In this document: positions 1 to 64,000 of the stretch, in pieces
How the letters are laid out: every line of letters starts with the position of its first letter
How positions within the stretch are numbered: the first letter of the stretch is position 1
Source of the DNA: a virus
Direction: 5' to 3' (one strand)
Length of the DNA stretch: 64,000 nucleotides
Virus record (IMG/VR): IMGVR_UViG_3300036766_002288
Location: 64,001-128,000 of that record
Translations under genes and position numbers: made by a program
The notes under the pieces: model-generated
What the model saw: only the letters and a program-made list of their open reading frames with translations
The model's database searches: none
Told to the model about the DNA's origin: nothing

Positions 1-876
1 AATCTCTAAAGTGCCTGGCTTTTTTTCCTGAATACTCTTCCTAATGTCAATCAAGTCCGTCGTATTAGCAGCTGTGTTCAACCTGACAAAATTTTTCTCA
101 ATATCAAAGTTAGCGATATTGTCATCATCTGCGATTAAATGTTTTGGACTGAAATTATTTACAACGTACTCCTTTTTGCCAGAAGCTGGGTCGTAAATAA
201 TGATGTGCTTTTCTTGAAAAGCTTCGCTAAAAGTTAATTGTAATGGCGACCCAATATATTCGACATTGCCTAGCTTCTGTTCTCCATGATAATGCCCTAA
301 AAACACCTGCTCCCAATGTGTGAATAATTCAGGCCCAACTTTAACCATGTCCCCATCATGCTCTAAAATAACATCAGCCAAACTACTAAAAAGACCATGT
401 AGCTCAGCACCATGTACCGCTAAATGACCTACTAATAATTTGTTTTGATTTTTTTCTAGAGTTTTTAAATGTTCGATTGGATTGCGAACGAATGGGAGAA
501 AATCAATGATATTCCCAGCAATTTCTATTGAACATGCTTTGTCAATAATGGTTACTTTTGGCAACGCCGAAAAAGGCAAAACACTATTAATGTCCCATTT
601 GTCTTGGAACCAAAGATCGTGATTGCCTAGAAGTAACCAAAGATTTATGCTGCCATCACAGTATTTTGACAATATGTCAAATGTTAAACAATAGGTGTGA
701 ATATCTATTTTTTGGCGATCTTGAAGCAAATCGCCAGCAAAAACAATGTCCTTGATACCCCTGGTCTTAGCAGTTTCAAACACCCACTCTAAAGCTTTCA
801 GACAATCTTGGAGTCGTTCAAAACTCCTCTTGTGCGTGTAAATGTGTGAATCTGCAAAAAGTAATATTTCACTCAT
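1..876 (-). CDS. Mre11/SbcD-like metallophosphoesterase (T4 gp47-like recombination nuclease subunit), runs off the window edge
   Basis: Not in ORF track (no stop in window). Manual translation from ATG at 876: MSEILLFADSH...FAGDLLQDR...LLGNHD...LVGHL...FLGHYH...YIGSPLQLTFSE, the five phosphoesterase motifs. Confidence 0.9.
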   Translation of the reverse strand, partial: MSEILLFADSHIYTHKRSFERLQDCLKALEWVFETAKTRGIKDIVFAGDLLQDRQKIDIHTYCLTFDILSKYCDGSINLWLLLGNHDLWFQDKWDINSVLPFSALPKVTIIDKACSIEIAGNIIDFLPFVRNPIEHLKTLEKNQNKLLVGHLAVHGAELHGLFSSLADVILEHDGDMVKVGPELFTHWEQVFLGHYHGEQKLGNVEYIGSPLQLTFSEAFQEKHIIIYDPASGKKEYVVNNFSPKHLIADDDNIANFDIEKNFVRLNTAANTTDLIDIRKSIQEKKPGTLEI

Positions 877-911
877 ACCAAGGATTATAGCAATGTATCC
901 GAAAATAACAA

Positions 912-1247
912 TTACTTTTTGGTTTCGTTACCTGATAGTAACTTCTCAAGTATCTTCCAAACATTGATTTCAGGCATTTTGAAAATAGGTTGCATTCCTG
1001 CGGCTCCACCTGCACCGCCGCCTGGTGGTGGCATACCGCCCCCTGGACCCCCTCCTAAACCACCTAATGAAGGTGGTGGACCACCTCCTAATGGTGGCAT
1101 ACCGCCCCCTGGACCTCCCAATGGCCCTGCGCCTGGTGGTAATGAAGCTGGACCTCCTCCTGGTGGACCGCCTGCTGGGGCGGGTGGTGGCCCTGGTGGG
1201 GCTTCATTCAAAATAACTTCACTTAGGAACTTTTTAAAAGTTTTCAC
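912..1247 (-). CDS. Pro/Gly-rich small protein with T4 capsid-targeting-like N-terminus
   Basis: MKTFKKFLSE start, PPGGG low-complexity core, TATATA 4 nt upstream of the GTG. Confidence 0.7.
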   Translation of the reverse strand: MKTFKKFLSEVILNEAPPGPPPAPAGGPPGGGPASLPPGAGPLGGPGGGMPPLGGGPPPSLGGLGGGPGGGMPPPGGGAGGAAGMQPIFKMPEINVWKILEKLLSGNETKK

Positions 1248-1289
1248 TTAATATATAGTATGGTTACTAAAATAAGCAAGGGGTTAGCT

Positions 1290-2147
1290 ATGCATAATTT
1301 AGAAATTGGCCCATTATCCTTAACTTTCATGAGAACGGTTCGCGTTAAAGAAGTCGATACTTCTAATCTTCCGCCTGGTATGGGCTGCATGGATATTTAC
1401 AAAGTTTCTGATTATGGTGAAAATTGTCCCAATTCCTGGGATAGAGATGCTTATTTCATAGCAATGCACGACATTGAAGCCATGTGGATGAATTTTCAGT
1501 GCTGCACTCCTGTCGCCATATTAATCAGCGCAGGTAACATCAACGCTATTTCTGGAGAAGAATTTGAAAACAAACTAGCCAAGGACAATTATTTAATAGC
1601 CCCACCACAACCTTGGCTAGATGGTTGGAAAAGCAACGATGGTAGTGTTTATCAATTCGTTTCAACCACGGCAGGCGAAGGATTAAGTGTCGGAGAACAG
1701 ATTTCAAAAACTAAAGATCATGCAATGCAAATTTCAGTATTTGAACCAAAAGACCCAGAAAAATTACGTAATACATTGAATACACCAAGAACAACTTGGG
1801 GTATGTCTGATGACGATGAATGTATTGCTAGTGATTATGACTTTTGCAAATGTGGGTCATTAAAAATGTGCGCAAGTGAAATGGCAGTCGGAAAAGGTGG
1901 AAAAATAATACAAAAAATATACGAAGACCCACATGGAATTGAAGAGTGGAAAGAAAATCCTACAAAAACTGTAAAGGTTTACTTAATTAATGCTGCACAG
2001 TTTGCAGAAATTACAAATAAGGAAATGCCACCAACGCCAGTCAGTAATCAAGAATACCAAGGTATGTGGTATGGACTAGACGACAACCACCTTAATGGCA
2101 CAACTGGTTCGGCAATTTTCAATAATTTAAAAAGTGTAGGAACCTAA
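1290..2147 (+). CDS. Conserved uncharacterised protein (RTxR..LPPGxG / QPWLDG / QF family)
   Basis: Motifs FMRTVRV..LPPGMG, AMWMNF, INAISGE, PQPWLDGW, QFV..GEG.SVGEQ recalled from a widespread hypothetical family. Confidence 0.7.
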   Translation: MHNLEIGPLSLTFMRTVRVKEVDTSNLPPGMGCMDIYKVSDYGENCPNSWDRDAYFIAMHDIEAMWMNFQCCTPVAILISAGNINAISGEEFENKLAKDNYLIAPPQPWLDGWKSNDGSVYQFVSTTAGEGLSVGEQISKTKDHAMQISVFEPKDPEKLRNTLNTPRTTWGMSDDDECIASDYDFCKCGSLKMCASEMAVGKGGKIIQKIYEDPHGIEEWKENPTKTVKVYLINAAQFAEITNKEMPPTPVSNQEYQGMWYGLDDNHLNGTTGSAIFNNLKSVGT

Positions 2148-2149
2148 TC

Positions 2150-2470
2150 ATGAAGACAATTTTTGCTCTAATTTTCGGACTAACCTTGTTTCTAACAACA
2201 GTTATGGCCGATGCGCAAGTAATAGTGACAAGACGAGAATCAAAAATTTATTATCCTGTTGCTATACAAAATAGCCAGTGGCGAACTTTTTTTGTCGCAC
2301 CACATGGCTTTTACTACGATAATCGTGGTCACTTAACACCAGTTGGTTTTCGTTTCCATACCACGTTTAGACGTGGCGACCATGTATATGGCAGGGTAGT
2401 AAGACTACGTGTAGTAGCTACTCCAGTAGTAACTTTTGGTGCATGGACGTATACTCCAGAATGGCGATAA
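2150..2470 (+). CDS. Secreted/membrane hypothetical protein
   Basis: N-terminal signal peptide (MKTIFALIFGLTLFLTTVMADA). Confidence 0.65.
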   Translation: MKTIFALIFGLTLFLTTVMADAQVIVTRRESKIYYPVAIQNSQWRTFFVAPHGFYYDNRGHLTPVGFRFHTTFRRGDHVYGRVVRLRVVATPVVTFGAWTYTPEWR

Positions 2471-2477
2471 AAAGTTC

Positions 2478-2505
2478 TTGACAAGTCAGAAATTCATGCT
2501 AAGAT
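2478..2505 (+). promoter_or_regulatory. Sigma70-type promoter for the leader/tRNA operon
   Basis: TTGACA (2478-2483), 16 nt, TAAGAT (2500-2505) with upstream TG; the same architecture recurs at 14344 and 28118. Confidence 0.7.
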
Positions 2506-2570
2506 AACAGTGTAAGATTTTTATCTAGAAAAATTTGGGTCCGTTGCATATATTAAGTAAGGAATTTAAA

Positions 2571-2648
2571 ATGTTTAATTTATCCGTAAGTTTGCTGTCC
2601 AGTTTATCATCGTTACTCTATAGTAACGCGGGAAGAGGGACCGAGTAA
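2571..2648 (+). CDS. Attenuator leader peptide, 25 aa, Ser/Leu-rich (MFNLSVSLLSSLSSLLYSNAGRGTE)
   Basis: AAGGA SD then ATG 2571; codons 4-18 = 6 Leu, 7 Ser, 1 Tyr, 1 Val; TAA at 2646-2648 lies 20 nt before a terminator. Confidence 0.85.
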   Translation: MFNLSVSLLSSLSSLLYSNAGRGTE

Positions 2649-2683
2649 GCATACGGATTTCAGGGTTAAAAACCCACCGTGAG
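2649..2683 (+). promoter_or_regulatory. Antiterminator hairpin (region 2:3)
   Basis: TACGG(2652-56):CCGTG(2677-81) and GGGTT(2663-67):AACCC(2671-75) sequester the 5' arm of the terminator. Confidence 0.7.
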
Positions 2684-2708
2684 CCGAAAGGTTTACGGTG
2701 GGTTTTTT
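2668..2708 (+). terminator. Intrinsic terminator (attenuator region 3:4)
   Basis: AACCCACCGTGAGCC-GAAA-GGTTTACGGTGGGTT, 15 bp with G.U pairs, followed by a T-tract. Confidence 0.9.
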
Positions 2709-2713
2709 GTTGG

Positions 2714-2725
2714 GTTCTTTGACAA
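2714..2725 (+). promoter_or_regulatory. boxA-like Nus antitermination element
   Basis: GTTCTTTGACAA resembles rrn boxA (GCTCTTTAACAA / GTTCTTTGAAAA), located between terminator and first tRNA. Confidence 0.6.
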
Positions 2726-2740
2726 TTTGGCTAGATTCTT

Positions 2741-2823
2741 GGTAGGTTCGGCATTGGCAAGCCAGCTTATTTCGAAAATAAGTAAACCGAAAGGTTTTGA
2801 GAATTCAACTTTCTCACCTACCG
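2741..2823 (+). tRNA. tRNA-Ser(CGA)
   Basis: GGTAGGT/ACCTACC acceptor, G73, CTTAT-TTCGAAA-ATAAG, long variable arm. Confidence 0.9.
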
Positions 2824-2852
2824 CTATACCTTAGTTGTACTGACTAAGGAAA

Positions 2853-2938
2853 GGGTGCTGTTCCACACGCTTGTCTGTAAAACAAGTGCCATTAATATGT
2901 GTGGTGGATGGCGATGGGTTCAAATCCTACGGTGCCCA
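2853..2938 (+). tRNA. Atypical D-armless tRNA-Tyr(GTA)-like RNA
   Basis: GGGTGCT/GGTGCCC acceptor (3 G.U), A73, GCTTGT-CTGTAAA-ACAAGT, TTCAAAT T-loop; only 9 nt in place of the D-arm. Confidence 0.65.
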
Positions 2939-2945
2939 CTTGAAA

Positions 2946-3030
2946 TGTAGCGTTTGGGCATTGGCAAGCCCCACTGACTGTAAATCAGCCGCCCTATGGG
3001 CATTGTAGATTCGACTCCTGCACGCTGCAC
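2946..3030 (+). tRNA. tRNA-Tyr(GTA)
   Basis: TGTAGCG/CGCTGCA acceptor, CTGA-CTGTAAA-TCAG, variable arm, TTCGACT T-loop. Confidence 0.85.
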
Positions 3031-3036
3031 TGACTT

Positions 3037-3125
3037 GGAGTAAATTGAAAGTGGCTATTCTAATCACTCCGCTAAAGTGACAGGTGGGGAAACCCGCCTT
3101 GTGAGTTCGACGCTCACTTACTCCG
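3037..3125 (+). tRNA. tRNA-Ser(GCT)
   Basis: GGAGTAA/TTACTCC, G73, TCACT-CCGCTAA-AGTGA (C at 33), long variable arm. Confidence 0.85.
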
Positions 3126-3190
3126 CTTCAATAAATTTTCCAAAAATTTATTGAACGGTTACTCTTGTATTATTATACAAGGAGTAATCT

Positions 3191-3742
3191 ATGAAAAATT
3201 TAGAAGTCGAAATTATGACATTAAGGGAAGATGGGCATTCTTACAACGCCATAGCAAAAAAACTAAATTGTTCTAAAGGCACAATTAGTTATTATTGCGG
3301 TGAAGGACAAAAACAAAAAAGTAAAACAAGGATTCAGAATAGAAGAAAAAATACTGTAATTTCGAAACGTGTTGAAAACTTTCAAATTGATAGAAAAATA
3401 AGAGACAAATCTGAAGATTTTCAACGGGAAAGAATAATTGTTAAGAGTAAAACTCGTTTAGGCAAACGGTCTTTGACATTTACTTGGAGAGATGTAATTG
3501 ATAAATTCGGATGGGAAACAATATGTTATCTAACTGGAAGGGCTATAAATTTAAGAGAGCCGAAAACTTATCAGTTTGACCATATACATCCTTACGGCAA
3601 AGGAGGAAGTTCAACTTTAGATAATTTAGGTATTCTTATTAAAGAAGTAAATCAAGCTAAGGCAGACATGACCGTTGAAGAATTTTTAAATCTATGTAAA
3701 GACGTTTTGGAATATAATGGCTATGAAGTAAAACGTTTGTAA
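3191..3742 (+). CDS. HNH homing endonuclease with N-terminal HTH
   Basis: HTH LREDGHSYNAIAKKLNCSKGTISYY; CYLTG...FDHIHP..KGG....NL......VNQAK. Confidence 0.85.
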   Translation: MKNLEVEIMTLREDGHSYNAIAKKLNCSKGTISYYCGEGQKQKSKTRIQNRRKNTVISKRVENFQIDRKIRDKSEDFQRERIIVKSKTRLGKRSLTFTWRDVIDKFGWETICYLTGRAINLREPKTYQFDHIHPYGKGGSSTLDNLGILIKEVNQAKADMTVEEFLNLCKDVLEYNGYEVKRL

Positions 3743-3760
3743 ATGGAAGCTTCCGCTTAT

Positions 3761-3834
3761 GGCACAGTAGGCAATTAGCAGACCACTTTCGCTTAAAACG
3801 AGAGATGCTGTCAGTGCAAATCTGACCTGTGCTA
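3761..3834 (+). tRNA. tRNA with Leu(TAA) anticodon, short variable loop
   Basis: GGCACAG/CTGTGCT, A73, CTTTCG-CTTAAAA-CGAGAG, T-loop TGCAAAT. Confidence 0.85.
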
Positions 3835-3838
3835 CTTT

Positions 3839-3912
3839 GGCGACGTAGGCAATTAGCAGACCACTTAGACTCAGACTCTGAGATGCTGTCAGTGCAAGTC
3901 TGACCGTCGCTA
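3839..3912 (+). tRNA. tRNA with Leu(CAG) anticodon, short variable loop
   Basis: GGCGACG/CGTCGCT, CTTAGA-CTCAGAC-TCTGAG, T-loop TGCAAGT. Confidence 0.85.
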
Positions 3913-3918
3913 CTTTTT

Positions 3919-3992
3919 GGCAACGTAGGCAATTAGCAGACCACTTTCTTTCAAACGGAGAGATGCTATGGGTGCGAGTCCCATCGTTGCTA
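3919..3992 (+). tRNA. tRNA with Leu(CAA) anticodon, short variable loop
   Basis: GGCAACG/CGTTGCT, CTTTCT-TTCAAAC-GGAGAG, T-loop TGCGAGT. Confidence 0.85.
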
Positions 3993-4175
3993 CTATGATA
4001 CCTAGACGTTTCAGAATACTATCTTCGTCCTCAATTATGACAGAATTAGGGATCAAAGACACCTATGGTGTTTTCTTTCCTGACTTTGGCACATTCATTA
4101 TAATGTCTGAAGAAAGAGGAATAGATGAGTTTGATGGTTGTCCCGAAGATGTTGAGTGGTTGGACTAGATAGTAT

Positions 4176-4922
4176 ATGGCTATTTTCCTAGAACATGTGA
4201 ATAAGCGAGATTTAAATAAAAGATTATTTGAAACTTTTGGCAAGTACAAAGTCTTCATTGTAGACGGCCAAGCCATTAGAAAACTTAATCTAACTGACCA
4301 TGAGTTTACTGATTCCGCCATCCATGCTACCTTTCCTAAATTAATACCAGATAAGGAAATATGGATAGATGATGTAATCAAACCGAATGAAAGATTTATA
4401 TTGATAAGTAATTTACTATCATTATACAAGTATTTAAGTAAAGAATCCTTGGACAAAGCTTATGATAAAGCATTGAAAAAAGAAAAGTCGATGAGGGAAA
4501 AGGTAGACAACGTAAGATTACATCCAGAAAAAACGAATGAAAGAGCGTCACCGAAGGTTTACAAGAGTCTATATGGTAAGATTGGAGATGTTAAGATTTG
4601 GTTGGTAGATGGGGAATACGTAAGAGATAAGTATAAGACAGATTATACCGAAGGTGGACACGATTACGTATACAAATGGATTCCACACAATGAAATTTGG
4701 ATTGAGTCCACAATGCATAAGTCTGAAATGCCTTTGATCGTTTTACATGAATTTGTGGAAAGAACATTGATGAAGACCAAGGGAATAGAGTATGATAAGG
4801 CACATACGATTGCATCGAAAGTGGAATTTGCAAAAGAAGATAAGTTTGATAGGAACGATGTTTTATCCATGACTGAGGATAAGGCATTGAAGATGGACGA
4901 GACGCGAGTGGTTAGCAACTGA
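4176..4922 (+). CDS. Hypothetical protein with internal domain duplication and HExxE motif
   Basis: (V/W)xVDGxxxR...IPxxEIWI occurs twice; LHEFVERTLM..H in the second copy. Confidence 0.75.
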   Translation: MAIFLEHVNKRDLNKRLFETFGKYKVFIVDGQAIRKLNLTDHEFTDSAIHATFPKLIPDKEIWIDDVIKPNERFILISNLLSLYKYLSKESLDKAYDKALKKEKSMREKVDNVRLHPEKTNERASPKVYKSLYGKIGDVKIWLVDGEYVRDKYKTDYTEGGHDYVYKWIPHNEIWIESTMHKSEMPLIVLHEFVERTLMKTKGIEYDKAHTIASKVEFAKEDKFDRNDVLSMTEDKALKMDETRVVSN

Positions 4923-4977
4923 TTTTGAAAATCAGGGGACCGAAAGGTTCTGTGGGTTCGAATCCCATCTCGATCCG
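4895..4977 (+). tRNA. tRNA-Ser(TGA), bulged acceptor stem; overlaps 3' end of upstream CDS
   Basis: GGACGAG/CTCG[A]TCC, G73, CTGAT-TTTGAAA-ATCAG, variable arm, TTCGAAT. Confidence 0.8.
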
Positions 4978-4980
4978 CTT

Positions 4981-5067
4981 GGAGCGTTGGCAGAGTGGCT
5001 GAATGCGCTAGTCTTGAAAACTAGAGTCCCCTCACGGGGACCGAGGGTTCAAATCCTTCACGCTCCG
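4981..5067 (+). tRNA. tRNA-Ser(TGA)
   Basis: Canonical: GGAGCGT/ACGCTCC, CTAGT-CTTGAAA-ACTAG, long variable arm. Confidence 0.95.
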
Positions 5068-5115
5068 TACAATAAAATTATCATAATTTTTATTGAACCC
5101 TAACTATGTTAGGGC

Positions 5116-5640
5116 ATGAAAGAACAAATATTAAAACTCCGTGCAGAAGGTTTGTCTTATAGGGAAATCTGTGCCCGATTAGACTGCTCAAAAAGTGTAG
5201 TGTCCTACCATTGTGGGGATGGACAAAAAGTAAAAACTAGGATTAGGGCACAAAAAAGACGAGGCAGGGCGGTTGTAGATAATAAAATTTATAGATTCAA
5301 AAATAAAAAAGCCTTGAGAGACAAAACGAACGATTTCCAACGAAGAGAAGGGGGCAAGCTTAAAATTAGAAAAATTATTTTTAATTATGAAGATGTAATG
5401 CAAAAATTTGGAGAAACCCCTATATGCTATTTAACGGGAAGAGAAATAAATTTAGAAGACACAAAAAACTATCACTTTGACCATATTATACCAGCAACGC
5501 GCGGCGGCTCAAACGATATAGATAATTTAGGACTAGCGTGTAAAGAAGCAAATAAAGCTAAGTCAGATATGACAATAAATGAGTTTATACAAATTTGTAA
5601 AGAAGTATTAGAGCATAATGGTTACAGGGTAATTAAGTAA
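5116..5640 (+). CDS. HNH homing endonuclease with HTH (paralog of 3191-3742)
   Basis: LRAEGLSYREICARLDCSKSVVSYH; CYLTG..FDHIIP..RGGSN...NL...CKEANKAK. Confidence 0.85.
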   Translation: MKEQILKLRAEGLSYREICARLDCSKSVVSYHCGDGQKVKTRIRAQKRRGRAVVDNKIYRFKNKKALRDKTNDFQRREGGKLKIRKIIFNYEDVMQKFGETPICYLTGREINLEDTKNYHFDHIIPATRGGSNDIDNLGLACKEANKAKSDMTINEFIQICKEVLEHNGYRVIK

Positions 5641-5642
5641 TT

Positions 5643-5729
5643 GGACGGTTTGGACATTGGCAAGTCCCCTTAGTTGGAAACTAAGTACACCCGAAAGGGT
5701 GTGTAGAGTTCGAATCTCTAACCGCTCCG
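5643..5729 (+). tRNA. tRNA-Ser(GGA), bulged acceptor stem
   Basis: GGACGGT/ACCG[C]TCC, G73, CTTAG-TTGGAAA-CTAAG, long variable arm. Confidence 0.85.
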
Positions 5730-5734
5730 CTTAT

Positions 5735-5811
5735 GGCGCAGTGATGCAACCTTCGGCAGACATTCTTGACTTAGAATCAAGATTATATGGGTTCGAATCC
5801 CATCTGCGCTA
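5735..5811 (+). tRNA. tRNA with Leu(TAG) anticodon, short variable loop
   Basis: GGCGCAG/CTGCGCT, A73, CTTGA-CTTAGAA-TCAAG, variable loop ATTAT. Confidence 0.85.
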
Positions 5812-5827
5812 GTATAATAGTGAAAAT

Positions 5828-5910
5828 GCGGTAGTGGCGGAACGGTATACGCGCTTGCTTGAGGTGCAAGTCCCTTAAGTGGGATGTGGGTTCGACTCCC
5901 ACCTACCGCA
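5828..5910 (+). tRNA. tRNA-Leu(GAG), class II
   Basis: GCGGTAG/CTACCGC, CTTGC-TTGAGGT-GCAAG, long variable arm. Confidence 0.95.
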
Positions 5911-5912
5911 CT

Positions 5913-6155
5913 ATGAAAACTACATATTATCGACAATGCAAATTGCAGAAAAAGAACACCTTCCAAACCAGCTATATTCCAGAAGAATTTGCTGTTATGA
6001 ATAAGATTATTAAACTACGTGACAACAACGTATGGGATGATGGCTGGAAGGTCATCGCAGTTAGTTCTTCACGGCACGCAGATGATAACCTGCCTGACTC
6101 TCATTCTTCAATTAAGGCACATCGTAGGGCAACTGGTGATTCACAAAGGAAATAA
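5913..6155 (+). CDS. Hypothetical protein
   Basis: ATG immediately after tRNA-Leu(GAG); the ORF-track N-terminal extension is tRNA sequence. Confidence 0.6.
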   Translation: MKTTYYRQCKLQKKNTFQTSYIPEEFAVMNKIIKLRDNNVWDDGWKVIAVSSSRHADDNLPDSHSSIKAHRRATGDSQRK

Positions 6156-6156
6156 T

Positions 6157-6441
6157 ATGTGTTTCATATATGATGAATACGCCGAACTTTACAAAGAAAA
6201 AGACGTAAAGGCAAAAAAAGAACACAAATGTTCTGAATGCGCCAGAACTATCTTTAAAAATGAGACGTATCAATATATTTTCACAATATTTCAAGGTGAT
6301 GCGACCACTACAAAGATTTGTTCAGATTGCAAGGATAAAAGACAAAAAATACATGATATAGAGATTAGTCATGGATGTAGCGAAAATGAATCTTGGCCTC
6401 CTTTAGGCGAACTAAGGGAATATTTACAACATTATGAATGA
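6157..6441 (+). CDS. Small Zn-finger protein
   Basis: KxRKxHxCxEC...CxDC pattern. Confidence 0.65.
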   Translation: MCFIYDEYAELYKEKDVKAKKEHKCSECARTIFKNETYQYIFTIFQGDATTTKICSDCKDKRQKIHDIEISHGCSENESWPPLGELREYLQHYE

Positions 6442-6462
6442 TATATACTGTAAAGGAGTATC

Positions 6463-6660
6463 ATGGACAAGCGTGAATACCGACAACTAAAAAGGACTTT
6501 AAAAAAAGAAGGCAACAAAAAGGCACGAAAAAAACTTAAAAATGACTTAAGAGACAATCCTGAAGAAACCCATTGGTCAGAGATAGATTACGGCAACTGT
6601 AAGACCGAAGATATGAAAAAATACAGCAGAGGACATGAAGATGAATATAGGTCTATTTGA
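6463..6660 (+). CDS. Small basic hypothetical protein
   Basis: GGAG SD, in operon order. Confidence 0.55.
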   Translation: MDKREYRQLKRTLKKEGNKKARKKLKNDLRDNPEETHWSEIDYGNCKTEDMKKYSRGHEDEYRSI

Positions 6661-7210
6661 TATGGACGGTAGCTTAGCTGATTATGAAGGTCAACTAAGG
6701 AAGGATTTGACCAAATGTCTTGGTGAAGAAGATTTGAAAAAGTTCGATGAGTTAGGCATGTGGAAAGCTGACGACCAAGAACCATTTAAATCACTCATTA
6801 GACTGATTAAGAATCAACCTTGTTGGTGGAAGAATCTCCCAGTAATGCAGAAAGGACTGGATATTTTCCACCTTGCTGTGCAGATTGGTTTTAAGAACCA
6901 TATTTTAACTAAGGGTCCAAAACATTATCCAAGGGCGTGGAAAGAAAAAGTTGAATGGTCTCAGCATTTATTTGGCAAGGATATTGACATTCATATAACA
7001 TCGGATAAAGGGTTAGTTTACGGCAGATTTTTATATGACGATTATCCTGATTATATGTTAAAATGGCTTGGGAGGCGTCCAAGGGGTTTGGGTATTATGC
7101 CAGTGAACAATTTCAATAAGGATTTTAACCATCCACAGGTAATTAAATGGGATGGAATAAACTATGATGAAGTGAAGGAAGCGTTGATAAAATGTTTCAA
7201 TAGGGGCTAA
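6641..7210 (+). CDS. 5'(3')-deoxyribonucleotidase (NT5C/HAD family)
   Basis: LFDMDGSLADY, WWxNLP, ILTKGP, EKVEW, DK..V.G..LYDD. Confidence 0.85.
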   Translation: MNIGLFDMDGSLADYEGQLRKDLTKCLGEEDLKKFDELGMWKADDQEPFKSLIRLIKNQPCWWKNLPVMQKGLDIFHLAVQIGFKNHILTKGPKHYPRAWKEKVEWSQHLFGKDIDIHITSDKGLVYGRFLYDDYPDYMLKWLGRRPRGLGIMPVNNFNKDFNHPQVIKWDGINYDEVKEALIKCFNRG

Positions 7211-7231
7211 GTGGCAAAACGGTATACGCAG
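7205..7231 (+). pseudogene. 5' fragment of a class II tRNA-Leu
   Basis: GGCTAAGTGGCAAAACGGTATACGCAG aligns with the 5' 27 nt of the tRNA at 7752, then diverges into A-rich spacer. Confidence 0.65.
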
Positions 7232-7266
7232 AAATAAAAATTAAAACGTGTTTACTATATTAGTTG

Positions 7267-7749
7267 ATGAGAAAAAGAAAATGGAATGACGAGCAATTAA
7301 TAGAAGCTGTTAAAACAAGCAAATCGGTGATGGAAGTATTGAAAAAAATTGGCTTAGGTTTAAGTGGTGGCTCCCATGCTTTGGTAAAAATGAGGATTAA
7401 ACATCTTAAAATTGATAATTCTCATTTTACAGGAAAAGGATGGTGCAGAGGGGAAAAGCACGAGGAATTCATTAAGCGAGTACTTCAGTATCCTTTAGAA
7501 CAAGTTTTAGTCAGAGATTCAACTTATCAGAACACACATGCCTTGAAAAAAAGACTTATAAAAGAAGGATTATTAATAAACGAATGTTGTAATTGTAAAC
7601 TAACCACATGGCTCAATGAGCCTATCAGTTTACAATTACATCATAAAGATGGAGATAGATGTAATAATTTGATTGGAAATCTATCAATACTATGTCCAAA
7701 TTGTCATAGTCAAACATCTACATTTGCAGGTAAGAGTAAAAGAAAATAA
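7267..7749 (+). CDS. HNH homing endonuclease (second subfamily)
   Basis: WNDEQLIEAV..S.S..EVLKK.GL; CCNC..W....LQLHHKDGD..NN...NL..LCPNCHSQT. Confidence 0.9.
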   Translation: MRKRKWNDEQLIEAVKTSKSVMEVLKKIGLGLSGGSHALVKMRIKHLKIDNSHFTGKGWCRGEKHEEFIKRVLQYPLEQVLVRDSTYQNTHALKKRLIKEGLLINECCNCKLTTWLNEPISLQLHHKDGDRCNNLIGNLSILCPNCHSQTSTFAGKSKRK

Positions 7750-7751
7750 AC

Positions 7752-7832
7752 GGCCAAGTGGCGGAATGGTATACGCGGCACACTCAAAATGTGTTGTCCT
7801 TGGGCATGTGGGTTCGACTCCCACCTTGGCTA
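7752..7832 (+). tRNA. tRNA-Leu(CAA), class II
   Basis: GGCCAAG/CTTGGCT, GCACA-CTCAAAA-TGTGT. Confidence 0.95.
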
Positions 7833-7993
7833 CTTATGAATACAAGTCTCAAATATCATGAAAAGATTTGGAAAGAATCCAGTTTTTTAACAAAGATTAA
7901 ATTTATTTTTTTTGGTTCGATCATATTCATGATCTTAATCGTTGGGTATTGTTGGGACAATGGAATTAAGAAGACATTGGATTTATTCAAAGA

Positions 7994-8419
7994 ATGAGCG
8001 TATTTCTATATAATTTTGAGCTTTTAACATGGATGCAATGGAAGATAAACTATCTTCCAGGCATTAGGGTTCAATGTGATTTCAGCAAGATTAATGCTAC
8101 ACCAGCGGTTCATATTGCAACTACGACAGATCAAATACGTTATCCTTGGTATGAAAATGGTGATTGGCGGGATGGGACTCCGTTGTGGTTCAAAGTTGGT
8201 GGTGGCCAGGTATTATGGCGGGGGCCTGCTGTAAGATATAAAGGTGTTTATTTAATTTTAGATGGGTGTCATAGGCTTCTTGACTTACAGCCAAGTATTG
8301 TTATAATGGATTATATTGATTTGAAGCAGGAAGAAATTTGTTATTTTAGTGACCTTTTAGGGATGTGGAACAATGACAATCCAAGAAGCGGCTGGTTTTT
8401 TGGTAAAACACCTGAATGA
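7994..8419 (+). CDS. Hypothetical protein, ParB/Srx-like motif
   Basis: YLILDGCHRL resembles the ParB-N DGHHR motif. Confidence 0.5.
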   Translation: MSVFLYNFELLTWMQWKINYLPGIRVQCDFSKINATPAVHIATTTDQIRYPWYENGDWRDGTPLWFKVGGGQVLWRGPAVRYKGVYLILDGCHRLLDLQPSIVIMDYIDLKQEEICYFSDLLGMWNNDNPRSGWFFGKTPE

Positions 8420-8561
8420 TCCAGAAACATTTATTGTTTCTGTTCGGGATAATGAAATCTTTGTAGACGTTAATTGGATTTATCGTAAGTATGAAATAGA
8501 TCAATTAGGCGGCAGTTGGAACGGGTTTCCAGTGAAAACAGGTCGCATAAGTTGTTGGTAA
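8373..8561 (+). CDS. Small hypothetical protein
   Basis: ORF in operon order. Confidence 0.5.
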   Translation: MTIQEAAGFLVKHLNDPETFIVSVRDNEIFVDVNWIYRKYEIDQLGGSWNGFPVKTGRISCW

Positions 8562-8779
8562 GCAGCAATCGTGGCGGGTAGTGAGCATAGCAGGGGCGAA
8601 AACGCAAATATTCCGCGAACGAAGGACTGGGCGAGTGAGTGGTGAGCGATCTTTCTTTATTCATGGATGAATAAGTGGCTTATTAGAGGCGAAGTTCATC
8701 TAACTATGACAACCAGAAAGAGCGGCGGATATTCTAATCGGCGGTATCAAAAGGCGTGACACCTGCATAGTCGATTGAT

Positions 8780-8861
8780 GGCCAAGTGGTGGAACGGTAT
8801 ACACAGCAGACTTAAAATCTGCCGCCCGTTGGGCTTGCGGGTTCAACTCCCGCCTTGGCCA
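8780..8861 (+). tRNA. tRNA-Leu(TAA), class II
   Basis: GGCCAAG/CTTGGCC, GCAGA-CTTAAAA-TCTGC. Confidence 0.95.
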
Positions 8862-9003
8862 CTATATGTCTTTCATAATAAATTTAACCTTTCTGCCAGT
8901 ATCAATATTTGCATACTTACTATTCCAAAAATGGTATAAACCAATTACAATTCCAGGCATACTATATCATTACATTGAAACTGGTAAATGGGGAAACTAG
9001 CCA

Positions 9004-9567
9004 ATGGAAAGAACTGAACTAACTGATGGCGGATACATATTGTATCAACCAGATTTCTATAATACAAAAATCGCAGATAATCTCTTCAACTTGTTACTAG
9101 ATGTTCCCTGGAAACAAGAGACATTTTCTTGGGGCAAATTTCCTAGACTCACATCTTATTACGCCGATGAAGGTGTAAAATATGAATATTCTGGAGTCAC
9201 CCACAAAGCTTTGGTATGGCCAGGAATTCTCTCAGCGGTAAAAGATAAAACTCAACAAGTTGTTGGTGAGAAATTTAACAGTCTATTGTTAAATTTCTAC
9301 AGGGATGGTGCGGATTCTATTGGCTGGCATTCAGATGATGAGAAAGAATTAGGAATAAATCCAATCATTGCATCTATTTCATTGGGTGCTGAAAGAACAT
9401 TCAATGTTAGGCACAAAAGAACTAAGGAAAAGTGGTCTATAGTTTTAAAGAATGGAAGTTTAATAGTTATGGGTGGTACAATGCAACATCATTGGCAGCA
9501 TTGTGTGCCAAAGACAACCAAGCCAGTTTTTGCAAGAATAAACCTTACTTTTAGGAACATTTTATGA
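9004..9567 (+). CDS. alkB: AlkB-family 2OG-Fe(II) dioxygenase (ALKBH2/3-like)
   Basis: PRLTSYY, NSLLLNFYRDGADSIGWHSDDE (HxD), HWQHCVPK, RINLTFR. Confidence 0.92.
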   Translation: MERTELTDGGYILYQPDFYNTKIADNLFNLLLDVPWKQETFSWGKFPRLTSYYADEGVKYEYSGVTHKALVWPGILSAVKDKTQQVVGEKFNSLLLNFYRDGADSIGWHSDDEKELGINPIIASISLGAERTFNVRHKRTKEKWSIVLKNGSLIVMGGTMQHHWQHCVPKTTKPVFARINLTFRNIL

Positions 9568-9962
9568 GTTCATACAAAGAAGCATGTCAAGTTACAAAAG
9601 AGACTGATAAGTTATTTACAGCATACGATTTTCATCCAAGTGATTTGGTTGTAATTGGTCATGAAGAAGGCACACAGTTAGTGTATAAAAGTGCCTTCTT
9701 AAAAGAATGGAAAGATTACATCTTCGTTTTCACAGAGCATCATGGGACTTTAGTTTACCATAAATACGATTTATCTTATTATAATCAATACACTACCAAG
9801 GAAATAGAAAAGCTAAAATTCACATTTCATAAGGATATATGTCAAGACTGCAAAATTGAATTCAAAGTTGAAGATTTAAGGTATGGCTATCATCCAGAAC
9901 GATATGAGGAAATCAGCATTCTTTGTAATGGTTGCTATGAAAAGGCTTGTGACTTACCCTGA
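9564..9962 (+). CDS. Hypothetical protein with C-terminal CxxC..CxxC
   Basis: ORF with Zn-ribbon-like cysteines. Confidence 0.6.
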   Translation: MSSYKEACQVTKETDKLFTAYDFHPSDLVVIGHEEGTQLVYKSAFLKEWKDYIFVFTEHHGTLVYHKYDLSYYNQYTTKEIEKLKFTFHKDICQDCKIEFKVEDLRYGYHPERYEEISILCNGCYEKACDLP

Positions 9963-12900
9963 TACCTTTTTAATATAAATGCCATTCGTTGCTAGCTCAA
10001 AAGTTAAATACTCAATATATTCTTTAGCTGATTTTAGATTCCAACCCAATGCTTCTCTAGCTAGTTTTATTGCTTGAATCTTATCTCCCTGTTCTATTTT
10101 GCTCTCCATGTCCATTATTGTTTTTTTGTCTAAAAACGGCTTGCCAGGCATATCATGGTAGTGCTGAACCATTATTTCATGTGCTTTTTCTTGAGATAAA
10201 GGAGAAATGGCATAAATTGTTTTAGCATCAAAATATTTTTGTATTGCTAATTCTTTTAAATAGGTTTTTTTGATATCAAACAATTGATTTGGACTATAAT
10301 TAGCACCTAATGCGGCGTTGACCTTAGTTAAAATATCTTCAATTGGATAACTAGGGTTGTAATATTTAGTAGAAATAATTGCCCTCGCTACTTTCAAATC
10401 CATTGGGAAAAGGAATGCCTTCAATGGATTAAAGCTGTTTTTCAAAGAATCAATAATTTTAGCACCTGTATCTATGGGAGCAGGAGCAGTTGCTAGTTCC
10501 ATATCATCTGCTTCGATAGCATAACTACCGCCACTAGGAAACTTAACACTATAACCATGTTCAAAATCTGATTGTGGAATTTTGTAAACAATTGTTCCAA
10601 CCATACCTTTGTGATAACCATTTATGATCTTAACTGGATCGCCATTTTTGAATTCTTTTTTAGGTTTTGAAGACAACTCAATATTCACCACCTTAATAGG
10701 TGCCTCGCCACCATCATCAAACTTAATATGCACCATGTTATCTTTGTAAGCGCCTGTATAAGTTTTAGTTATATGACCAGTCAGACCTGCATACATTCCA
10801 TCTTTGACTTTTACAAAGTCTCCGACTTTAAAATCCTTTTTAGACCCCGCCGCCACTGGTGCTACTAATTGCAGATTGCCTGCATGTACCAAATATTCAT
10901 ATCCAGCACCGCCAGACTTTATTTTATAAAGATTATCACCTACAATTTTCTCTTTAACGACGCCAGTTATTCCATTATGTTCACCGCCAGTAACTTTAAC
11001 GGTTGCCCCAATTTCAAACGTTTTTGACTGACCCTTCTTGCCTGTTATTTCGAACTGATTTGGTGCTAAAATTTGATCTTGTTTGCCACCGAAGGCAATG
11101 TCTAAAGCAATAGTATAATTTGTTCCGTGGTTCACCTTAACGGTGCCTGTAAAACCTGCAAAACTACCATCTATTACCTTAACAATGTCCCCCACTTCTG
11201 GGGTGGGCGATTTATCTAATTCGATATCATTTTTATAGAAAAGATACGGGGAATCGGATGACCCTAATGTAACCATATAATTCCCATTTTCAGTCTTGTG
11301 CTTAAATTTACCTTTTTTGCCTGTGTGCAAACCATTTTTAACTTTAATAGGATCGCCTGCCTTAAAATCTTCTTTTTCCTTAACAGAATCATCCTTCTTC
11401 AAATCCCCCTGAGAGAAATACAAATTTTGCTTTTTACTATCAAGGGGACTTTCTACGGCGACAATCCACACACCTTCAGTTGAAGTTGAGGTTACAATCT
11501 CACCTTTCTTGCCCTTGTAATCACCATTAGTTATGATTACAGGGTCGCCTACTTTATATGATGGTCTTGTTTTTTCATCCTTTTGCAAATCGTAGTTTGA
11601 ATAGGGAATTAGGTTTACAAGACCAAGATCGACTTGATAGGGATATGGGTCTTCGGCGGCTTTTATATTTTTGATAAAACCTTTCATGCCTTTATGACTT
11701 CCATATTTGATAGTAACATGGTCGCCTACTTTAAGGCCCAGAAGCGACTTGCCACCGCTAGCGGAATCGTCTTTCTTGAAGTAATCTGAGGAATACCATT
11801 GTTCATCGGCTTCCCCACCATGCGGCATCGTTACAAGAACACTCCATGAATGCCCATTATAACTTTTGAGAACACCTTTTGAGCCGTTATAAGTGCCATG
11901 AGTGATGATTACATGGTCCCCTACCTTATTCCCTTTTTCGTCTGGGAAGCTGCTGGCTTTCTTTTCAACAACTTCAAATCTATGTCTCTTAAAAGCCTTT
12001 GTAGGCTTATCTGCGAACTCGACGTTGAAATAAGGAAAATCGTATTTGTAAATCTTATCTATGACGGTTCCAGTTTGGCCAACATATCCACTAGAACCAC
12101 CTATAATCTTAACCTTGTCACCAATATCTACATCAGAAGGATGTGGGGGCTGATTAATTGGGGTTCCTGTGTATGTCGGCTGTGGAACAGGTTTACCCTT
12201 ATTAACCTTGGCCCAATATTCTTGATTAACTTGTCCCATAGAGTATGGGGCTGGTCCATAATTGCCAGTTACAGGGCTTGATACTGATTGATTTATAATA
12301 TGTTGACTAGCATATTGTTCTGGGGTAATATCTTTAGGCTTACTTTCCCAATAAGTATCATTAGGATAGTTTTTTTCATGTTCAGCTTTCTTTTTCTCAT
12401 ATTGAGATTGCTGCATCTGATTATATATCTCTGCCTTTTTCTTTAGAATTTCAGGCCAATCTTTCTCAAAGTCCAAAAAAGTTTTGCCTGTCTTGAGCTT
12501 AATACCAATTTTGGCCACTTCCCGCATTGAAGGACTAATATGCTCAAACATTTCGTGGGGAGAAACTAGATCACGTTTATGGTCAAGTGATTTCTGAATC
12601 CAATCATACTTATTATCTTTCCTATAACTTTTTAATTTAGTGAATACACTACCAGTATTATGTTGTAAGTCGTAAACATGGTCAATGTAGGCGATTATCT
12701 TATTTGGCGTTTCGGCATCATTTAGGTGTGTCCAACCATCAGCAATACCTCCCCAGGCTTTGCCACCATATGAACTACCCCATTTTGCATTATAAAATAG
12801 CCAACTGGCTAGCTTTGCCCATTCTTCATCTGTTCCACCTGCATGTTTCAGAGCTTTGTATGAAGTGGTATAACCATCATCACTGTTTTTAGCTGTAGTC

Positions 12901-13454
12901 GGTATATGGATACGATCCATTATTTCTGCTGTTTCTGGATTTTGTAAATTTCTTAAAGCGAGTGTGTAATTCCTTAGTAAACTTGCTTCTTTTGGACCGA
13001 GTTCCTTTTTCACTCTTTCAATTAAAAGTTTAGGCTTATTTCTTTCACTATCATATAAGTGTCTTAATTCGGCGGAAATAGAAAACATAACTGCTTCCAA
13101 TAGTTCCTTTTTAAGGGCTGGCAGTAGTTTATTGCCTACTTCATATAGAGCATGATAGAATTTGTCCTCTACGGTCATGGACATATCACCATAATGTCTC
13201 GTATCTGGTGGAAGTCCTTTTTCTTCTCTTTCTTTATTCTGAAGTGCATTAGCTTTTTCTGTATCTTCTCCACCAAAATCCATTGGTTTTAGATACATGT
13301 GAATACCAGGCGGAAGAAGATATTCGAGCATGTAAAAGTCGTACATTTGCTGTTGTCTATCTTCTGGGACATGGTATGTCCATGAACCAAATACACCTTC
13401 TAGTATTGGATTATAATCTTTTTTATTTAACCAATTAGCGAACTTGTCTAGCAT
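9954..13454 (-). CDS. Giant protein: unknown N-terminal domain + 9 KOW repeats + C-terminal L7/L12-CTD-like motif
   Basis: Nine (F/K)xxGDxVxIxxGxxxGxxG repeats; C-terminal GDKIQAIKLAREALGWNLKSAKEYIE; likely start MLDKFANWL with TAAATA 5 nt upstream. Confidence 0.8.
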   Translation of the reverse strand: MLDKFANWLNKKDYNPILEGVFGSWTYHVPEDRQQQMYDFYMLEYLLPPGIHMYLKPMDFGGEDTEKANALQNKEREEKGLPPDTRHYGDMSMTVEDKFYHALYEVGNKLLPALKKELLEAVMFSISAELRHLYDSERNKPKLLIERVKKELGPKEASLLRNYTLALRNLQNPETAEIMDRIHIPTTAKNSDDGYTTSYKALKHAGGTDEEWAKLASWLFYNAKWGSSYGGKAWGGIADGWTHLNDAETPNKIIAYIDHVYDLQHNTGSVFTKLKSYRKDNKYDWIQKSLDHKRDLVSPHEMFEHISPSMREVAKIGIKLKTGKTFLDFEKDWPEILKKKAEIYNQMQQSQYEKKKAEHEKNYPNDTYWESKPKDITPEQYASQHIINQSVSSPVTGNYGPAPYSMGQVNQEYWAKVNKGKPVPQPTYTGTPINQPPHPSDVDIGDKVKIIGGSSGYVGQTGTVIDKIYKYDFPYFNVEFADKPTKAFKRHRFEVVEKKASSFPDEKGNKVGDHVIITHGTYNGSKGVLKSYNGHSWSVLVTMPHGGEADEQWYSSDYFKKDDSASGGKSLLGLKVGDHVTIKYGSHKGMKGFIKNIKAAEDPYPYQVDLGLVNLIPYSNYDLQKDEKTRPSYKVGDPVIITNGDYKGKKGEIVTSTSTEGVWIVAVESPLDSKKQNLYFSQGDLKKDDSVKEKEDFKAGDPIKVKNGLHTGKKGKFKHKTENGNYMVTLGSSDSPYLFYKNDIELDKSPTPEVGDIVKVIDGSFAGFTGTVKVNHGTNYTIALDIAFGGKQDQILAPNQFEITGKKGQSKTFEIGATVKVTGGEHNGITGVVKEKIVGDNLYKIKSGGAGYEYLVHAGNLQLVAPVAAGSKKDFKVGDFVKVKDGMYAGLTGHITKTYTGAYKDNMVHIKFDDGGEAPIKVVNIELSSKPKKEFKNGDPVKIINGYHKGMVGTIVYKIPQSDFEHGYSVKFPSGGSYAIEADDMELATAPAPIDTGAKIIDSLKNSFNPLKAFLFPMDLKVARAIISTKYYNPSYPIEDILTKVNAALGANYSPNQLFDIKKTYLKELAIQKYFDAKTIYAISPLSQEKAHEIMVQHYHDMPGKPFLDKKTIMDMESKIEQGDKIQAIKLAREALGWNLKSAKEYIEYLTFELATNGIYIKKVSG

Positions 13455-13483
13455 TGTAATATTTATGTTCTTTTCTCTCAATT

Positions 13484-14347
13484 TTGTTGGTAAATACTAA
13501 AATGAGTGTGTCACTTGATGAGTTAGTTAATTGTGATGGGCAATTAGTCTATGCTATTGATGAAGAAGAGAACGTCTACATAGGTATTTTGTATTATAAA
13601 CCAGAGAACGGTGAATTTTCGGTTGAAATTTGGGAAGATTCGTGCTGCGCGATGGCAATAATGACTCCAGACGACCTTATTTACTTAATTTGTAATAATC
13701 CTAGCGGAACAGTAATAACATTCTTTGACCCAGACTTGTTTGATTTAAATACGACTTGGACAGTTCCTGATGGTATTTTTTCTGTATTTGTCGAATGCTG
13801 GGGCGCGGGTGGATATGGCAATACTAATATTAGTGGTGCATTTGGAGGTGGTGGAGGTGGTGGGGGTGCTTACGCTGCTAGTATAGTGTCAGTAATGCCT
13901 GGAGATGTTTATAGTATAACGATTACAAATACTAATTGTAATCCTAACTTCGTTTCAACCATATTTGGGTCAAATTTAGTTACTGCTGCTGCGGGGAGTT
14001 GTGCTAATGCTCTTGGCATAGGTGGGGCAGGCGGGCAAGTGGCAGATAGTATAGGCACTACTAGATTTGCTGGTGGAAATGGTGGGGATGGGGACACATC
14101 TGTTGGAGGTAGTGGCGGCGGTGGTGGGGCATGTGCAGGGCCAGGTGGACCAGGAAATGCTGGGGCAATTGTCACTGGTGGTGTCGGAGATGGTGATTTA
14201 GCAGGCAGTGGCGGGGCAGGAGCGGCATTGCCTGCAACTCCTGCCGATTTTGGTGGACTTTATGGTGGAGGTGGAGGTGGTGGAGCAAGTGGTGGAGCAA
14301 TAGAAGGAGCAAATGGACCCCCAGGAATTATTCGTTTAACATATTGA
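13484..14347 (+). CDS. Glycine-rich-domain virion-type protein
   Basis: WTVPDGIFSVFVECWGAGG..GGGGGAYA..GGGGG..G..GIIRLTY module. Confidence 0.7.
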   Translation: MLVNTKMSVSLDELVNCDGQLVYAIDEEENVYIGILYYKPENGEFSVEIWEDSCCAMAIMTPDDLIYLICNNPSGTVITFFDPDLFDLNTTWTVPDGIFSVFVECWGAGGYGNTNISGAFGGGGGGGGAYAASIVSVMPGDVYSITITNTNCNPNFVSTIFGSNLVTAAAGSCANALGIGGAGGQVADSIGTTRFAGGNGGDGDTSVGGSGGGGGACAGPGGPGNAGAIVTGGVGDGDLAGSGGAGAALPATPADFGGLYGGGGGGGASGGAIEGANGPPGIIRLTY

Positions 14348-14371
14348 CATTCTTGATTTTTGTGCTATATA
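14344..14371 (+). promoter_or_regulatory. Sigma70-type promoter upstream of HNH/tRNA block
   Basis: TTGACA-N16-TATATA with TG extension. Confidence 0.55.
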
Positions 14372-14379
14372 TTAATTAG

Positions 14380-14910
14380 ATGAAATACACCAAGGAACTA
14401 CTTGAGGCCATAGTAAAAGAAAGCTTATCAGTAGCCCAAGTTATAAAGAAATTAGGACTAAAACAAGCTGGTGGTACGCATCATTACATTTCAAAAAAGC
14501 TTAAGTGCTTTGAAATTAATGTTGAGCATTTTACTGGACGCGCAAGTAACCACGGAGACATGCATAAAGGTGGCCCAGCTAAAAGAACGTGGCAAGAAAT
14601 ACTAGTTTTAAGAGAAGATGGTAAAAGACAAAGAGCATTTGTATTAAGACGTGCATTGATTGAATCTGGAAGCAATTACGAATGCAGTATATGTAATATT
14701 AAAGAATGGTTTGGCAAGACAATAATTCTAGAAGTAGACCATCTAAATGGCGATTATTGTGATGACAGAAAAGAAAATATAAGATTTATGTGCCCGAATT
14801 GTCATAGTCAATCACCTAAATATTGTGGCAGTAAGGGTTACACAACTATAACTAGCACTGCCAAATCGCAGAAAGAAAGAAGGAAGAGAGTACAGTTGGC
14901 CAAGTGGTGA
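14380..14910 (+). CDS. HNH homing endonuclease (paralog of 7267-7749); stop lies inside the next tRNA
   Basis: YTKELLEAIV..S.S..QVIKKLGL; CSIC..W....LEVDHLNGD..D....N.RF.CPNCHSQ. Confidence 0.9.
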   Translation: MKYTKELLEAIVKESLSVAQVIKKLGLKQAGGTHHYISKKLKCFEINVEHFTGRASNHGDMHKGGPAKRTWQEILVLREDGKRQRAFVLRRALIESGSNYECSICNIKEWFGKTIILEVDHLNGDYCDDRKENIRFMCPNCHSQSPKYCGSKGYTTITSTAKSQKERRKRVQLAKW

Positions 14911-15001
14911 AATGGCATACACGCAGGTCTTATTGGTTAAACAACCAGCAATAGAAGCCTGTGCCCGTAAGGGCGTGCGGGTTCAAGTCCCGCCTTGGCC
15001 A
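14898..15001 (+). tRNA. Class II tRNA-Leu (probably TAG) with 21-nt insertion in the anticodon loop
   Basis: GGCCAAG/CTTGGCC, CAGGT/GCCTG stem enclosing a 28-nt loop CTTATTGGTTAAACAACCAGCAATAGAA. Confidence 0.8.
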
Positions 15002-15005
15002 CTTT

Positions 15006-15341
15006 ATGAGTCGATACGGATTTGATTTAGATGGAACTCTTGATGTTCCTTCCATAGCACAACTCGCCAATGATTTATATGACGCAGGACACGAAATATA
15101 CATAGTCACAGGTGGGTTTGGCGATCATGGAGAATGGACAATTTCTGAGCGCGAAAAGAAATTAGCCAGACTTGGTGTTAAATACACAGAAATCATTCGT
15201 TGTTTAAAACCCTCTTTTGAAGAAATTGGTAAAGAGAAAGGTCGTATTTGCAAAGAAAGAAAAATTTCTTTGTTATTTGACGACTCAGAAACTTATATCC
15301 AGCAATCTAAAGGGGCGGTCCAATGTCTGAAAGTGATCTAA
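15006..15341 (+). CDS. HAD-superfamily small hydrolase
   Basis: GFDLDGTL, IVTGG, KG..C......LFDDS. Confidence 0.7.
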   Translation: MSRYGFDLDGTLDVPSIAQLANDLYDAGHEIYIVTGGFGDHGEWTISEREKKLARLGVKYTEIIRCLKPSFEEIGKEKGRICKERKISLLFDDSETYIQQSKGAVQCLKVI

Positions 15342-15553
15342 AACAACTTATTCTTGAAAAAGGCGGCGTAGCTGCCATTAAACATTACCGTGAAATCAAT
15401 AAATGCAATTTAAAAGAAGCAGTCCAAGCAATAGATTCACTTGGCCCATTGCCACGTATCTTTAAATCAACTACTCCATGTCCAGATTGTGGCAAATTGC
15501 TTAGAACAGATTTAGCAAAACAATGTTTTGAATGTGGAAAGGATTGGCATTAA
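15323..15553 (+). CDS. L7/L12-CTD-like motif + Zn ribbon protein
   Basis: AAIKHYREINKCNLKEAVQAID; CPDCG..LRT..AKQCFECG. Confidence 0.6.
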   Translation: MSESDLKQLILEKGGVAAIKHYREINKCNLKEAVQAIDSLGPLPRIFKSTTPCPDCGKLLRTDLAKQCFECGKDWH

Positions 15554-15874
15554 ATGGAACTTCATGGTTCAGATTTAGTTTTTGAGAATGTGAAAGTACC
15601 AATTTCAGAAGATTTGGTTATACCTATAATCAAAACTCACTGGCCTGAGTTGGTCTACGAAGCAATGATGGAAAATGGTGATCTGCACTTGTTCATGCAC
15701 CCAAATCAACACGCTGAAGAATCTTGGGACGATGAAGGTTGGTCTGAAGAAAATGACATAACTTTGATTTACATGATTTGGGATGAATCGAAGGCTGAAC
15801 TGACTTTTGTGATTGACGATGAGAAGAAAAACAAGTATATCGTAGATGACATACAGAAAGGTCTTGGGTTCTAA
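15554..15874 (+). CDS. Acidic hypothetical protein
   Basis: ORF abutting upstream stop. Confidence 0.6.
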   Translation: MELHGSDLVFENVKVPISEDLVIPIIKTHWPELVYEAMMENGDLHLFMHPNQHAEESWDDEGWSEENDITLIYMIWDESKAELTFVIDDEKKNKYIVDDIQKGLGF

Positions 15875-15877
15875 ATC

Positions 15878-16315
15878 ATGCGATGGCTCTTACTTGCTTT
15901 ACTCTGCGTAGGTTGTGCAGAACTACCTTCTGCCAAAGAAAAAGAAGAAGAATTGCAAATACGTAAAAAAAGACACGATGCTGAGTGTGAGGAATGGCGG
16001 ACGAGAATTTTTGATGTAGTTAAGGTTTCGACGGAAGAAGATAAAAAATACACTGAGTCTATGCTGCATTGGTTGAATACTAATCTAGATGATCCTGATA
16101 TTGTTCAGTGGATTAGTAAGGAATACTCCAGATGCAAAAAGTATGGTACGTCAAAAACTGAAATTCTTGTAAAGATTAGGGTAATTGATAGTCAAGGGAT
16201 CAAAAAGATTCACGAGTATTATTTCATATTCGACTTTGACAAAATCCAAAATGCCTACCCCAGATATACTCACCCAAGAAAAATTACCATTATACCACCA
16301 CCCTACTTAGGTTAA
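15878..16315 (+). CDS. Putative lipoprotein
   Basis: MRWLLLALLCVGC lipobox. Confidence 0.65.
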   Translation: MRWLLLALLCVGCAELPSAKEKEEELQIRKKRHDAECEEWRTRIFDVVKVSTEEDKKYTESMLHWLNTNLDDPDIVQWISKEYSRCKKYGTSKTEILVKIRVIDSQGIKKIHEYYFIFDFDKIQNAYPRYTHPRKITIIPPPYLG

Positions 16316-16872
16316 CATGGTTGACTACGAAGGATTTCACCTTAATCAGGCAAGTGCTTTTCTCCAGTTTATCCGCACTGGCGAGAAGTTTGGGTATAGT
16401 AAATGTTGTGTATTTCAATTTGCATCTGACTCAATATCCGATAAATTGCCGTTTAAACTACGTGGTCTCATAAAAAGAGAAGATGGGAAAATCTACGTTC
16501 CATGTGACTCCTGTACAGGGTTAAGATTATGAAAGATGCTGTAACCATCTACTATTGTGGTCAAGGTTGTATCTATCGGTGTCCAGAGTGCCATAAGGCG
16601 GATAGATTGCCCTATGACAGGCCACCTGCTACAAAAACATGTCGTTTTTGTGAAAAAGAATTTGAACTCATACAAGTAAGTTCAATGAACGATGAATTGT
16701 ATGGAGTCATTCAAGAAATTAATGCTCCTGATGCTTATTGGGAAGATTAATATGTTTTGCTGGCTATTTGGACATACAATATACGTTGAAGATATGGGCG
16801 GCACTCTTATAGAATGCTGCGAGTGTTGTAATTGGGTTGGCAGATATGTAAATTACGATATAGAGGTTAAAC

Positions 16873-17361
16873 ATGAACGAGACCCTGATAAGGAAAGAAA
16901 AACTTCCGAAGGGACTTAGCTATCCTTTACAGACACAGGATATTGTTAATGGATTACATACTGAGTCCTTGGCCATTTTTTACCGTTATGATTGTAGTAA
17001 CCCAGGAAAAATGAACAAATGGACTGTAATAGATTTATTTGACTTACATTGTTATCCTGATAAAACTAGGACTCTCGTAGGTAATAATTTTTCTATAGGT
17101 ATCACTTCAATCGAATCTAAGTTAAGGAAAAAATTTAGAGAAATACTGTGTAAGGAAGTGTTGCCACTTGCAAAGACATGGCAGGAATTGAACAACAAGG
17201 GAAAAAATTTATCTGTTCATTATCGAGTATTTCAGGATGACTATCTAGGTTATGGCGGCATATATATGGAAGAAAACCGATATGGGCCTAAAAAGAAAAT
17301 CTTATATCGGAATGATAGCTTTAACATAGATGAAGATTTAAAGGTGATTTATGAAAAATAA
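16873..17361 (+). CDS. Hypothetical protein
   Basis: 162-aa ORF with GAGG SD. Confidence 0.6.
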   Translation: MNETLIRKEKLPKGLSYPLQTQDIVNGLHTESLAIFYRYDCSNPGKMNKWTVIDLFDLHCYPDKTRTLVGNNFSIGITSIESKLRKKFREILCKEVLPLAKTWQELNNKGKNLSVHYRVFQDDYLGYGGIYMEENRYGPKKKILYRNDSFNIDEDLKVIYEK

Positions 17362-17369
17362 CAAACTCC

Positions 17370-17708
17370 GTGGGTGCGAGAAGCATAAGTTTTTCTCACA
17401 CTACGGAGGTTTCTATGAAAAGGTGGCACGAAGAGTATAATGTCTTTCATCGTCAGTGGAAGATACATCGCAAGTCTCACGTTGAGTCTAATAAGGACTC
17501 AAGTAGAAATCGTATTGGCAAAGACCCATACGAAGTCGATTGTAGTTGCGATGAGCAGGTAGGTCGTTTCAGGAAAATGGATGCTTGGGATTGTGGCAAT
17601 CCACACTGTCAGGTGTGCCATTACAACAAATATCCTAAACGGGAATTGACAAATGGTGAAGTAAAGTCTAACATCTCTTTCAAGGAACAGTTGAAGGAAA
17701 GAGATTAG
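17370..17708 (+). CDS. Cys/His-rich hypothetical protein
   Basis: CGNPHCQVCH motif; true start probably the ATG after GGAGG. Confidence 0.55.
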   Translation: MGARSISFSHTTEVSMKRWHEEYNVFHRQWKIHRKSHVESNKDSSRNRIGKDPYEVDCSCDEQVGRFRKMDAWDCGNPHCQVCHYNKYPKRELTNGEVKSNISFKEQLKERD

Positions 17709-17713
17709 TTAGT

Positions 17714-17837
17714 GGCCGAATAGTCTAACGGTATGGCGGTAGAATTACATTACGTGGCTTTGGCTGAAAATGCCGATATTATAGTTTCCACATAATCCCT
17801 AATCTACAGATGGCGGGTTCAATTCCCTCTTCGGCCA
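17714..17837 (+). tRNA. tRNA (probably Val TAC) with 52-nt structured insertion in the anticodon loop
   Basis: GGCCGAA/TTCGGCC, A73, D-arm GTCTAACGGTATGGC, GTAGA/TCTAC stem enclosing 59 nt, T-loop TTCAATT. Confidence 0.75.
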
Positions 17838-18237
17838 ATTAGGAGAATTTATGACCCTTGAATACTTGCTATTTAGATTCTGTATGGCAACAGCCATATC
17901 TACAATATTCGTATTAACTTGTCTAATGGATAAGTTTCATGGTCCAGTGAGTGTAATTATTTTTACCTTGATAACCATAATGATGATTGTCAAGGCAGGA
18001 TTAGCTTATAATGACTTTCAAAGAAGAACTGACGTATAAAATAGAAGTATACCTTAAAGGTTGGATTACTATTAGGGAATTGAACGCTTGGCTTGCTCCA
18101 ACTGGCTGGGATATCCATTTGTGGGGCACGCCCGAGGAACAAGAGATGTGTTATTCCACTTCTCTATACATATGGGAATACAAATATTGGCCCATAAAAG
18201 AGTTTAGGGAGAAGTTAGCTAAGATAATTAACAAAAA

Positions 18238-21200
18238 TTAGGTCACGCATTTTCTAGTTATAGAAAGAATAATTTCCAAACTTACATCAGATACGCCACC
18301 TTTAAACGCCAGTCTAGTTATAGCTATAGTCTTAAACACTTGCGTTGTTCCTGCCTTAACTGATAAAACGGCATTTGGATTATCATTTATTTTAACTGAA
18401 ACGTCGTCCGTGCCATTGTTATTAATTTGGGTAAATTTAGAATACCCGCAATCTATAACAATGAAATTCGAAGCAAATGTATCAGTCGTCAAAACCATAT
18501 AGTCAGCATACACACGCTCAGGTGGTGGTTTACTTAGTATGTCCACAAACGCAATGGATGGCGGAAGTGCAAGTGTCGTAAAGTTGTCCCAATAATCACA
18601 ATCGGCAAACGTTGTATTGTCCACAGCTTCACGATTGATAAGATTAGCACCCGCATTATACATCGTTCTTTGCTTACTTGGCTGGAATATCTTACCTGTA
18701 ATCGGGTTTATGTCCAAATAACCCTGTTCTCCAACACGATTTAAATGTACATTATATAATCCACAAACAATTTCATTTGGAGTAGGCGGTGGAGGAGGTG
18801 GTGGAGAAGAAGCTGGATAAAATATCCTTACTAATCCACTGCCACCATTGCCACCATTGCCACCTCCACCACCTCCACCACCTCCACCTGCTGGAAAGCC
18901 ACTAAAACCATCTCCACCAGAGCCACTACCGCCTGGGCCACTAGGATAACCGCCACCGCTTATACCAGGACTTGTTCCTGAACCATCTCCCCCTGAACCT
19001 AATAAACCAGCACTGCCACCGCCCCCACCGCCAGCACCCGTTATACCATCGGCACCATTTCCACCACCGTTAGCTATATCTCCTATACCAGTGGGAGCGC
19101 CAGGAGCGCCAGAAGTTCCACTGGCATTACCGCCAGCTGGGGCAGTAAGTAATGGTGTAATACCATCTGTATCATAAAATACGGTAGTGCCACTTGAGGC
19201 AACAGTGATAAAATAAACTTCGCCAGGAACTACATCAATAGTAATTTGTGAAAAAGCACCACCACCGCCACCGCCACCGCCTGGACCACTTAAACCTGCA
19301 CCGCCAAGGCCACCATTGCCAGGAGTTCCGCTACCACCACCATTAGTGCCACCTGCGCCAGGAGAATCAGTAGTAGAATTACCACCGTTTCCACCAGCAC
19401 CAGCACCACCAGCGGCACCGCCACCGCCTGCACCACCACTACTGGTAGCACTACCGCCTGCACCACCACTATAATTAACATCTCCTGTACCATCAGCTGC
19501 GGAGCCACCTAGTCCCCCTGCCCCGCCGACTGCACCATTTCCCCCAAAAGCTTGGGCTAATGGAGTAATTCCGTTTGTATCAAAAAATGTAGAAGTACCG
19601 CCCGCGCCGCCTACGGTTCCGCCAGCACCTACTTGAATATTATAATCTTGGGAGCCTTCTAAGCCTACATCAAATGTCGTTGTAGCATACGCACCACCGC
19701 CACCACCGCCACCTGCTGCTCCACCACCGCCCCCACCGATAACTTCTACAGTTATGGTCCAGCTGCCAGGAGGTATAGTAACTATATTAGAGCCTGGAGT
19801 TGTAAAAGTAAAAATAATAGGTGGGTCAAACCCATCAGTATAAGAAACAATCACAATGCCAGTAGCCCCATTGCCAGAAGTTCCGCCAAAAGCAGCACCA
19901 CCGCCACCACCACCAACAACATTACCATTAGCGCCATCACTGCTACCTCCACCACTGCCAGAGCTACCAACACCGCCTGGACCAGTTCCTTGAACAATTA
20001 TGGAATTAATTCCAGGAGGAACAGTCCAAGTAGTTGAACTAACAATATTATTAAAATTTTGCGGGTTACTATTATTGGTTGTTATTTGTAATATGCCTTG
20101 TGCCCCAAGACCACCTGCCTGTATTGTGAATGGCGCGCCACCACCACCACCACCACCACCACCTGGGATGACGCCTGGAAGACCTATGGCCCCAGCAAGT
20201 CCACCACCGCCACCAGCACCAGGAATAAGACTACCGCCACCAACGGCGCTTCCGCCGTCGCCGCCAGCACCAGTATCCCCAGCGATACCAACGTTACCAC
20301 TAATGCCTGAAAACACTGAGGAATTACCTATTGAATAATATGCATTACCACCAGCACCAGGCAACGCCATTTGAGCTTGACTACCAACCGCAGCATAAAG
20401 TTTAAAATCGTTTAAAGTTATTGTTGGCAAATATGGTTCAGGAACATCAACAAATGCAGTTCCCCCAGAAGGTTGTGCAGGAACATACACTGAGTATGTT
20501 CTACCTGGGATAACAGATAGTATTGATTCAGCATAAGCTCCACCACCGCCGCCACCGCCGCCACTATTATTGTCACCACTAGCTCCACTACCACCATGAC
20601 CTATCGCTTGTATAGTAGCACCAGTTTGGTTTGCACCAGGAGTCCAAGTACGGGAACCTACCTGAGTAAACACCAATGGATTAGTAGGGTCAGCATAAGT
20701 TAATCTAATGAAACCTGGACCGCCAAGGACGCCGAGACCTGTAATACCGCCACCACCTCCACCACCGCCAAAACTATATCCATCTATATTAGCTGGGGGA
20801 AATCCGCCATTTAGACTTCCTGCTCCACCATTACCACCATTTTGGCCAGGATCGCCACCATATAAACCACCAATATTGTTAGTAGTAGTATGACCAATGC
20901 CAACTTCACCAGCAGAACCGCCACCACCTCCACCAATGCCGCCACTTTGATTAGCACCACCGCCGCCGTCGTATGTTATATCGCCTATAGAACTTGAGGC
21001 TAAACCGCCACCACCTCCTATAGTGCCAGCGGCATTAACACCAGCATCTGCTTTAACTAATTCATCAAGACCATTAGTATCATAGAAAATACTATTTGGA
21101 TTGCCACCAAACTGTCCAATATGAACAAAGTATGTTGCCCCCGAAGTTACAGCGACAGTTTTAGCAGCATAGGCACCGCCACCGCCGCCGCCACCACCAG

Positions 21201-22821
21201 AGCCGATTGTATCTCCATCGCCACCTAATCCACCTATTCCTACTGCCTCAACAACTACGGATGTGACTCCTATTGGCGCAGTCCAAGTAAAATCATAAGT
21301 ATAAAAATTGGTAAAATTTAATTGGACTATTGAAGTTGGTGGTGGAGGTGCTGGTGGGCCGTTATATAATAATTGCACAAGACCATTAGCACCTGCACCA
21401 CCTGGGAAGCCATTAGCACCCCCGCCGCCACCGCCGCCATTAGTGCCAGAATTGCCAGGCAGTCCTGCATTACCACCATTACCGCCCGTGCCAGCTAACG
21501 TACCAAAGAAAGAACCTGGATTTCCACCGAAACCACCTGTTATGTTGTTTGATGGTTGACCACCCCAAGTGCCGCCGATATATGTAGTACCACCACTGGC
21601 ACCACCGCCTGAGCCTGGAATGAATATATTACCAGTGCCACCACCGTTACCGCCTGGACTAATATAAGTGCCTGTACAATTTGCTGGTACAGCAACACAA
21701 CCACCTGTCCCACCTGTAGTAGGGTTCCCTGCTGCTGCACCGCCACCAGATTGCACTAGTGGTGTAATGCCATTAGTGTCGAAAAAAGTAGTTGAAGCAC
21801 CAGGATTACCAGGGGTTCCACCTACACCAACAGTAATATTATAAGTTAGACCTGGCGTGGTCGCTACTACTCTTTGTGAATAAGCACCACCTCCACCACC
21901 AGAGCCTCCAACACCGCCAGAACCTGTACCACCACCACCTCCACCACCAATTGTCTGTACTACTACAGAAGAAACACCTGGGGGTGCAACCCACGGAGTT
22001 GGGGGACCGCCACCACCAAAAGTTTCTGTTGTTGCGGTAGGAAAATATGTTAAACGAATAACACCTTGCGCACCACTTTCGCCAAGTGAATTAAAATGTT
22101 GACTTATTGCACCGCCGCCACCGCCACCACCATAAAAACTGCCTGGGGTTCCTGGTATGCCTGTAAGTGATCCTGGGCCACTACATGCTGGGAAAGCCCC
22201 CTCATATATTCCACCAGCGCCAGTTCCACCATCTCCACCTAAACTACCACCCTTTGAGCCGCCAGCACCGCCAATACCACCAAAATCACCCGAAACAGCG
22301 CCTCCATCTTGACCTACATGCCCTAATCCTGCATTATCTGCGGCACCACCACCGCCGCCGCCGCCTGGACCGATACAAGATGCACCACCTGTAGTGCCAC
22401 CACCACTTCCACCACTTCCACCACTTCTCCTAATATCACCTAGACAGTCTACATCAAGACCACCAGCACCAGCTGGCGGTCCTGTTCCAAAAGCATCGCC
22501 GCCACTATGACCTCCTACAGATACTACTTTAGGATTTGATGCTATGTCTGAAAAAACAGTGTAACCAAATGCCCCTGAACCACTACACCCGCCCCTGCCC
22601 GCATTTTTAAATCCATTATATACATCGCCTGGTATTACATCCACTACACTAGCACTATAAGCACCACCGCCGCCACCGCCACCGCTATTGGCACTGCTTA
22701 AATAAGAACCGCAACCACCACCACCACCAGGGCCAATACATTCAACAAAAACACTAATTACATTAGCTGGAACTGTCCACTGATCGGTTTCATCTGGAGT
22801 CGATAAAAGTAAAACTGTCAT
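18238..22821 (-). CDS. Large glycine-rich repeat protein, probable fibre/virion structural protein
   Basis: About six WTxPxGVxSVxVxxxGxGGGGG...GGGGGAY...GxVRLxY modules; TAAATA 5 nt upstream of ATG. Confidence 0.8.
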   Translation of the reverse strand: MTVLLLSTPDETDQWTVPANVISVFVECIGPGGGGGCGSYLSSANSGGGGGGGAYSASVVDVIPGDVYNGFKNAGRGGCSGSGAFGYTVFSDIASNPKVVSVGGHSGGDAFGTGPPAGAGGLDVDCLGDIRRSGGSGGSGGGTTGGASCIGPGGGGGGGAADNAGLGHVGQDGGAVSGDFGGIGGAGGSKGGSLGGDGGTGAGGIYEGAFPACSGPGSLTGIPGTPGSFYGGGGGGGAISQHFNSLGESGAQGVIRLTYFPTATTETFGGGGPPTPWVAPPGVSSVVVQTIGGGGGGGTGSGGVGGSGGGGGAYSQRVVATTPGLTYNITVGVGGTPGNPGASTTFFDTNGITPLVQSGGGAAAGNPTTGGTGGCVAVPANCTGTYISPGGNGGGTGNIFIPGSGGGASGGTTYIGGTWGGQPSNNITGGFGGNPGSFFGTLAGTGGNGGNAGLPGNSGTNGGGGGGGANGFPGGAGANGLVQLLYNGPPAPPPPTSIVQLNFTNFYTYDFTWTAPIGVTSVVVEAVGIGGLGGDGDTIGSGGGGGGGGAYAAKTVAVTSGATYFVHIGQFGGNPNSIFYDTNGLDELVKADAGVNAAGTIGGGGGLASSSIGDITYDGGGGANQSGGIGGGGGGSAGEVGIGHTTTNNIGGLYGGDPGQNGGNGGAGSLNGGFPPANIDGYSFGGGGGGGGITGLGVLGGPGFIRLTYADPTNPLVFTQVGSRTWTPGANQTGATIQAIGHGGSGASGDNNSGGGGGGGGAYAESILSVIPGRTYSVYVPAQPSGGTAFVDVPEPYLPTITLNDFKLYAAVGSQAQMALPGAGGNAYYSIGNSSVFSGISGNVGIAGDTGAGGDGGSAVGGGSLIPGAGGGGGLAGAIGLPGVIPGGGGGGGGGAPFTIQAGGLGAQGILQITTNNSNPQNFNNIVSSTTWTVPPGINSIIVQGTGPGGVGSSGSGGGSSDGANGNVVGGGGGGAAFGGTSGNGATGIVIVSYTDGFDPPIIFTFTTPGSNIVTIPPGSWTITVEVIGGGGGGAAGGGGGGGAYATTTFDVGLEGSQDYNIQVGAGGTVGGAGGTSTFFDTNGITPLAQAFGGNGAVGGAGGLGGSAADGTGDVNYSGGAGGSATSSGGAGGGGAAGGAGAGGNGGNSTTDSPGAGGTNGGGSGTPGNGGLGGAGLSGPGGGGGGGGAFSQITIDVVPGEVYFITVASSGTTVFYDTDGITPLLTAPAGGNASGTSGAPGAPTGIGDIANGGGNGADGITGAGGGGGGSAGLLGSGGDGSGTSPGISGGGYPSGPGGSGSGGDGFSGFPAGGGGGGGGGGNGGNGGSGLVRIFYPASSPPPPPPPTPNEIVCGLYNVHLNRVGEQGYLDINPITGKIFQPSKQRTMYNAGANLINREAVDNTTFADCDYWDNFTTLALPPSIAFVDILSKPPPERVYADYMVLTTDTFASNFIVIDCGYSKFTQINNNGTDDVSVKINDNPNAVLSVKAGTTQVFKTIAITRLAFKGGVSDVSLEIILSITRKCVT

Positions 22822-23056
22822 AAGGCTATTTATGGCAGCAATAACGTAAAATGGTGTTGATTTATTTTATTATTTGTGTTAACATTCAATGGGAACAAAA
22901 ATCCCAAGGCTTGGTTTCGCCACAAAAATTAATGCAAAAATTTTTGTAATCGAAAATCATAGTTTTCCAAGCAAATGACCACCAAATTCTGTATTTATCT
23001 GAATAGGCCCAGCCGAATGTCATGAATGTGAACATATATTATTTAGGTAAAATTTA

Positions 23057-23233
23057 ATGGAAATTACTCCTCAAGAAGGTGGATGTTGGTATTGTCATAA
23101 AAAAGATGAATTCCTAATATTCTCCCGCGAATTTGACACCTACCTCCACATTAAATGTTTGAAAAAAGCACTAGCTGACGATCCTAGAGATAGGGAAGCA
23201 AAGATAATGATGCGAGAGTTTGAATACGATTAA
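23057..23233 (+). CDS. Small hypothetical protein (58 aa, not in ORF track)
   Basis: MEITPQEGGCWYCH...HIKC; AGG upstream. Confidence 0.5.
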   Translation: MEITPQEGGCWYCHKKDEFLIFSREFDTYLHIKCLKKALADDPRDREAKIMMREFEYD

Positions 23234-23667
23234 CGATTGACGAAGAACGCTATATTGCCAGTCTTATCCTGGTAGAAATGAACACCACGTCCTGCACCCA
23301 TAGCATATTGCGCACTTGGTTGTAATGGTAATTCTCCAGTTTTGATTTTACGACTTATTGCTTGAACTAAGGCCGTATCTGGTAGATTTCTAAGTGTCCC
23401 ATTAGTTGGCATTCCAGGCATTTTACTTAAATAAGTCTTAATGCCAGTTTCAATGCTATTCATATCTTGATAACCTTGCTGCTGCTGCTGATATGGCTTG
23501 GCTTGTTGATTAGGCTGGCCTGCTTGGGGAGCTACATTTTTCTGTTGATTTTGGGCTTTCCAGAATCGTTGATAGGAAGGATTAGCCCACATTGCTGGGT
23601 CAACACCTTGGGGTGCTGGTTCACTTGTCATCATTTCAGCTTCTACAAAGTCTTTGAAACTTAACAT
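23230..23667 (-). CDS. Gln-rich protein with capsid-targeting-like N-terminus
   Basis: MLSFKDFVEAE; TATATA 6 nt upstream. Confidence 0.65.
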   Translation of the reverse strand: MLSFKDFVEAEMMTSEPAPQGVDPAMWANPSYQRFWKAQNQQKNVAPQAGQPNQQAKPYQQQQQGYQDMNSIETGIKTYLSKMPGMPTNGTLRNLPDTALVQAISRKIKTGELPLQPSAQYAMGAGRGVHFYQDKTGNIAFFVNR

Positions 23668-23687
23668 ATAACTTATATATATGTCAT

Positions 23688-23912
23688 ATGAGATTTTTCG
23701 AAGTATTAGATTTGATGCAAGGTGATTACCAAGTCTATGGAATAGACACTTTAGGCGGTCACAAATTCATCTGGGGTGGAAATGATATCAACCAAGCCAA
23801 GCGAATTGCGTGGGACAATAAGAACAAATATTACGACACCACGATCAAATATAGGGGTAAAGAACTCCCAAAAGCTGGCAAATTAACTCCTAAACTACCT
23901 TACAATTATTAA
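23688..23912 (+). CDS. Small hypothetical protein
   Basis: Divergent from 23667, shares the TATATA element. Confidence 0.55.
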   Translation: MRFFEVLDLMQGDYQVYGIDTLGGHKFIWGGNDINQAKRIAWDNKNKYYDTTIKYRGKELPKAGKLTPKLPYNY

Positions 23913-24555
23913 GAAAGTTAGCTACAGAACCAGTTGGCACACTATCTATACGCTTAGCTGGCGAGCCTATATAAACACCTTTTTCTGACAAATCTGCTGT
24001 CACTAAAGCATTAGCCCCAATAATTATGTTATTCCCGATAGTAATATCGTCTTTAATCACACAGCCAGCACCAAAAAAGTTTGAATTGCCTATTTTACAG
24101 TTACCACAAATAATAGCACCTGGACCGACATGATTGTACGAACCTAGCATAGTGTGGTGGCCAATTGACGCATTGCGATTGATGTAGTTAAAGTCTCCAA
24201 GATTTGCTTTGGCTGCTACGGTAGAATGTGGCCCAAAATAGTTCCCAAAACCCACTCCAACATTCATGCATACCCAAGAACGAGCATGGGTCAAATTATT
24301 AAAGTGTTTGGGTTCTTTCCCAATCTGTCCCAAAAACTTAGACTTATTTGGGTCAACGAACCCAAATATTCTTTTTTCAAATTCGTAAGAAATTGGCATA
24401 GCCAAATATTTTTTAACAGTTATTGGTTTAGAATAACCAAAATCGACTTTACTCTTTTGGTTTAGAACGATTTGTCCTAAGCTTTCTTCATTGGAGCTAA
24501 TAGCATCAATAATATCCCAAACTAAGTCTCCAGCACCAAATATGGTCCATGACAT
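23890..24555 (-). CDS. Hexapeptide-repeat sugar O/N-acetyltransferase (NeuD/PglD-like)
   Basis: IFGAG N-terminus, left-handed beta-helix repeats, GVYIGSPAK. Confidence 0.85.
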   Translation of the reverse strand: MSWTIFGAGDLVWDIIDAISSNEESLGQIVLNQKSKVDFGYSKPITVKKYLAMPISYEFEKRIFGFVDPNKSKFLGQIGKEPKHFNNLTHARSWVCMNVGVGFGNYFGPHSTVAAKANLGDFNYINRNASIGHHTMLGSYNHVGPGAIICGNCKIGNSNFFGAGCVIKDDITIGNNIIIGANALVTADLSEKGVYIGSPAKRIDSVPTGSVANFLNNCKVV

Positions 24556-25213
24556 GGATAAATACCTTATGTTTTGTGTAATAACACCTGTTTTTGATGG
24601 TTGTGCTGAATCTGTAAATCTCTTAATTCAGGATTTACTGAGACAGACCTTCCCTAATTTCCAACAAGTGTTAATTAGCAACGGTCCTTCGCCAAGAATA
24701 AAAGAATTAGTAGAAAAAGTCAATGATAATAGATTCATTTACAAAGAATATTATCCACAAGAAGATACATCAACACCGCCTAAACTAATCGAGAATATAG
24801 GTAAAAGAAGAAATCAGTGTATGAGCAGTTTTGATGCAGACAGATACTTCTTTTTCGACGCTGATTTAAAGATATTAGATGAGGATTTCTTTAACAAGAC
24901 CAGCAAAGTTCATGATAAGGCAGACATACTTATAAGTAAAATCATATGTTATGGCAGAATATTGCCAGAAATGCCTATTAAAAAAGGACACATTGACTTG
25001 GCAAATTATTCATTTTCTAGAAAAATAGCTCAAAAATATAGTTATCCAACGGTATACGAACAGGCAACTGATATCTCATTTGATTGGCGGTTCTACACAA
25101 AGATAAAAAACGAAGGGAATTACTTCACTGATATTTTGTATGCCCACAAAGACGGACATAATAGCTATCAGAACCTTAGTTTGTTATACATAAAATGGGT
25201 AAACACTAGATAG
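24554..25213 (+). CDS. Glycosyltransferase family 2-like
   Basis: VITPVFD...LLRQTFPNF..VLISNG...RNQ...FFFDAD (DxD). Confidence 0.8.
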   Translation: MDKYLMFCVITPVFDGCAESVNLLIQDLLRQTFPNFQQVLISNGPSPRIKELVEKVNDNRFIYKEYYPQEDTSTPPKLIENIGKRRNQCMSSFDADRYFFFDADLKILDEDFFNKTSKVHDKADILISKIICYGRILPEMPIKKGHIDLANYSFSRKIAQKYSYPTVYEQATDISFDWRFYTKIKNEGNYFTDILYAHKDGHNSYQNLSLLYIKWVNTR

Positions 25214-25523
25214 GCCATCTAACTAAGTAAAGATTAAACAGCCAGTCGATCATGGCTGTATAGTAAACAACTACACCCAGGAACATAATATAAACACAAT
25301 AATCACTTTCTTTATAATGATAGCAGACAATAAATGACGTGTAGACAACTACTCTACTAACCCAAACGGCGGTATATATACCAAACACTTTGATGCAATA
25401 TGACATCAATGGGAAAGTTTCATTTTCCCATTGATTTCCAATGTAACGTGTGGTAAGCTCCATGTCTATTGTGTGTATTAGGACTAAAAGTAGAAGAAAC
25501 AACCAGAAAAGAAAAGTTTTCAT
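25206..25523 (-). CDS. Small integral membrane protein
   Basis: Three hydrophobic segments; HTIDMELT..GNQWENE motif. Confidence 0.6.
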   Translation of the reverse strand: MKTFLFWLFLLLLVLIHTIDMELTTRYIGNQWENETFPLMSYCIKVFGIYTAVWVSRVVVYTSFIVCYHYKESDYCVYIMFLGVVVYYTAMIDWLFNLYLVRWPI

Positions 25524-25554
25524 CTCTACTATATAAGGAATAGGAGATAGTAAA

Positions 25555-26491
25555 ATGAATAAGAAAAACAAAAAACCAGAAGTAAATCTTGCAAATCAAG
25601 TCCCCCAATCCTGTCTTTGACAATTCTAATGAAATCATCCTAGAAATTCAGTTTGGAACAGGTGGGGAAGATAGCAAACTTTTCACCTATGACCTGTTCT
25701 CAGCATACGTAAAATACGCAGAACGAAACGGACTAAATGTAGAAATTTTAAATGACGAAAATGGCCACATCGTTGCCCAAGTTAAAGGAACCAACGCTGG
25801 TCAATATTTCAGAAATGAAACAGGTAAACATATAGTCCAACGAGTCCCACCAACAGAGTCTAAAGGACGAAGACAAACCTCCGTCATCTCTGTTGCTGTA
25901 CTACCACTACCACCTGAGAATAAATATAAACCATTACCAGATAACGAGTTAGATATAATTGCTCAATGTGGTAGTGGCCCAGGTGGGCAGCATCAGAATA
26001 AGTCGGCAACGACAATAAGGATGAAGCATTTACCAACAGGGTTATCTGTTCATATAGTAGGAAGGTCGCAATTAGCGAATAAAAAGGAAGCTTTAAAGAT
26101 ATTGACTACGAAGGTCAATGAGAAGTTCATAACTGATGAAACCGAGAAGCATAATTATCTGAGAAGAAAAACCTTGGGGGATGGTGCTAGGGGTGATAAG
26201 ATAAGGACATACAACTTTATTGATTCCAGGGCTACTGACCATAGGTTCAATATAAAAACTGGCAACATTAAAGGGGTAATGCGTGGTGATTTTACCTTGC
26301 TTTACCCTAAAGAAGAAGTTAGAATAGAGCCTAAATTCATGCACATTGCTGATGCCAGATGTTTAGAACTCAGTAAGGGTGATGCGATGACCGAGAACGA
26401 AGAAAAGCATACTGACGTATGTGATTGGTGTTTGGAGTATGTTTTGGATGGCAAAAAACCATCTCATTCTGCGCCTTCAAAAATAAATTAA
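25555..26491 (+). CDS. prfA: Class I peptide chain release factor, RF1-type (PxT), lacking domain 1; probably expressed via +1 frameshift at 25615-25621
   Basis: ILEIQFGTGG, ETGKHIVQRVPPTESKGR, GPGGQHQN (GGQ), KIRTYNF; SD-led 21-codon 0-frame segment ends CTT TGA C. Confidence 0.85.
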
Positions 26492-26509
26492 TATCCCTAA
26501 ATATCTGGT

Positions 26510-26839
26510 ATGATAAATTACTGGATAGAACGAGCAGAAGAAATCATTGAAAAGGAAGTGGTCCTAGTAAAAAACTCAGGAGAGACGAGAATGTGGTTTG
26601 ATAAAATGTTCTCGTCTCTCCCGATTATTTACCCTAACAAAAAGCCATCACGACCAGATGAATTTACGCCTCGAATAGGCTCTGCCAAACATTTAAAACT
26701 GACTCGTTTTGGCATAGAAGCAGTTTTAAAAACACATAGAAAATATCAAAGACTTAATTTCTATGTCCTTCATGATAAGATTAATCAGCCACATGAACCA
26801 TTTTGGGTAATTTTTTACAATGGACAAACTCATATTTGA
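26510..26839 (+). CDS. Hypothetical protein
   Basis: TAAATA 6 nt upstream. Confidence 0.55.
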   Translation: MINYWIERAEEIIEKEVVLVKNSGETRMWFDKMFSSLPIIYPNKKPSRPDEFTPRIGSAKHLKLTRFGIEAVLKTHRKYQRLNFYVLHDKINQPHEPFWVIFYNGQTHI

Positions 26840-27350
26840 GTGGTTACAAAGCCACCACACAAGTTTTCTCAATCAAAACATGCTGAACATTACCGCTATG
26901 GGCAGTACCACAATTTTGGTACTACTACTTCTAGCGGGGTTATCATATACTGGATTTATCTTAAAAGATTGGAAACAGGCCCTTTATGGCGGCATTTGCG
27001 TATTGCTTAGTCTTGGCACAGTGGAAATTGGCAAATATGCGATTCAAAGAGAACGACCTATCGCTCATGATAAAGTGATTAGTACGCCCAATTCTCCTAG
27101 TATGCCTAGTGGTCACTCTGCTATGTCTATGTCCGTCTTAGGTATTTTGGCCTTAATGGTGCAGAAGTCAAGATTTTGGGTTATTGTTAGTATATTGGCG
27201 TCTTTGTTGATCGGGTTTAGCAGAATATATTTAGGGGTTCATTGGTTTACGGATGTATTAGTAGGTTGGTTTATTGGCGCAGTTTATTTCTATATATTTT
27301 ACAGTTTGGCCATAAATAATAGGTATGCTAGAGTTCAAGCAATGGATTGA
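26820..27350 (+). CDS. PAP2-family membrane phosphatase
   Basis: K...RERP, SMPSGHS, SRIYLGVHWFTDV. Confidence 0.9.
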   Translation: MDKLIFEWLQSHHTSFLNQNMLNITAMGSTTILVLLLLAGLSYTGFILKDWKQALYGGICVLLSLGTVEIGKYAIQRERPIAHDKVISTPNSPSMPSGHSAMSMSVLGILALMVQKSRFWVIVSILASLLIGFSRIYLGVHWFTDVLVGWFIGAVYFYIFYSLAINNRYARVQAMD

Positions 27351-27681
27351 AGCGAATCAAACGCCTATTTGGAAGGCCAAAAAGAAAGAAATAATACCTT
27401 TCTGGAAGGCTTTGCCCAATAATCTGCCATTGATTCCTTATAATGTGGTGCCAAAGGGACACCAAGGTTCCACCCATGCTTACGATGGCATAAGAATCAC
27501 AGGAAGTCGCCAATTTGTAAATTCCGCAATATCAAAACTCAAAGATATGCTAAATTATGAAGGGGATAGGACAAAATTGTACTTGCTTTATCGCCAACAA
27601 GTTGATAAAAATAGTCAGAGTCCTTTACCTAACTCGTTCGTTTTCTATGTCCAGGTTAAAGAGAGAGCAAAGAAACAGTGA
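27325..27681 (+). CDS. Hypothetical protein with capsid-targeting-like N-terminus
   Basis: MLEFKQWIEAN. Confidence 0.6.
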   Translation: MLEFKQWIEANQTPIWKAKKKEIIPFWKALPNNLPLIPYNVVPKGHQGSTHAYDGIRITGSRQFVNSAISKLKDMLNYEGDRTKLYLLYRQQVDKNSQSPLPNSFVFYVQVKERAKKQ

Positions 27682-28117
27682 CTTACGAAAAATTGACAAA
27701 ACTTGAGAGACAGTACAAAGATTGGCTTGCTAAAAAACCATTTTTTGTAAATACCAAAGTTGAAATGTCAGAAGGCAAGAATTGGGCCATCTGGATCAAT
27801 TATAAAAAAGGTATGACCATCGCCACTAAGAAAGAAATAGCTACAGAACTAGGTGATATCCCTTTGAAATTTAACGAAATCAAGGAGTAAGTCATGCAAC
27901 TCGATGCTAAGCTTTCGTCTTATGACATGGACAATCTCATTACAGCAATCACAGCAGACCTGACCAATGGGATTATAACTGCAACCAAAGATAAATGTGC
28001 TATTAAGTACGGCGGTAGTGAAAAACTACCATCGTCCCTACAAACGGCTGTAGAAAGATTGTTGAATGCTGCCTTCAAAGAAGGCTGCAAATGTGGTAAA
28101 GGCGGTTTCTCGCCCTA

Positions 28118-28145
28118 TTGACATTCCCGAAAATCGTAGTAAGAT
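28118..28145 (+). promoter_or_regulatory. Sigma70-type promoter
   Basis: TTGACA-N16-TAAGAT, same hexamers as the 2478 promoter. Confidence 0.65.
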
Positions 28146-28184
28146 ACCAACAGTGATACTTTCCTTTTTTCTAGGAGAATTCCG

Positions 28185-28406
28185 ATGAATCCCAATTTCT
28201 ATTCGCATCTGTTGAACATGTTTGTTTATGGTTTGAGTGGTATTGCCTTGATGTTTCTAGGGTTTAAGCTACTTGATTGGTGTACTCCCTGGATGCACTT
28301 TAAGACAGAAATTGTTGAAAAGCAAAATATCGCAGTAGGCATTGTAGTCGCTGCACTTATTTTAGGCGTCTCTGCAATTGTTTCGTCAATTCTTTTAGCC
28401 CCTTGA
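28185..28406 (+). CDS. DUF350-family membrane protein
   Basis: Two TM helices, D..TP......EI..K.NIAVGIV.A. Confidence 0.8.
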   Translation: MNPNFYSHLLNMFVYGLSGIALMFLGFKLLDWCTPWMHFKTEIVEKQNIAVGIVVAALILGVSAIVSSILLAP

Positions 28407-28430
28407 GTTTAACCAAACAGGGGGATTAAA

Positions 28431-28763
28431 ATGAAAACAACTAAATCTATTGCACTAGTTCTAATTTCCTCTGCATTAGTGTTTGGGGGCTGGGGCACTC
28501 CACTTTGTTTTACAAATCGTAGTTCCCCTAGTGGCCAAGTTACTAGCAGTGGTGGAACCTATTACAGCGGCGGCGGTTCAAGCTGGCCTAGCTTCTTCTA
28601 CTTTGGTGGCTGGGGTAGCACCCATAATTATTATGGGGGCAGTAGTTCCCCAAGTAGTTATACACATACTGAAAGCCATAGCAGTAGCTCTGGTGGTGTA
28701 GTTAGCCGTGGCGGATTTGGCGGAACTGGAAGTGGAACAGGTATTGGGGGAGGTGGTGGTTAA
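28431..28763 (+). CDS. DUF1190/YgiB-like secreted Gly/Ser-rich protein
   Basis: Signal peptide, low-complexity core, C-terminal VSRGGFG. Confidence 0.7.
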   Translation: MKTTKSIALVLISSALVFGGWGTPLCFTNRSSPSGQVTSSGGTYYSGGGSSWPSFFYFGGWGSTHNYYGGSSSPSSYTHTESHSSSSGGVVSRGGFGGTGSGTGIGGGGG

Positions 28764-29170
28764 TGTTTAGTATTATACATTGTGACCAGTGTAGCAAGTC
28801 TGGCATGTTTGATATCGCAGTAAAATTCATACTGGAGATTCATTCATGTGAAAAGTGTAGCAATCATAAATCAGAAGAGTGGCAGTACTATTTCTGTAAT
28901 ACTGATTGCTTGATGCGATGGCTTAGAGAAAAAGAGATCGAAAAAGAAGGATTTCCCTGCAAAGATTGTCGTAATCGTGAAGGGGCTTCAACGGGGTGGC
29001 AGTGGGGGTTTGAGGTTAATGGTACTTGCAAGACATGTGACGGTAAAAAGAGAGTGAAAGGTCATAGAAAACAACAATGGGAACATAATCAAGAAGCAGC
29101 GGCCCGAGAAGCGCTCAATTCACTTATTGGCGGCAAAGTGGCGGACAATAGAAATGATGTGGAGATTTAA
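28763..29170 (+). CDS. Multi-Cys Zn-finger hypothetical protein
   Basis: Four CxxC-type pairs. Confidence 0.55.
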   Translation: MFSIIHCDQCSKSGMFDIAVKFILEIHSCEKCSNHKSEEWQYYFCNTDCLMRWLREKEIEKEGFPCKDCRNREGASTGWQWGFEVNGTCKTCDGKKRVKGHRKQQWEHNQEAAAREALNSLIGGKVADNRNDVEI

Positions 29171-30349
29171 ATGGACAGAATTAAGACTACTCCCCGTAAA
29201 GATTGGCAAAAAACCGTAGAGTCACAGGGACTTTACTACCACACCATTCCGAATCATCAACCTACCTTTAACCCTGCAAATCCAGAAAACACTAACCCTC
29301 AAGAAAAAGACCGTGTTTATTGGGATGAAAGTGCATATTATCAATTCTCTTCCAGAGAAGTCGATGAAATTGAAGAATGCACTTATTGGTTAAACAAAAT
29401 CTGTCTTGAAGCAGTCGATCACATCATAGAAAACAATCTTTTCGACAAAGTTGGTGTGCCCCCTGCATTCGTAGAATGGATTAAGCAAAGTTGGGAAAAC
29501 GACGAACATACCATCTATGGCAGATTCGATCTTTGGTATAACGGCAACGAACCGCCTAAGCTCTTGGAATACAATGCTGATACTCCTACAGGGCTACTTG
29601 AAGCATCAGTCGTGCAATGGCATTGGATGAAGGATACACAAGAGTTTTTCGATCAATATAACAGCATCCATGAAAAATTGATTGAAATCTTCAAGACTCT
29701 GAAGAATGAATGGGAGGGTAGGTTCTACTTTGCCGCCATTGCTCAGAATCTTGAAGATTATATGACAGTGACCTATCTCCGTGATGTAGCAATACAAGCA
29801 GGTTGGGACACTGAATATATCAACATGGAGGACTTAGGTTGGGATAAAACTCGGGAAAGATTCGTTGATGCTAAAGAACGAATGATCTTTAATTGTTTCA
29901 AGTTATATCCTTGGGAATGGATGTTAAAAGAAGAATTCGGTCAGCATTTATTGAAGAACCGTTGTCGTTGGATGGAAGCCCCTTGGAAGACTCTCTTAAG
30001 CAACAAGGGTATTTTGCCAATTCTATCAGACCTTTATCCTAAGAGTGAATACTTGTTGAAAGCTTCGTTTGAACCGCTAAACTGCAAGTATGTCAAGAAG
30101 CCAATTCATGGGAGAGAAGGTGCTAATTTAGAAGTTATTGAAAAGGATAAGACGCTCATCAAGACAGAAGGGCCTTATACTGGACCTGTTGTCTATCAAG
30201 AATATAAACAATTGCCTAATTTTGATGGCAATTATCCAGTAATTGGTAGTTGGATGGTCAATGGCTATGCGTGTGGTATAGGGATTAGGGAAGATGTTAA
30301 TCCAATAACTCAAAACACTAGTAGATTTGTCCCACATGTTTTCTCGTAA
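29171..30349 (+). CDS. ygiC: Glutathionylspermidine synthase-like ATP-grasp ligase (YgiC/YjfC)
   Basis: YW.E.A.Y.F, GRFDLWY...PKLLEYNADTPTGLLEA, FKLYPWEW, SNK.ILP, VKKP..GREG, GIREDV..IT.N.SRF.PH. Confidence 0.92.
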   Translation: MDRIKTTPRKDWQKTVESQGLYYHTIPNHQPTFNPANPENTNPQEKDRVYWDESAYYQFSSREVDEIEECTYWLNKICLEAVDHIIENNLFDKVGVPPAFVEWIKQSWENDEHTIYGRFDLWYNGNEPPKLLEYNADTPTGLLEASVVQWHWMKDTQEFFDQYNSIHEKLIEIFKTLKNEWEGRFYFAAIAQNLEDYMTVTYLRDVAIQAGWDTEYINMEDLGWDKTRERFVDAKERMIFNCFKLYPWEWMLKEEFGQHLLKNRCRWMEAPWKTLLSNKGILPILSDLYPKSEYLLKASFEPLNCKYVKKPIHGREGANLEVIEKDKTLIKTEGPYTGPVVYQEYKQLPNFDGNYPVIGSWMVNGYACGIGIREDVNPITQNTSRFVPHVFS

Positions 30350-30677
30350 AATAATAGCCATTCTCTATTTGGTAAGTGGTACTAAGTTCTATTTCGAATG
30401 GTTATTGATTACCAATCCAGTTTCCAAAAATCCAGCAATTAAGCTTTTTTGGGGTTGGGCAAAAGAATCCTATACGGCAAAAGACCCAAGTACCAGGCTT
30501 AGATTGGCTTGGGGCTTGGGTCTAGTTCATATGTGGCTAGGAGTAGGCTTTGCTGCAATAGATGGTGGTATTGAACTAACTAACTTACTTGTAAACTTTT
30601 ACCCTATTTTTGTGCAGATTTACATTGGCTATCGCTGCTGGAGTGTTATAATAAGAAAGAAAAAGCGAGTGACGTAA
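30327..30677 (-). other. No reverse-strand gene supported here (the plus-strand ORF at these coordinates is a membrane protein)
   Basis: Plus-strand 116-aa ORF has 3 hydrophobic segments and lies in operon order. Confidence 0.3.
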
Positions 30678-30697
30678 AAAAACATCACTCGCTTTTT
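30661..30697. terminator. Bidirectional-type intrinsic terminator
   Basis: AAAAGCGAGTGA...TCACTCGCTTTTT. Confidence 0.75.
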
Positions 30698-30748
30698 ATA
30701 GGAGGTTAACACTTACTTTCTAACATAGTAAAGGTTTAAAATTAAATT

Positions 30749-31432
30749 ATGATGACTTGCAAATTTACCAAAGATGGCTTTATGTCTGTAAAATGGAACC
30801 CAGCCAAAAAGAGGGAAGATGTATTCAAACCTAAGCATCCAGTAAGTCATATTAACAATATCTGTGAAATTGAAGAAGGTGTAACCCTACGTGACATAAT
30901 GAATTTAGTTGCTAATGATAAAATGCTAACTACATTCGTGTCGCTTTACTCCAGTGTAAACCACATAGAAGAGTTCCATGAAGAATTGAATGTTAAATAT
31001 AACAAAAAAGAAAAAGAATGTGATTACCTTGAAGTCCACAGAGTAGGTGATTTATTTGAAAATGAATTAAATTGTTGGACTGATATCTCTGGGGTAAATA
31101 CCAAAGAAACATGCAAGTATTGTAATGATGAAGCATGGCCAGATCACAAACATTATATATCCTATTCTTATACTCCGCTTTACAAATATGCAATGTTACC
31201 TGTTAAGTTAGACAAAAGATTCACTGTCAGGGATTTCAAAAAGGATAAAATCCTTTTAAACGTAACTCAAGATTTCGCTTTGATTGATATATTACATGCA
31301 ATTTATTTCGATATTTCATTTCATGGTGGACCTAAAGACAGGGATAAGTTCTGCAAGAGCTTGAAAAGACAAGTTAAGAATTTAGACAAAACTAAGACTT
31401 TCCCCCTCGACGACCTATTTAAAAAGGAGTGA
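30749..31432 (+). CDS. Hypothetical protein
   Basis: 227-aa ORF; LIDILHAIYFDISFHG.P motif. Confidence 0.65.
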   Translation: MMTCKFTKDGFMSVKWNPAKKREDVFKPKHPVSHINNICEIEEGVTLRDIMNLVANDKMLTTFVSLYSSVNHIEEFHEELNVKYNKKEKECDYLEVHRVGDLFENELNCWTDISGVNTKETCKYCNDEAWPDHKHYISYSYTPLYKYAMLPVKLDKRFTVRDFKKDKILLNVTQDFALIDILHAIYFDISFHGGPKDRDKFCKSLKRQVKNLDKTKTFPLDDLFKKE

Positions 31433-32166
31433 ATATGTGTATTTTTAGCGGACACGTAGATTATGTTGGTGATACAAAAATATTTGCAAGAATACAAGAT
31501 GGTATACAACATTTAGTATACCAAATGAGTATGGGAGCGTCTAAAGATGTTGCAATGATTCTCCCATTGCCTGTGTCTTCTCACAAGGAGGACGCTGTTA
31601 AATTTATCAGCCTAGAAGCCTATCCTGAATTTTTCAAAGACGTTGCCAAAAGTTTTGTAAGAGCAACTAAAAGTATTAGCAGAGGTATTGGCTGCGCAAG
31701 TCTGAGGACATTACAAGTGCATGAAGTCGGAGATTTTATTGCATCGTTTGTGCCACATAGAATGAGTTTTCATAGGTTAAATGAAGTTTTTAGATTGCCA
31801 GATAACGCTTGGAGTAATTTACCAGATTATAATGACTATGGATATGCTGTATTCCAATTAAAACCTGACCCAGCCAATGCAAAGCAAGAAGTCCATCCTA
31901 TGGCTTTTAGTTTTCCAAGTCGTTTTGAATCCAAACTGTTCTTCCCCACAGTCCATTTGCATGGTGAAAAATTTCATGAAAAAGAACATTTTGACCACAA
32001 TCTTTATTGGCAGGGTGAATTCAATGTAGGAATAGGACACAAAAGCACAGCAAAAATGGGCATGTTCGTTAATTTAGACAAATCTCAAGGTATTGTATTG
32101 GATGAAATCGGACATGAACTTAGTATGGTTGGCATCTATGAAAATAAAGATACTATAATTGGCTAA
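31429..32166 (+). CDS. Conserved hypothetical protein (AMILPLP / HPMAFSF / LFFPTVH family)
   Basis: Motifs recalled from a bacterial/giant-virus hypothetical family. Confidence 0.6.
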   Translation: MNMCIFSGHVDYVGDTKIFARIQDGIQHLVYQMSMGASKDVAMILPLPVSSHKEDAVKFISLEAYPEFFKDVAKSFVRATKSISRGIGCASLRTLQVHEVGDFIASFVPHRMSFHRLNEVFRLPDNAWSNLPDYNDYGYAVFQLKPDPANAKQEVHPMAFSFPSRFESKLFFPTVHLHGEKFHEKEHFDHNLYWQGEFNVGIGHKSTAKMGMFVNLDKSQGIVLDEIGHELSMVGIYENKDTIIG

Positions 32167-32702
32167 ACTAAAGAAGGTGCGGCCAAAGGAATGATAGTCG
32201 CTGGCCAAACTTTGTTTTGGTCATGCTGCACGCCTAATAAGATTGAAATAAGTGGCACGTTGTCATGTGCAGCGATCATCCTGCTCTTATTTTGAATCAA
32301 AGTGTTGCTGTAGACTGGTCCTACCGCTTTTGAGTGAGCAATAGTGATATGTGGTGTGCCGTTTGTAATAGGCAACGCAGGGCTTGAAGAGACAGTGACA
32401 GCGGCACAATTGTCGTCAGAAAAGAATGATAAAGTATATAATTCCACTTTTTGGCCAAAAAACTGATGTAGTGTCTGAATATCAGCGGCTTGAGGTTTGA
32501 ATTTGACGGTCATGTGATGGGCACGAAATGTCCATCCCATAGGGATATTCCTGCCATTTTGTTCCATGAATAGCTTTCTAGCCAAACCTATCAGGTGATT
32601 CTGGCTTATCTTTTCCAAAACACAACCAATGTAAGCAAACTGTCTTGCGTCAGGCAGTGCCATTTGTTGCTCCATTTCATTGAACCAAAGTGAGAACTCC
32701 AT
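32163..32702 (-). CDS. 2H phosphoesterase (tRNA-ligase CPDase-like)
   Basis: Two HxT motifs: AHHMTVKF and PHITIA...P..SN; start MEFSLWFNE with TATATA 5 nt upstream. Confidence 0.75.
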   Translation of the reverse strand: MEFSLWFNEMEQQMALPDARQFAYIGCVLEKISQNHLIGLARKLFMEQNGRNIPMGWTFRAHHMTVKFKPQAADIQTLHQFFGQKVELYTLSFFSDDNCAAVTVSSSPALPITNGTPHITIAHSKAVGPVYSNTLIQNKSRMIAAHDNVPLISILLGVQHDQNKVWPATIIPLAAPSLV

Positions 32703-32965
32703 TGCAATATATAGTAATGTCTTTATAATGTTTGTAAAGGAGAATTTTCCATGAATCCCTCTCTCAACAATATTAGGGTACGGCATAGTATGCTATTATC
32801 ATTGTATGTTTCTATGAAAAACTACCTTGAATGTCTTGAACATGGCTATATGGGGGAAATAAGCCCTTACGAAAAAACATTGGCAGATGAAATGAAAGAT
32901 ACTCTATTAAAAATGGAAAGCACTTGCTTAGATTATTTTAAAGAAGAAGGGAGAATTATAGGAGA

Positions 32966-33466
32966 ATGATTAATTTATTACCATTTTTTGCAGGAATATC
33001 TTCGTTATTGATGTTTCCTTTGGATTTTGAACTTAAAACAGAACTTAAAAATGACCAATGTTCAATAGAGACTGTCTGTAAAGTCACAAAAGCTGGAGAC
33101 ACTTACACTTATCTTTACAGTATTAGAAATACTGGTAATACCACAGTAAAGGTTAAATGGGATGCACTAGATAAAGCCTTGAATATGGGAAGAGATATTG
33201 ATATGATGTGGGAAGTGGAACCTGGGGAGAATTTGAATTTCATACTTGAGCATCCAGACCCACCTCAAGAAGTAGGTGGTAGAGTTCAATCCCATTCATT
33301 ACTTAGTAAGAAAGATTTAGACAAAATGGTAAAGGGAATGCAGGCACTCCCAAACGGAATCAAAGTTGATATTCCAGTCTCTAAGCTCTATCAGATAGAC
33401 ACACGTTACGCTAGTGGTATTTTACCAAAAGCGTTCTTAACCCCAGCATTTATGCCACGCAGATAA
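32966..33466 (+). CDS. Secreted hypothetical protein
   Basis: Hydrophobic N-terminus, YTYLYSIRN. Confidence 0.55.
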   Translation: MINLLPFFAGISSLLMFPLDFELKTELKNDQCSIETVCKVTKAGDTYTYLYSIRNTGNTTVKVKWDALDKALNMGRDIDMMWEVEPGENLNFILEHPDPPQEVGGRVQSHSLLSKKDLDKMVKGMQALPNGIKVDIPVSKLYQIDTRYASGILPKAFLTPAFMPRR

Positions 33467-33481
33467 AAAAGGAAAAAAATT

Positions 33482-33784
33482 ATGCCTTACGTTAGATTAG
33501 CTGCAAGAAATCGTCTCGATAATGGCCTACACGCCATGTTACAATACATGCCCGCTGACGCAAGCGAACTAAATTATGTCTTAACCAGGATTTGTGATAC
33601 ATTCATAAATACCAAAGGTAAGAATTATCAAAATCTCAATGAGGTTATTGGCGCGATTGAATGTATGAAGCAAGAACTTTACAGGCGTGTAATTGCTCCC
33701 TACGAAAATACAAAGATCGACGAAAATGGCGATGTATACGGCATGGTAACATCTAAGCCCAAACCACCAGAAATTCCGAGGTAA
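33482..33784 (+). CDS. Conserved phage protein (LNY..T...Y..LNEVIGAIEC.KQELYRR..APYE..K...NGDVY)
   Basis: Recognisable small phage family motif. Confidence 0.75.
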   Translation: MPYVRLAARNRLDNGLHAMLQYMPADASELNYVLTRICDTFINTKGKNYQNLNEVIGAIECMKQELYRRVIAPYENTKIDENGDVYGMVTSKPKPPEIPR

Positions 33785-33787
33785 ATT

Positions 33788-34390
33788 ATGAACAGAAGAT
33801 TTTTCGTGAAGGCCATATTTGGCATTTTAAGTCTACTAGGTTTTGGTAAAACCTTAGAGGCTAAAGAAAGTTCTATATACAAATATAACAAGATTATTCG
33901 CAAGTGCGATGAGGCTACGTTAGATGAGTTTAGAAATTTCGCATGTATTAAAGAAGATGGCACGTCTATTCCTGTGCCTATTATATGGGCATCTGATAGA
34001 CAGGTTAATGACAATCTATTACTTGTATGTCCAATTGGACATACAAGTAACCCACAATTTGAAAAAATAGAAACAGATAAGCATATGGAGGCTTTGAGAG
34101 ACAGGACTGTTAAAGTAGAAGTGCCACCTCTTTGTCCACCATTAATGAATCTTTTCTCTAGTGATATCATACCTGCGGATAAAATTGGAATTATATATAA
34201 CTTAACTATCAGAACCTTCTACAAGGAAGACATGAATCAAATTCTCGAAAGAATTATAATTAAATTCCATCCTACTTTCACTAATTCTGTGGGAACATAC
34301 ACTTTACTTGAAATGTGTAATAACGAAAATGATGAAGGTGCGGTAAAGCCAATTATATACGCTATAAGATTTAGGGTAGATTTGAAATGA
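33788..34390 (+). CDS. Mosaic ORF: RR-type leader + gp15-like tail-completion segments + PrkA-like fragment
   Basis: MNRRFFVK; CDEA..EDG..PVPIIW; IGHTS.P.F.K....MEALRDRTVKVEVP; Y.L.I.T...EDMNQILE.I..KF.P. Confidence 0.5.
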   Translation: MNRRFFVKAIFGILSLLGFGKTLEAKESSIYKYNKIIRKCDEATLDEFRNFACIKEDGTSIPVPIIWASDRQVNDNLLLVCPIGHTSNPQFEKIETDKHMEALRDRTVKVEVPPLCPPLMNLFSSDIIPADKIGIIYNLTIRTFYKEDMNQILERIIIKFHPTFTNSVGTYTLLEMCNNENDEGAVKPIIYAIRFRVDLK

Positions 34391-34988
34391 TAAATGATGA
34401 AGAAATTTTGCGTAAGCTATTAGCCCTTGGTGAGCGGTTTACGACAGAGCAGTTGGATGAAGTGTTTTTAGAAATCTGGGATAATACCTTCGATGCTAGG
34501 CTACATTGTTCTTCATTAAGAAAACGTGGCTACATTGATTATTTGTCTGATGATGAGTGGAGATTGGAGATTACTGAATTTGAAATTAATGAAAAGTTTG
34601 GCAGCAACGGTAAACAGGATAATTGAAGAATTGAGTTTCTTTTTCTTGAGAGTGCATAATTACGCACTTCCAAAAATGTGTATGGGTATGCAAGTAATTA
34701 AGTGGCCACAATCCTTTATAAGTAAAACAAACAATACGTTTAAAACATTTATATCAACCCTTCAATGTACTGGTCAAGAACGCCGCGACAATCAAATTGA
34801 AATATCAAAATACGACCCATTCATAGTAAGAGATTTTGAAAAAGTTTATGCCGTTTATGGTGGTGCAGTTTTAGAAGAATGTAACTATTTAGAATTCATG
34901 AGTGAAGAGATTCTAAAAAAAAGTGGTTGGATACATCCGACTTTAGCAACCAAGATAAGAAGATTAACAGCAACCGAAAGGAAATCAT

Positions 34989-35720
34989 ATGAGAAAAGTA
35001 GTAGTATTTAGTGGTGCAGGGTTATCAGCGGAATCTGGGATTCCAACATTCAGGGATTCGAATGGGCTATGGGAGAACCACAAAGTAGAAGATGTAGCCC
35101 ATCCTAGCGGTTGGGCAAAAGATAAAAACTTAGTCCTAGAGTTCTACCGTCAGCGTTTTGAAAGTGTAAAAAACTGTGCCCCTAATGAAGCCCACAAAAG
35201 TATTGCTCGACTTCAAGACAAATTTGAAGTTGTAAACATAACACAGAATATTGATGATTTGCTTGAGAGAGCAGGTTGTAAAGAAGTTCGTCATTTGCAT
35301 GGCAGTATTAATAAGCGAAAGTGCGAATGGCATAAGTCCTGTTGTATGTTAGATGGTGATTCAAGATATATTTGCAACTATGCAACTGACCATACAGAAG
35401 CTGTTAAACTAGGAGATTTGTGCCCGAAATGTAGTGGTCAATTACGTCCAGATGTGGTATGGTTTGATGAGCCAGTCGCCTTTGAATTTGAGACTATGCA
35501 CGAGCTAGTTCGTGAAGTCAAATACAACAATGGAGTGTTCATATGCATAGGAACATCCGCTCAAGTCCATCCCGCTGCCGCATTGATCCCATTATTTGTC
35601 CAAGTGGCTAATAAGTATATAATTGATTTGAATGCCAGACCAATTGGTAACTACACATTACTAAAAGGCAGTGCTAGCGAGAAGATGAAAGAACTGGCTG
35701 ATAAACTTTTGGAGGTATAG
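34989..35720 (+). CDS. cobB: Sir2/CobB NAD-dependent deacylase
   Basis: FSGAGLSAESGIPTFRD..GLW, ITQNIDDL.ERAG, HLHG, LRPDVVWF, IGTSA.V.PAA. Confidence 0.93.
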   Translation: MRKVVVFSGAGLSAESGIPTFRDSNGLWENHKVEDVAHPSGWAKDKNLVLEFYRQRFESVKNCAPNEAHKSIARLQDKFEVVNITQNIDDLLERAGCKEVRHLHGSINKRKCEWHKSCCMLDGDSRYICNYATDHTEAVKLGDLCPKCSGQLRPDVVWFDEPVAFEFETMHELVREVKYNNGVFICIGTSAQVHPAAALIPLFVQVANKYIIDLNARPIGNYTLLKGSASEKMKELADKLLEV

Positions 35721-36102
35721 TGGGAGTTATATTTTGCGATGGTTGGTCAATACCAATTTCAGAATCAGCCGAAGAAAAAGCCGATGCGAAAAAAAGAGAA
35801 ATTGAATTCCTGGCAAAATGGTATAAGCCTGGCGGCGGTTGTTTTATTGAGACTCTTATGCAACATGGTTGTCAATGTGGCGAGTTTCAAAAAGAGATGA
35901 GATGGAAAAATGGAAATAATAATTAAAAAACGAAAGCCACTTCCTAAGCATTGGTATAGGCAACATATCGCGGAATGTCCAGTTTGTGGTGCTGACCATA
36001 GTTCCAGAGAAAGGGTATTTGGAGAAAAGCCAAAAGACCCTAAAGAAATATATAGCTACTCTGTGGCCTATGACTGGTGTGATATTGATGGAAGATATTA
36101 AA

Positions 36103-36546
36103 ATGAGTATCTCAGACTATTATCCAGAAGAAAAAGCGGTCGGGCCACATAAAAAATTCATGATGTTTTTCACCGACAATCTAGTACCTTGGGTCGGTGG
36201 TAATGTTGAATTTGGTGTGGATTTCTTCGGTTGTCTCATACTTTGTTCGACCTATAAACACATGAAGAGAGTGTTGTCAGGTCGGCCAGAAGTTGAAGAA
36301 TTTAGACAAAAATGGAATAAAGAAATCACTCCAGTAGAGTTAGATGCATTTATCAATTGGGTACTAAGACCAGATTCAGAAGAGGGTTTAAGTGCTTATC
36401 AAAACTTATTTGCGGCAATTGTTTTAGCCCTGGAACCTTTCTATAAGACAGATGAATATGCAAAATTATACATAGACAACTCAGCAAAAACAGGTGGTAT
36501 TGTAGGATTCCTAGCTAGGGAAATACAAGAGAGAAACTTGGCGTAA
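36103..36546 (+). CDS. Hypothetical protein
   Basis: 147-aa ORF in operon order. Confidence 0.55.
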   Translation: MSISDYYPEEKAVGPHKKFMMFFTDNLVPWVGGNVEFGVDFFGCLILCSTYKHMKRVLSGRPEVEEFRQKWNKEITPVELDAFINWVLRPDSEEGLSAYQNLFAAIVLALEPFYKTDEYAKLYIDNSAKTGGIVGFLAREIQERNLA

Positions 36547-36588
36547 TTTTTCTATGGATTTAGAAACCACCTTACTCTCTAATAAGAT

Positions 36589-37407
36589 ATGAGATACAGA
36601 TTAACCGATGAACAAAATTTAGATATTGCAAAGGCTTTCAGTAATGGGGACTCGATAGATGTGTTAGCCACAAAATACAATAAACATAAAGCTTCTATTC
36701 GAAGAATACTATTTAAATTTGATATATTTTCTAAAAACACTAAAAGCAAAACTAAGGGTGGTTTTTCATATAAAGATAAGCTAAAAATTATAAATTTATA
36801 TACCATTGAAAAAAGAGGCAAATCTTACATAGGTAAACTTTTTAATGTGTCAGATTTCAATATCAATTATTGGCTCAAAAAGTGGGGTGTAAAGTCCATT
36901 TCCCGTTCTGATATTTCTACTAAAATACGTGAGATTTATGGTCCTACTAAAGGATTTGGAGGTCGTAAGCATAAAGTAGATTCGAAAATTAAAATATCAA
37001 ATAGTCTTTATGCTTCCTGGGAAGACGATAGAGAGCCAATGATAGGTAAATCACGTACTTATGATACTATAATTGGTAAAGTATTGGGGACGTGGGAAGT
37101 GGCATATTTACAAAAGTTGAAAACCAACAATGAACAATTACCTACACTTTGTCATAAAAGATATAAAACTCCTTATGGAAGTTATAAACCTGACTTTGAG
37201 TTCAACGATAGGTTTATAGAAATTAAAAGCGAGTTCACTTTAAAAGTGGCAAAAGGTAAATATAAAAGTCATGGTAAATATTCGAATAATCAGTTTAAAA
37301 AAATAAAATATGTCAATGACAATATTAAGAAGATTGAAATTATAGTGCTGGACAAGGATGAAGCTATTTCCTATTTTAAAATGGCAAAAAAAGGAATATT
37401 GAAATGA
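36589..37407 (+). CDS. Putative homing endonuclease (HTH repeats + NUMOD3-like + PD-(D/E)xK)
   Basis: GRKHKVDSKIKIS; YKPDFEFNDRFIEIKS. Confidence 0.65.
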   Translation: MRYRLTDEQNLDIAKAFSNGDSIDVLATKYNKHKASIRRILFKFDIFSKNTKSKTKGGFSYKDKLKIINLYTIEKRGKSYIGKLFNVSDFNINYWLKKWGVKSISRSDISTKIREIYGPTKGFGGRKHKVDSKIKISNSLYASWEDDREPMIGKSRTYDTIIGKVLGTWEVAYLQKLKTNNEQLPTLCHKRYKTPYGSYKPDFEFNDRFIEIKSEFTLKVAKGKYKSHGKYSNNQFKKIKYVNDNIKKIEIIVLDKDEAISYFKMAKKGILK

Positions 37408-38009
37408 AATACGTGAGCGTAGACATAGAAACAACAGGTTTAAATCATGAGAAATGCACCATACTTGAATTCGCAGCCGTAGTTGATGACTTAAATTTGC
37501 AAGAGCCAATTGAAAAATTACCTAAGTTTCAGACTTATGTAAGACAAGAATACTACAGTGGTGAACCATATGCTCTTGCGATGCACTGTGAAAAATTTCA
37601 AAAGATATCTAATTGGCGTGCAAATGGAATTGACGTTTGTTATCCTGAGACACTCATCAAGAAATTTCATACTTTCTTGATAACATTCGGTTATCAAGAA
37701 ACTGGCAGAACTCATTCATCTTTAAAAGATGGTTATATTAAAATAAATGTTGCTGGTAAAAACTTCGCTAATTTTGACAACAGATTTATAGAGAAACTAC
37801 CAGATTATGATAAAATGATTAAAGTTGGACATAGGATTTTAGACCCTGTAATGCTCTATTTTGATCCTAAGAAAGATATTGACCATCTGCCAAGTATGGC
37901 TGAATGCATGGAACGTGCAGGAATCAGTGGTGAAGTTCCACATTCAGCATTAGAAGATGCTGTTTTGGTTGTTAGATTACTAAGACATAAATTTCCTATT
38001 AAAGAGTAA
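37404..38009 (+). CDS. DEDDh 3'-5' exonuclease
   Basis: VSVDIETTGL, GKNFANFD..F, HSALEDA. Confidence 0.88.
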   Translation: MKYVSVDIETTGLNHEKCTILEFAAVVDDLNLQEPIEKLPKFQTYVRQEYYSGEPYALAMHCEKFQKISNWRANGIDVCYPETLIKKFHTFLITFGYQETGRTHSSLKDGYIKINVAGKNFANFDNRFIEKLPDYDKMIKVGHRILDPVMLYFDPKKDIDHLPSMAECMERAGISGEVPHSALEDAVLVVRLLRHKFPIKE

Positions 38010-38016
38010 ATAACAC

Positions 38017-39306
38017 ATGATTACAGACCGTTGGCATGGTATTACTCGTCCTTATAATATAGATCAGATCAGAAGACTCCAAGGTTCTTTTGTCGAAGAA
38101 CACAGCTTGGCAACATTGACTGCCGAAAAACTTTGGGAAAGACTAAATGATAAGCCTTACCTTCATGCATTAGGAGCGGTTACAGGTAATCAGGCCATGC
38201 AAATGGCTAAAGCTGGCTTACCTGCGATCTATTGTTCTGGCTGGCAAGTTGCTGCTGATAATAATGATTCAATGCAAATGTATCCTGACCAATCCTTATA
38301 CGCTGTAAATAGCGTCCCTAATTTAGTTCGCAGAATCAATAATTGTTTAAGACGAGCCGACCAAATTCAGTGGATGGAAATATGTGCAGGGGGCAAATGC
38401 ACCACTGATTATTGGGTTCCTATTGTCGCTGACTGTGAAGCAGGCTTCGGTGGTCCACTCAACGCTTTTGAATTAACAAAAGCAATGATTGAGGCAGGTG
38501 CAGCTGGAATTCATTTTGAAGACCAGTTATCTTCAGCTAAGAAGTGTGGCCATCTAGGTGGTAAGGTTCTGATTCCAGCGTCCCACTTTATCAAGACCCT
38601 GATTGCGGCACGGTTAGCTGCCGATGTTTGCAATGTCCCAACAGTTATCATTGCGCGAACAGATGCAGATAGTGCTAAATTACTAACTTCAGACATAGAT
38701 GCATTAGATGCACCTTTCATAAAGCGTAAAGATGTTTCACTTGTGGGTAATTTTGGTGATACATTAACAAAGTGGGAAGTGTGTAGGACTTCCGAAGGAT
38801 ACTATGAAATAACTGGTGGTATAAACATGGCCATAGCTAGAGGATTGGCCTACGCACCATATGCTGATCTATTGTGGTGTGAAACCTCTCATCCTGACAT
38901 AAATGAAGCAAAAACTTTCGCAGAGGCTATTCATGCCAAATATCCTGGTAAGTTACTGGCTTATAATTGCTCACCCAGCTTCAACTGGAAAAAGCATCTA
39001 AATGAGAGACAGATTGCTGATTTCCAGAAGGAATTGGGACAAATGGGCTATAAATTCCAATTTATTACTCTCGCAGGCTTCCATGCTCTAAATCAAAGTA
39101 TGTTTGATTTAGCACTAGAATATGGCAAGAGAGATATGGAAGCTTACGTAGACTTGCAAGAAAGAGAATTTGATCTACAACACTTTGGTTATACAGCAAC
39201 CAAACACCAGAGAGAGGTCGGTGTTGGTTACTTTGATTTAGTTGCAGAAACTCTTGGCTCCCAATTAACCGCTTTGGACGAATCTACTGAGAAGGAGCAA
39301 TTCTAA
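38017..39306 (+). CDS. aceA: Isocitrate lyase
   Basis: [73 protein letters not shown]. Confidence 0.97.
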
Positions 39307-39782
39307 TGATAGAAGTATTCGCAGATGGCAAAACATTGTCCAACGGAATTTATGTTCAAAGAAAAATTTATTGGGCGGACTGTGAAGTGGCAGGTTGGCC
39401 ACTCGACAAGCCTTGGTTGGCCACAATTAACGTTGGTTCATGGCATTATTCCTCTAGAGGAAACGCAACCAAAGAGGAAGCAATAAAAGATTTATTCGAA
39501 TATATGCAGGAACAAATTAAAGCTCATAAAGACCAGTTAGAATTCCAAAATAATAGGCTCAAAGAACTAACCGAATTTCTAGAGAAGTATAATACTAATT
39601 AGGGTCTGAATCCGCCAACCTTTTCAAAGCCTTGCGAAGCATTTTTGCTATCCATTGAGCGTGTTTCTTGGAATCCCTTTCAAACGATTGAAGGGTAAAT
39701 CCTTGGTGGTCAATTGAAAATTCTACTGTCCAAGCCTTCTCAGAGTGCCAAGCAGGTTTGACTCTTACCTTCCATTTCGATT

Positions 39783-40910
39783 TCATGACGCATCCCTAAT
39801 TTTAAATTCCTTCTCCAAGGAATCAAGAGCATCTACAATACCAGTGTACGCCAATTCTGCCTTAGATGCCATGTTAATTCCAAAGAAGCCCTGTCTCCTG
39901 AACTCTTCTGCCTTCTGAGCAATCTTCAGTCTGGTTGCATCCCATACTGTGTTAGCAAAAATATCGACATGTTCAGAGAGTTTGCCCTGCCCATTTAATG
40001 AAAATGCTATACAGGACACAATAGGCAAACAATATGCCCCAGCTACTGGTGAATTGATTGGCATGGGCATTATAGGCATATTATGCGACCCGCGAGCATC
40101 ACCAGTTACATAATGTCCTAATAAATAAGGCTCAATAACCTCTTCTGGTGCTGGGAACATGCCTTGTGTCCTAATAATGGCCACAGGATCGTCCTTGCCA
40201 GTGTATTTGCCAGCAATATTGTGCAATCTAGTTGCGGAAACCGCAACTGTTTGCTCATCTGGCTTATATCTAGAATGAATTTGTTCGACACCGAATTTAT
40301 CAATATCCCTGAGAAGGACTGCAACATCCCATATGCGTTCTGGAACATCCAACTCAATTAACTTATCCCCATCCTTATTATCCATGTCCATAATGGTGAA
40401 CTTAAATCCCTTCTTCATTTTGGGATTCAATAATAGACCACCATCATGCATTGGATCACAAAAAACTTGATAAAGTGGCAGATTATAAGCCCCTGGCCCA
40501 CATTTATCAGCAGCAAATACTAAGAAAGACTCAGCAGGCCGCTCTTTGGTCAGAAGCTCAAATTCAATCTCAGCCACCGCTGGCCCTGCGCCTCTTACGT
40601 TACCTGAAGGTGCGTCCACAAGAAGGTCTTGGCCAGCCCCATACAAACCTTCAACACTTGCTATTTTGGTGGCGTCTTTGAATGTTTGCCATGCAAAATT
40701 ATGGACTTCTGTATTTAATTTACCCTTATCATGTACCATTATTAAACATATATCATCGCCCGTATGAGTGACTCTGCCATCAATCAGGAGTTTATTCAGC
40801 ATGGCGGTACCAATTGCAGAATGACATTGGTTCATCATCATGCTAGATGGCTCAGTATGCCCGCCAATAGAGCCAACGTCAGCTTTGATTACAGAGATAG
40901 TGACTTTCAT
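39783..40910 (-). CDS. fbp: Fructose-1,6-bisphosphate aldolase/phosphatase (class V FBPase)
   Basis: ISVIKADVGSIGGH, GDDI.LIM.H, GLYGAGQDLL, SGNVRG.GP, DKCGPGAYN, GKYTGKDDPV, GDARGSH. Confidence 0.95.
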   Translation of the reverse strand: MKVTISVIKADVGSIGGHTEPSSMMMNQCHSAIGTAMLNKLLIDGRVTHTGDDICLIMVHDKGKLNTEVHNFAWQTFKDATKIASVEGLYGAGQDLLVDAPSGNVRGAGPAVAEIEFELLTKERPAESFLVFAADKCGPGAYNLPLYQVFCDPMHDGGLLLNPKMKKGFKFTIMDMDNKDGDKLIELDVPERIWDVAVLLRDIDKFGVEQIHSRYKPDEQTVAVSATRLHNIAGKYTGKDDPVAIIRTQGMFPAPEEVIEPYLLGHYVTGDARGSHNMPIMPMPINSPVAGAYCLPIVSCIAFSLNGQGKLSEHVDIFANTVWDATRLKIAQKAEEFRRQGFFGINMASKAELAYTGIVDALDSLEKEFKIRDAS

Positions 40911-40964
40911 GAATTGTTCTCGCTAAAGGAAGTTATTTAATGATACTGAAATGATTGTTGGAAA

Positions 40965-41684
40965 TCAACTGGAAATTGTAATTTTCATCGCATCTTTATT
41001 GTAGTTAGCTCGTTTTTTCATACTGGCCAAGCCTGGAGTCTCAGTAGTAATGTAAGGAATGGCATATTCAAGATAAAGCTTATCCTCAATAGTGTTCTTA
41101 GCTGATTCAGGATCAGGAATTAGTCCTTCATAGGTTTTATCTCCCCAACACTCGGATTTCCCAAATATTGGAAAATACTTTCTGGCCAATTCCCTTAAAT
41201 CCTCAGCCACTTGCTTGTGTTCAGTATAATAACAGTACCAACTCTTTATCCTTGGGTCTTCGTGTAAAGTGTGTAATAGAGAAATATTCTCATGCTTAAT
41301 ACCTTCCCAGATGATTTTACAATCCCCTTTTAATTCATCATCCATAAAATGGCGATTCATATCAAAACCATCGGCACAAAATCTCTGATTTCTCTTAAAT
41401 CCATAAGGATTGGCCAAAGGGATTATAACTACTTTCTTGCTTTTTGGGATGTGAACTTTGTTTTTAATGAATTCTAGAACGCCATAAGGACCACCCTTTT
41501 CATTGCCATGTAGCCCTGCGATAAAACATATAGTCTTTTTGGCGTATGGATTCAGAACTAGCTTGAACACACTTTCTCCGTCACTTTCACCTATCTCGGT
41601 AAGCTGGCCATAGCCCTTGCACGCTTCAACAAGGTCTTTGTTAAATTTGAATGTTTCTTTTTTATTAACAAACTCATTGAACAT
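40965..41684 (-). CDS. M14-family Zn carboxypeptidase/deacylase
   Basis: AGLHGNE, NPYG..R....DMNR, LHED, C-terminal E. Confidence 0.8.
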   Translation of the reverse strand: MFNEFVNKKETFKFNKDLVEACKGYGQLTEIGESDGESVFKLVLNPYAKKTICFIAGLHGNEKGGPYGVLEFIKNKVHIPKSKKVVIIPLANPYGFKRNQRFCADGFDMNRHFMDDELKGDCKIIWEGIKHENISLLHTLHEDPRIKSWYCYYTEHKQVAEDLRELARKYFPIFGKSECWGDKTYEGLIPDPESAKNTIEDKLYLEYAIPYITTETPGLASMKKRANYNKDAMKITISS

Positions 41685-41749
41685 ATAATGTATTTAGCCG
41701 CCCTAAATACAATATGGACAAAAGTTCGGGAGTTTGGTAGAATTCTGAT

Positions 41750-43183
41750 ATGAACACGATACTAAAAATTAATAACGATTTTAGCTACTTGATAACTTCA
41801 GATACGGTTTTTCGAAACAAATTGTGGGAAAAAATGAGGTTCCGTCAAAGGAACTACTTCCACACGCGGGCCTATCAGCAAGGTATTTGGGATGGTTACA
41901 TCAATTTTCTAGACAAAAAAACAGGTAGATTCCTTACTGGTCTAGTGCCAGAAGTGGAACTTGCCCTTAATAAATACTTCAACATACCATATGATATCAT
42001 TGACGAAAGAAAGCATGTCAAGTTCGCCTACGATTCCATTGATAAGGATTTTCTAAAGCAATGGACTCCTAAAGGAAAACCTCCAGTAGAACTATATGAC
42101 TATCAGGTGGACCTAACTAATCAGGCTATAAAACATGGTAGGGGTATAGTAAAATCACCCACTGCTTCTGGGAAGACGAATATTTTAATAGCTATATTGA
42201 AAGCTCTGCCACCGAACACTCCCACTTTGTTTCTAGTAAATAGAAAGACTTTGGTTTCTCAGAATTATAAAGAAATGATAAAGTGGGGGTTGAAGAATGT
42301 AGGTCGTTTCAACAGTGATTATCATGAACCAAATCTTATAACTTGTGCCAACGTTCAATCTCTACATCACTTAGACCGTCTATTGCCAAAATTCAAGATT
42401 TTAGTAACAGACGAAGTTCATACGATGACCAATAATAGTGGCATCAGGGCTTTCAAAAAGCTTACTGGCACAACAATCAGGATTGCTGTAAGTGCTACAC
42501 CATTTAAATTCGGGGGAAAGGATTTAGTACAGAAATATACTGCGAAGGGTTATTTTGGACCAGTGTTTGAAGTGGCTAGTGGCGAGGATGGAAAATTAAC
42601 TACCTCCTTCTTACAAAAAAGAGGAACTTTATCTAAGTCTTTATGTAGGTTCTACCCTATTGATGAACCACAAATACCTTATGATATATGGATCGACGCC
42701 GTTACTAACGGAATCGCCAATAACTTCCATTTTCACAAGATAGTGGCAAAACTATCTGCTAAACTAGCAGGCAGAACACTTATTCTTGTGGACAGAATCG
42801 CACATGGAGATGCACTGAACAACTTAATCCCTGACTCTTTGTGGGTACGCGGCCAAGATGATGAAAAGACCAGGGATTATGTAATTGAAAGACTAACAAG
42901 TGAAAAAAACAAGGTCGTAGCTATTGCCACAAGACAGATTTTCGACACAGGTATAAACTTCTTCTTACACAATGTCATAAATGCTACAGACGTGTCATCA
43001 GAGCATGGTATTGTTCAGTTGATGGGTCGTGGATTAAGAACCGCTGCCGATAAAGAAATTCTAAATTATTATGACTTTGTTTATAGGATTAATCCCTATT
43101 TAGAAAAACATTCTCTCAATAGAATCAAAACTTTAAGAAAAGAAAAACATGAAGTTGTTATTATGGATAAGATAGACTTTTAA
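41750..43183 (+). CDS. uvsW: UvsW-like superfamily 2 DNA helicase
   Basis: LYDYQ, SPTASGKT, DEVH, SATP, IFDTGIN, QLMGRGLR. Confidence 0.85.
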   Translation: MNTILKINNDFSYLITSDTVFRNKLWEKMRFRQRNYFHTRAYQQGIWDGYINFLDKKTGRFLTGLVPEVELALNKYFNIPYDIIDERKHVKFAYDSIDKDFLKQWTPKGKPPVELYDYQVDLTNQAIKHGRGIVKSPTASGKTNILIAILKALPPNTPTLFLVNRKTLVSQNYKEMIKWGLKNVGRFNSDYHEPNLITCANVQSLHHLDRLLPKFKILVTDEVHTMTNNSGIRAFKKLTGTTIRIAVSATPFKFGGKDLVQKYTAKGYFGPVFEVASGEDGKLTTSFLQKRGTLSKSLCRFYPIDEPQIPYDIWIDAVTNGIANNFHFHKIVAKLSAKLAGRTLILVDRIAHGDALNNLIPDSLWVRGQDDEKTRDYVIERLTSEKNKVVAIATRQIFDTGINFFLHNVINATDVSSEHGIVQLMGRGLRTAADKEILNYYDFVYRINPYLEKHSLNRIKTLRKEKHEVVIMDKIDF

Positions 43184-43679
43184 GAACATTGTTCAAATTA
43201 TACAGATTGTATTTTAGAAGGGTTTCAACCTGTTCTTTATTTGTGGAGATGAATTCTATATTCTCTGATATTTTAGTAATTTCTTGGCCTGCATTGGTGC
43301 CGTAATTACCAATTATTTCCTCTCCAGCCATTATATCTCTTGTAAACTTGTATATGATTTGTCCCGCATGTTGACTTCGCTTATTTAAGCCTTTTTCATA
43401 TACAAGTTTACAATTACTTAATTCGTCACTATGGTTGACCATACCGCCATAGCCCATTGGCACAATCTTGGCATCAAGTTTATCACTTCCTGCAAACTTA
43501 TACCGTTTTGCGTATTGAGTGCATTGGTCAGCTAGACCATTAGTTTTTACATAAACACCAATGACCTCAAGCCAATCATTCTTTTTGAGTGGTATTTTAG
43601 CAAAACAACCATTACCAGCATTTGGTATGGTTGATGGGGCGATATAGAATCGTTCATCAGTTTCTTCTACAAATATCAT
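43161..43679 (-). CDS. SET-domain methyltransferase
   Basis: STIPNAGNGCFAK..LKK, GGMVNHS, F.RDI.AGEEI..NYG. Confidence 0.85.
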   Translation of the reverse strand: MIFVEETDERFYIAPSTIPNAGNGCFAKIPLKKNDWLEVIGVYVKTNGLADQCTQYAKRYKFAGSDKLDAKIVPMGYGGMVNHSDELSNCKLVYEKGLNKRSQHAGQIIYKFTRDIMAGEEIIGNYGTNAGQEITKISENIEFISTNKEQVETLLKYNLYNLNNVLKSLSYP

Positions 43680-44206
43680 TTGTTATGGTCAAGGAAATCA
43701 TTAATCCACTCTACAGCTTCTTCACCTTCTTGATGATCTTTTACATTCTGCACAGTCCGAACCTTAATGAGTTGAACCACTTCCTCTAACTTATCTCGTT
43801 TCGTCCGCTCAGAAGAAATCCACTTACCTAGTTCAGGCTGTGTCCATTCTTCTTCAATACCAACAATGTTAAAGATGCCAGTGACATATTCTGGATTCGA
43901 CTGACCTTTAGCAAAATTTTCATTAACCTTAACTTCAGGCTTGTCAAGCTTGTCTAAAGGCTTATACAATTTGCCTTGTTTCCTACATTCATAATATCTT
44001 GAGCAATTTACCATCATCAACTCTTTACTTGGCAATTCGGGGTCGGCACCAATCTTCTCAGGAAGCATACCATACAAATACATCTGGTCATCTAACCAGC
44101 AGTTTTCATCACCTTTTTGGTCTCTATGTGTCCTAATTCCAGACCGAAGTTTCATTGTTTCTTGTTGCAACTCTTCCACAGTCATATTTTTTATGTCTTC
44201 GTCCAT
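43676..44206 (-). CDS. Hypothetical protein
   Basis: IRTHRDQKGDENCWLDD..LY..LPE motif. Confidence 0.6.
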   Translation of the reverse strand: MDEDIKNMTVEELQQETMKLRSGIRTHRDQKGDENCWLDDQMYLYGMLPEKIGADPELPSKELMMVNCSRYYECRKQGKLYKPLDKLDKPEVKVNENFAKGQSNPEYVTGIFNIVGIEEEWTQPELGKWISSERTKRDKLEEVVQLIKVRTVQNVKDHQEGEEAVEWINDFLDHNK

Positions 44207-44655
44207 TAGATGTAACCCCTTTCTATAGCTTCATTTATGTCTTGAAGGCTAACTTTTCTACCTAAAAACTCGGGAAAAACAATTGGTAAAATGGGATAAT
44301 ATATTACCAATGTAAGTTTCTTTCATCATTGGATCATTATTAATTTGTAATTGGACTTTTTTAACTTGGTCGGGTTCAATGTACCAGTCAAAGGCTTCAT
44401 TGTCTACGACAATATAGTTTATGCCTTCCAAATTAAAAATTTTGATTTCTTGTTTTGACATGCGTATCTCACGAGAGCATAATGAGACATTTTTTTACCA
44501 ATATTCGCATCATTTTCTTTAGCTAGATCGACCATATTTTTAGCATAATCTAGTTTTTCAGCATCTGTGAGATGTAGATTTAGATTTTTCAATACGGTCA
44601 TTGCCATGATAGCGTAATTTTTTCGATTTAGCCAATGATTTTTCATAATATAAAA

Positions 44656-44690
44656 TAGTAAAGGCTAGTGAATAACACTAGCCTTTACTA
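44656..44690 (-). terminator. Perfect 15-bp hairpin downstream of the 44708-45727 gene
   Basis: TAGTAAAGGCTAGTG-AATAA-CACTAGCCTTTACTA, T-rich tail on the minus strand. Confidence 0.7.
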
Positions 44691-44707
44691 TGGGATTTAT
44701 GTCTTAA

Positions 44708-45727
44708 TTAGGAGTTAAGATCAACGCCAAACTCAGTGGTGTTAATGTCAGCAGGTAGCCACGTTGCTACAGTTGCTGGGTTTTGTTCCCAAATAATACT
44801 GAATTCCTTGAATGCAGTATCATTAATTGTAGTGGCTGAGGATAAGTAATCCACGCCGCCAATACGAAGTTGAGATTTAATAGTATGTGTAGTTGAATCG
44901 GTGTTTCTTGACCAGTAATTGCAAGAAACGCCTGCAATACTACCAGTAATAAAGTTAAGTGCTGAACATTCAAATGTGTCTTGTTGTCCAGCAGTATTAG
45001 ACTGAGTATATAGACCATCGTTCAATACTTGAACTGCTTCAAAGTTTGGAACATTTGGAACATTAACACCCCACTGAGCATAAGTTCCAGCCTTAATAAC
45101 ATTGACTGCTTCTACCTTCATATCACCGAGGAAAGTAGTATTCAAAGCTGTAGAACCATCATTAATGTACAAATCGTCAATCTGATATGAACCACCCAAG
45201 CCTATGGCGGTTGGGCCACGGAAGCCTATATTGTTTGCAAAATTATTTGCAGAAGTCTGAGTATTGCCTGTGAATGTTGAATCGGCAGTAGTATTAACAT
45301 GAATATCTACTGTACCCACTGCTGGGTCGATAAAACCCTTGATTTCAATATAATACCATGCACCAGTAGTAATTGCGAAAGTTCCAGTGCATAGAACTGT
45401 TGCACCCCTTATTGCACTGAATATTCTTGTGCTTGGATTAAATGTCAATGTAACTTGTGCAGTAGTAGCATCTCGTATATCTACTAAAGGCATCTGAACG
45501 TTAGATGCGGCTATGTTTACATTTTTAAATGCAAATCCAACTGTCCATGTAGCATGATTGGAAAAAGTTGGCGTTACGAACTGTGTTCCATTGACTTGCA
45601 GCGCATTACCAATAGCGCGTCCTGGTTGGAAGGATGCACTTGGGACGTTGAAAATCGGATACCTGAACTGTAAAAAGCTTACTAAGTTAGAATATGATTC
45701 AAATCCTTCTACCCATTTTAATGCCAT
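44708..45727 (-). CDS. Beta-rich (LamG/lectin-like) virion structural protein
   Basis: MALKWVEGFE; WYYIEIK; IDDLYIND; TATATA element and AGGAG upstream. Confidence 0.65.
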   Translation of the reverse strand: MALKWVEGFESYSNLVSFLQFRYPIFNVPSASFQPGRAIGNALQVNGTQFVTPTFSNHATWTVGFAFKNVNIAASNVQMPLVDIRDATTAQVTLTFNPSTRIFSAIRGATVLCTGTFAITTGAWYYIEIKGFIDPAVGTVDIHVNTTADSTFTGNTQTSANNFANNIGFRGPTAIGLGGSYQIDDLYINDGSTALNTTFLGDMKVEAVNVIKAGTYAQWGVNVPNVPNFEAVQVLNDGLYTQSNTAGQQDTFECSALNFITGSIAGVSCNYWSRNTDSTTHTIKSQLRIGGVDYLSSATTINDTAFKEFSIIWEQNPATVATWLPADINTTEFGVDLNS

Positions 45728-45794
45728 TTTTTATTCTCCTAAATCTTGGAATCTTCATTATATATATGGTAGTCTAGAATATTTTAGGAGAAAA

Positions 45795-46025
45795 ATGGCT
45801 CAAGCTTTTATAGATCATTTCGAGGTAGAAACCCTTGGTGTTACGGCAAACTTAAAAGCGGCTAATATGGCCCATATTGTCATGGAAGTTTTAGGCTATT
45901 TTAAGTTCGGTACTATAGATATCCAACTTATAGTCACAGAAGTTCTAGGCAAAACACCTAATCAAAGCCTGACTTTTATAGACCATTTTACGGCAGAAAC
46001 GATTGGGCAGTGGGCAGGCTTTTAG
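45795..46025 (+). CDS. Small hypothetical protein
   Basis: AGGAG SD; ETLG/EVLG repeat. Confidence 0.55.
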   Translation: MAQAFIDHFEVETLGVTANLKAANMAHIVMEVLGYFKFGTIDIQLIVTEVLGKTPNQSLTFIDHFTAETIGQWAGF

Positions 46026-46083
46026 AAAGCATTTTCATTACCAATTATTTCATAAAACTTACTATATAATTATAGGAGGCTTT

Positions 46084-47154
46084 ATGAAGTTTAAAGAATT
46101 AAATATAGAAGAGTTCAAGACATATTACGTTGCCAATCAAAGCAAAGAGGTTGCTATCAAGTATGGGATTGCTCCTTCTACAGTAGCGGGGTGGGCAAGA
46201 AAATTAGACTTGCCAAGAAAATCCTTTACTTATCTAAATGAAAATATTAAATTTACCGACCGCCAATTAGATGTATTGACTGGTTCGTTATTAGGCGATG
46301 GTTCGCTTAATAAAATTAAACCTAACACTAATTGTCAATCACATTATGAAGAGGGACACAGCGAAGATCAATTAGGTTGGCTGACTTGGAAACATGATAT
46401 GTTATCACCTTTATCTAATGACATATTTTATAAAAAACGTAAAGGTTTAATAAATTTACCGAATGGCAAAATATTATCTGATCCTAAGAGAAGCCATAAT
46501 AGCTATGGCTTCAACACAATTAAACACCCGACTCTAACAGAGATGGAAAGGCGGTGGTATAAGAGAAATGAAAATGGTAAGTATGTTTACAAAATATCCA
46601 AAAGTAAAAAATATAGAATAAAAATAGTGCCAGAAATTGAGCTAACACCATTTATTTTGTCTGTATGGTATATTGATGATGGCTCAAAAGATGTTAGGAC
46701 TAAAAGATGTAAACTATCAACGCAGGGATTTACTAAAACAGCAGTGGAATCACTAGTGACTAAAATAAAAAAATTAGGAATTCATGATTGCTATATTGGA
46801 AAACATACTGGATATGTGATATACATTGGAACTTACTCATATTTTGATTTCATAAACATGGTCAAGAACCAATTGCCAGACTTACCACAAGATGTTCAAT
46901 ACAAAATTGATTTATCTGGATACAATCCAGCTACCAAGTGGAGCGATAACAAAACAGGCATACCTTTTTTCAGACTTGAAAAAGGAAAATATTGTGGAAC
47001 GGTTATGATAAATTATAAATCAATTTATCTAGGGTCTTATGATTTTAAAACAGCACAAAAGGTTTCAAAAGAAGTAGAATACTTAGTTAGGCATAAATGT
47101 AAAGAACCAGATAAGTATATCGAAATTAAAAACAAATATACCAACTCACGTTGA
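46084..47154 (+). CDS. LAGLIDADG homing endonuclease with C-terminal AP2-like domain
   Basis: LTGSLLGDGSL and LSVWYIDDGS; LSTQGFT; IYLGSY. Confidence 0.85.
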   Translation: MKFKELNIEEFKTYYVANQSKEVAIKYGIAPSTVAGWARKLDLPRKSFTYLNENIKFTDRQLDVLTGSLLGDGSLNKIKPNTNCQSHYEEGHSEDQLGWLTWKHDMLSPLSNDIFYKKRKGLINLPNGKILSDPKRSHNSYGFNTIKHPTLTEMERRWYKRNENGKYVYKISKSKKYRIKIVPEIELTPFILSVWYIDDGSKDVRTKRCKLSTQGFTKTAVESLVTKIKKLGIHDCYIGKHTGYVIYIGTYSYFDFINMVKNQLPDLPQDVQYKIDLSGYNPATKWSDNKTGIPFFRLEKGKYCGTVMINYKSIYLGSYDFKTAQKVSKEVEYLVRHKCKEPDKYIEIKNKYTNSR

Positions 47155-48039
47155 TAGGAAATCCATCAATACTCGTTCCACGTCTTTTTCCCAATATGGA
47201 ATGATTAACAATTTTTTGTTATTAGTTTTACACCAATCAACTTTGATTTTATCTTTACTTTGTTGTTTAACGAAATTACTTCCACCATCATGCTTACCCC
47301 ATTTTACTGGCTTATAATGTTGTTGACCTTGAAATTCAATTAGAAATTCTTCATCATTAACAATAACGCTAAAATCAAATGGTAATGGAAGTATATTGCG
47401 GCATTCTGAGAATCTCCGCTCTTTTGTAAAAATAATACCTTTTCTTTTTAAGATTGATTCTATTAGAGATTCACCATAAGAAGCTCCAACACAACCGCAG
47501 GATTTGGTCCACCCAAATTTCAATTTAGCGGCAACAACTTCAGTTGAGTTTCCGCAATCACACTGACACAGCCAAATCCATTGCGATTTATTTTTTCGTA
47601 ATGGTTTTATCGCAATCAAAAGACCAAATCTTTGTCCTGAAATTTTTAGTCTTAACCGTGTGGACATTCTATCCTTGTGGTAGCAACTACACGATTGCGT
47701 CTTGCCAGATTTTAGCTGTGGTCCTTTGACGAATACGATATTGCCACAATCGCATTGACACTCCCATAGTTGTTGATTCCAACGATCAACTCCAGCTGAT
47801 GAAATCACCATCAGCCTGCCGTATCTATTACCGACCAAATAATCCCTTTCACGTTTACTTACACATTCGCTCTTATAGCAACCACACGAAGTAGTGTCAC
47901 CCCTACGAAGCATACTTCCAAGTGCTTTATGAATGTTTCCACAATCACATTGACACTCCCATAACCTATTACCGATATACTTAATTACAACCAATCTCCC
48001 AAATCTCTTACCAGTCATTTCTGTTCGTTTTCTACCCAT
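47146..48039 (-). CDS. Endonuclease with three GxRFGRL..WxCxCDCG..SCGC repeats and C-terminal PD-(D/E)xK domain
   Basis: Three Cys repeats; LPFDF..LIEFQGQQHY. Confidence 0.8.
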   Translation of the reverse strand: MGRKRTEMTGKRFGRLVVIKYIGNRLWECQCDCGNIHKALGSMLRRGDTTSCGCYKSECVSKRERDYLVGNRYGRLMVISSAGVDRWNQQLWECQCDCGNIVFVKGPQLKSGKTQSCSCYHKDRMSTRLRLKISGQRFGLLIAIKPLRKNKSQWIWLCQCDCGNSTEVVAAKLKFGWTKSCGCVGASYGESLIESILKRKGIIFTKERRFSECRNILPLPFDFSVIVNDEEFLIEFQGQQHYKPVKWGKHDGGSNFVKQQSKDKIKVDWCKTNNKKLLIIPYWEKDVERVLMDFLST

Positions 48040-48042
48040 TTT

Positions 48043-48792
48043 TTACTCAGTGACAAAAGCCTCATCTTTTAAAACAAATATATATTCCGTATAACCCAAC
48101 AGATATTGAAGTCCAATACATGTTAGGCATAGTAAAGATTGTTTGTAAACGTTTTCAATATATTTTTTATGGCAACCATAATCTCTAAATCCTTCTATAG
48201 GACGTTCATGTCCTTCTGGGACAATTCCACCTATACCATAATCTACCAAATTAGTATATTTCTTTTTTTGTTTACTAAATTCAATCTCGTTTGTACAAAT
48301 TCTTATCAAATCCGTATGTTCAAAATCAAGTAAACCACCAATAATAATACAAGCAGATGTTGGACATCGTTCTGAAATTGTTATACCTTCATCTGGCATA
48401 ACAATTTTCCCATAAATGAAATCAGAACTTTTGATACAAAAAGCAAGGGGTCTGCGATTGTTACAAATAGTTGAATCATGTGATGGTGCAAATACAATTT
48501 TATTTTTTTCAATCAACTCAGCAATAGGTCCAGTAAATTCAATTTGAAAAATTGCATTACTGTCATTAACTCCGTTAATTGCTCGTATTGCTTCATTCAG
48601 ATCACATTGCTTAAGATTATATTCAATAAACCTATTTTGTTTGACAAATTCATCAAGCAACTTGTCACTATATCTTCTGTGATTACCCAAATGACTATCT
48701 GGCTTAAGTTTCCCACACCTATCCCAATTCCGTAAAGTGCTTTCACTGACCTTAAGCATTTCCGCGACCTCTGAAATTGTAAAATTTAACAT
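48043..48792 (-). CDS. MerR-type HTH protein
   Basis: TISEVAEMLKVSESTLRNWDRCGKL....GNHRRY. Confidence 0.7.
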   Translation of the reverse strand: MLNFTISEVAEMLKVSESTLRNWDRCGKLKPDSHLGNHRRYSDKLLDEFVKQNRFIEYNLKQCDLNEAIRAINGVNDSNAIFQIEFTGPIAELIEKNKIVFAPSHDSTICNNRRPLAFCIKSSDFIYGKIVMPDEGITISERCPTSACIIIGGLLDFEHTDLIRICTNEIEFSKQKKKYTNLVDYGIGGIVPEGHERPIEGFRDYGCHKKYIENVYKQSLLCLTCIGLQYLLGYTEYIFVLKDEAFVTE

Positions 48793-48875
48793 AAATCTCC
48801 TTTTGGTTACACTTATATAGTGTGTTGCCAGCAGAATTGCGGGATAAATTTTGTTAATTCTACAAAATATATTCA

Positions 48876-49169
48876 TTATTCTGGTGGGTATTTCCCAATA
48901 GGTCCACTTTTTAATTCTGTTGCGTCCATAGAACGATATTTGCCACCTGCCAGTCCAGAAACAAATATAGCAGTTTCTTTCCTATCAAGAAATCGCCCCT
49001 TGTTAGTTAGAAAACCACTGATCCACTCTTTACCATATTCACTATCTGGAATTACACTAGAAAGATGAACAGGCCCAGATGGATAAATCTTCCCGTCAAT
49101 ACTAAAGGCCGCTTGAACAATTTTCTCAATATCGGCACTTTCTATCCATTGTTTAAATCTGATTATCAT
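48876..49169 (-). CDS. Small protein with capsid-targeting-like N-terminus
   Basis: MIIRFKQWIES; GFLTNKGRFLDR.E motif. Confidence 0.6.
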   Translation of the reverse strand: MIIRFKQWIESADIEKIVQAAFSIDGKIYPSGPVHLSSVIPDSEYGKEWISGFLTNKGRFLDRKETAIFVSGLAGGKYRSMDATELKSGPIGKYPPE

Positions 49170-49171
49170 AT

Positions 49172-49561
49172 TTACACCACACTACCAGGCCCCTGTATAC
49201 CTTGTGCTTGTTGTCTTTGCATATTGTTCATAGGATGTGGAACCTGGCCTTGACCAGGCGGTAATTGAGCAGGAGTGCTATCACTCGTATCTTGTTGGTC
49301 AAAATCCCCAAAATTTATCTGATTAATAAGGTTTGTTAAACTGTCTTGCTTGTGCGACATTGCCCAACTTGTCAATTCTTGCTTCTTCTCATCGTCTATT
49401 GGAAGGCTACTAAGAGCATCTGATAACCTTTGTGGCGGGATTTCATCTATTCCTATATTTTTGTCAAGGGCCTCCTTAGTCAAACCTAGTCTTTCTAGCA
49501 ATTTAGATATAAACTCTCTTTTTTGCCTTAATTCTTCCATCCATACCATAAACGTCTTCAT
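49172..49561 (-). CDS. Small protein with capsid-targeting-like N-terminus
   Basis: MKTFMVWMEE; TATATA 5 nt upstream. Confidence 0.6.
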   Translation of the reverse strand: MKTFMVWMEELRQKREFISKLLERLGLTKEALDKNIGIDEIPPQRLSDALSSLPIDDEKKQELTSWAMSHKQDSLTNLINQINFGDFDQQDTSDSTPAQLPPGQGQVPHPMNNMQRQQAQGIQGPGSVV

Positions 49562-49579
49562 GTTAATATATACTTAGTA

Positions 49580-50371
49580 ATGCAATATAAATTTAAAAAT
49601 TGGCTAGAGTATGCGGACTTCGGCTTAGACGTAACTAAAACCCCAAAAGAGAAATCCCCTGTCGAGCAGTATGATACGCCTATTGATAAATTAAATGTCA
49701 ATTACATCATAAACTCTTTAAAAAACCATAAATTCGGTGAAAAGTCCGCAAAATTAAACGACTTTTTTGGAGAACAGCAATGGGGTGATACTGATGGTGC
49801 TTTGCAGGTAGCATTTAGTCCATTTGGCGGCATGAGAGCCACATTAAGAAAACTTATTCACGACCAAGAAGGGCATCCGACTTGGATTTGCAAGAAAGTA
49901 ATAGAGGTTAGACACCTTTTTGATGAGCATCCAGATAGTCTAAGTTTCCTATTACAAGATAATTTAAACGAAATGGATCATCAAGGAATCGACGCAACTT
50001 CAAACGATTACAAAGGACTTGAGAGATTGGTTTTGAACTTAGCAAGTGTCCTTCGTAGAAAAACCACACAGAAAATATTCATCTACGAAGGGATTCGTAT
50101 ATTGAAAGAAAACGAACAATACTTGATTCATTTTGGCTGCACAGGGTATGGTAGACAACGACCAGGCCAAAAAAGATTGGATCAGTTTGCAATACATTGC
50201 ACTTACCACCCAAAGACTGGAACTATTTTAATTACTGGAACTGAATTAGGTGATAAATTGGATCAGTATCGTTGGATTTATGATCCTTCTACTTTTATGG
50301 AATATTTTGTGCCGACTCAACATGAAGATGAAATTACAAAGGCAGTCCTTGCAATGTTAAATTCTTATTGA
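49580..50371 (+). CDS. Hypothetical protein with capsid-targeting-like N-terminus
   Basis: MQYKFKNWLEY; shares the divergent TATATA element. Confidence 0.65.
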   Translation: MQYKFKNWLEYADFGLDVTKTPKEKSPVEQYDTPIDKLNVNYIINSLKNHKFGEKSAKLNDFFGEQQWGDTDGALQVAFSPFGGMRATLRKLIHDQEGHPTWICKKVIEVRHLFDEHPDSLSFLLQDNLNEMDHQGIDATSNDYKGLERLVLNLASVLRRKTTQKIFIYEGIRILKENEQYLIHFGCTGYGRQRPGQKRLDQFAIHCTYHPKTGTILITGTELGDKLDQYRWIYDPSTFMEYFVPTQHEDEITKAVLAMLNSY

Positions 50372-50384
50372 TATACTGAGAGGT

Positions 50385-51260
50385 ATGATAATGAATTTTC
50401 TATCTATTGATGATTTGTCCAATATAAACATTACCAATATATTTGAACTTGCCACAAATGCGTCAAGGTGCCCGCCGACTAGACTTAATAATAAAATAAT
50501 TGCGACTGCTTTTTTTGAACCTTCAACAAGAACCAAACTATCCTTCCATTCTGCAATCCTGCGCATGGGTGGCACGTATATTGACCTGCCAGACAATTCT
50601 TCTTTGAAAAAAGGAGAAAGTGAAGAAGACACAGTGAGAACTTTGTCTCAATATGCCGACTGCATCATCATTCGTCATCCGAAAGACGTTAGAAATTTAG
50701 CACATTATTCTAACGTCCCTGTCATTAATGCTGGAGATGGTAGTAATGAACATCCAACACAGGCTTTATTGGACATGTTCACAATAATAGAAAATGTCCA
50801 ATGGCCAAATTTAAAAATAATGTTCACAGGAGACTTGTATCATAGTAGGACTATTAATTCTTTAGTAAGAGCTTTAGATAAGTATATTACGCACGCAAAC
50901 TGTGCCCCAGGAAATGTCGAATTTATATTCACTAACGATATAAACTCTGAATTAAAAAGATATCCACATACAATGATAGATGAAAAAGATATACCATATT
51001 GTATTGATACAGTGGACGTTCTTTATATGACTCGTCCACAAATAGAAAGACATAACCCCTTAGACAAGGCTACACATAGCGATTTTGTATTGACAAATGA
51101 GTTGGCTAACAAAATGAAAAAGGATGCAGTTATTATGCATCCCCTTCCACGTACAAAAGAGTTATTGCCAGAAGTTGACAGCAATCCCCGTGCTAAATAT
51201 TTCGACCAAGTAAAGAATGGAGTTTATATCAGGATGGCACTTCTTTACTGGTTACTTTAA
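50385..51260 (+). CDS. pyrB: Aspartate carbamoyltransferase catalytic subunit
   Basis: FFEPSTRT..SF, KKGES.EDT, RH, INAGDGSNEHPTQALLD, GDL.HSRT, MHPLPR. Confidence 0.95.
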   Translation: MIMNFLSIDDLSNINITNIFELATNASRCPPTRLNNKIIATAFFEPSTRTKLSFHSAILRMGGTYIDLPDNSSLKKGESEEDTVRTLSQYADCIIIRHPKDVRNLAHYSNVPVINAGDGSNEHPTQALLDMFTIIENVQWPNLKIMFTGDLYHSRTINSLVRALDKYITHANCAPGNVEFIFTNDINSELKRYPHTMIDEKDIPYCIDTVDVLYMTRPQIERHNPLDKATHSDFVLTNELANKMKKDAVIMHPLPRTKELLPEVDSNPRAKYFDQVKNGVYIRMALLYWLL

Positions 51261-52942
51261 CGCCCGTGACAAATCGGCAATCTACGACCAATTCCAAATG
51301 CAATAGGCGTGATCTTAATGCCAGGAGCGGCCTGTCTACGCTTAAACTCATTGATGTTGATTAAACGAATCATTCGCTTATATTTTTCTTCAGCATCCTT
51401 GCTATCAATCCAATCTTGTATAGGAATGTGGCGACTATTGTTGTAATACTCTCTGAAAGCTTTAAAATCCCCAATAAATTCTTCAACATAAGCTTCCACA
51501 ATCGCATCCAAAATTGGATAGGGTAACAGACTAGCTTCGTCAGTTTGCCCTGGAGCAAGTTCAGCAGATGGGGCTTTAGTTAAGATATTCTCAGGAATGT
51601 AGTATTTACGTGTTCTGCCCGATCTTCCATCTTGATTATAAAAATGTGCCATGTCATAAACCTGCATTTTATACAGGTCATTAATCGGACAGAAGCCACC
51701 ATTCATATCGCCATACAAAGTGCAGTAACCAAGTGCTAATTCAGTCTTATTACCAGTTGATAACAACAAAGCATCGAATGCATTGGAATAATACATAAGA
51801 ATCATACCGCGAAGGCGGGCTTGAATGTTTTCATCTGCAATTGGCTTAGGGTCTATTCCCATCTTTAAATTAGCCAATATATGACCAATGAAAGGATTAT
51901 GAGCAATAGGAATAATATGATCGTGACAACCTAAATTATTATGTAATAGTTCAGCATCATTCTTAGAATGTTCACTACTAATTGTAGTAGGCATACGAAT
52001 GCCGTGAACATTTTCAGGGCCAATAGCATCACAGGCTAACGATAAGACTAATGCACTATCAATACCACCACTAGACCCGACAACAACTTGTTTAAAACCA
52101 CTTTTAGTGATATAATCCTTTAGCCCTAGCTTAATCATATCATAAGGTTCATCTCGTAAAATAGAACCCCATTGATCTGCTCTATTGGCATCGTCATAAA
52201 ACTGATATGGTTCCATTCCAGCTACAGCCTTTACTAAACCTTTTTCTACAATAAAACTATTGCCATCAAACACTAATTCGTCCTGTCCACCAAGCTGATT
52301 ACAATAGATTATAGTGCCAATTTTGTCTGTGCTTTGCTTGACCATTTCGATACGCTTCTTGGGCTTGCCCCGAACGAAAGGAGAGCTATTAATACTAATA
52401 ATGTTATAAATACCCCTAGTCCGATATGCTTCTAATGGATTGAATTGGTAATTATAATCATCGCTACCTTTGTCATTCCATAAATCTTCGCAGATACAAA
52501 TACCCCATTTCTGCCCACAAATTTCAACTACAGTTAATTCTGTGCCAGGTGCAAAATATCTTCCTTCATCAAAAACGTCGTAGAATGGCAAAAGGTGTTT
52601 TTGATAAGTGGCGATTAAGCGAGGCCCTTTAAATACCGCCGCCATGTTACGGAACGGTTTACCACAACCACTATAGTTGCGGTCGATATAACCAATTACA
52701 ATATGTGGTTCATAACCAGCAGGAAGATATGAAGGAAGGGCCTGTAAACAATCTAAATTTTTTCCTATAAAATCTTTGCGAAACATCATATCTTTACAAA
52801 GATAACCAGGAATAGCTAACTCTGGGAATACAATTAAGTCAGCGTTATTTCTCCTACCTTCAGCTATGCCAACTACAATTTGTTCATAATTCCTTACGAA
52901 ATCATTAGGTATTGTATTGATTTGACAGATAAGGGTTTTCAT
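51257..52942 (-). CDS. nadE: Glutamine-dependent NAD+ synthetase
   Basis: Nitrilase domain (FPEL, K..LP.Y.VFDE.RYF, ICEDLW) + SSGGIDSAL, NIQARLRG, TGNKTELALGYCTLYGD, KAPSAEL, EFKRRQ. Confidence 0.95.
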   Translation of the reverse strand: MKTLICQINTIPNDFVRNYEQIVVGIAEGRRNNADLIVFPELAIPGYLCKDMMFRKDFIGKNLDCLQALPSYLPAGYEPHIVIGYIDRNYSGCGKPFRNMAAVFKGPRLIATYQKHLLPFYDVFDEGRYFAPGTELTVVEICGQKWGICICEDLWNDKGSDDYNYQFNPLEAYRTRGIYNIISINSSPFVRGKPKKRIEMVKQSTDKIGTIIYCNQLGGQDELVFDGNSFIVEKGLVKAVAGMEPYQFYDDANRADQWGSILRDEPYDMIKLGLKDYITKSGFKQVVVGSSGGIDSALVLSLACDAIGPENVHGIRMPTTISSEHSKNDAELLHNNLGCHDHIIPIAHNPFIGHILANLKMGIDPKPIADENIQARLRGMILMYYSNAFDALLLSTGNKTELALGYCTLYGDMNGGFCPINDLYKMQVYDMAHFYNQDGRSGRTRKYYIPENILTKAPSAELAPGQTDEASLLPYPILDAIVEAYVEEFIGDFKAFREYYNNSRHIPIQDWIDSKDAEEKYKRMIRLININEFKRRQAAPGIKITPIAFGIGRRLPICHGR

Positions 52943-53369
52943 TTTAACTCCAATCAATGTTCATATTCGCCTAACGCACTTAAGAATATGTCATTATCCA
53001 AAGCTTTACGAAAAATATCTTCTACGGTTTTGATACTCATGCCTAGTGTTTCTAAAAAGAACACTCTTTCCTCGTTGTTCATTTCGCGTGTAGTCTCACG
53101 AAGACGTTTATTATATTCTAGAACTTCATCAAGGATTTCATTACGTCGTTCGATTCTTAACATCACTATGTTTCCAATTTTGGTAAAATTTAAGACAGGT
53201 TGGCTCTAAAATGGGTGTTAATGGTTTGGCAGGTTCATCAAACATCGGTACTTCACATTTTTTAGCGATACCCGAAGCAACCAGCCAATCTAATAGTTCT
53301 TTCCAGTCAGCTTCAGCTTCGATAGTAAATGTATTAGGAACGTAAGCCATTAAAACTCCTTTGCCATAA

Positions 53370-54002
53370 TTACCCCATATAACCTGCTGAATGTTTTGGG
53401 TCTGGCAGATTTTGTTGAAGGATTCGGCGTAATTCAAAACTTGGATATTTCCCTTGAACTACTTTTATAATTTCTCCGTCCTCAACTTCTACTACTGTCT
53501 TTTTATCGCAAACAAACGTGGCAATGCCAGCACACATTCGATCCCCGCCATCCCCTGTATGTGCGGCATCTAGCCATTTGACACCTTCCCAAATAGTTTT
53601 ATATTTCAATTGCCATTCATATAAGTTGTCTTCTTTTGCCTTCCACGTTTCAATTGTGAATTCAGTTGGCTGATTTTTATGGTTGTGTTCCTTGAGAGTC
53701 TTAGAATCAACGGTTCCAGCAACCCATTGAAGTAAATCGCAACATTGACCAAGACTGCCCTCTAATACATTATGATAGGGCACATCTTCAAGTGACCTAA
53801 ACATCATAGGGTCAACAACTTTATAACCTTCATAAATATTAGCATTAAGAATTACATTCACACCTACACTAGAATCTTCTGGACCACCTGATAGTCCACT
53901 CAATTTACCTGCCAGACCAGTTACAAAACTATAATGATTGACAAAAGCTCGCAGAAGATGAACTTCTGTTTTATGGTTTGGATTTACCCTATTTGATCTC
54001 AT
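53370..54002 (-). CDS. Hypothetical protein
   Basis: 210-aa ORF in operon order. Confidence 0.55.
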   Translation of the reverse strand: MRSNRVNPNHKTEVHLLRAFVNHYSFVTGLAGKLSGLSGGPEDSSVGVNVILNANIYEGYKVVDPMMFRSLEDVPYHNVLEGSLGQCCDLLQWVAGTVDSKTLKEHNHKNQPTEFTIETWKAKEDNLYEWQLKYKTIWEGVKWLDAAHTGDGGDRMCAGIATFVCDKKTVVEVEDGEIIKVVQGKYPSFELRRILQQNLPDPKHSAGYMG

Positions 54003-54003
54003 G

Positions 54004-54732
54004 TTATAATTCCCGTAAAAATAAATCTCTGAAACAGTTTTCCACCTCTACAGTTATATTAGCACAAAAATGTGAAATGTCAATTTCCTTCATGTCACAG
54101 TGGCGTTTTACCCACGGAGATAACGCAGCATAGAAACCAGAAACTTTACCAACAGAAATCCAGCACCCTATATCTTTTGCCATTTCTTTAAATTGCTCCT
54201 CATCTTTAATTTTAGAATCCAGGAGTTTTTTAGTTTGTTTCAACTCATTTTGGATTGTTAGAAAATCAACTTTGTCCAGACCCACTTCTTTCAGGGTCTT
54301 CACTTTTTCAATATTGTCGAATTTCTTTTTCCAAATTTTCCACCGAACCCAAGCCTTGTCTCCAATTAAGCACCAAGTAGATATCAATGGATGGGTGTTA
54401 CCAATTTCCACAGCTTTTAACATTTGAAGTTGAGCCATGACATACAATTTATAATCTTTAGGGTCGATTAATCCCCTTGTTTCCTTCTGCAATTTGTAGC
54501 AATATTTAAACAAAGTGCTATTGCGTGGATCACCCTTTTTAGGGTAACTAGTCTTAGTCTTGCAATCAGGGAAAACTTTTTGAGAAGATTCTATCCACAT
54601 GAGTCCAATTTTGTATGCAAGAGCCTGTTCGTCGGTCATACTATATTCAATGATTGGTTCAAGGTTGTAAGCTTCGTCCATAAGAGTCTCCGATGAAAAA
54701 GATTTATATTCCATCAAATCTAGATTTGCCAA
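54004..54732 (-). CDS. Hypothetical protein (replication-region)
   Basis: 242-aa ORF; overlaps the divergent gene start, so the true start is probably downstream. Confidence 0.6.
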   Translation of the reverse strand: MANLDLMEYKSFSSETLMDEAYNLEPIIEYSMTDEQALAYKIGLMWIESSQKVFPDCKTKTSYPKKGDPRNSTLFKYCYKLQKETRGLIDPKDYKLYVMAQLQMLKAVEIGNTHPLISTWCLIGDKAWVRWKIWKKKFDNIEKVKTLKEVGLDKVDFLTIQNELKQTKKLLDSKIKDEEQFKEMAKDIGCWISVGKVSGFYAALSPWVKRHCDMKEIDISHFCANITVEVENCFRDLFLREL

Positions 54733-55868
54733 AAATACTCAAAGACCAATATTCTGATACGGATTTAGACAAATTCCACTATTTTATCCATTTGATCTAT
54801 GAACAACGAATACTATACAAAAATCCAGAAGAATATATCCCACTAAAGGCAGAATATCTGAGAGCAATCATAGTAAGGGATTACAACCGTTATCGCAACA
54901 TCCTAATCGACAAAAACATTATTGACTGTGACGGCAGATATATCAAGGGACAAAAATCTTTAGGTTACAAATTATTACCACCATACTCAGAAGTTAAGCA
55001 TAAGCAAATCATCCTCAAAAATAAACTAATTCTAAAAAACATTGAAAAATGGAAGGCTAAAAGACTTCCTAAAACCAAAGTGCATCAACACTTATATAAA
55101 TTCTTGGATAAGTTAATGATTGATAGTGATGGGGCTTTAGAATCTATTAAGGATTTAAATGTAGTTGAGTATAATTTTTGTGAGTTAGCTATAAACAAGC
55201 TATTGGATAAAGATTTTTTCCTTATTTCTGATGATTACGGTAGAGTTCATACAAATATTACTAGTTTAAAATCATCTCTTAGAAAATTTATCACTTATGA
55301 AGGTAAAGAACTTTACAACGTTGATATTGTCAATTCTCAACCTCTTATTTTGCTTTTAATTCCCTTCCTCTCTAATACCATACGCTGTACATTTTCAGAC
55401 TTTCTTGAAACAGACAAATTAGACATTTTCAAATACAAGGAATTGGTGGAGAAGGGAGAATTATACGAATATTTGATGAACAATTCCAATTTTGATGATT
55501 ATTTGATAGAACAGAACAAAGAATATGACAGAGAGCCGTTTAAAGAGACCTTTTTCAGGGAAGTTTTCTTTGGAAAGAAGGTTAGTGGCTATTTCTGGGA
55601 TTTATTCCCATCTGTGGCAAATATTATAGCTCAAGTCAAAAAAGATGATTACAGAAGTTTGGCTTGGATGATGCAAAGAGCAGAATCAGATTTGATAATA
55701 AACAAGATATGCGGTAGAATCATGGAAGAATATCCAAAATGTTTCATTTCGACAATCCATGACTCCATTCTGACTACCGCAGAGCATGTGGATAAGATAA
55801 AAAGCATTATGTTGGAAGAATTTAAGAAACTAGGGCTATTGCCTTCGATTAGAATAGAACCTGCATGA
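54693..55868 (+). CDS. Family A polymerase-fold protein (minimal)
   Basis: YGRVHT, motif A-like VDIVNSQP, motif B-like REPFK..F..VFFG, Q.AES, motif C-like TIHDSI. Confidence 0.65.
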   Translation: MKKIYIPSNLDLPKILKDQYSDTDLDKFHYFIHLIYEQRILYKNPEEYIPLKAEYLRAIIVRDYNRYRNILIDKNIIDCDGRYIKGQKSLGYKLLPPYSEVKHKQIILKNKLILKNIEKWKAKRLPKTKVHQHLYKFLDKLMIDSDGALESIKDLNVVEYNFCELAINKLLDKDFFLISDDYGRVHTNITSLKSSLRKFITYEGKELYNVDIVNSQPLILLLIPFLSNTIRCTFSDFLETDKLDIFKYKELVEKGELYEYLMNNSNFDDYLIEQNKEYDREPFKETFFREVFFGKKVSGYFWDLFPSVANIIAQVKKDDYRSLAWMMQRAESDLIINKICGRIMEEYPKCFISTIHDSILTTAEHVDKIKSIMLEEFKKLGLLPSIRIEPA

Positions 55869-57142
55869 ATCTTATTCCAATAGCTGTAAAACTTGAGAGT
55901 TTACTACAAGCTGGTGCTTATGTTTTTATAAGCATAGAACCTGCTATCGTAGACTTTACGCGCAATAACATTTCTTTTAAATTCAAAATACTTACTGAAC
56001 TAGGGGACATGACCCTTGAAATGAAGGATGATTTTCTTGAAATCTTAGAGTTTGCCAAAACAGCGATTTTCAATAATAAGGAAATTATGATTATTGGCTG
56101 GGACTTGAAGAATTTGTTTAGTACGGTTTTGTTTAAGACAGGTAGTCAATTTGAAATTGAGAATAAGTTTCTAGATTTGAAGGTTGCGGAACATTTCATA
56201 GGCATTAGAGAGAAGCCACCTACTGACTTTTCCGAGATGAAGGCACGGGTTAAAGTTCTCTTTGCAGATTCATCTTGGCCTAAGTTCAAGCAGATTTACC
56301 AAAAGATTTACTTACCGTTAATTACTGAAGTCATACCTTCCATAGAGTGTGAAGGTATGCTTGATTCCAAAGACCGAAAGATGCTTTATCCTTACTATGA
56401 AATCGAAGGACAGGTGAATGGCAGGCTGTCCTGTAATTTGGCTTATGAAAACTGCATTAACCCACATTCAATGTCTCAAGAACAGAAGGCAATATTATTG
56501 CCAAAAGGTAGGGATTGTTCGTTTTTAAGCTTTGACTTTAATTCAATGGAGGTTTGTACACTTGCTTGGTTGAGTGGGGATGAAGAGTTGAAGGCGATGG
56601 TCAATGGAGATTTTTATAGGTCTTTGTTTAAACTGATTTCTGGCGCGGAGTGTGATACGGATGAGAAAAGAGGATTTTGTAAAAAGATATTCCTGCCTGT
56701 ATTTTATGGAGAATCTGCTAAGGAATTGGCAAAGAACCTTAATTTTAGTGTGGAAACAGCGTATAAAGTAATTGGTAAATTAAAGGCATTATTCCCAAGG
56801 GTATTTTCTTGGGTTGATGAGTATGTTCACGAAAATGAATGTGTGGACTATTATGGGAGAAAAAGAAGATTTTCTTTTGAAGAGAGTTATAAATACAGAA
56901 ATTTCATAATTCAGTCACCTGCTGCTATAGTTTGCCTGGATAGGTTGGTAAGACTGCATCGCAACCTTGGCAGTTATGGTAAGTTGGTGGCTCATATTCA
57001 TGATGGTTACGTAGTAAAAGTCAGTGATGGTTATATAGAAATTGCTAAATCATTATGTCTTGATTCGTTACAATCAGATAGTTCGATATGTCCAGGGCTA
57101 AGTTTGAAGTCTAATTTCAAATTTGGTAAGACTTTAGCTTGA
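55865..57142 (+). CDS. Family A DNA polymerase-like protein with degenerate exonuclease domain
   Basis: GRLS, FDFNSME...A.LSGD..L, R..CK..F.P.FYG, NF.IQS.AA, HIHDG. Confidence 0.8.
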   Translation: MNLIPIAVKLESLLQAGAYVFISIEPAIVDFTRNNISFKFKILTELGDMTLEMKDDFLEILEFAKTAIFNNKEIMIIGWDLKNLFSTVLFKTGSQFEIENKFLDLKVAEHFIGIREKPPTDFSEMKARVKVLFADSSWPKFKQIYQKIYLPLITEVIPSIECEGMLDSKDRKMLYPYYEIEGQVNGRLSCNLAYENCINPHSMSQEQKAILLPKGRDCSFLSFDFNSMEVCTLAWLSGDEELKAMVNGDFYRSLFKLISGAECDTDEKRGFCKKIFLPVFYGESAKELAKNLNFSVETAYKVIGKLKALFPRVFSWVDEYVHENECVDYYGRKRRFSFEESYKYRNFIIQSPAAIVCLDRLVRLHRNLGSYGKLVAHIHDGYVVKVSDGYIEIAKSLCLDSLQSDSSICPGLSLKSNFKFGKTLA

Positions 57143-57198
57143 TTTAACAAATTTTTATAGTATTATATTTGGTTAGGCAAAATTTCTTTGGAGGTAGA

Positions 57199-57762
57199 GT
57201 GAACAACGGTATTTCTGATAGTTTTCCGATTTCTAATGAAGAATACATGAATTTGGATAAGGATTTTGGCAAGTTAGCTAAGAAACAGGCATGGGAGTTA
57301 TTGAGGAAAAACACAAAAAACAATCATACAGACGATTTTGAAGACGTTAATCAAGAAGTAATTATGGCATTGCTGAGAGCAGGTTCATATTACAAAAGGC
57401 AAATTTACATAGAAAATTGTTTAGAAGTGGCAAAATTATATGTTAAAGATGAGTTCATTGCAAAGATTGTTGAAGAATTAGGTAAGCTTTGGGAAAATAG
57501 AAAGCGTCACGGTGCAAATAGACAAAAATTTGGTCAACCACAAGAACAATTGCTAAGTAGGGTAATGAAGAAATTTGTGCCACCTTCTGCTCGTCCTGAC
57601 AAAAATGCTCCATTAAAAATAGACGAAAAGTTTGCAACTTATTGTAAAGCCATTACTTGGAATGCTCAAAAGAGCATGGGCAGAAAAATCACTAAGGAAA
57701 AAGTTCTTAGAACTGGTATGGCTAGTTTATCGGATTTTGATTATCTTGGGAACGAGGAGTAA
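57199..57762 (+). CDS. Divergent sigma-factor region-2-like protein (no region 4)
   Basis: FGKLAKK.AW..L...DFEDVNQEVIMALLRA ... KFATYC..I.WN; GGAGG SD. Confidence 0.55.
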   Translation: MNNGISDSFPISNEEYMNLDKDFGKLAKKQAWELLRKNTKNNHTDDFEDVNQEVIMALLRAGSYYKRQIYIENCLEVAKLYVKDEFIAKIVEELGKLWENRKRHGANRQKFGQPQEQLLSRVMKKFVPPSARPDKNAPLKIDEKFATYCKAITWNAQKSMGRKITKEKVLRTGMASLSDFDYLGNEE

Positions 57763-57769
57763 AATTAAC

Positions 57770-58012
57770 ATGAAATGGGATGATTATTTCGTATTTGGTG
57801 CATCAACTTTATTTTCTGGATGTGTTTCTGGGATTTTATCAGCAGCGAATCGGTATTTACCACTTTCTTGGGTCGCTGTTGGATTGGGTGCAGTAGCCGT
57901 TTTAGCTGTTTGGGTTGGGGTTTACGAGAAAAAGAGGCAAGAGAAAGCCTCGGCTGAGGAAGCGGCGGCTTTCAAAATTAGGATGGAGAAAATTGATGAA
58001 GAAGCGGTATGA
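57770..58012 (+). CDS. Small membrane protein
   Basis: Two TM segments, GAGGAG SD. Confidence 0.55.
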   Translation: MKWDDYFVFGASTLFSGCVSGILSAANRYLPLSWVAVGLGAVAVLAVWVGVYEKKRQEKASAEEAAAFKIRMEKIDEEAV

Positions 58013-58227
58013 TAGAGCGGAATACAAGAATAGAAAACTTCTAACTCCATACGATCATTGGGAAGATGTTTGGTCTGTATTTCAGGAAACCATTGATAGG
58101 GCTGGACTTGATAATTCAATGGGCGATTCTAATTACCTGATTGGCAGATACATATACGAAAAAACAAAGTACGACAAAAAAGAATTTATTGCTACTATTG
58201 AACAATATCTTAAAGAGAATGAAGCAC

Positions 58228-58785
58228 ATGATTGAATATGTGGTAGTGTATGCGTATACAGTGAAACCTGGGAAGACCTATGTTCCACTGATTCTGAAAA
58301 AGAAGCCACCGCATTTGGAAGGTATGCTTAATCTTCCTGGGGGCAAGATAAATCTAGGTGAAGACCCTGTTGCTGCGGCATTAAGGGAGCTTAAGGAAGA
58401 AACTGGCCTGGAAGAAGTACAAGAATATGACCCAATGGTATATTGTCCATCTGAGTATATGGGCGTAATTAATGGTGGTACTTGCAATATTCATGCGGTC
58501 AAAGTTCCAGTTGTATTTCAAGATTTGAAACCAGGCCCAGATGAGATTGAAGAAGTTGGCTGGTTCCCCATTCCTGAATTGTATGAATTGCCTAATCTTA
58601 TGCCTAATCTTAGGGTTATGATGCCTTTGATTGAAAATGGTGTCAAGGGCTGGGTAATTTCAGATTTAGATGGCGGGTGGCGAGATTCAAGCCATCATAC
58701 GGTCAGACTTTTTATGGAGCATCTTGATAATCCTTGGGATATTGAAGTCAAGTCCGTTGGATATTTTAAGGGAGAACGAAAATGA
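58228..58785 (+). CDS. Nudix hydrolase
   Basis: PGGKINLGEDPVAAALRELKEETGL Nudix box. Confidence 0.92.
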   Translation: MIEYVVVYAYTVKPGKTYVPLILKKKPPHLEGMLNLPGGKINLGEDPVAAALRELKEETGLEEVQEYDPMVYCPSEYMGVINGGTCNIHAVKVPVVFQDLKPGPDEIEEVGWFPIPELYELPNLMPNLRVMMPLIENGVKGWVISDLDGGWRDSSHHTVRLFMEHLDNPWDIEVKSVGYFKGERK

Positions 58786-59852
58786 AATTTGATAATTTAA
58801 TTGCTGACTACGTTTTCCCTTTAAGGGATGCTCTTGAGACCATTATTGTTGGACAAAAGCACGTTATCAAACGTGTTGTTATGGCATTATTTGCCGTAGG
58901 TCAAAGAGACTTTTTTGCTGATGGCACTAAGTTTCTTGGCACTGGTCACGTCCTATGTGAAGGGGGCACAGGTACGGGCAAGACTGTAATGTGTAAAGCA
59001 TTGGCAAGGTTATTGGCTGGTAATAACAAACGTGTTAGCGGTATGCCTGATGCACTTGCTAGTGATATAACTGGTTGTGAAATTATTCTTCTAAACGGCA
59101 ATACTAAGACTGTTAGAGGTCCGCTTTTCTGCAATGTTATTTTAGCTGACGAAATCAATCGTTTCCCACCAAAGGCGCAAAACGCTTTTATTGAAGCCCT
59201 GGCAGAAGGGTCAGTTACGATTAGCAACGACACTTATCGTTTGGAGCAACCATTTTTCTGTTTAGCAACGCAAAATCCAACAGAACAAAAGGGTACTAGT
59301 CGTATTCAAGAAGCTCTTGCTGACCGATTTATGTTTAAGTTGGTAATGAGAGAGACTACGGAAGCGGAAAAAGTAGAGATTGCACGGAAGACCCACAATT
59401 TTGATTTGTCTGCATTGAAGCAGATTGTTGATAGTGATACGGTTTGTAAGATTAGAAATGAATTATTTGAACACACGTATGTCAGTGACCCGACACGTAA
59501 GTATTGTGCAAGGTTATTGCACGCTATTAATCATCCTGAACTATTTGGATTATTCACGGATGAACTTAAGACTTTGGGGACTGATCCATTGTTCAAGCAG
59601 CGTCCTGCTTTGAATGACCGTGCCATGTTGCATTTAGAAGGTGCGGCGATGATGGAAGCGGTCATGAATGGTAGGGATTATGTAACACCGTATGATGTGG
59701 TATCGGTTGCACCTGATGTATTTAGAGTTAGGTTGATCGTGTTTGATTCCTCGCTCCACCTTTTGACTTCGACATATCCAGAGAGGTATTTGGCTGAGAC
59801 TAAGTTGATTGACTACTTAATCAATGAGACTTTGAATAAGGTGGGAATGTGA
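58782..59852 (+). CDS. moxR: MoxR-family AAA+ ATPase
   Basis: IVGQ, HVL.EG.TGTGKT, ILADEINR.PPK.Q.A..EA..EG.VT, ATQNP.EQ.GT..I.EA..DRF. Confidence 0.92.
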   Translation: MKFDNLIADYVFPLRDALETIIVGQKHVIKRVVMALFAVGQRDFFADGTKFLGTGHVLCEGGTGTGKTVMCKALARLLAGNNKRVSGMPDALASDITGCEIILLNGNTKTVRGPLFCNVILADEINRFPPKAQNAFIEALAEGSVTISNDTYRLEQPFFCLATQNPTEQKGTSRIQEALADRFMFKLVMRETTEAEKVEIARKTHNFDLSALKQIVDSDTVCKIRNELFEHTYVSDPTRKYCARLLHAINHPELFGLFTDELKTLGTDPLFKQRPALNDRAMLHLEGAAMMEAVMNGRDYVTPYDVVSVAPDVFRVRLIVFDSSLHLLTSTYPERYLAETKLIDYLINETLNKVGM

Positions 59853-60027
59853 TTAAGTATGCTTGGAAATATGATGATGGTTCTTATTATGCTTGGTGTA
59901 GTTCTTGGGGATTCCATTGTCGTAGTATAGAGGCAGCACACCTTACCGACACTATTGAGGAGTGGGCTAGCTGTACAGCTGAGGGTAAGCCAGTTATGAT
60001 TGATGTGTTTGGTGAACTTAAATATCC

Positions 60028-60756
60028 GTGGAATCCGACCCGCAGAGAAATAATATGACACTGAATAATGGACAAGAAGTTAGAATCGCACTGAAATCAA
60101 GACCCCCTGACAACAAATGGGGTCTTTATGGAAGTGTTTATTGTGAAGAAGCAAAAACTTATCGCAAACGTCGTCTAATACTTCCTAAAGATTTTGTAAA
60201 AGGTCTATTCTACATGGAAGCTGGATGTGGAATGGACGGTTGGATGGGTGCAACAAGATTTCAAATTGATGAAGTAATAGGCGATGAAGCTAAGATTTCT
60301 GTTTATTCATTAGGAAATAAAAGCAGGGGAAAAAAAGATAAAATTATTCAAGTTGCGTGGCCGCACGAATTTATAGCCGATGAACAGTCAGATGAAGTTC
60401 TGTATGAACTTTATAAAAAAGGCGTTTTTGTAAAAGGTTATGCCCACAAAGAAGTTTCTTATTTCACAGAAAAGATGAAGGAACAAGACAAAATTACTAC
60501 TGACAAATATAGGCCACAAGTTGAGCAGGCTATTAAGGATGGTAAAGCCAAAATAGAATTTGAAATTTGTGAGGTTAGAGAAGGTATTGAATACTATCGT
60601 GCAAAATGTTATGTAGATGGTTTACATGTGCCGCCTGCATTTGGGTTTACTCGTAAAGACTCCATGTATGAGTCATATTGGGATGAATGTGTTATGTTGT
60701 TAGCCAGAGAATTAGGGTTTGTGCCAAAGAATGAGAGAGGATATTTTGTAGAATGA
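60028..60756 (+). CDS. Hypothetical protein
   Basis: 242-aa ORF between moxR and DUF58. Confidence 0.6.
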   Translation: MESDPQRNNMTLNNGQEVRIALKSRPPDNKWGLYGSVYCEEAKTYRKRRLILPKDFVKGLFYMEAGCGMDGWMGATRFQIDEVIGDEAKISVYSLGNKSRGKKDKIIQVAWPHEFIADEQSDEVLYELYKKGVFVKGYAHKEVSYFTEKMKEQDKITTDKYRPQVEQAIKDGKAKIEFEICEVREGIEYYRAKCYVDGLHVPPAFGFTRKDSMYESYWDECVMLLARELGFVPKNERGYFVE

Positions 60757-61127
60757 ATCATGAATGGCAGTTATTCGTCACGACTGAAAATTATGACTAT
60801 GGTGGGGTAGATTTCTATCATTGGTGCAAATGGTGTGGTTCTATGAAGAAAGTGCCTGGCAGAGTGGATAAGCAAACTATATTCTATCTTCCAGGGCGTA
60901 AATCCATACCAAATTGTGAGGAATGTGTGGGGGATATAAATGAGTGATTATTTAATCATTACAATGAAGGTCGTTCCTTACGATAACGTTTCCCCTGATA
61001 GTATTGAAAAGGAAATTGGAAACCAAACCACAAATTTACCCTGCAACAATCTTTTGTCTTGGGGTGGGTTGGGACCATTAGGAAAAATTTATGACGTGAA
61101 AGTTAGCCGTTCTCCTAAAGAATCATT

Positions 61128-61958
61128 ATGAAGAAGAATTTTCGTTCATTAGAACTGATAGCTAAAAAGTATTTAGATACTTTTTCTTCTGGTATTCACG
61201 GCACGCTTCTGAAGGATAGTCTCATCGAAGTAGATGTTATAAGGGAATATCAGCCTGGAGATAAAAGATTAGATTCTAAATCCAGTTTGAAAACTGGCAA
61301 AACAATGTCCAGGGTGTTCAATCCTGAACGGTCTCTTAATTTATTTATAATGTTGGATGTTAGTTCCTCCCAATATACGAAATTAGAGTCAGCGGTAATT
61401 ACCGCTCTCTACATGTCTTATTTGGGAGATATTTGTAACGAGAAGATAGGGTTATGTGTTTTTTCAGACCATGTTACTTCGGTTGTTGATGTAACAGACG
61501 ATTATTCTTCGGTTGTAGGCACAATAGAAAAGTCCTTGCAATCTTTGAAGATGGACTCGGTTACAAGCGTCAATGATGCCGTAAATAAAGTATCTAATTT
61601 GTTTTTATCAAATTCTTTGATTGTGCTTATATCTGATTTTTGTTATCCTTTGAATGATAAACTTTTGAATGATGTAAAAAAGATGGCATTATTGCCCACG
61701 AATAACTTTGTTAGTGTTGTGTTGCACAATCCTAATGATTGGATGTTATCGGTATCGGAATCTTTTAACATTACTTTGAAGGATGCTGAGAGTGGACAAG
61801 TTTCAAATTTTAATTTGAAATCAGCACAGGCTCAATATGATAAATGGCAAGCTAATTTGAAAACCAAGTTAGCTCGTTGTAATAGTGATGTTGTGTTTTT
61901 GAATGTCAAGGAAGAGAGATTTTTACTGCCATTGATAAAATATTTAATGAGGACTTGA
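61128..61958 (+). CDS. DUF58-family (VWA-like) MoxR partner
   Basis: REYQPGD..LD.KSS.KTG....F..ER......LDVSSS, IVLISDF. Confidence 0.88.
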   Translation: MKKNFRSLELIAKKYLDTFSSGIHGTLLKDSLIEVDVIREYQPGDKRLDSKSSLKTGKTMSRVFNPERSLNLFIMLDVSSSQYTKLESAVITALYMSYLGDICNEKIGLCVFSDHVTSVVDVTDDYSSVVGTIEKSLQSLKMDSVTSVNDAVNKVSNLFLSNSLIVLISDFCYPLNDKLLNDVKKMALLPTNNFVSVVLHNPNDWMLSVSESFNITLKDAESGQVSNFNLKSAQAQYDKWQANLKTKLARCNSDVVFLNVKEERFLLPLIKYLMRT

Positions 61959-61959
61959 T

Positions 61960-63483
61960 ATGAATTTTCTTGTATTGTTTACGTTGCTGTCTTTTATACC
62001 GCCTGATGATCCAATTATCGAACCTGCGCCTCCGAATCTTATTGCAGTACCGCCTGTAAAGGTGGTGCCGCGAGCGATGTTTAGTTTGGAAGATTTCCAT
62101 ATTTATGATGAAAAGCACAATCTACATGGATTGCCATTGACTCAAAAGATTTATGTAAGTGCCCCAAGTGACGAAGAAAAGAGACTTTTTATCAAGTTTG
62201 GTGAGAAACTTCCAGGCTTTACGGAGTTTTCGGTTATTGCCAACGGCATGAATAAGGACTTTAAGGGTTTGGTGCTTTTGTTCGACGAGAGGGGCAATGC
62301 TCTTAAGGCTTTAAATACTTGTTTGAAAGAAGGATATAGAGCCTTTCCTGTAGTAATTTATGACGATGTTGAGATGATTGTTCCTAATCAAGTAGTGGTC
62401 AGTATTCGGCCTAGTACTAGAAAGAGTGATTATTTTAAAAGATTGAATAAGGTGGCCGAAGGCAAGTTTGAAATTACAGAAATAGACAACAAAACTTTTT
62501 CTATTACTGCTAAAGAGATTGTCAATCCATCAAATATTTTAGTGTTATCGAATTTGATTTCACAAGATACTTTCTGGGTTAGTTGGGCATTGCCTGCTTT
62601 CGTACCATTGAATGGATATATTTGGGCTACAGCAACAATTGAAACACCGTCTTATACTAACCTTGGGCAGGAACGCATTCTGAAGGTGGATATTAGTGTA
62701 TTCGATCCTAAAATTGTTGTTAAGCTCGATTTGTTGCCACAAATGGGGCCAAGTTTGTATCCGTTTCCAAATGCTGGTGAAAATTGGCTTGATGTTAAAC
62801 CACCTCAAATCACAGAGACTGTTACTGCGACCAAGCGAGTAATTAGTATTTCATATCCATTTAGATATTTGCAGTTTGGCAATTTTGTATTTCAGCCAAT
62901 TGCGATATCCTATGAGAAGAATGGCAAGTTGATGCAAATAGGAACAAATACATGTCGGTTTGTCACTAAGAGTGTGATATTTGGCACTAATATCGAAGAC
63001 TTACAACCAGAGTCTTATTCTCCCAATTTAGCTATGTTGCCCGCTGTTAAGCCAGTACAGACTCAAAAAGAATATTTAGGCGTGTTGGCTGGCGATGCCA
63101 AGTTGATTGTAACAGGCTCGTTTGGTGTGGTTGGTGGAGTGTTGGTATTATTTTGGGCAGCTAGTTTACTTCCTATGTTGACTAGTATATTTAATAATAA
63201 TCCTGGTGAACATTTATGGGAGCAATTGGATGCATGTCTGGATTTAGACCTAGAGGAAGATTGGCATCATGCTTATACTGCGATATCTTCTAGTTTGAAT
63301 GCTGTGTTGGTCCGAGACTTTGGCGTATCCCTTTATTCTTTGACTCCTGAACACTGTACAGCGAATTTTTCAGAGTTGCTCGCTGAGTTGAACAAGTTGT
63401 ATATGTGCGAGGAACATGTAGAGCCAGACTTTAGTGTATTGGAACACTCATTGATAGAGTTCTGCCGAAAACGTGAAATATGA
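61960..63483 (+). CDS. Membrane-anchored protein, BatD-like position in the MoxR operon
   Basis: Signal peptide, C-terminal TM helix, context. Confidence 0.55.
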   Translation: MNFLVLFTLLSFIPPDDPIIEPAPPNLIAVPPVKVVPRAMFSLEDFHIYDEKHNLHGLPLTQKIYVSAPSDEEKRLFIKFGEKLPGFTEFSVIANGMNKDFKGLVLLFDERGNALKALNTCLKEGYRAFPVVIYDDVEMIVPNQVVVSIRPSTRKSDYFKRLNKVAEGKFEITEIDNKTFSITAKEIVNPSNILVLSNLISQDTFWVSWALPAFVPLNGYIWATATIETPSYTNLGQERILKVDISVFDPKIVVKLDLLPQMGPSLYPFPNAGENWLDVKPPQITETVTATKRVISISYPFRYLQFGNFVFQPIAISYEKNGKLMQIGTNTCRFVTKSVIFGTNIEDLQPESYSPNLAMLPAVKPVQTQKEYLGVLAGDAKLIVTGSFGVVGGVLVLFWAASLLPMLTSIFNNNPGEHLWEQLDACLDLDLEEDWHHAYTAISSSLNAVLVRDFGVSLYSLTPEHCTANFSELLAELNKLYMCEEHVEPDFSVLEHSLIEFCRKREI

Positions 63484-64000
63484 TTGATAATCCTTATTTC
63501 CTGCTGCTTTTCCTAGTATTTCTGGCGTATTTATACTTCTGGAAATCTAGGAAATTCTATTTCCGTCATCCTTGTATGGAAAATCTCTCAACTTATAATC
63601 CAAGATTATGGTTGAGATGGGAATTTTTCATGCTAATGGGTGCTGCGTTTCTGGTGATGGGAGCGTGTAATTTCGTCTGGAAGACCAAAGAGAGTTTTAG
63701 GGTTAGTTTAGTCCATAAGTATGTTTTGATTAATGATGGCAGTGGCTCAATGGTGGATTATAACAAGCCAAATGGCATCGGCAAAGAACTGACTTCTGTT
63801 TTATCAGGCAATGCCAAGTTATTTGAGTTCTTAGGCAAGCGGCAAGATGGTAGTAAGGACTTGGTTGGTGCCGTCGTATTTTCTAGTGACTCGTATGTAG
63901 TTTCATTCTTATCAGATGATCCAGAGTTTGTGCATAAGAAACTAAAAAGGGTGGATTATAGGCTTCCGCCTATGAATCAGGGGACATATGTAGGAATTGG
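63480..64000 (+). CDS. BatA-like membrane VWA protein, runs off the window edge
   Basis: Not in ORF track. MIDNPYFLLL (BatA N-terminus), TM, INDGSGSM (MIDAS DxSxS), DLVGAVVFS. Confidence 0.8.
   Translation, partial: MIDNPYFLLLFLVFLAYLYFWKSRKFYFRHPCMENLSTYNPRLWLRWEFFMLMGAAFLVMGACNFVWKTKESFRVSLVHKYVLINDGSGSMVDYNKPNGIGKELTSVLSGNAKLFEFLGKRQDGSKDLVGAVVFSSDSYVVSFLSDDPEFVHKKLKRVDYRLPPMNQGTYVGI

Follow-up and report, generated by a model that had tools for sequence, protein, structure and literature searches.

Introduction

A long variable arm is a textbook trait of bacterial tRNA-Leu, treated as fixed outside animal mitochondria, and textbooks and reviews treat the elbow contact between G18 and pseudouridine-55 as near-universal. 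Animal mitochondrial tRNA-Leu has Leu anticodons and A73 on a class I body; its lineage is unrelated, has a mitochondrial LeuRS of its own and shows a relaxed elbow, and the likeness to the genes described here is in form only.

In bacteria, Streptomyces coelicolor has a type I tRNA-Leu(CAA) with a 5-nt variable loop, which coexists with class II tRNA-Leu and is leucylated by the single LeuRS, U8:A14 being important there (Fan et al. 2019, NAR, PMC6614811). The same paper reports that charging of the type II tRNA-Leu is unharmed by arm removal and that the Streptomyces type I tRNA-Leu is not charged by E. coli LeuRS in vitro, and it refers to a G1-U72 pair in the crystal structure of E. coli LeuRS with tRNA-Leu(UAA). 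Among phages, Salmonella phage Felix O1 (AF320576) has long arms on its Ser and Tyr tRNAs but short variable loops on its three Leu tRNAs, which are 75-76 nt long. Papers on long tRNA arrays (PMC8421152, 2021; Tran et al. 2016, PMC4758250) leave arm-less Leu tRNAs unmentioned, and our literature search, with most subscription journals outside its reach, returned nothing relevant on such tRNAs in Planctomycetes, arrays or phages. By L-array we mean a dense, horizontally spread array of at least 20 tRNA genes, often with a homing endonuclease.

Here we analyse four predicted arm-less tRNA-Leu genes in a 64,000-nt stretch of DNA from a huge phage (the window), positions 64,001 to 128,000 of IMG/VR record IMGVR_UViG_3300036766_002288. 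The record, G000 below, spans 187 kb, is about 37% complete and has 38% G+C.

Results and discussion

Four tRNA-Leu genes with short variable loops

Three of the genes stand in tandem, tRNA-Leu(UAA) at 3761..3834, tRNA-Leu(CAG) at 3839..3912 and tRNA-Leu(CAA) at 3919..3992, and have a common body that we call type A; the fourth, tRNA-Leu(UAG) at 5735..5811, has a second body, type B (all on the + strand). With Infernal, the four pass the Rfam RF00005 tRNA gathering score of 29 bits, at 37.0, 35.4, 34.9 and 51.5 bits, respectively. ARAGORN ends the tandem genes 1 nt later (3761-3835, taa; 3839-3913, cag; 3919-3993, caa) and missed the UAG gene. Common to all four are G1.U72, A73, a 6-bp anticodon stem and a 5-nt variable loop (AUGCU or AUUAU); the long variable arm that marks class II (more than 10 nt, with a stem-loop) is absent from each.

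The UAA gene has a 7-bp acceptor stem, the D-arm GGCA/AUUAGCA/GACC, the variable loop AUGCU and the T-loop UGCAAAU; the T-loops of the CAG and CAA genes read UGCAAGU and UGCGAGU. All three tandem tRNAs contain GTAGGCAATTAGCAGACCAC, in which AG replaces the usual D-loop GG, and so combine A18 with G55 while keeping G19-C56. The UAG gene, on the other hand, has a 12-nt D-loop with a normal GG, the variable loop AUUAU and a normal T-loop UUCGAAU.

A T precedes G1 in all four genes. An 8-bp acceptor stem formed through U(-1) and A73 was considered and set aside, U(-1) being common upstream of bacterial tRNAs. The 6-bp anticodon stem raised the idea of membership in tRNA-Sec, tRNA-Pyl or allo-tRNA, which the 7/5 acceptor/T-stem geometry rules out. 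Those classes have 8/4, 9/3 or 9/4 geometries or, for the Pyl type, a 3-nt variable loop with one base between acceptor and D stems; in the window's genes the variable loop has 5 nt, and two bases, U8 and A9, follow the acceptor stem. The anticodon stem is the sole trait in common.

Array context and class II copies

The four genes belong to an array of about 16 tRNA-like genes spread over 15 kb with ORFs between them, a density below that of published L-arrays, and the array contains Ser, Leu and Tyr tRNAs plus one Val-like gene. HNH genes flank the tRNAs: one homing-endonuclease-like HTH-HNH gene (3191..3742; Pfam HTH_38, HNH_4) lies directly upstream of the three tandem tRNAs, and a second (5116..5640; HNH_5, HNH, HNH_4, HTH_38) lies within the array, both on the + strand. 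Also on the + strand are class II tRNA-Leu genes for GAG (5828..5910, a canonical copy), CAA (7752..7832, likewise with G1.U72 and A73) and UAA (8780..8861), each found by ARAGORN and Rfam. A further class II gene, probably UAG, is placed at 14898..15001 by Rfam (45.9 bits) and by its sequence, and carries a 21-nt insertion in the anticodon loop. Broken-looking or insert-bearing tRNA genes are seen in the same array at 4895-4976, 14898-15001 and 17714-17837.

An earlier note on this DNA had described four Leu-anticodon tRNAs with class I bodies, the first three with AG in the D-loop and TGCRART T-loops, as a second arm-less set beside class II copies of TAA, CAA, TAG and GAG. ARAGORN, the Infernal/Rfam scores and our own reading of the sequence bear out the bodies, the loops are as described, and the second Leu-decoding set is real. 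As for the class II copies, UAA, CAA and GAG stand, and the UAG copy is present but insertion-bearing.

Conservation of the scaffold

The UAA gene was aligned with 67 homologues. Across the 68 distinct type-A homologues, 90.4% of the cells in the cloverleaf stems pair, and 14 pairs are changed on both sides (6 of 7 in the acceptor stem, 4 of 6 in the anticodon stem and 4 of 5 in the T stem); these values were reached by 0 of 500 shuffles, and slid controls collapse. In the type-A D-stem, two positions form Watson-Crick pairs and the other two are C.A and A.G oppositions; the whole stem is invariant and so uninformative for covariation. U33, A35 and A37 are invariant or nearly so, and pair 3:70 is C-G in 66 of the 68 sequences. 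Type-B UAG homologues with compensatory stem changes occur in phage records G003 and G004 (L132 8803-8878, L133 2847-2922). A 14-mer scan of viral contigs gave mostly chance matches; our family counts rest on longer patterns.

Each of the 125 type-A genes that we collected has a Leu anticodon (tag 61, cag 34, caa 14, taa 11, gag 5), and A73 is present in 107 of the 109 that were parsed. The body of the window's tRNA-Leu(CAG) is that of the UAG tRNA in the related phage records L001/L002, from which it differs in the anticodon loop. Given the compensatory changes in the 68 homologues and the perfect 18:55 association in four tRNA families described below, the features of the four genes are not due to chance.

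These data bear on whether the genes have any role in translation, as opposed to being decaying pseudogenes, decoys or substrates of another tRNA-dependent process. A non-translational role would agree with the weak D-stem, the loss of the universal U55, the modest Rfam scores and the broken-looking or insert-bearing neighbours, and some hosts transcribe their long tRNA arrays only weakly (PMC8421152). We nevertheless regard it as quite improbable: every stem is kept intact by compensatory changes across phages and bacteria, U33, A37 and the Leu anticodons are conserved, and the 18:55 change is compensated rather than random. Array tRNAs of Anabaena, moreover, are reported to be functional and inducible (PMC8421152).

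Distribution in phages and bacterial arrays

The type-A scaffold is found in other huge-phage contigs, in two cultured actinophages and in more than 120 bacterial contigs, nearly all from Planctomycetota and within long tRNA gene arrays, with a few matches in Bacteroidota. Judging by these homologues, arm-less tRNA-Leu is widespread in phages and mobile tRNA arrays, so the window's genes are not unique. The tRNA homologies also point to Planctomycetota (a few to Bacteroidota) as a candidate host group, although the phage has 38% G+C.

The actinophage genes are gene 84 of Curtobacterium phage Yappy (PQ868972) and gene 122 of Microbacterium phage Big4 (ON637770), both annotated as tRNA-Leu. With blastn, the whole 2.6-kb region matched only class II Ser/Leu tRNAs of cultured phages; Yappy and Big4 were matched once a single, more typical family member served as query. 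Both have GTAGGCAAT-GGAAGACCA, the 6-bp anticodon stem, the ATGCT variable loop and A73, and both differ from the tandem genes, as does Felix O1, in their normal GG/UUC elbow. Felix O1 differs further in its other arm-less scaffold, with a regular D-stem and an encoded CCA.

In the long arrays of Planctomycetota, nearly identical type-A genes (GGCTCGGTAGGCAAYNGGCAGACCAC...) stand in conserved order among 20-35 tRNA genes, homing-endonuclease genes are associated, and G55 variants occur; the array of Bremerella cremea is supernumerary to a full dispersed class II set. These arrays are chromosomal and serve nearly all amino acids, whereas the window's array is phage-borne, ORF-interrupted and made up of Ser/Leu/Tyr tRNAs and the one Val-like gene. 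The S. coelicolor type I gene, which we compared by its description, resembles the window's genes in its Leu anticodon, 5-nt variable loop and class II companions. It differs in its chromosomal location and housekeeping role, in serving one isoacceptor and in its normal elbow (G18G19/U55C56), against four phage isoacceptors, three of them A18/G55, and a type A with a 6-bp anticodon stem and a 2-bp D-stem.

Alignment with the Yappy, Big4, G002 and Bremerella array genes establishes homology within the arm-less type. Furthermore, the type-A D-loop matches the core class II tRNA-Leu of Bremerella (GGAATTGGCAGACGC): AAUUAGCAGAC equals the core Leu D-loop AAUUGGCAGAC apart from G18>A, alongside A73 and Leu anticodons; a Leu-type D-loop is defined here by A14, A15, G18G19 and A20a. 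The scaffold would thus be a descendant of class II tRNA-Leu that kept the Leu-type D-loop, A73 and often G1.U72 and lost the variable arm. Variable loops of the array Leu tRNAs span 5-10 nt, which looks like gradual erosion.

Charging and the behaviour of Leu codons

The earlier note had also suggested that the tRNAs may need a phage LeuRS or, alternatively, that they carry another amino acid to Leu codons. Neither proposal fared well. A six-frame search for the LeuRS/IleRS/ValRS-type domain PF00133 found none in G000 (187 kb), G001, G002 or G003, and in G004 only a 61-aa fragment inside its tRNA array. G002 is a complete related phage record (226 kb, CheckV 100%, 38 Rfam tRNA matches), and since PF00133 is missing even there, the family can do without a phage LeuRS of its own; we rejected this candidate. 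The G000 record itself is about 37% complete, so an aaRS could lie elsewhere in its genome.

G002 has five Leu isoacceptors, every one arm-less, in a tRNA set that is otherwise complete; its remaining long tRNAs are Ser and Tyr-like. We also compared 180 orthologous alignments of G000 and G001 (mean identity 71%). TTA, TTG, CTT, CTC, CTA and CTG each align with L in 76-85% of cases, followed by I, F, M or V, and the Leu codons of the phage RF1-like protein mostly fall opposite L or I of Thermus RF1. Recoding of Leu codons was rejected on these substitution profiles and the RF1 alignment.

Charging of the arm-less bodies by a synthetase other than LeuRS, with insertion of another amino acid at Leu codons, is for these reasons highly improbable. 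Such mischarging could be imagined from the body, which is atypical for tRNA-Leu, and from the fact that LeuRS does not read the anticodon, which could in principle uncouple identity from anticodon; natural mistranslating tRNAs do exist in other systems. The identity elements of the latter are absent here: pair 3:70 is C-G in place of the G3.U70 read by AlaRS, and the long arm read by SerRS is lacking. Most other synthetases read the anticodon, yet one body bears five Leu anticodons, and that body still has A73 and a D-loop of the Leu type. Substitutions at each of the six Leu codons follow a leucine pattern, the complete G002 set has arm-less tRNAs as its sole Leu tRNAs, and the scaffold is conserved in the arrays of many genomes of planctomycetes, for which permanent mistranslation would be a heavy burden.

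Charging by the host enzyme would be favoured by the tolerance of LeuRS: the bacterial enzyme does not read the anticodon, and in some species at least it does not read the arm either, so that loss of the arm is tolerated. The S. coelicolor type I tRNA-Leu is the precedent for such charging. The failure of E. coli LeuRS on the Streptomyces type I tRNA means that charging by an arbitrary host LeuRS is not to be assumed.

A matched change at the elbow

Among distinct sequences of four tRNA families (Ala, Ile, Leu type A and class II Leu), we counted 23 with A18/G55, 160 with G18/U55 and none with a mixed state, which confirms the compensated 18:55 contact that had been proposed from D-/T-loop covariation. 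Compared with the tRNA-Leu(CAA) at 3919..3992, its L001/L002 orthologue (the G000-G001 pair) differs in the D and T arms solely by its G18, U55 and C60. On these counts, A18/G55 is a true covariation, two matched changes at an elbow contact that normally does not vary, and it is the new point here. A literature search found no paper describing such a pairing, a weak absence given that subscription journals were mostly outside its reach.

The elbow and the lost arm raise the question of counter-defence, in which either or both would have been selected to hide the tRNAs from an arm- or elbow-reading nuclease of a host or competitor or a modification-dependent factor. For the lost arm, the earlier note had proposed an escape from class II-specific nucleases. 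The phage would then keep decoding Leu codons while host tRNA-Leu is destroyed, a selective reason that would add to, and is compatible with, charging by host LeuRS. G000, G001, G003 and G004 have hardly any tRNAs other than those for Ser, Leu and Tyr, the class II amino acids (G003 adds Phe), which suggests a special need for these tRNAs. All three type-A tRNAs of the G000 lineage have moved to A18/G55, against one in G001, and planctomycete arrays show G55 again in several isotypes. One CdiA-CT toxin of Burkholderia is a nuclease that cuts inside the tRNA T-loop. According to published work, tRNAs of phages or arrays can make up for the cleavage of tRNAs, and some array tRNAs are themselves cleaved under stress (PMC8421152).

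Even so, we consider selection for counter-defence unlikely. The same phage keeps ordinary class II Leu copies and a normal-elbow, type-B arm-less tRNA. Phages whose hosts are unrelated have arm-less Leu tRNAs, and so do chromosomal arrays; Ser and Tyr arms are kept there, as LeuRS tolerance alone predicts, and the 5-10 nt variable loops of array Leu tRNAs resemble erosion. For the general loss of the arm with Ser/Tyr arms kept, in Felix O1, actinophages and planctomycete arrays, LeuRS tolerance fits as well as evasion.

A broader version concerns the elbow by itself: A18/G55 might be a recurrent, selected alternative to G18-pseudouridine-55, evolved repeatedly in phage and mobile-array tRNAs of Leu, Ala and Ile, and probably of Thr, Met, Gln and Tyr, as an escape from a host factor that reads the elbow or T-loop. 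Candidates for such a factor are a tRNA nuclease acting on the T-loop and a surveillance step dependent on TruB, TrmA or TrmH. Such counter-defence at the level of tertiary structure is speculative and, in our estimate, distinctly unlikely.

Proposed function and implications

We give a probability of about 70% to the reading that the four genes encode functional elongator arm-less (type I) tRNA-Leu charged by host LeuRS, with expression, leucylation and use on the ribosome inferred from the sequences and their analysis, and the same to their being part of a tRNA pool common to phages and mobile long tRNA arrays. The modest Rfam scores of the three A18/G55 genes (35-37 bits) and the weak type-A D-stem both count against it. 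The genes would probably share transcripts with the Ser/Leu/Tyr tRNAs and HNH genes next to them, and the tRNAs would then be processed, receive CCA and be charged with leucine by host LeuRS. During infection, they would decode all six Leu codons together with the class II tRNAs. Three of the four have a covarying A18-G55 contact in place of the universal G18-U55, with folding into the L-shape still expected; such a tRNA cannot carry pseudouridine 55 or Gm18.

These genes add evidence that both rules, the long arm of tRNA-Leu and G18/pseudouridine-55, are relaxed in the phage/mobile-array tRNA pool. Many hosts would need a LeuRS that takes arm-less substrates, a point relevant to tRNA identity rules and to orthogonal-pair design. 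With its clean covariation, A18/G55 is a naturally occurring and testable replacement for the tertiary pair that tRNAs conserve best. It could help to address the roles of pseudouridine 55, m5U54 and Gm18, and the question of whether phage tRNAs are shaped by nucleases that read the elbow. In practice, annotation tools miss or under-score such tRNAs; ARAGORN lost one of the four here.

Finally, a promoter and terminator scan of the array gave counts not above shuffled expectation. The same scan found no terminator between the tRNAs and one good promoter-like site ahead of the array, at 2478-2505.

Results

Short Leu tRNAs of the window

The window covers positions 64001-128000 of an IMG/VR virus record (187 kb, 38% G+C). 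As CheckV puts this record at about 37% completeness, it represents part of a huge-phage genome. Each of the ten window tRNAs called by ARAGORN is for Ser or Leu. Among them are three tandem 75-nt Leu tRNA genes at 3761 (UAA), 3839 (CAG) and 3919 (CAA), which score 37.0, 35.4 and 34.9 bits, respectively, with Infernal and the Rfam tRNA model. The same model gives 51.5 bits to a fourth short tRNA with a Leu anticodon (UAG), at 5735-5811, which ARAGORN misses. Reading of the sequence bears out what the earlier note had claimed for these genes: G1.U72, A73 and 5-nt variable loops in each, and, in the first three (type A), the common D-arm GTAGGCAATTAGCAGACCAC, AG replacing the D-loop GG and T-loops starting UGC. 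The anticodon stem has 6 bp in all four. In the type-A D-stem two G-C pairs are the only ones, with C.A and A.G oppositions after them. Class II Leu copies, with long variable arms, had been reported for four anticodons; those for GAG, CAA and UAA stand, while the UAG copy (14898-15001) is there but carries a hairpin-forming 21-nt insertion in its anticodon loop (CUUA[...]UAGAA).

When 68 distinct type-A genes are aligned, the cloverleaf, including the sixth anticodon-stem pair, is strongly supported: pairing holds in 90.4% of cells, 14 pairs change on both sides, none of 500 shuffles reaches the observed values, and sliding the partners collapses the signal. U33, A35 and A37 are conserved, A73 is found in nearly all genes, and every type-A gene collected (125/125) has a Leu anticodon. 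At 1:72, about half of the genes have G.U, most of the others G-C and a few A-U, so G1.U72 is common and not family-defining. It is also found in the window's class II Leu tRNA at 7752 and, according to the study of S. coelicolor by Fan et al. (2019, PMC6614811), in the crystal structure of E. coli LeuRS with tRNA-Leu(UAA).

Distribution of arm-less Leu tRNAs

Exact-pattern scans using the D-arm recovered the type-A scaffold in eleven viral contigs and, among the matches listed, in more than 120 bacterial contigs, nearly all of Planctomycetota (Pirellulales, Planctomycetales, Gemmatales, Isosphaerales, Kuenenia) with a few Bacteroidota. The bacterial genes sit within long tRNA arrays of 20-35 genes in conserved order. 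In these arrays most Leu isoacceptors are arm-less, with several related scaffolds and variable loops of 5-10 nt, and long arms are kept by Ser and Tyr tRNAs. Bremerella cremea has both an array and a complete dispersed class II Leu set (tag, caa, taa, cag, gag), so its array tRNAs are supernumerary. A chromosomal tRNA array of this species (L266; G006:C3:1652800-1656300) includes a class II Leu(UAG) that has G1.U72 and an A18/G55 elbow. Its acceptor stem, GGCCAAG...CUUGGCU, is identical in the class II Leu genes of the window, which connects the tRNA pools of phage and array.

Published work already describes L-arrays of this kind, including their occurrence in Planctomycetes, their association with homing endonucleases and their horizontal spread (PMC8421152, PMC4758250); neither paper mentions arm-less Leu tRNAs. 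HTH-HNH genes likewise flank the window's tRNAs. Among the tRNA genes also lie an AlkB-like 2OG-Fe(II) oxygenase (9004-9567; 122.8 bits), an NT5C-type 5'-nucleotidase (6635-7210) and a third HNH gene (7264-7749).

The cultured actinophages Yappy (Curtobacterium) and Big4 (Microbacterium) carry the same scaffold, annotated as tRNA-Leu. In Felix O1 the three Leu tRNAs are arm-less as well, at 75-76 nt excluding CCA, and the long arm is present in the Ser and Tyr tRNAs. The related phage G002 (226 kb, rated complete) has a full complement of about 40 tRNAs (38 Rfam tRNA matches). None of its five Leu isoacceptors has the arm; the long tRNAs of this phage are for Ser, apart from one Tyr-like gene. 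The window genes are new members of a kind of arm-less tRNA-Leu that is in the databases and little discussed in print.

A compensated elbow

The claimed covariation of D- and T-loops holds in orthologues, where D-loop AG always accompanies a UGC T-loop and GG always accompanies UUC. Between the window's phage and its relative G001, the CAA genes have identical D- and T-stems, and within the D- and T-arms only positions 18, 55 and 60 differ. The T-arm of the UAA gene seems to have come from its neighbour. Ala tRNAs of planctomycete arrays likewise combine AACAG with UGC or AACGG with UUC, and matched 18:55 pairing extends to Ile and one class II Leu of these arrays and probably also to Thr, Met, Gln and the Tyr-like gene of G002 (L130). 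Across four families, distinct sequences comprise 23 with A18/G55, 160 with G18/U55 and none mixed; a fifth family has one G18/G55 exception, the Leu-CAA of locus L152. G19-C56 is invariant in the type-A alignment. U55 and G18 are described as conserved, and pseudouridine 55 as the tRNA modification whose conservation is the most universal (PMC7912444); our literature search found no published mention of the A18/G55 alternative. Plausibly, the A18 amino group would donate to G55 O6, replacing the contact of G18 N1/N2 with U55 O4. This compensated elbow is a new variant and worth following.

The amino acid carried

Four lines of evidence point to leucine and disfavour the proposed mischarging with another amino acid. 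First, phage G002, rated complete, has only arm-less tRNAs for Leu. Second, no LeuRS/IleRS/ValRS-type domain was found in G000 (the window's phage) to G003, so charging would have to be by a host enzyme. Third, the type-A D-loop is that of the planctomycete core tRNA-Leu, and AlaRS- or SerRS-recruiting elements are absent from the 68-gene alignment. Fourth, in 180 alignments of orthologues from the window's phage and G001, Leu stands opposite each of the six Leu codons in 76-85% of cases, and I, F, M or V in the others.

The need for a phage LeuRS, also suggested, finds no backing in G000 to G003. A 61-aa open frame in the tRNA array of the related phage G004 (L133 9045-9206; G004:C1:87044-87205) matches the class Ia aminoacyl-tRNA synthetase catalytic domain (PF00133) at positions 25-79 (23.4 bits). 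As a biochemical precedent, the S. coelicolor type I (arm-less) tRNA-Leu(CAA) is charged by that organism's single LeuRS; it is not charged by E. coli LeuRS (PMC6614811). Given this failure, charging of the window's arm-less Leu tRNAs by the LeuRS of the phage's host is an inference.

Arm loss and accompanying features

Arm loss is limited to Leu tRNAs and leaves variable loops spanning 5-10 nt, which fits a passive loss permitted by a tolerant synthetase. In the window (2741-17837), G001, G003 and G004, nearly all tRNAs are for the class II amino acids Ser, Leu and Tyr (plus Phe in G003), and A18/G55 has swept through all three type-A genes of the window's phage; this restriction and sweep leave room for a counter-defence role as a minority possibility.

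Two Tyr(GUA)-type tRNA-like genes lie at 2855-2939, where the D-arm is reduced and might base-pair with the long variable region, and at 2947-3029, a weak class II tRNA (34.4 bits). A Sec-like tRNA at 4895-4976, whose Rfam tRNA-Sec score of 32.6 bits falls short of the gathering score, combines the Ser anticodon UGA with a long arm and an acceptor stem that is extended and contains a bulged A; the end of ORF 4176-4922 runs into the 5' part of this tRNA. An RF1-like release factor (25589-26491; phmmer against Thermus RF1, E = 2e-46) lacks, in this frame, about the first 100 residues of bacterial RF1, and ARAGORN called a phage-encoded tmRNA with the tag AENTYALAA outside the window (genome 178845-179193).

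A Val(UAC)-like tRNA at 17714-17837 has an anticodon-loop insert of about 51 nt. Planctomycete array tRNAs often contain inserts of about 20 nt (ARAGORN calls of 90-96 nt), and short ones interrupt the anticodon loops of otherwise normal tRNAs at loci L140, L141, L154, L170, L171, L189, L210, L241 and L247 and in the window. Group I introns would be longer; the inserts could be mini-introns, or they could inactivate the tRNAs. In Anabaena, the tRNA array is co-regulated with rtcB (PMC8421152).

Follow-up and report, generated by a model that had tools for sequence, protein, structure and literature searches.

A huge uncultured phage encodes a 1166-residue protein with an enzyme-like helical domain, nine KOW modules and a short ribosomal-stalk-like tail

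This locus raises the question of what a large phage protein with modules recalling both the transcription and the translation machinery is built of, and where it might act. To address this, we analysed a window of 64,000 nucleotides (the whole stretch of DNA) from an uncultured phage of ~590 kb. We found that one intact gene occupies positions 9954-13454 of the window on the minus strand (Table 1). Its 1166-residue product is a real protein, in which an enzyme-like helical domain of no known kind is followed by nine KOW modules and a short tail resembling part of the ribosomal stalk. A promoter-like box and an N-terminal tag suggest that the protein may be packaged in the head and, once injected, target the gene-expression machinery of the host.

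The ORF spans 9954..13481 (-) and gives 1175 aa from a TTG start; the ATG at 13454 gives 1166 aa. Homologue N-termini begin with MLSKFVNWL and similar, and a database copy (P0002) is also 1166 aa long; hence, the ATG at 13454 was taken as the start. P0002 is an identical protein in the protein collection, comes from a 590,099 bp source and carries a precomputed PF26011 annotation, and the orthologues P0003 and P0004 share 63-65% identity in the N-domain. The protein consists of a ~19-residue tag, a conserved all-helical domain, nine NusG-type KOW units and a helical C-terminus with a bL12-type hairpin. An earlier note on this DNA had proposed an N-domain of no known kind, a linker, nine KOW motifs and an L12-CTD-like helical end, an order that proved essentially right.

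Table 1. Features of the gene and its product in the window
Feature	Residues	Position	Strand	Basis or remark
Complete CDS	1-1166	9954..13454	-	Stop codon 9954-9956; ORF list and translation
TAAATA box		13460..13465	-	11 nt before ATG; without Shine-Dalgarno (SD); candidate -10-type promoter element
N-terminal tag MLDKFANWLNKKDYNPILE	1-19	13398..13454	-	T4 capsid-targeting-like; ends I-L-E, a possible prohead-protease site
All-helical N-domain, phrog_20946-type	~20-420 (conserved core ~25-330)	12195..13397	-	AF2, profile match
Pro-rich linker	~421-442	12129..12194	-	pLDDT down to 47-60
Nine KOW repeats	443-990	10485..12128	-	Pfam, NCBIfam, repeat HMM
Helical subdomain A	996-1077	10224..10469	-	AF2 model mcabf00f39183, pLDDT ~90
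Three-helix unit with bL12-CTD-like alpha4-alpha5 hairpin	1110-1156	9987..10127	-	Core GDKIQAIKLAREALGWNLKSAKEYIEY

For the repeat array, the motif listing and a repeat HMM agree on nine KOW motifs, the number claimed beforehand. Pfam KOW (PF00467) gave 66.5 bits, above its gathering score of 22.3 (E 1.2e-18), the best single unit reached 27.1 bits in the genome scan, and KOW4_SPT5 and SH3_KIN17_C also matched within the array. The repeat HMM placed nine units across aa 440-993, beginning near aa 443, 510, 575, 634, 698, 753, 814, 876 and 936, and the core G-D-x-V-x-(I/V)-x-x-G-x-x-x-G-x-x-G was aligned in 9/9 units at pairwise identities of 16-37%. With NCBIfam, the units best matched the KOW regions of UpxY, NusG and RfaH, far below the cut-offs and in the KOW parts only, and an NGN domain was absent among the Pfam matches at E up to 1.

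Ahead of the array, AF2 gave a confident model of the N-domain (m948f62bc4537; pLDDT 84.5, pTM 0.80), which comprises ~400 aa and is all helices. The earlier note had described about 330 residues of no known kind followed by a Pro/Gln linker; the motifs it quoted and the lack of a known match were confirmed, but the folded region reaches ~aa 420, and the linker, which is Pro-rich, is confined to the short stretch in Table 1. The motifs YGGKAWGGIA (aa 229-238) and IDHVYDLQHNTGSVFTK (aa 257-273) are the best-conserved stretches of the family, and the invariant residues are D39, F40, Y41, E129, W234, D258, Y261, Q264, H265, K273, W285 and K293. The polar members of this set (D39, E129, D258, Q264, H265, K273 and K293) look like a candidate active site.

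The fold check that had been proposed was run on this domain, and a Foldseek search of the PDB with the confident model gave no match (best E 0.37). VIA-align in wide mode returned generic helical bundles only (best Z 4.9), profile searches of PDB sequences gave nothing or just designed helical repeats (E 0.43), Pfam and NCBIfam had zero matches in aa 1-440, and the ESM Atlas search yielded no usable match. Similarity to any enzyme was undetected in the Pfam, PDB sequence and PDB fold searches. Identities as a lysozyme or transglycosylase, a PLA2-like enzyme, an HD or ferritin-like (D/E)xxH metal site, or a HEPN domain were considered and dropped, as no tool supported them. The matches that were found are viral: the unnamed phage family phrog_20946 matches aa 211-299 (E 9.3e-10), and a BFVD search matched four viral proteins of 326-478 aa (probability 1.0); all four are unnamed and are probably solo members of the same family.

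We found homologues of the N-domain in 33 database proteins and at 54 IMG/VR loci. Among these are giants, multi-domain ORFs of 2,700-3,900 aa on 35-65-kb phage contigs, in which the domain sits at offsets of 1,300-2,650 aa; phrog_20946 was the only PHROG match in three giant homologues. Some of the giants also bear GNAT, YdcK beta-solenoid and PcfJ-like domains, and GNAT is listed among the domains of injected polyvalent proteins (PMC5512222). The gene immediately upstream of two giants matches phrog_2534, described as 'released from the phage upon host infection'. The solo homologues of Vibrio phage SIO-2 and Rhodobacter phage RcZahn are encoded in the interval from terminase to portal; no usable SIO-2 virion proteomics data were found in the papers searched. 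Attempts to name the domain through shorter homologues and named cluster members gave no informative name. P0011, P0096 and P0183 share one contig. Judged by its sequence relatives, the N-domain appears to be a mobile effector-type module of a widespread phage family, and this family is new, with members on phage contigs from 20 kb to >500 kb that have neither annotation nor a solved structure.

Beyond the KOW array, subdomain A is conserved in P0003, P0004, P0014, P0079 and P0096. In fold searches with the C-domain, the best-scoring entries were chains of eukaryotic 60S proteins (Z 7.1-7.7) and a helical bundle of RepB' (Z 7.2), none of which reaches the level that the tool treats as meaningful for helical models; bL12 was not in the top fold matches, a result that is weak on its own. 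In the last 66 aa, phmmer against PDB sequences gave bL12 as 7/9 matches (best E 0.024), aligning aa 1109-1150 to residues 49-90 of E. coli bL12 and 54-94 of the T. maritima protein, with K, I, K, R, L, K and K positions conserved. The alignment contains the alpha4-turn-alpha5 factor-binding hairpin of bL12 with its basic and hydrophobic residues. Pfam Ribosomal_L12 (PF00542) gave 17.1-20.7 bits, below its cut-off of 25.9, and aligned only to positions 10-37 of the 67 in the profile; in the AF2 model, aa 985-1166 form helices throughout and zero beta-strands, unlike the three-stranded bL12 CTD. The hairpin alone matches bL12; the N-terminal dimerisation/uL10-binding domain with its hinge was undetected. 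Hence, of the L7/L12-CTD-like end described before, the alpha4-alpha5 hairpin is present, but it is below the Pfam cut-off, lacks strands and is not a full CTD. Small proteins with 2-5 tandem hairpin copies were also matched by phmmer, and these pass the Pfam Ribosomal_L12 cut-off; a tblastn comparison of the last 66 aa with cultivated phages matched LR756511 only.

At the other end of the gene, the TAAATA element and the F..WL N-terminus pointed out by the earlier note are both there. A TA(A/T)ATA box 10-13 nt before the ATG occurs at 23/261 genes, a position that is enriched genome-wide, and 22/23 of these genes are without an SD (P 2e-5), a gene class that is possibly leaderless. The box also precedes the LR756511 orthologue and seven distinct IMG/VR homologues. 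None of the genes with the box is recognisably structural, the sole hints being weak tail matches of a 1527-aa Gly-rich protein. The isocitrate lyase gene also has a box of this type; hence, the late class of the box remains a candidate assignment.

The tag reads MLDKFANWL...PILE and precedes the folded core at low pLDDT (45-50, AF2). It is a looser match than the canonical T4 capsid-targeting sequence (CTS), with aromatics at 5 and 8 rather than 4 and 7 and its first L/I-x-E at residues 17-19; the T4 CTS positions and the L/I-X-E cleavage specificity of gp21 are given in PMC9026906. F..WL (aa 5-9) is retained in about half of the close homologues, and F..W[LIVM] followed by [LI]-x-E recurs at homologue N-termini. 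Across the 261 proteins, 18 have T4-CTS-like N-termini compared with 2.0 expected (P 7e-12), and 11 genes carry box and tag together (odds ratio 30, Fisher P 4e-9); the gene studied here has both, the tag in its looser form, and its orthologues retain both. The 187 kb examined (~37% of the genome) yielded no prohead protease; the related 595-kb phage LR756511 encodes a T4 gp21-type prohead protease (Peptidase_S77 at 95.9 bits). The protein had been thought to look late-expressed and head-packaged: the box and the tag behind this idea are both statistically real and co-occur, which lends it indirect support, but the temporal class of the box and presence in the virion go beyond them.

Our preferred reading, which we put forward tentatively, is that the protein is a modular effector, packaged and injected, with a tether to the ribosome or to RNA polymerase. 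Transcription would start from the TAAATA box, which takes the place of an SD, probably giving a leaderless or nearly leaderless message as part of a phage-specific programme. The tag would then direct the protein into the prohead in the manner of T4 capsid targeting, a T4 gp21-type protease would cut it off after I-L-E19, and the mature protein would be injected along with the DNA. In the host, the KOW array, which is flexible, and the hairpin of bL12 type would tether the N-domain to ribosomes, ribosome-associated factors or RNA polymerase, and the N-domain, once tethered, would act on its target. Larger phage proteins with embedded bL12 domains are on record; for one of these, a peptide has been detected in ribosome preparations from E. 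coli (PMC6375957).

The same packaging marks would fit a purely structural internal head protein, akin to the internal or inner-body proteins of giant phages and loaded by its tag, whose KOW barrels would bind and organise nucleic acid in the capsid with no enzyme action after injection. KOW domains bind nucleic acid, and KOW and SH3-like barrels can serve as mere spacers. By the repeat HMM, the KOW count varies across orthologues (9, 8 and 4), as for a spacer or avidity module, and in giant phages many head proteins are processed and packaged (PMC9026906). However, the polar residues of the N-domain are invariant over very wide divergence, and the domain is reused in giants beside GNAT enzymes. 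Hence, an active effector fits better than packing material, and we consider a structural role unlikely.

The gene might instead encode an unpackaged cytoplasmic factor at the ribosome or the transcription-translation interface, where it might benefit phage messages or cooperate with the neighbouring phage tRNAs; this we regard as improbable. The NusG-type KOW units and the bL12 hairpin speak for such a factor, the hairpin recurs in another small ORF at a distance of 2 kb, and viral bL12 domains have been proposed as translation-factor interfaces (Mizuno et al., PMC6375957). The neighbourhood also lends it some support, as a large tRNA array adjoins the gene: ARAGORN found ten tRNAs on the plus strand at 2741-8862. 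The gene had been placed antisense inside the tRNA region, and it does lie on the minus strand beside these tRNAs, but all ten are to one side of it; moreover, tRNA adjacency is not conserved at the homologue loci. The other neighbours are a 2OG-Fe(II) oxygenase, Gly-rich proteins and metabolic genes, and the gene sits outside any structural module, a point against our preferred reading, and away from packaging genes. Against a cytoplasmic factor, the protein has neither an NGN domain nor the stalk-binding N-terminal domain of bL12, and the tag and the box class point to packaging.

A decoy whose NusG-like and bL12-like surfaces soak up host defence sensors or toxins is very unlikely; the presence of the mimicking surfaces is its sole supporting point, no defence-related family was detected, nine copies so diverged mimic no single host surface, and the large conserved N-domain would be left unexplained. 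A virion-associated cell-wall enzyme, with an N-terminal hydrolase and SH3-like wall-binding repeats, is hardly credible, since the repeats, though predicted to be SH3-like barrels, match KOW families and not SH3b, and the N-domain fold searches gave no lysozyme or transglycosylase match, even if giant virion proteins of the N-domain type often bear wall-degrading domains in other phages (PMC5512222).

The injected effector would matter in that the take-over of cells by huge phages is largely unexplained. If it is injected and engages the ribosome or RNA polymerase, this protein would be a concrete early take-over effector; KOW arrays and a bL12 hairpin would have been reused as targeting devices. 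The linked signature of box and tag would also allow probable virion cargo in uncultured megaphages to be listed from sequence only. In its widest form, which we think doubtful, the proposal is that a ~590-kb megaphage uses a T4-like late box and tag system to load at least a dozen unrelated proteins, including an undescribed ribosome/RNA-polymerase effector whose enzyme fold, of no known kind, would be steered by the nine KOW units and the bL12 factor-binding hairpin, so that translation or transcription would be reprogrammed as soon as the protein is injected.

Compared with NusG and Spt5, the KOW units are closest to the UpxY, NusG, RfaH and Spt5 families, and the tandem array recalls eukaryotic Spt5. 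Spt5 has 5-7 KOW copies, fewer than the nine here; the phage protein also differs in lacking NGN and in joining its array to an unrelated N-domain. For the hairpin, the closest sequence relatives are P0036, P0038 and P0082 (E 1e-17 to 1e-9), membrane-anchored bacterial proteins with 2-5 tandem 'KIEAIK.VRE.TGWGLKE.K.YV' units that share the W-G-L-K variant of the bL12 motif with it. Unlike the phage protein, they are small, mostly begin with a TM helix and have no KOW or N-domain. [quoted passage not shown] 2019, PMC6375957); here, in contrast, the resemblance is limited to the alpha4-alpha5 hairpin and stays under the Pfam cut-off, and tblastn showed no similarity to those phages.

Like the polyvalent proteins (Iyer et al. 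2017, PMC5512222), the protein is large and multi-domain and combines an effector-like domain with nucleic-acid-binding modules, and relatives of its N-domain sit in proteins of the 3,000-aa class with GNAT, a domain listed there. It differs in having one candidate catalytic domain with a repeat array and no adjacent packaging genes, and neither KOW nor bL12 is mentioned in the main text of that study. The proposed route parallels that of T4 Alt, an enzyme that is packaged and injected and then modifies both RNA polymerase and translation factors (PMC5512222; PMC9026906). The phage protein has no sequence or fold similarity to Alt, its tag is longer than that of T4 CTS cargo and shifted by one residue, and, unlike in T4, its box lies 10-13 nt from the ATG in the place of the SD. 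In common with Alt and IPI-IPIII, it has a short aromatic/hydrophobic N-terminal tag followed by a candidate [L/I]-x-E site, a TATAAATA-like box ahead of the gene and, as we infer for this protein, the route of head packaging and injection.

We found one uninterrupted frame at window 9954..13481 (-), and translation from the ATG at 13454 gives a KOW protein of 1166 aa, made up of an N-terminal tag, an N-domain, a linker, nine KOW units and a helical C-terminus. An identical copy (P0002, 1166 aa) is carried on a 590,099-bp contig, and LR756511, a 595-kb uncultured phage, was the sole relative in the phage database. For statistics on start sites and N-termini, we used a 187-kb piece of the same phage genome (261 genes, ~37% complete), in which a strong AAGGAG Shine-Dalgarno (SD) sequence is found at ~43% of genes; the G+C content of the window is 38%. 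The neighbours of the KOW gene are tRNA genes, an oxygenase of the 2OG-Fe(II) type, genes for Gly-rich proteins and genes of metabolism, with no head module among them (Table). The tRNA adjacency was not kept around the homologue loci examined. The larger Gly-rich protein has weak PHROG matches to tail-fibre-assembly and minor-tail proteins.

Features of the window and of related loci, with example positions of the TA[AT]ATA box
Feature	Sequence	Position	Strand	Remark
2OG-Fe(II) oxygenase, AlkB-like family 2OG-FeII_Oxy_2 (E 2.6e-35)	window	9004-9567	+	two genes downstream of KOW gene
ORF between oxygenase and KOW gene	window	9564-9962	+	tail-to-tail 9-nt overlap with KOW gene 3' end
Gly_rich_2 (PF21722) protein, 281 aa	window	13502-14347	+	match below cut-off; TAAATA box upstream
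76-aa ORF, weaker bL12-hairpin-like motif LILEKGGVAAIKHYREINKCNLKEAVQAIDSL	window	15323-15553	+	2 kb from KOW gene
Gly_rich_2 (PF21722) protein, 1527 aa	window	18238-22821	-	four matching stretches; TAAATA box upstream
Glutathionylspermidine synthase	window	29171-30349		metabolic gene
Isocitrate lyase	window	38017-39306		metabolic gene; TAAATA box upstream
Class V fructose-1,6-bisphosphatase	window	39783-40910		metabolic gene
LAGLIDADG endonuclease	window	46003-47154		near metabolic genes
Glutamine-dependent NAD synthase	window	51257-52957		metabolic gene
Family A DNA polymerase	window	55865-57142		near metabolic genes
Box	window	13460-13465	-	
Box	window	13485-13490	+	
Box	window	22827-22832	-	
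Box	window	26493-26498	+	
Box	window	27308-27313	+	
Box	window	38002-38007	+	
Box	window	41691-41696	-	
P0010, N-domain + KOW-like repeats, 949 aa	LR756511	6001-8850		TAAATA 11 nt before ATG
P0014, N-domain + C-terminal bL12-hairpin domain, 694 aa	LR756511	8862-10946		
tmRNA gene (tag AEEYSYAMAA)	L033	1969-2315		ARAGORN; IMG/VR contig of 123,835 bp

The earlier note had pointed to a TAAATA element ahead of the KOW gene and to an F..WL N-terminus, and the statistics speak against chance for both: the element is positionally enriched upstream of ATGs in the 187-kb piece, and the N-terminus is a looser variant of a motif class, resembling the T4 capsid-targeting sequence (CTS), that is enriched there. 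In 12 of the 261 genes, the ATG is preceded by a TAAATA whose first base lies 10-13 nt upstream, compared with ~0.5 occurrences at each other upstream position; over the 20 nt ahead of genes, the hexamer is enriched 8-fold. With TA[AT]ATA, the box is found at this distance in 23/261 genes; the SD is missing in 22 of these 23 and present in 112 of the 238 others (P 2e-5). Hence, the box takes the place of the SD. No further conserved position was found around the box in the box genes of the 187-kb piece, and we infer a -10-like hexamer, 4-7 nt before the ATG, that would fit a leaderless or near-leaderless start. The box is also found ahead of the LR756511 orthologue and seven distinct IMG/VR homologues, and two boxes lie back to back in the 47-bp intergenic region between the KOW gene and its divergent neighbour. 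As a caveat to late expression and packaging, non-structural genes, including isocitrate lyase, are also preceded by the box. Sigma-like ORFs were found in the 187-kb piece.

For the tag, F-[polar]-x-[FWY]-hydrophobic at residues 2-9 was found in 18/261 proteins with 2.0 expected (P 7e-12), typical N-termini being MLNFKEWFVE and MLEFKQWIEA. This class has the same register as the CTS of T4 IPIII, in which residues 4 and 7 serve targeting and residues 8 and 10 processing, and T4 gp21 cuts after L/I-X-E (PMC9026906). In comparison with the T4-register class, the tag of the KOW protein (MLDKFANWL...PILE/G) is a longer, shifted variant. Box and tag occur together in 11 genes of the 187-kb piece (odds ratio 30, P 4e-9), and the KOW gene bears both. 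In about half of the close homologues, the folded core is preceded by F..W[LIVM] and then [LI]-x-E, and the tag is absent where the N-domain is internal. A T4 gp21-type protease is present in LR756511 (95.9 bits) and was not found in the 187-kb piece, which covers ~37% of the genome. We rate packaging of the KOW protein into the head as slightly below an even chance. An internal head protein of purely structural role is a less likely rival; it would bear the same tag, and the invariant N-domain residues described below fit an active effector better.

Nine KOW motifs and an L7/L12-CTD-like end had also been claimed. The first claim holds, since we see nine units directly, aligned on the KOW core, and nine by repeat HMM; for the second, the similarity of a hairpin stands by sequence and a full bL12 CTD does not, given a score below the Pfam cut-off and an all-helical model. 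Specifically, Pfam Ribosomal_L12 matches the tail with 17.1-20.7 bits (cut-off 25.9) over profile positions 10-37 only, and in the C-terminal model (pLDDT 78), aa 996-1077 form a well-defined subdomain, while three helices make up a further unit at aa 1110-1156. When the last 66 aa were compared with PDB sequences, bL12 made up 7/9 matches, and the alignment covers E. coli bL12 residues 49-90 (beta1, alpha4, alpha5), with K, I, K, R, L, K and K positions of bL12 retained. In bL12, alpha4 and alpha5 form the contact surface for EF-G, EF-Tu, IF2 and RF3. The tail is best described as a bL12-CTD-derived mini-module, not a bL12 CTD.

Residues 985-1166 are conserved in the closest orthologues (P0003, P0004), in the LR756511 paralogue P0014 and in P0079 and P0096. 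The closest sequence relatives of the tail are hundreds of small proteins with 2-5 tandem hairpin copies, which pass the Pfam cut-off. Some of these are auto-named 'ribosomal protein L7/L12', and of the three sequences inspected (P0036, P0038, P0082) two have a transmembrane helix at the N-terminus. The 76-aa ORF near the KOW gene (Pfam Ribosomal_L12 14.2 bits; E 0.001 pairwise with the tail) has a CxxC...CxxC zinc-ribbon-like end after its hairpin. In LR756511, the architecture is divided between two adjacent paralogues, P0010 and P0014. Larger phage proteins with embedded bL12 domains are known; a peptide of one was identified in ribosome preparations, but the tagged form of that protein was unusable for ribosome purification (PMC6375957). 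A ribosome-associated factor that stays unpackaged is a less likely rival reading of the KOW protein; the hairpin would provide the contact, and the tag and the box class speak against it.

The nine KOW units share only 16-37% pairwise identity (repeat alignment). Hence, they are old duplications maintained by selection. Their Pfam KOW score is about threefold the cut-off, and the nearest NCBIfam models are the KOW parts of UpxY, NusG and RfaH. Pfam and NCBIfam profile searches found no NGN domain in the KOW protein; hence, it is not a member of the NusG/Spt5 family. By repeat HMM, this protein has nine units, compared with eight in P0003 and four in P0004, so the array expands and contracts; few other members of the N-domain family have KOW. 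P0181 (1198 aa, named NusG by its source), from a 120-kb metagenomic contig, joins at least eight KOW units to a different, unannotated N-region of ~350 aa, and on this sequence evidence long KOW arrays recur on unrelated heads in large phage-like contigs. Since P0181 pairs an unrelated N-domain with its array, large phages may reuse KOW arrays as modules for carrying or targeting. A decoy is a further, unlikely reading of the KOW protein, which would leave its large conserved N-domain without explanation.

With aa 1-450 as the query, a word-based search found 33 proteins of 646-1926 aa, and a scan of IMG/VR found 54 N-domain loci. The AlphaFold2 model built with the 33-sequence alignment is all-helical (pLDDT 84.5, pTM 0.80) and folded from ~aa 25 to ~420, with low confidence for the first 20 residues of the protein. 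We found no relative of the N-domain in the PDB by Foldseek (best E 0.37) or by VIA-align wide (best Z 4.9), and no match in PDB sequence profiles, Pfam or NCBIfam; the sole family match was phrog_20946 (function unknown; E 9.3e-10). Twelve residues (D39, F40, Y41, E129, W234, D258, Y261, Q264, H265, K273, W285 and K293) are invariant in 36 very diverged members, and this pattern suggests a candidate active site whose enzyme class cannot be named. A wall enzyme, the last rival, is unlikely: the repeats match KOW and not SH3b families, and no lysozyme or transglycosylase came up in the fold searches with the N-domain.

The N-domain stands at the N-terminus of many IMG/VR proteins of 285-1,200 aa, and it also lies at offsets of 1,300-2,650 aa within ORFs of 2,700-3,900 aa on phage contigs of 35-65 kb (loci including L009, L016, L020, L026, L028, L030, L034 and L035). 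In these giants, Pfam recognises little: GNAT domains, YdcK beta-solenoid repeats and a weak PcfJ-like match. Apart from the N-domain, GNAT and YdcK-solenoid matches, they are nearly unannotated, and a primase-like gene is near every giant inspected. Two of the giants have, as their immediate upstream neighbour, an ORF that matches phrog_2534, annotated as 'released from the phage upon host infection'. In cultivated phages, including SIO-2-like Vibrio siphophages and Rhodobacter phage RcZahn, weak, motif-specific matches (SYGGxAW...HNTGxVFNK) lead to solo genes of ~345 aa, which in SIO-2 (VPEG_00062) and RcZahn (gp10) lie between terminase and portal. L033, a tmRNA-bearing viral contig, also has two N-domain homologues.

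Injected 'polyvalent' proteins, as described by Iyer et al. (PMC5512222), are large and multi-domain; GNAT is one of the enzymatic domains that they include, and their domains also occur singly near packaging genes. The N-domain giants and the solo genes near terminase and portal resemble this pattern. Hence, genomic context favours virion delivery of the N-domain family, as contextual support and not as proof for the KOW gene. A packaged and injected modular effector is the best-supported account of the whole protein, held tentatively and with somewhat less confidence than packaging taken singly. The tag would bring the protein into the head, the enzyme-like N-domain would be the payload, and the variable KOW array with the bL12-type hairpin would tether it to the ribosome, its factors or RNA polymerase. 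Taken one by one, the ingredients have precedents in CTS cargo, bL12 segments embedded in phage proteins, proteins with KOW motifs, and polyvalent giants; their combination has none, nor have the array of nine units, the N-domain family, which lacks annotation, and the SD-replacing box tied to a tag.

Follow-up and report, generated by a model that had tools for sequence, protein, structure and literature searches.

A tRNA-Leu gene of a huge phage carries 21 extra bases in its anticodon loop, and a homologous insert occupies the anticodon loop of a different leucine isoacceptor gene in related phages. The insert may be a protein-spliced mini-intron: cut out on the 5′ side of the wobble base, with the exons resealed by phage RNA-repair enzymes. 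This reading is held tentatively, at somewhat short of an even chance. An enzyme-spliced micro-intron had been among the suggestions of an initial sequence-only reading of this DNA; it stays the best account, strengthened now that a second tRNA-Leu gene, in relatives, proves to have a homologous insert in the same place. The tRNA introns familiar from bacteria and phages are self-splicing group I ribozymes, whereas protein-spliced ones are archaeal or eukaryotic, and we know of no enzyme in bacteria or phages that excises such inserts.

The window analysed here comprises 64,000 nucleotides, bases 64001-128000 of a 187-kb IMG/VR virus record (IMGVR_UViG_3300036766_002288; G000) with a CheckV completeness of 37%. 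It is syntenic with the complete 595-kb genome of an uncultured phage (LR756511.1, denoted W01; locus L011), at protein identities of 40-70%. It is also syntenic with the IMG/VR records G001/G002 (locus L045) and G003/G004 (locus L054), where the protein encoded at window positions 6635-7210 is about 73-74% identical. A further locus, L145, is a metagenome contig. Class II tRNA-Tyr genes and a tmRNA gene are present. Because of these genes the host is indicated to be a bacterium; an archaeal host, which would make the intron ordinary, is thereby ruled out.

The interrupted gene spans 104 nt, 14898-15001, and is matched over its full length by Rfam RF00005 at 45.9 bits (gathering score 29; E = 1.4e-6 for the whole window). 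In the Rfam alignment the anticodon loop has 24 bases where the model expects 3. Direct reading finds every stem perfect: the acceptor stem, GGCCAAG/CTTGGCC, with discriminator A; a D stem of 3 bp, GTG/CAC; the anticodon stem, CAGGT/GCCTG; a long variable arm with a 4-bp stem; and the T arm, GCGGG/CCCGC. A cloverleaf above the gathering score, the long variable arm, and discriminator A73 mark the gene as a class II tRNA-Leu; its leucine anticodon, TAG, appears only once the insert is taken out. Of the 28 nt between the two anticodon-stem strands, 7 belong to the loop and 21 are extra. Both junctions have the TA repeat, and removal after nucleotide 33, 34, or 35 consequently gives the same loop, CT-TAG-AA; uninterrupted phage tRNA-Leu genes with an identical anticodon stem and loop were found at L002, L003, L004, L006, and L007. 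ARAGORN does not call the gene by default, and its intron mode wrongly reports SeC(tca) with an intron of 14 nt.

The minimum-free-energy fold leaves the cloverleaf intact and places a 6-bp hairpin, TTGGTT/AACCAG with loop AAAC, atop the anticodon stem. Its energy is unremarkable (−3.9 kcal/mol, z = −1.6). The insert hairpins in general are energetically weak (z from −0.8 to −1.7), and their energy is not significant as evidence. The sequence-only reading had described a tRNA-Leu(TAG) body with a 21-nt insert, three registers that restore CT-TAG-AA, and an insert that folds as a hairpin; all three descriptions are borne out, by the Rfam score and direct reading, by direct reading, and by the minimum-free-energy fold, respectively. 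A tRNA intact in all but its insert favors the mini-intron.

The long-arm leucine genes elsewhere in the window have the anticodons GAG, CAA, and TAA. The initial description of TAG as the one isoacceptor absent from the class II set therefore stands in one respect, the window having no other long-arm TAG gene, and falls short in another: a long-arm CAG gene is also absent, and a short-arm tRNA-Leu(TAG) is present. This redundancy counts against the mini-intron and for an alternative that we regard as unlikely, if still to be taken seriously. Here a DNA-level insertion, either a small mobile element or a product of repair or recombination, would have inactivated a dispensable tRNA-Leu gene, now dead or parked, and would never be removed from the RNA. 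The short-arm gene would cover the same codons, and a recently killed gene would look just like this one.

Table 1. The interrupted tRNA-Leu gene, its surroundings, and its counterparts. Positions without a locus name are those of the window.
Feature	Position	Strand	Basis or remark
Short-arm tRNA-Leu(TAG), redundant decoder of the same codons	5735-5811	+	Rfam 51.5 bits; loop CT-TAG-AA
Uninterrupted long-arm tRNA-Leu(TAA)	8780-8861	+	ARAGORN and Rfam; positional counterpart of the interrupted tRNA-Leu(TAA) of G001/G002
HNH endonuclease gene, last 13 nt overlapping the tRNA 5′ end (acceptor strand)	14380-14910	+	PHROG 10822, E = 1.3e-48
tRNA-Leu 5′ exon, nt 1-33 (acceptor 5′ strand, D arm, CAGGT, C32, T33)	14898-14930	+	Rfam alignment, direct reading, ortholog alignment
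21-nt insert, 33/34 register (shifts of +1 or +2 give the same product)	14931-14951	+	Rfam, 24 bases against 3; homologous 23-nt insert in L045:12721-12826 and L145
Insert hairpin: TTGGTT (14933-14938), AACCAG (14943-14948), loop AAAC	14933-14948	+	Minimum-free-energy and centroid folds
tRNA-Leu 3′ exon: TAG (14952-14954), A37, A38, GCCTG, long variable arm, T arm, acceptor 3′ strand, discriminator A	14952-15001	+	Rfam, direct reading, ortholog alignment
Predicted standalone capless HAD phosphatase, 111 aa, T4 Pnkp 3′-phosphatase type, starting 5 nt after the tRNA	15006-15341	+	
Second interrupted tRNA (Arg type), 52-nt insert readable at 33/34	17714-17837	+	Rfam 40.5 bits; insert-bearing orthologs L045:18771-18894 and L054
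Uninterrupted tRNA-Leu(TAG) ortholog, W01	L011:5968-6050		Ortholog alignment
Uninterrupted tRNA-Leu(TAG) ortholog, G001/G002	L045:17055-17138		Ortholog alignment
Uninterrupted tRNA-Leu(TAG) ortholog, G003/G004	L054:6945-7029	complementary	Ortholog alignment

The insert belongs to none of the intron classes against which it was compared. The core of a group I ribozyme, P3-P9, typically takes more than 200 nt; 21 nt cannot hold it, so the insert cannot self-splice. Moreover, Rfam searched at E up to 1 over 14700-18100 matches just the two tRNAs, and no family except tRNA in or around the insert. In a bulge-helix-bulge motif, the splice sites lie in two bulges of 3 nt each, on either side of a 4-bp helix. 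When both arrangements were enumerated in all registers, none had full central and flanking helices; none was common to the three known copies of the insert, and none arose in minimum-free-energy or suboptimal folds. (The sequence-only reading had judged the insert too short for self-splicing and without bulge-helix-bulge geometry; Rfam, the folds, and the enumeration all agree.) Inserts of the kind reported from Lak phages, about 50-90 nt and folding as a tRNA or mini-helix with a T-arm-like motif and a CCA-type end, are likewise ruled out as a model: this one has 21 nt and a 6-bp hairpin and ends in GCAA, with neither T-loop motif nor CCA end. An RNase III-like staggered geometry, on an alternative helix between the insert 5′ end and the anticodon, proved inconsistent between copies in a hand analysis.

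The orthologous tRNA-Leu(TAG) is uninterrupted in all four related phages (W01; G001/G002; G003/G004). These orthologs are 84-88% identical to the window gene in their exons, have the same type of D arm and an identical variable arm, and retain all stems through compensating changes. However, a homolog of the insert is conserved in a paralogous gene. In G001/G002, an insert of 23 nt interrupts a long-arm tRNA-Leu(TAA) at L045:12721-12826 (ARAGORN call, Leu(taa) i(34,23)), and a third variant of the insert interrupts a tRNA-Leu(TAA) on contig L145. The window and tRNA-Leu(TAA) inserts are identical at 18 of 20 aligned positions and form the same hairpin; the 6-bp stem is kept in both other variants, with changes from U·G to U-A. 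The sequence-only reading had looked to relatives for its refutation, in an insert that was absent or not conserved there, and the answer is divided: absence from the ortholog, conservation in the paralog.

The two types of insert-bearing gene, TAG and TAA, are merely 78% identical in their exons and differ at four of the five anticodon-stem pairs, and the nearest relatives of both are uninterrupted. The interrupted tRNA-Leu(TAA) sits just upstream of a 2OG-Fe(II) oxygenase gene, the place where the window holds its uninterrupted tRNA-Leu(TAA); the window and G001 thus have opposite combinations, each with the insert in one leucine gene and not in the other. With the same insert in two genes whose nearest relatives are uninterrupted, gain or loss must have been exact to the base. 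At the level of DNA, then, the insert apparently moves or can be removed with precision, as an intron would. (The junctions do differ between versions, by one extra U at the 5′ end and a 3-nt indel; this and the weak hairpin speak against a mini-intron.)

An assembly artefact is rejected, since G001, G002, and L145 are independent assemblies and all three have a homologous insert. Among viral contigs, exact matches to the insert or to the 3′ half were found nowhere beyond G001/G002, and a search of 185,579 prokaryote genomes for the insert pattern returned none. The window version is known from a single record, a point against the mini-intron.

How do these comparisons bear on a dead gene? The four relatives whose orthologs have no insert are compatible with one. 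On the other hand, the same insert lies at the exact loop position of a second leucine gene with different flanking stems, and neither insert-bearing gene shows decay. The G001 and L145 genes differ at three positions within the tRNA, each change preserving structure: A5G and T68C form a compensatory pair in the acceptor stem, and a G-to-A change in the hairpin converts U·G to U-A. By rough estimate, three random changes would include two that fall on a single base pair and restore it with a chance of about 0.005. Pairing maintained in both tRNA and hairpin favors the mini-intron over the dead gene, although gene conversion among paralogs could be an alternative source of such substitutions and weakens the argument to that extent.

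The second gene also narrows the choice of register. In the tRNA-Leu(TAA) copy, removal at 33/34 is the sole register that gives both U33 and a leucine anticodon, and the window copy can use 33/34 as well. A fourth register noticed in the window, which would yield the anticodon TAT, has no counterpart in the relatives' copy, where only 33/34 gives a sensible loop, and is dropped. Nor does the TA direct repeat appear meaningful: the footprint of a TA-duplicating transposon fits the window copy, but the G001/L145 copy would keep a 6-nt loop. The failure of target duplication for the G001 copy is a further point against a dead gene.

A separate observation concerns the G001 insert (L045:12754-12776), whose arms resemble the acceptor strands of the same tRNA, but with the order exchanged: with A added, the 5′ arm looks like the tRNA 3′ end, and with ATG added, the 3′ arm looks like the 5′ end together with GTG. 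Such a likeness may be chance, a consequence of the palindrome, or a hint of origin from a tRNA-tRNA junction.

Elsewhere in the clade, too, interrupted tRNAs can be read with the insert at 33/34. This holds for the Arg-type gene of the window and for its orthologs in L045 and L054, and a 102-nt tRNA of W01 reads TT, a 30-nt hairpin insert, then TCT-AA. The shared site argues for the mini-intron and against a dead gene. That W01 tRNA is one of three more over-long tRNA matches in LR756511.1: 288201-288302 (102 nt); 291311-291437 (127 nt); and 48527-48647 (121 nt), in which the extra bases fall in the variable region.

Interrupted tRNAs were seen beyond the clade as well. An unrelated phage tRNA-Leu-like gene at L192 and L215 (IMG/VR 3300001765_000249 and 3300002026_000208) has an anticodon-loop insert of about 34 nt and the same variable arm. 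On another large phage fragment, L159, ARAGORN in intron mode calls Lys(ctt) at 4762-4870 with a 29-nt insert and Arg(tcg) at 8977-9101 with a 51-nt insert. The Lys insert seemingly precedes nucleotide 32, and insert sites therefore differ between phage groups.

The HNH gene that overlaps the tRNA 5′ end suggests another role for the insert, as a shield at the DNA level. By disrupting the recognition site of a homing endonuclease (the adjacent HNH) or of another enzyme that targets tRNA genes, the insert might protect the gene, with or without later removal from RNA; we rate this as distinctly improbable. HNH-type genes do lie directly upstream of both interrupted leucine genes, and that of the tRNA-Leu(TAA) in G001 (an HNH/EndoVII-like gene about 200 nt away, L045 11713-12525) is absent beside the uninterrupted tRNA-Leu(TAA) of the window, its only hits being weak ones to other HNH genes. 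But the two HNH genes are of unrelated types. Moreover, an ortholog of the window HNH (74.6% amino acid identity; L045 16548-17054 in G001) abuts the uninterrupted tRNA-Leu(TAG) in the same manner, so the pattern expected of collaborative homing or nuclease immunity, uninterrupted alleles without the nuclease, is not the one found. Finally, at least four HNH genes lie amid the class II tRNA genes of the window (3191-3742, 5116-5640, 7264-7749, and 14380-14910), and adjacency is to be expected by chance. For these three reasons the link between insert and nuclease seems weak, and the sequence-only suggestion of a homing-immunity scar left by the adjacent HNH is not sustained. (An array full of HNH genes would provoke break repair, which suits a dead gene.)

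Enzymes that could repair a cut tRNA are encoded in the record and its relatives, a further point for the mini-intron in a phage with a bacterial host. The gene immediately downstream, ORF 15006-15341, is predicted from its modeled structure to be a polynucleotide 3′-phosphatase of the Pnkp type, with no kinase domain. Its four HAD motifs (DxDxT, T/S, K, and DD) are invariant in 24 homologs, and it has a weak match to PHROG 415, 'polynucleotide kinase' (E = 3e-4). The AF2 model (pLDDT 97.8) gives Foldseek TMq values of 0.72-0.76, and the eight entries that match it best in structure are, without exception, polynucleotide kinase-phosphatases. By VIA, 109 of 111 residues align with T4 Pnkp 159-297 (Z 12.9-13.7, rmsd 2.4-2.5 Å); Pnkp1, of the Pnkp1/Rnl/Hen1 repair complex, follows at Z 12.0-12.2, and then an unrelated HAD protein at Z 10.6.

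The ORF belongs to a family of metagenome proteins of about 111-114 residues, its closest homologs being P0056 (88% identity) and P0057 (81%). No tRNA was found near its IMG/VR relatives (L008-L010). Relative to W01, the segment 13484-15553 is an insertion that holds a Gly-rich protein gene, the HNH gene, the interrupted tRNA, the phosphatase gene, and a zinc-ribbon ORF; at the syntenic place W01 has a KOW-repeat gene and then, within 325 bp, a homolog of 15554-15874. For ORF 13484-14347 no relatives were found. Likewise, no homolog of the phosphatase was found in W01, G002, or G003, and its absence from the records that bear the other insert copy, incomplete as these are, speaks against the mini-intron.

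Additional repair genes lie elsewhere. Record G000 (C1, about 30.9-32.8 kb; L153:1036-2903) encodes an Rnl5-like RNA ligase (PF09414 plus a PHA02142 OB domain) followed by a Thg1-like gene; with its Thg1-like tRNA 5′-end repair enzyme, this pair is a probable tRNA repair cassette. In W01 and G003, a kinase-only protein adjoins a T4 Rnl1-type ligase beside tRNA genes, which suggests that Pnkp has been split into separate kinase and phosphatase proteins in this phage clade. By these annotations, the clade has the half of a splicing pathway that would 'heal and seal'.

EndA and RtcB (PF01974 and PF01139) were found neither in G000 (37% complete) nor in W01 (595 kb, complete), G002, or G003; RtcB is present in a more distant relative, G007. 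The sequence-only reading had proposed a search for RtcB, Rnl, PNK, or EndA-like genes, and the outcome is mixed: an Rnl5-like ligase and a Pnkp-type phosphatase in the record, but no EndA or RtcB. Together with the lack of a bulge-helix-bulge, this counts against a mini-intron; the failure to find EndA or RtcB also favors the dead gene.

The protein-spliced mini-intron nonetheless suggests a concrete sequence of events. The gene would be co-transcribed with its neighbors, and its transcript would fold as an ordinary cloverleaf whose anticodon stem has the insert hairpin stacked upon it. A hypothetical protein endonuclease would cut 3′ of U33 and 5′ of the wobble base U34, perhaps by measuring from the anticodon stem rather than by reading the insert sequence. 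The ends would then be healed and sealed by repair enzymes of the phage, for which the downstream Pnkp-type 3′-phosphatase, the clade kinase, and the Rnl1-type and Rnl5-like ligases are candidates, or by enzymes that the host might supply instead. The product loop would be CU-UAG-AA.

A precedent exists for resealing at this junction: T4 Pnkp and Rnl1 rejoin nucleotides 33 and 34 after cleavage by the anticodon nuclease PrrC. In a different idea, which we consider very improbable, the unspliced RNA is itself the product, a tRNA-shaped RNA with an enlarged anticodon loop serving as a decoy or sensor for host anticodon nucleases, or else a pro-tRNA, as the sequence-only reading had proposed, activated by a nuclease cut and phage resealing. 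The insert lies at a PrrC-type cut site, repair enzymes are encoded in the clade, and only class II tRNAs make up the array, a class that anti-phage nucleases are known to target; the anti-phage system Septu, for example, cuts tRNA-Tyr (PMC13096335). Even so, the insert loop mimics no anticodon loop, and a hypothetical host nuclease would be required.

The mini-intron can be set beside several known systems. In T4, the repair of PrrC-cut tRNA-Lys by Pnkp and Rnl1 concerns the same junction between nucleotide 33 and the wobble base; here a Pnkp-type phosphatase gene adjoins the tRNA, and kinase and Rnl1 occur in relatives. However, T4 mends a single nick, whereas this phage would require two cuts and removal of 21 nt, with a Pnkp that is apparently split. 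Bacterial tRNA-Leu(UAA) genes carry group I introns in the same anticodon loop, at the 34/35 site, which is one of the three registers of the window gene; by contrast, the present insert has 21 nt and no ribozyme core, and the relatives' copy is readable at 33/34 only. In collaborative homing, a free-standing endonuclease acts with an intron, as in cyanophage psbA and F-CphI. Here, too, a free-standing nuclease gene adjoins the interrupted gene, but its ortholog also lies beside an uninterrupted allele.

Closer parallels come from other huge phages and from archaea. Introns in tRNA genes of Lak megaphages were termed 'enigmatic' (Devoto et al. 2019, PMC6784885), and intronic sequences have been recorded in tRNAs of jumbo phages (PMC13037316); neither paper gives a mechanism of removal. 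Those inserts share with this one the anticodon loop, huge phages as carriers, conservation between related phages with variable presence among close relatives, and no Rfam family. They differ in size and place: the Lak inserts (Table S6; Tyr and Phe) have 79-93 nt and are predicted at 37/38, whereas this one, at 21 nt and with a hairpin of 6 bp, directly precedes the wobble base on its 5′ side. The Lak authors suggest that the insert may itself encode a tRNA (PMC6784885), and the present case differs further in that movement between two isoacceptor genes is documented.

In the account that a review (PMC4090602) gives of Fujishima et al. 2010, very short, near-identical introns were transposed among tRNA genes of Thermoproteales. 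Like such archaeal bulge-helix-bulge mini-introns, the phage insert is very short and near-identical in different tRNA genes, which would imply transposition and protein-only splicing. Unlike them, it has no bulge-helix-bulge motif, EndA and RtcB were not found in the phage records, and the host is bacterial; protein-spliced tRNA introns are stated to be absent from bacteria (PMC4090602).

For the enigmatic tRNA introns of phages, these results provide three new elements: a homologous pair of inserts in different isoacceptor genes, as evidence of exact mobility; a defined junction at nucleotides 33/34, the one that T4 Pnkp and Rnl1 repair; and the gene of a candidate healing enzyme, beginning 5 nt beyond the tRNA. 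A bolder generalization, on balance doubtful but worth stating, is that huge phages run a protein-only tRNA splicing system of their own, with a ruler-type endonuclease that acts at U33 and the wobble base regardless of what separates them, a split Pnkp, and an Rnl1-type or Rnl5-like ligase, and that the 21-23-nt hairpin is a mobile mini-intron passing from one tRNA-Leu isoacceptor gene to another. Should the joined tRNA exist, phage-infected bacteria would contain an undescribed cutting enzyme that works with the RNA-repair enzymes of large phages.

Follow-up and report, generated by a model that had tools for sequence, protein, structure and literature searches.

A phage tRNA gene split by a conserved, folded 52-nt insert, apparently just 5′ of an Arg-type anticodon

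Introduction

How a huge uncultured phage comes to carry a tRNA gene with 59 nt where the anticodon loop should hold seven, and what becomes of the surplus, is the question raised by a locus in a 64,000-nt stretch of viral DNA (hereafter the window), which belongs to a 187-kb IMG/VR record with an estimated completeness of 37%. The host is judged to be a bacterium from the RF1/RF2-type release factor and the Shine-Dalgarno sites of the phage. The introns known from bacterial tRNA genes are self-splicing group I and, rarely, group II introns, and protein-catalysed tRNA splicing is known as a feature of archaea and eukaryotes; bacteria and bacterial viruses are not known to remove small tRNA inserts of this kind. 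Small conserved tRNA inserts of megaphages were noted in 2019 and have gone unexplained since then. The family described here adds seven diverged members, a two-helix covarying fold, invariant motifs and an apparently fixed site just 5′ of the anticodon, while companion Leu tRNAs provide both filled and empty sites. Excision of the insert would amount to an RNA processing route new to the bacterial domain and would give phages a novel means of gating their own tRNAs; a retained insert would place the transcript in a new class of tRNA-shaped phage RNAs.

A tRNA-shaped gene is split by a 52-nt insert

The locus at 17714-17837 is a real tRNA-shaped gene split by a conserved, folded 52-nt insert (Table 1). 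Rfam model RF00005 matched the plus strand there at 40.5 bits (gathering score, 29 bits), over model positions 1-71 and with about 54 nt inserted in the anticodon loop. ARAGORN missed the interrupted gene under default settings, and with introns allowed it returned the same gene with a 52-nt intron and the anticodon TCT. Both matches agree with the interrupted tRNA proposed by an earlier sequence-only reading of the window, whose count of 59 nt within the anticodon stem also agrees with the coordinates (GTAGA at 17739-17743 and TCTAC at 17803-17807, enclosing 17744-17802 rather than 7 nt). A 7-nt anticodon loop is obtained only once 52 nt are removed. The acceptor stem is perfect over 7 bp (GGCCGAA/TTCGGCC), the D loop is AACGGTA with G18, G19 and U20, the variable loop has 5 nt and the T loop is TTCAATT. 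The arms had been described as intact, which stands for the acceptor arm and is slightly generous for the other two, the D stem having a U·U mismatch at 13-22 and the T stem a C·U mismatch at 50-64. CCA is not encoded. The remaining tRNAs of the 187-kb record are exclusively for Ser, Leu or Tyr, and no other Arg tRNA was found in that record, which covers about 37% of the genome. A second over-long tRNA match in the window lies at 14898-15001.

The gene starts 5 nt past the stop codon of an upstream ORF and ends 13 nt ahead of the next ATG. The upstream ORF encodes a Cys/His-rich protein of 112 aa that has 93 homologs in megaphage contigs, many of them on contigs of 450-670 kb, and is without Pfam or Atlas annotation. 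Its candidacy as a processing factor was considered and found uninformative, the protein being unannotated and its AlphaFold model poor (pLDDT 66, pTM 0.48). As a separate observation, RtcB is encoded close to a member of this ORF family in one distant relative (L027).

Table 1. Coordinates of the interrupted gene, its insert and associated features in the window
Feature	Position	Strand	Basis or remark
Whole interrupted tRNA-like gene, 124 nt	17714..17837	+	Rfam RF00005, ARAGORN -i, sequence
5′ exon: acceptor 5′ strand, D arm, GTAGA stem strand, A32 U33	17714..17745	+	segmentation, pair tables
52-nt insert, placed between U33 and N34	17746..17797	+	register argument over 7 members; Leu interrupted/intact pairs
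P1 5′ strand (ATTACGTGG)	17749..17757	+	pairs with 17788-17796; compensatory changes at five positions
P2 hairpin: stem TTGGC (17760-17764)/GCCGA (17772-17776), loop TGAAAAT (17765-17771)	17760..17776	+	covarying stem
Unpaired linker with ATAGT (17781-17785)	17777..17787	+	AUAG invariant in 7/7 members
P1 3′ strand (CCACATAAT)	17788..17796	+	a single unpaired C (17797) comes next in all members
3′ exon: CCT (17798-17800), A37 A38, TCTAC, variable loop, T arm, acceptor 3′ strand, A73	17798..17837	+	segmentation, pair tables
Cys/His-rich 112-aa ORF	17370..17708	+	directly 5′ of the tRNA in each lineage that has it
Class II tRNA-Leu(UAG) with a 21-nt hairpin (~14931-14951) just 5′ of the anticodon	14898..15001	+	syntenic G002 gene intact
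Trl1-type 2′,3′-cyclic phosphodiesterase (tRNA_lig_CPD) gene	32163..32786	-	PF08302, 27 bits vs cut-off 23

Relatives carry the same interrupted gene

With the helicase from the window as the query, three related IMG/VR records were obtained. The two closest relatives carry an ortholog of the tRNA gene at 91% identity, in contrast to 72-79% for the flanking coding DNA, and the DNA downstream of the tRNA does not align with them at all. Further members came from the contigs and IMG/VR records of homologs of the 112-aa ORF and from one signature scan of metagenomes, in which 58 of the 59 pattern matches were chance matches, as expected, and were removed with a covariance model. In all, seven distinct versions were collected: that of the window and those designated L021, G002, G004, L108, L024a and L024b. 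The G002 version is identical to those of G001 and L023, and the G004 version to that of G011. L024a lies after the same ORF as the tRNA of the window, and L024b is a paralog 2.2 kb downstream of it. The relatives are found on phage contigs of 450-670 kb.

Other searches were less productive. Scans of IMG/VR, metagenome and GTDB contigs for exact patterns of the two tRNA halves gave no match, scans with gapped stems and 18-mers recovered G001/G002 only, beyond chance matches in coding DNA, and blastn against INPHARED gave no match. A large neighbouring gene had no relatives in IMG/VR. Among the seven lineages, no insert-free allele of this tRNA was found.

The tRNA frame is maintained by compensatory changes

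All four tRNA stems are kept by double substitutions across the seven members. Compensatory changes were found at pairs 3-70 and 12-23 (both CG to UA), 5-68 and 49-65 (both GC to AU), 7-66, 29-41 and 31-39 (each AU to GC), 28-42 (UA to CG) and 51-63 (GC to UA or AU). A73 and a canonical T loop are present in 7/7 members. Judged by these substitutions, the tRNA frame is under selection, and, with A73 and the T loop present in all members, a decaying pseudogene is ruled out.

The insert folds into two covarying helices with invariant unpaired motifs

The insert is organised around two helices, P1 and P2, and the two pairings in it that had been read from the single sequence are real. In the window, P1 comprises 9 positions with one C·A mismatch. 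The layout common to the family runs from N32 and N33 through 2-3 unpaired nt, the first strand of P1 (8-9 bp) and 1-2 nt to P2 (5-6 bp), and then through a linker of 9-11 nt with AUAG(U), the return strand of P1, an unpaired C and the sequence Y-C-Y-R-N into the anticodon stem. The loop UGAAAAU is invariant in 6/6 members that have P2. The seventh, L024a, has an insert of 30 nt from which P2 and its loop are missing, with the tRNA and P1 kept.

Pairs were counted in scripted structure-guided tables. P1 formed 33 of 35 canonical pairs in register, compared with 10-17 of 35 when one strand was slid by 1-3 nt. Pair types vary among members at P1 positions 1 (AU/GC), 3 (UA/AU/CG), 5 (UA/GC/AU), 6 (GC/CG/GU) and 7 (UA/GC), and the P2 stem covaries as UG/GC/AU and UA/GC/CG. 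The earlier reading had named random variation without preserved pairing as the pattern that would speak against it; the pairing instead covaries. The G·U wobbles, which work on the tRNA strand only, indicate that the structure matters as RNA on that strand. The fold energy of the window element taken singly was not unusual relative to shuffled sequences (z = -0.69), so the case rests on the comparison with relatives.

On alignment, the insert is conserved at least as strongly as the exons. The L021 insert is identical to that of the window (52/52), although the exons differ at 7 sites, and relative to G002 all six substitutions in the insert fall in P1 or at the junction, leaving a 34-nt core (17756-17789) unchanged. 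The insert signature occurred once per record in 5 records, with 0 matches in the reversed control, and the covariance model found tRNA copies only in ~860 kb of related loci, so the insert is not a multi-copy mobile element.

These observations bear on the possibility that the locus is a dead tRNA gene with a selfish palindromic insertion, derived from a MITE or from IS200/IS605 elements and conserved only in appearance. Such an origin would fit an insert that is palindromic and has no ORF, the presence/absence polymorphism of the Leu-type inserts described below, and the TnpB/IS605 genes found between the two interrupted tRNAs in L024; moreover, position 17749 is preceded by TTAC, a classic IS608 target. 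However, compensatory changes keep the cloverleaf and both insert helices across seven diverged lineages, conservation of the insert exceeds that of the flanking genes, the insert is present as a single copy per genome with an empty reversed control, no target-site duplication is seen at the junctions, and the wobble pairs indicate selection on the RNA strand. We therefore regard a dead gene as very improbable.

Two further interpretations of the fold were rejected. An intrinsic terminator made of P2 and a U-rich tail was flagged in the clade of the window only, and the tail is not U-rich in G004, L108 and L024b. Pairing of the AUAG linker with the anticodon or the 5′ flank to form a pseudoknot amounted to at most 3 bp and was not consistent among members.

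The relatives favour an insert just 5′ of an Arg-type anticodon

The sequence of the window alone permits several registers, giving the anticodons CCU, UCU, UAU or UAC. The sequence-only reading was correct that excision of 17750-17801 yields AT-TAC-AA and that other registers give CCT or TCT (Arg); a further one gives TAT (Ile). It had preferred the first, namely a tRNA-Val(UAC) whose intron lies at 37/38 as in archaea and eukaryotes. When all members were read at 37/38, UAC was obtained in the window, L021 and G002; the remaining four gave AAG, AAC or AUG, and three of them had a pyrimidine at position 37. The 5′ loop flanks lacking UAC are AAAAG, AAAAC, UUAAG and CUAUG in G004, L108, L024a and L024b, respectively. 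When the insert was placed 5′ of the anticodon instead, the anticodon was CCU in the window and L021 and UCU in G002, G004, L108 and L024a, and the paralog L024b read UCC (Gly); position 37 was a purine in 7/7. Since the relatives give a coherent anticodon only there, the 33/34 register is preferred, and the insert most plausibly sits just 5′ of the anticodon, which in the window would be CCU, of Arg type. The Arg register, mentioned in the sequence-only reading as an alternative, fits all members, with an Arg anticodon in six of them.

The Arg anticodon in this register is shared by all five lineages in which the tRNA lies directly after the same upstream ORF, and by L108. The U-to-C difference at position 34 is synonymous and keeps the Arg identity, and shifting the boundaries in the window by one base (17747-17798) would give UCU rather than CCU, which is still Arg. 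The 5′ junction and P1 are 2 nt apart in G004, L024a and L024b and 3 nt apart in the other four members, so no simple rule that measures from the helix gives a 7-nt loop everywhere.

Some points can be made for tRNA-Val(UAC). The 5′ flank in the window, L021 and G002 is AUUAC followed by a purine, so that UAC with a purine at 37 is available, GTA is a common codon (16.7 per 1000), and the inserts of Lak megaphages were predicted at 37/38 (PMC6784885). Against this, UAC is available in only 3 of the 7 members, the bulge-helix-bulge motif of an archaeal-style intron is absent (a lone 3-nt bulge at 17797-17799 has no partner bulge 4 bp away), no EndA was found in the 187-kb record (~37% of the genome), and the Leu inserts of the same phages lie 5′ of the anticodon. 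The single GTA codon of the leader peptide, which had been cited for Val, has no discriminating value, as an AGA (Arg) codon likewise occurs once in the leader. We give the Val reading hardly any credence. Replacing Val by an Arg-type anticodon in the annotation, as the register suggests, removes the one supposed exception in reading the phage tRNA set and the leader peptide.

As for the amino acid, C35 with U36 (or G36), the combination sought for a tRNA-Arg, occurs directly 3′ of the insert in 6/7 members. AGA and AGG (16.1 and 8.4 per 1000) are together the commonest Arg codons of the phage. Other features depart from an ordinary tRNA-Arg. A20 is the main identity element for bacterial ArgRS, and position 20 is U or C in all members (D loops AACGGUA, AACGGCA and AGUGGUA), in contrast to the intact Arg tRNAs of the complete relative G005, which have A20 (GGAA/GGAC). 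Position 33 is A instead of U in G004 and L108, and G37 is combined with a UCU anticodon in G004, L108 and L024a. The tRNA body most resembles the Leu tRNAs of the phage itself and has at most 65% identity to any Arg, Val or Gly tRNA of the relatives; with Leu tRNAs as the closest intact ones, assigning the amino acid by body similarity was uninformative.

Companion Leu tRNAs show filled and empty sites

The second interrupted gene of the window, a tRNA-Leu, had already been linked to the first in the sequence-only reading, and this link holds up, the Leu hairpins being inserted at the same site just 5′ of the anticodon. Beside the interrupted Leu(UAG) gene of the window, whose counterpart in G002 is intact, an interrupted Leu(UAA) gene of G002 is syntenic with the intact gene at 8780 of the window. 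In both pairs, the copies differ by a homologous hairpin of 21-23 nt between U33 and N34, and removal of the hairpin restores the anticodon of the intact syntenic ortholog, which backs the 33/34 register independently. Leu-type hairpins from further lineages covary in their stems and share a conserved NRAC loop. In the Leu copies of L032 and L035, U33 is restored only with the 5′ junction at 32/33, from which the insertion site is taken as just 5′ of the anticodon, plus or minus one base. The Leu-type inserts are polymorphic for presence and absence. The evidence supports regarding the genes at 17714-17837 and 14898-15001 as one phenomenon.

Phage-encoded repair enzymes and a proposed processing route

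The 187-kb record encodes an ATP-dependent RNA ligase (PF09414 with a PHA02142 OB-fold domain) that adjoins a Thg1-like gene, and the window itself encodes a Trl1-type cyclic phosphodiesterase (CPD), which might heal RNA ends during tRNA repair or splicing. EndA (PF01974), RtcB, Rnl1, Tpt1 and an AAA_33 kinase were not found in the record, nor was a candidate endonuclease for removing the insert, over the ~37% of the genome that it covers.

We consider the most likely reading, with a probability of roughly 0.45, to be that the insert is excised by proteins and the halves are religated into a decoding tRNA. The interrupted gene would be transcribed within a polycistronic message, and the ends of the transcript would be trimmed as for any tRNA. 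The conserved hairpin and linker could then serve as a handle recognised by a phage or host endonuclease, possibly one resembling an anticodon nuclease and cutting next to the wobble base. The two tRNA halves would be held together by the anticodon stem and could be rejoined by the RNA repair kit of the phage, that is, the ATP-dependent RNA ligase, its Thg1-like neighbour and the Trl1-type CPD, giving a tRNA that would read AGG/AGA. We infer the removal of the insert, the enzymes involved and the amino acid charged; the filled and empty Leu sites in the same phages lend the excision reading support by analogy. Excision by any route, a ribozyme included, stands in our estimate at slightly better than even odds.

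Two other routes of removal were considered and rejected. Excision of a mini-tRNA by RNase P and RNase Z would require P2 on the other strand side to mimic an acceptor/T-arm, and cuts at the ends of P1, such as these enzymes would make on a minihelix, would leave a loop of 9-10 nt; staggered cuts of the RNase III type would call for 3′ overhangs, whereas the 33/34 register gives 5′ overhangs.

The lack of an insert-free allele among the seven lineages and the invariant loop and linker count against a passive protein-spliced intron, the pattern being more like that of a functional RNA domain. This leads to the alternative that the 124-nt RNA never loses its insert and is a composite tRNA-like RNA in which the P1-P2 domain has a non-decoding role. 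The acceptor, D and T arms would then serve for tRNA-type processing, stability or protein binding, and the RNA could act, for example, as a decoy or inhibitor of host anticodon nucleases or of tRNA-binding defence proteins, or as a regulator. The absence of an insert-free allele in the seven lineages would mean that tRNA and insert evolved as a unit, and the invariant UGAAAAU loop and AUAG linker resemble a binding site or an active domain. With the missing A20, A33 in G004 and L108, G37 next to UCU, a body that is Leu-like rather than Arg-like, and an element that is single-copy in each genome, these points make the retained insert a serious rival. Nevertheless, six members have an Arg anticodon 3′ of the insert, the change from U34 to C34 is synonymous and position 37 is a purine in 7/7, as would be expected of a loop that is used; the Leu inserts interrupt otherwise normal Leu tRNA genes, and the intact orthologs of these clearly serve in decoding; and L024a keeps the tRNA and P1 without P2, which is hard to reconcile with P2 as a functional domain. 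On balance, we rate a retained insert as less likely than excision.

Small ribozymes typically show invariant unpaired nucleotides between covarying helices, as is the case here, and the insert is within the size range of hammerhead and pistol ribozymes. It could accordingly be a new, very small self-cleaving or self-splicing RNA with UGAAAAU and AUAG as its core, acting with or without a ligase. However, the insert matches no Rfam ribozyme: cmscan of 14700-18000 at E <= 1 returned the two tRNA matches only, with no hammerhead, twister, pistol, hatchet or HDV-like hit. No conserved pseudoknot or three-way junction was found, L024a is otherwise maintained without P2 and its loop, and the insert ends in C, whereas group I introns end in G. 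Self-removal is in our view improbable.

If protein-based excision with religation is correct, it would point to a form of tRNA splicing in phage-infected bacteria that is not of the group I kind, in which a small structured intron 5′ of the wobble base is cut out by a protein, possibly of the anticodon-nuclease type, and the tRNA is resealed by RNA repair enzymes of the phage. How much tRNA-Arg(AGR) is available, and likewise tRNA-Leu in these phages, would then depend on the state of infection. We put this broader claim forward as tentative, and would rather bet against it than on it.

Comparison with known interrupted or repaired tRNAs

Several known systems share features with the insert. 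Like the archaeal and eukaryal introns with a bulge-helix-bulge motif, it is short, lies in the anticodon loop and leaves exons held by the anticodon stem, and like the Trl1 system the phage encodes a CPD and an ATP-dependent ligase. In contrast to those introns, the insert does not appear to be at 37/38, it has no two 3-nt bulges separated by 4 bp, EndA was not found in the 187-kb record (~37% of the genome), the motifs are conserved with a strength that is atypical of such introns, and the host is probably bacterial. Folds of the arm in five members gave one 3-nt bulge, on the 3′ side only, with the 5′ junction in or next to a short helix.

Group I introns, including those in tRNA-Leu(UAA), tRNA-fMet, tRNA-Ile and tRNA-Arg(CCU), also interrupt the anticodon loop of bacterial-type tRNAs after a U, and one in a tRNA-Arg(CCU) gene is known in Agrobacterium. 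They are, however, about 200 nt or more in length, with a P3-P9 core and a terminal G, whereas the insert in the window has 52 nt and two helices, ends in C and has no Rfam match. In phage T4, the bond 5′ of the wobble base of tRNA-Lys is cut by PrrC and resealed by Rnl1. The junction here is predicted at or next to that bond, and this phage has RNA repair enzymes as well, but the T4 system (PrrC, Pnkp and Rnl1) repairs a single break in an uninterrupted tRNA from which nothing is excised, and here the ligase belongs to PF09414 rather than to the Rnl1 type, and the 187-kb record yielded no Pnkp-type kinase.

The closest precedent is provided by the 'enigmatic' tRNA introns of Lak megaphages (Devoto et al. 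2019, Nat Microbiol, PMC6784885, main text and Table S6), and a literature search found no later paper on how these are removed. Like them, the inserts described here are small and ORF-less, interrupt anticodon loops in tRNA genes of very large phages, show high sequence conservation among related genomes and match nothing in Rfam; presence/absence polymorphism is seen in some, in our case the Leu-type inserts. Unlike the insert of the window, which has 52 nt and is placed 5′ of the anticodon, the Lak inserts have 79-114 nt and were predicted after it, at 37/38 (PMC6784885). They also combine a small hairpin with an acceptor/T-arm minihelix whose T arm is of the GGTTCGAATCC type (PMC6784885), whereas in the window family 1-2 nt connect P2 with the 5′ strand of P1 and 9-11 nt connect it with the 3′ strand, a mirror image of the tRNA topology. 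Finally, the window family has its own invariant motifs, UGAAAAU and AUAG, and no insert-free allele was found for it; it differs from the Lak inserts in position, in architecture and, apparently, in being obligate.

Leu-like body of the interrupted tRNA

The exons of the interrupted tRNA (17714-17837) were compared with the phage's class II tRNA-Leu(UAA) at 8780-8862. They were similar in the D loop, the T arm and the acceptor stem, but their variable loop is 5 nt long. This resemblance suggests that the interrupted gene may have originated from a Leu tRNA. Given these Leu-like exons and the missing A20, the main bacterial ArgRS identity element, charging of this tRNA with arginine is no more than putative. 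A further tRNA match carries the anticodon loop CUUAGAA (UAG, Leu); its anticodon stem has 6 bp and its variable loop is short. There is thus a UAG-anticodon gene besides the interrupted Leu(UAG).

Neighboring and possible RNA repair genes

The small Cys/His-rich protein belongs to a family of 93 members, nearly all from megaphage contigs and usually with tRNA arrays nearby, which carries invariant W, H, CxC, GRFRK, DCG and CxxCH motifs; no annotation was found in Pfam or Atlas. The RNA ligase and the Thg1-like gene directly after it, which lie outside the window ~50 kb upstream of the interrupted tRNA, look like a tRNA repair pair. Homologs of the 207-aa protein with a cyclic phosphodiesterase domain (window 32163-32786) were present near that same region in two relatives (L023 and L034). 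The DNA polymerase match spans only part of a 425-aa ORF, and the preceding 391-aa ORF had no family match; this gene may be split or intron-interrupted.

In the relative L024, transposon-type genes lie between and beside both interrupted tRNAs, and one TnpB gene is flanked by the duplicated pair L024a and L024b.

Features in the window, its record (G000, locus L001) and relatives
Feature	Position	Strand	Support
Small Cys/His-rich protein	window 17370-17708	+	
tRNA match, 77 nt	window 5735-5811		Rfam 51.5 bits; no ARAGORN call
RNA ligase	G000:C1:30903-31901 (L001:1036-2034)		PF09414; PHA02142 OB-fold domain
Thg1-like tRNA 3'-5' nucleotidyltransferase	L001:2085-2903		
207-aa protein, fungal tRNA-ligase cyclic phosphodiesterase domain	window 32163-32786	-	PF08302, 27 bits
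LAGLIDADG homing-endonuclease-like ORF	window 46003-47154	+	
DNA polymerase region	window 54693-57142	+	
TnpB/OrfB_IS605 genes and Y1 transposase (L024)	10980-12068, 15019-16179, 16176-16598	all -	
tRNA-like genes with module (G005)	L064:4872-4971, L064:6212-6337, L064:14780-14905, L065:14759-14889		
Further over-long tRNAs (G005)	L065:5614-5717, L065:7217-7315, L064:13184-13278		

A second insert family

In G005, a complete 533-kb relative that also has further over-long tRNAs, a module of 35-50 nt (AUUUGUCCUUCGGGAAUG ... GGGAUUACAU) recurs in four tRNA-like genes, within the anticodon arm or close to it. The module is unlike the window's insert and is a second, multi-copy insert family within the same phage clade.
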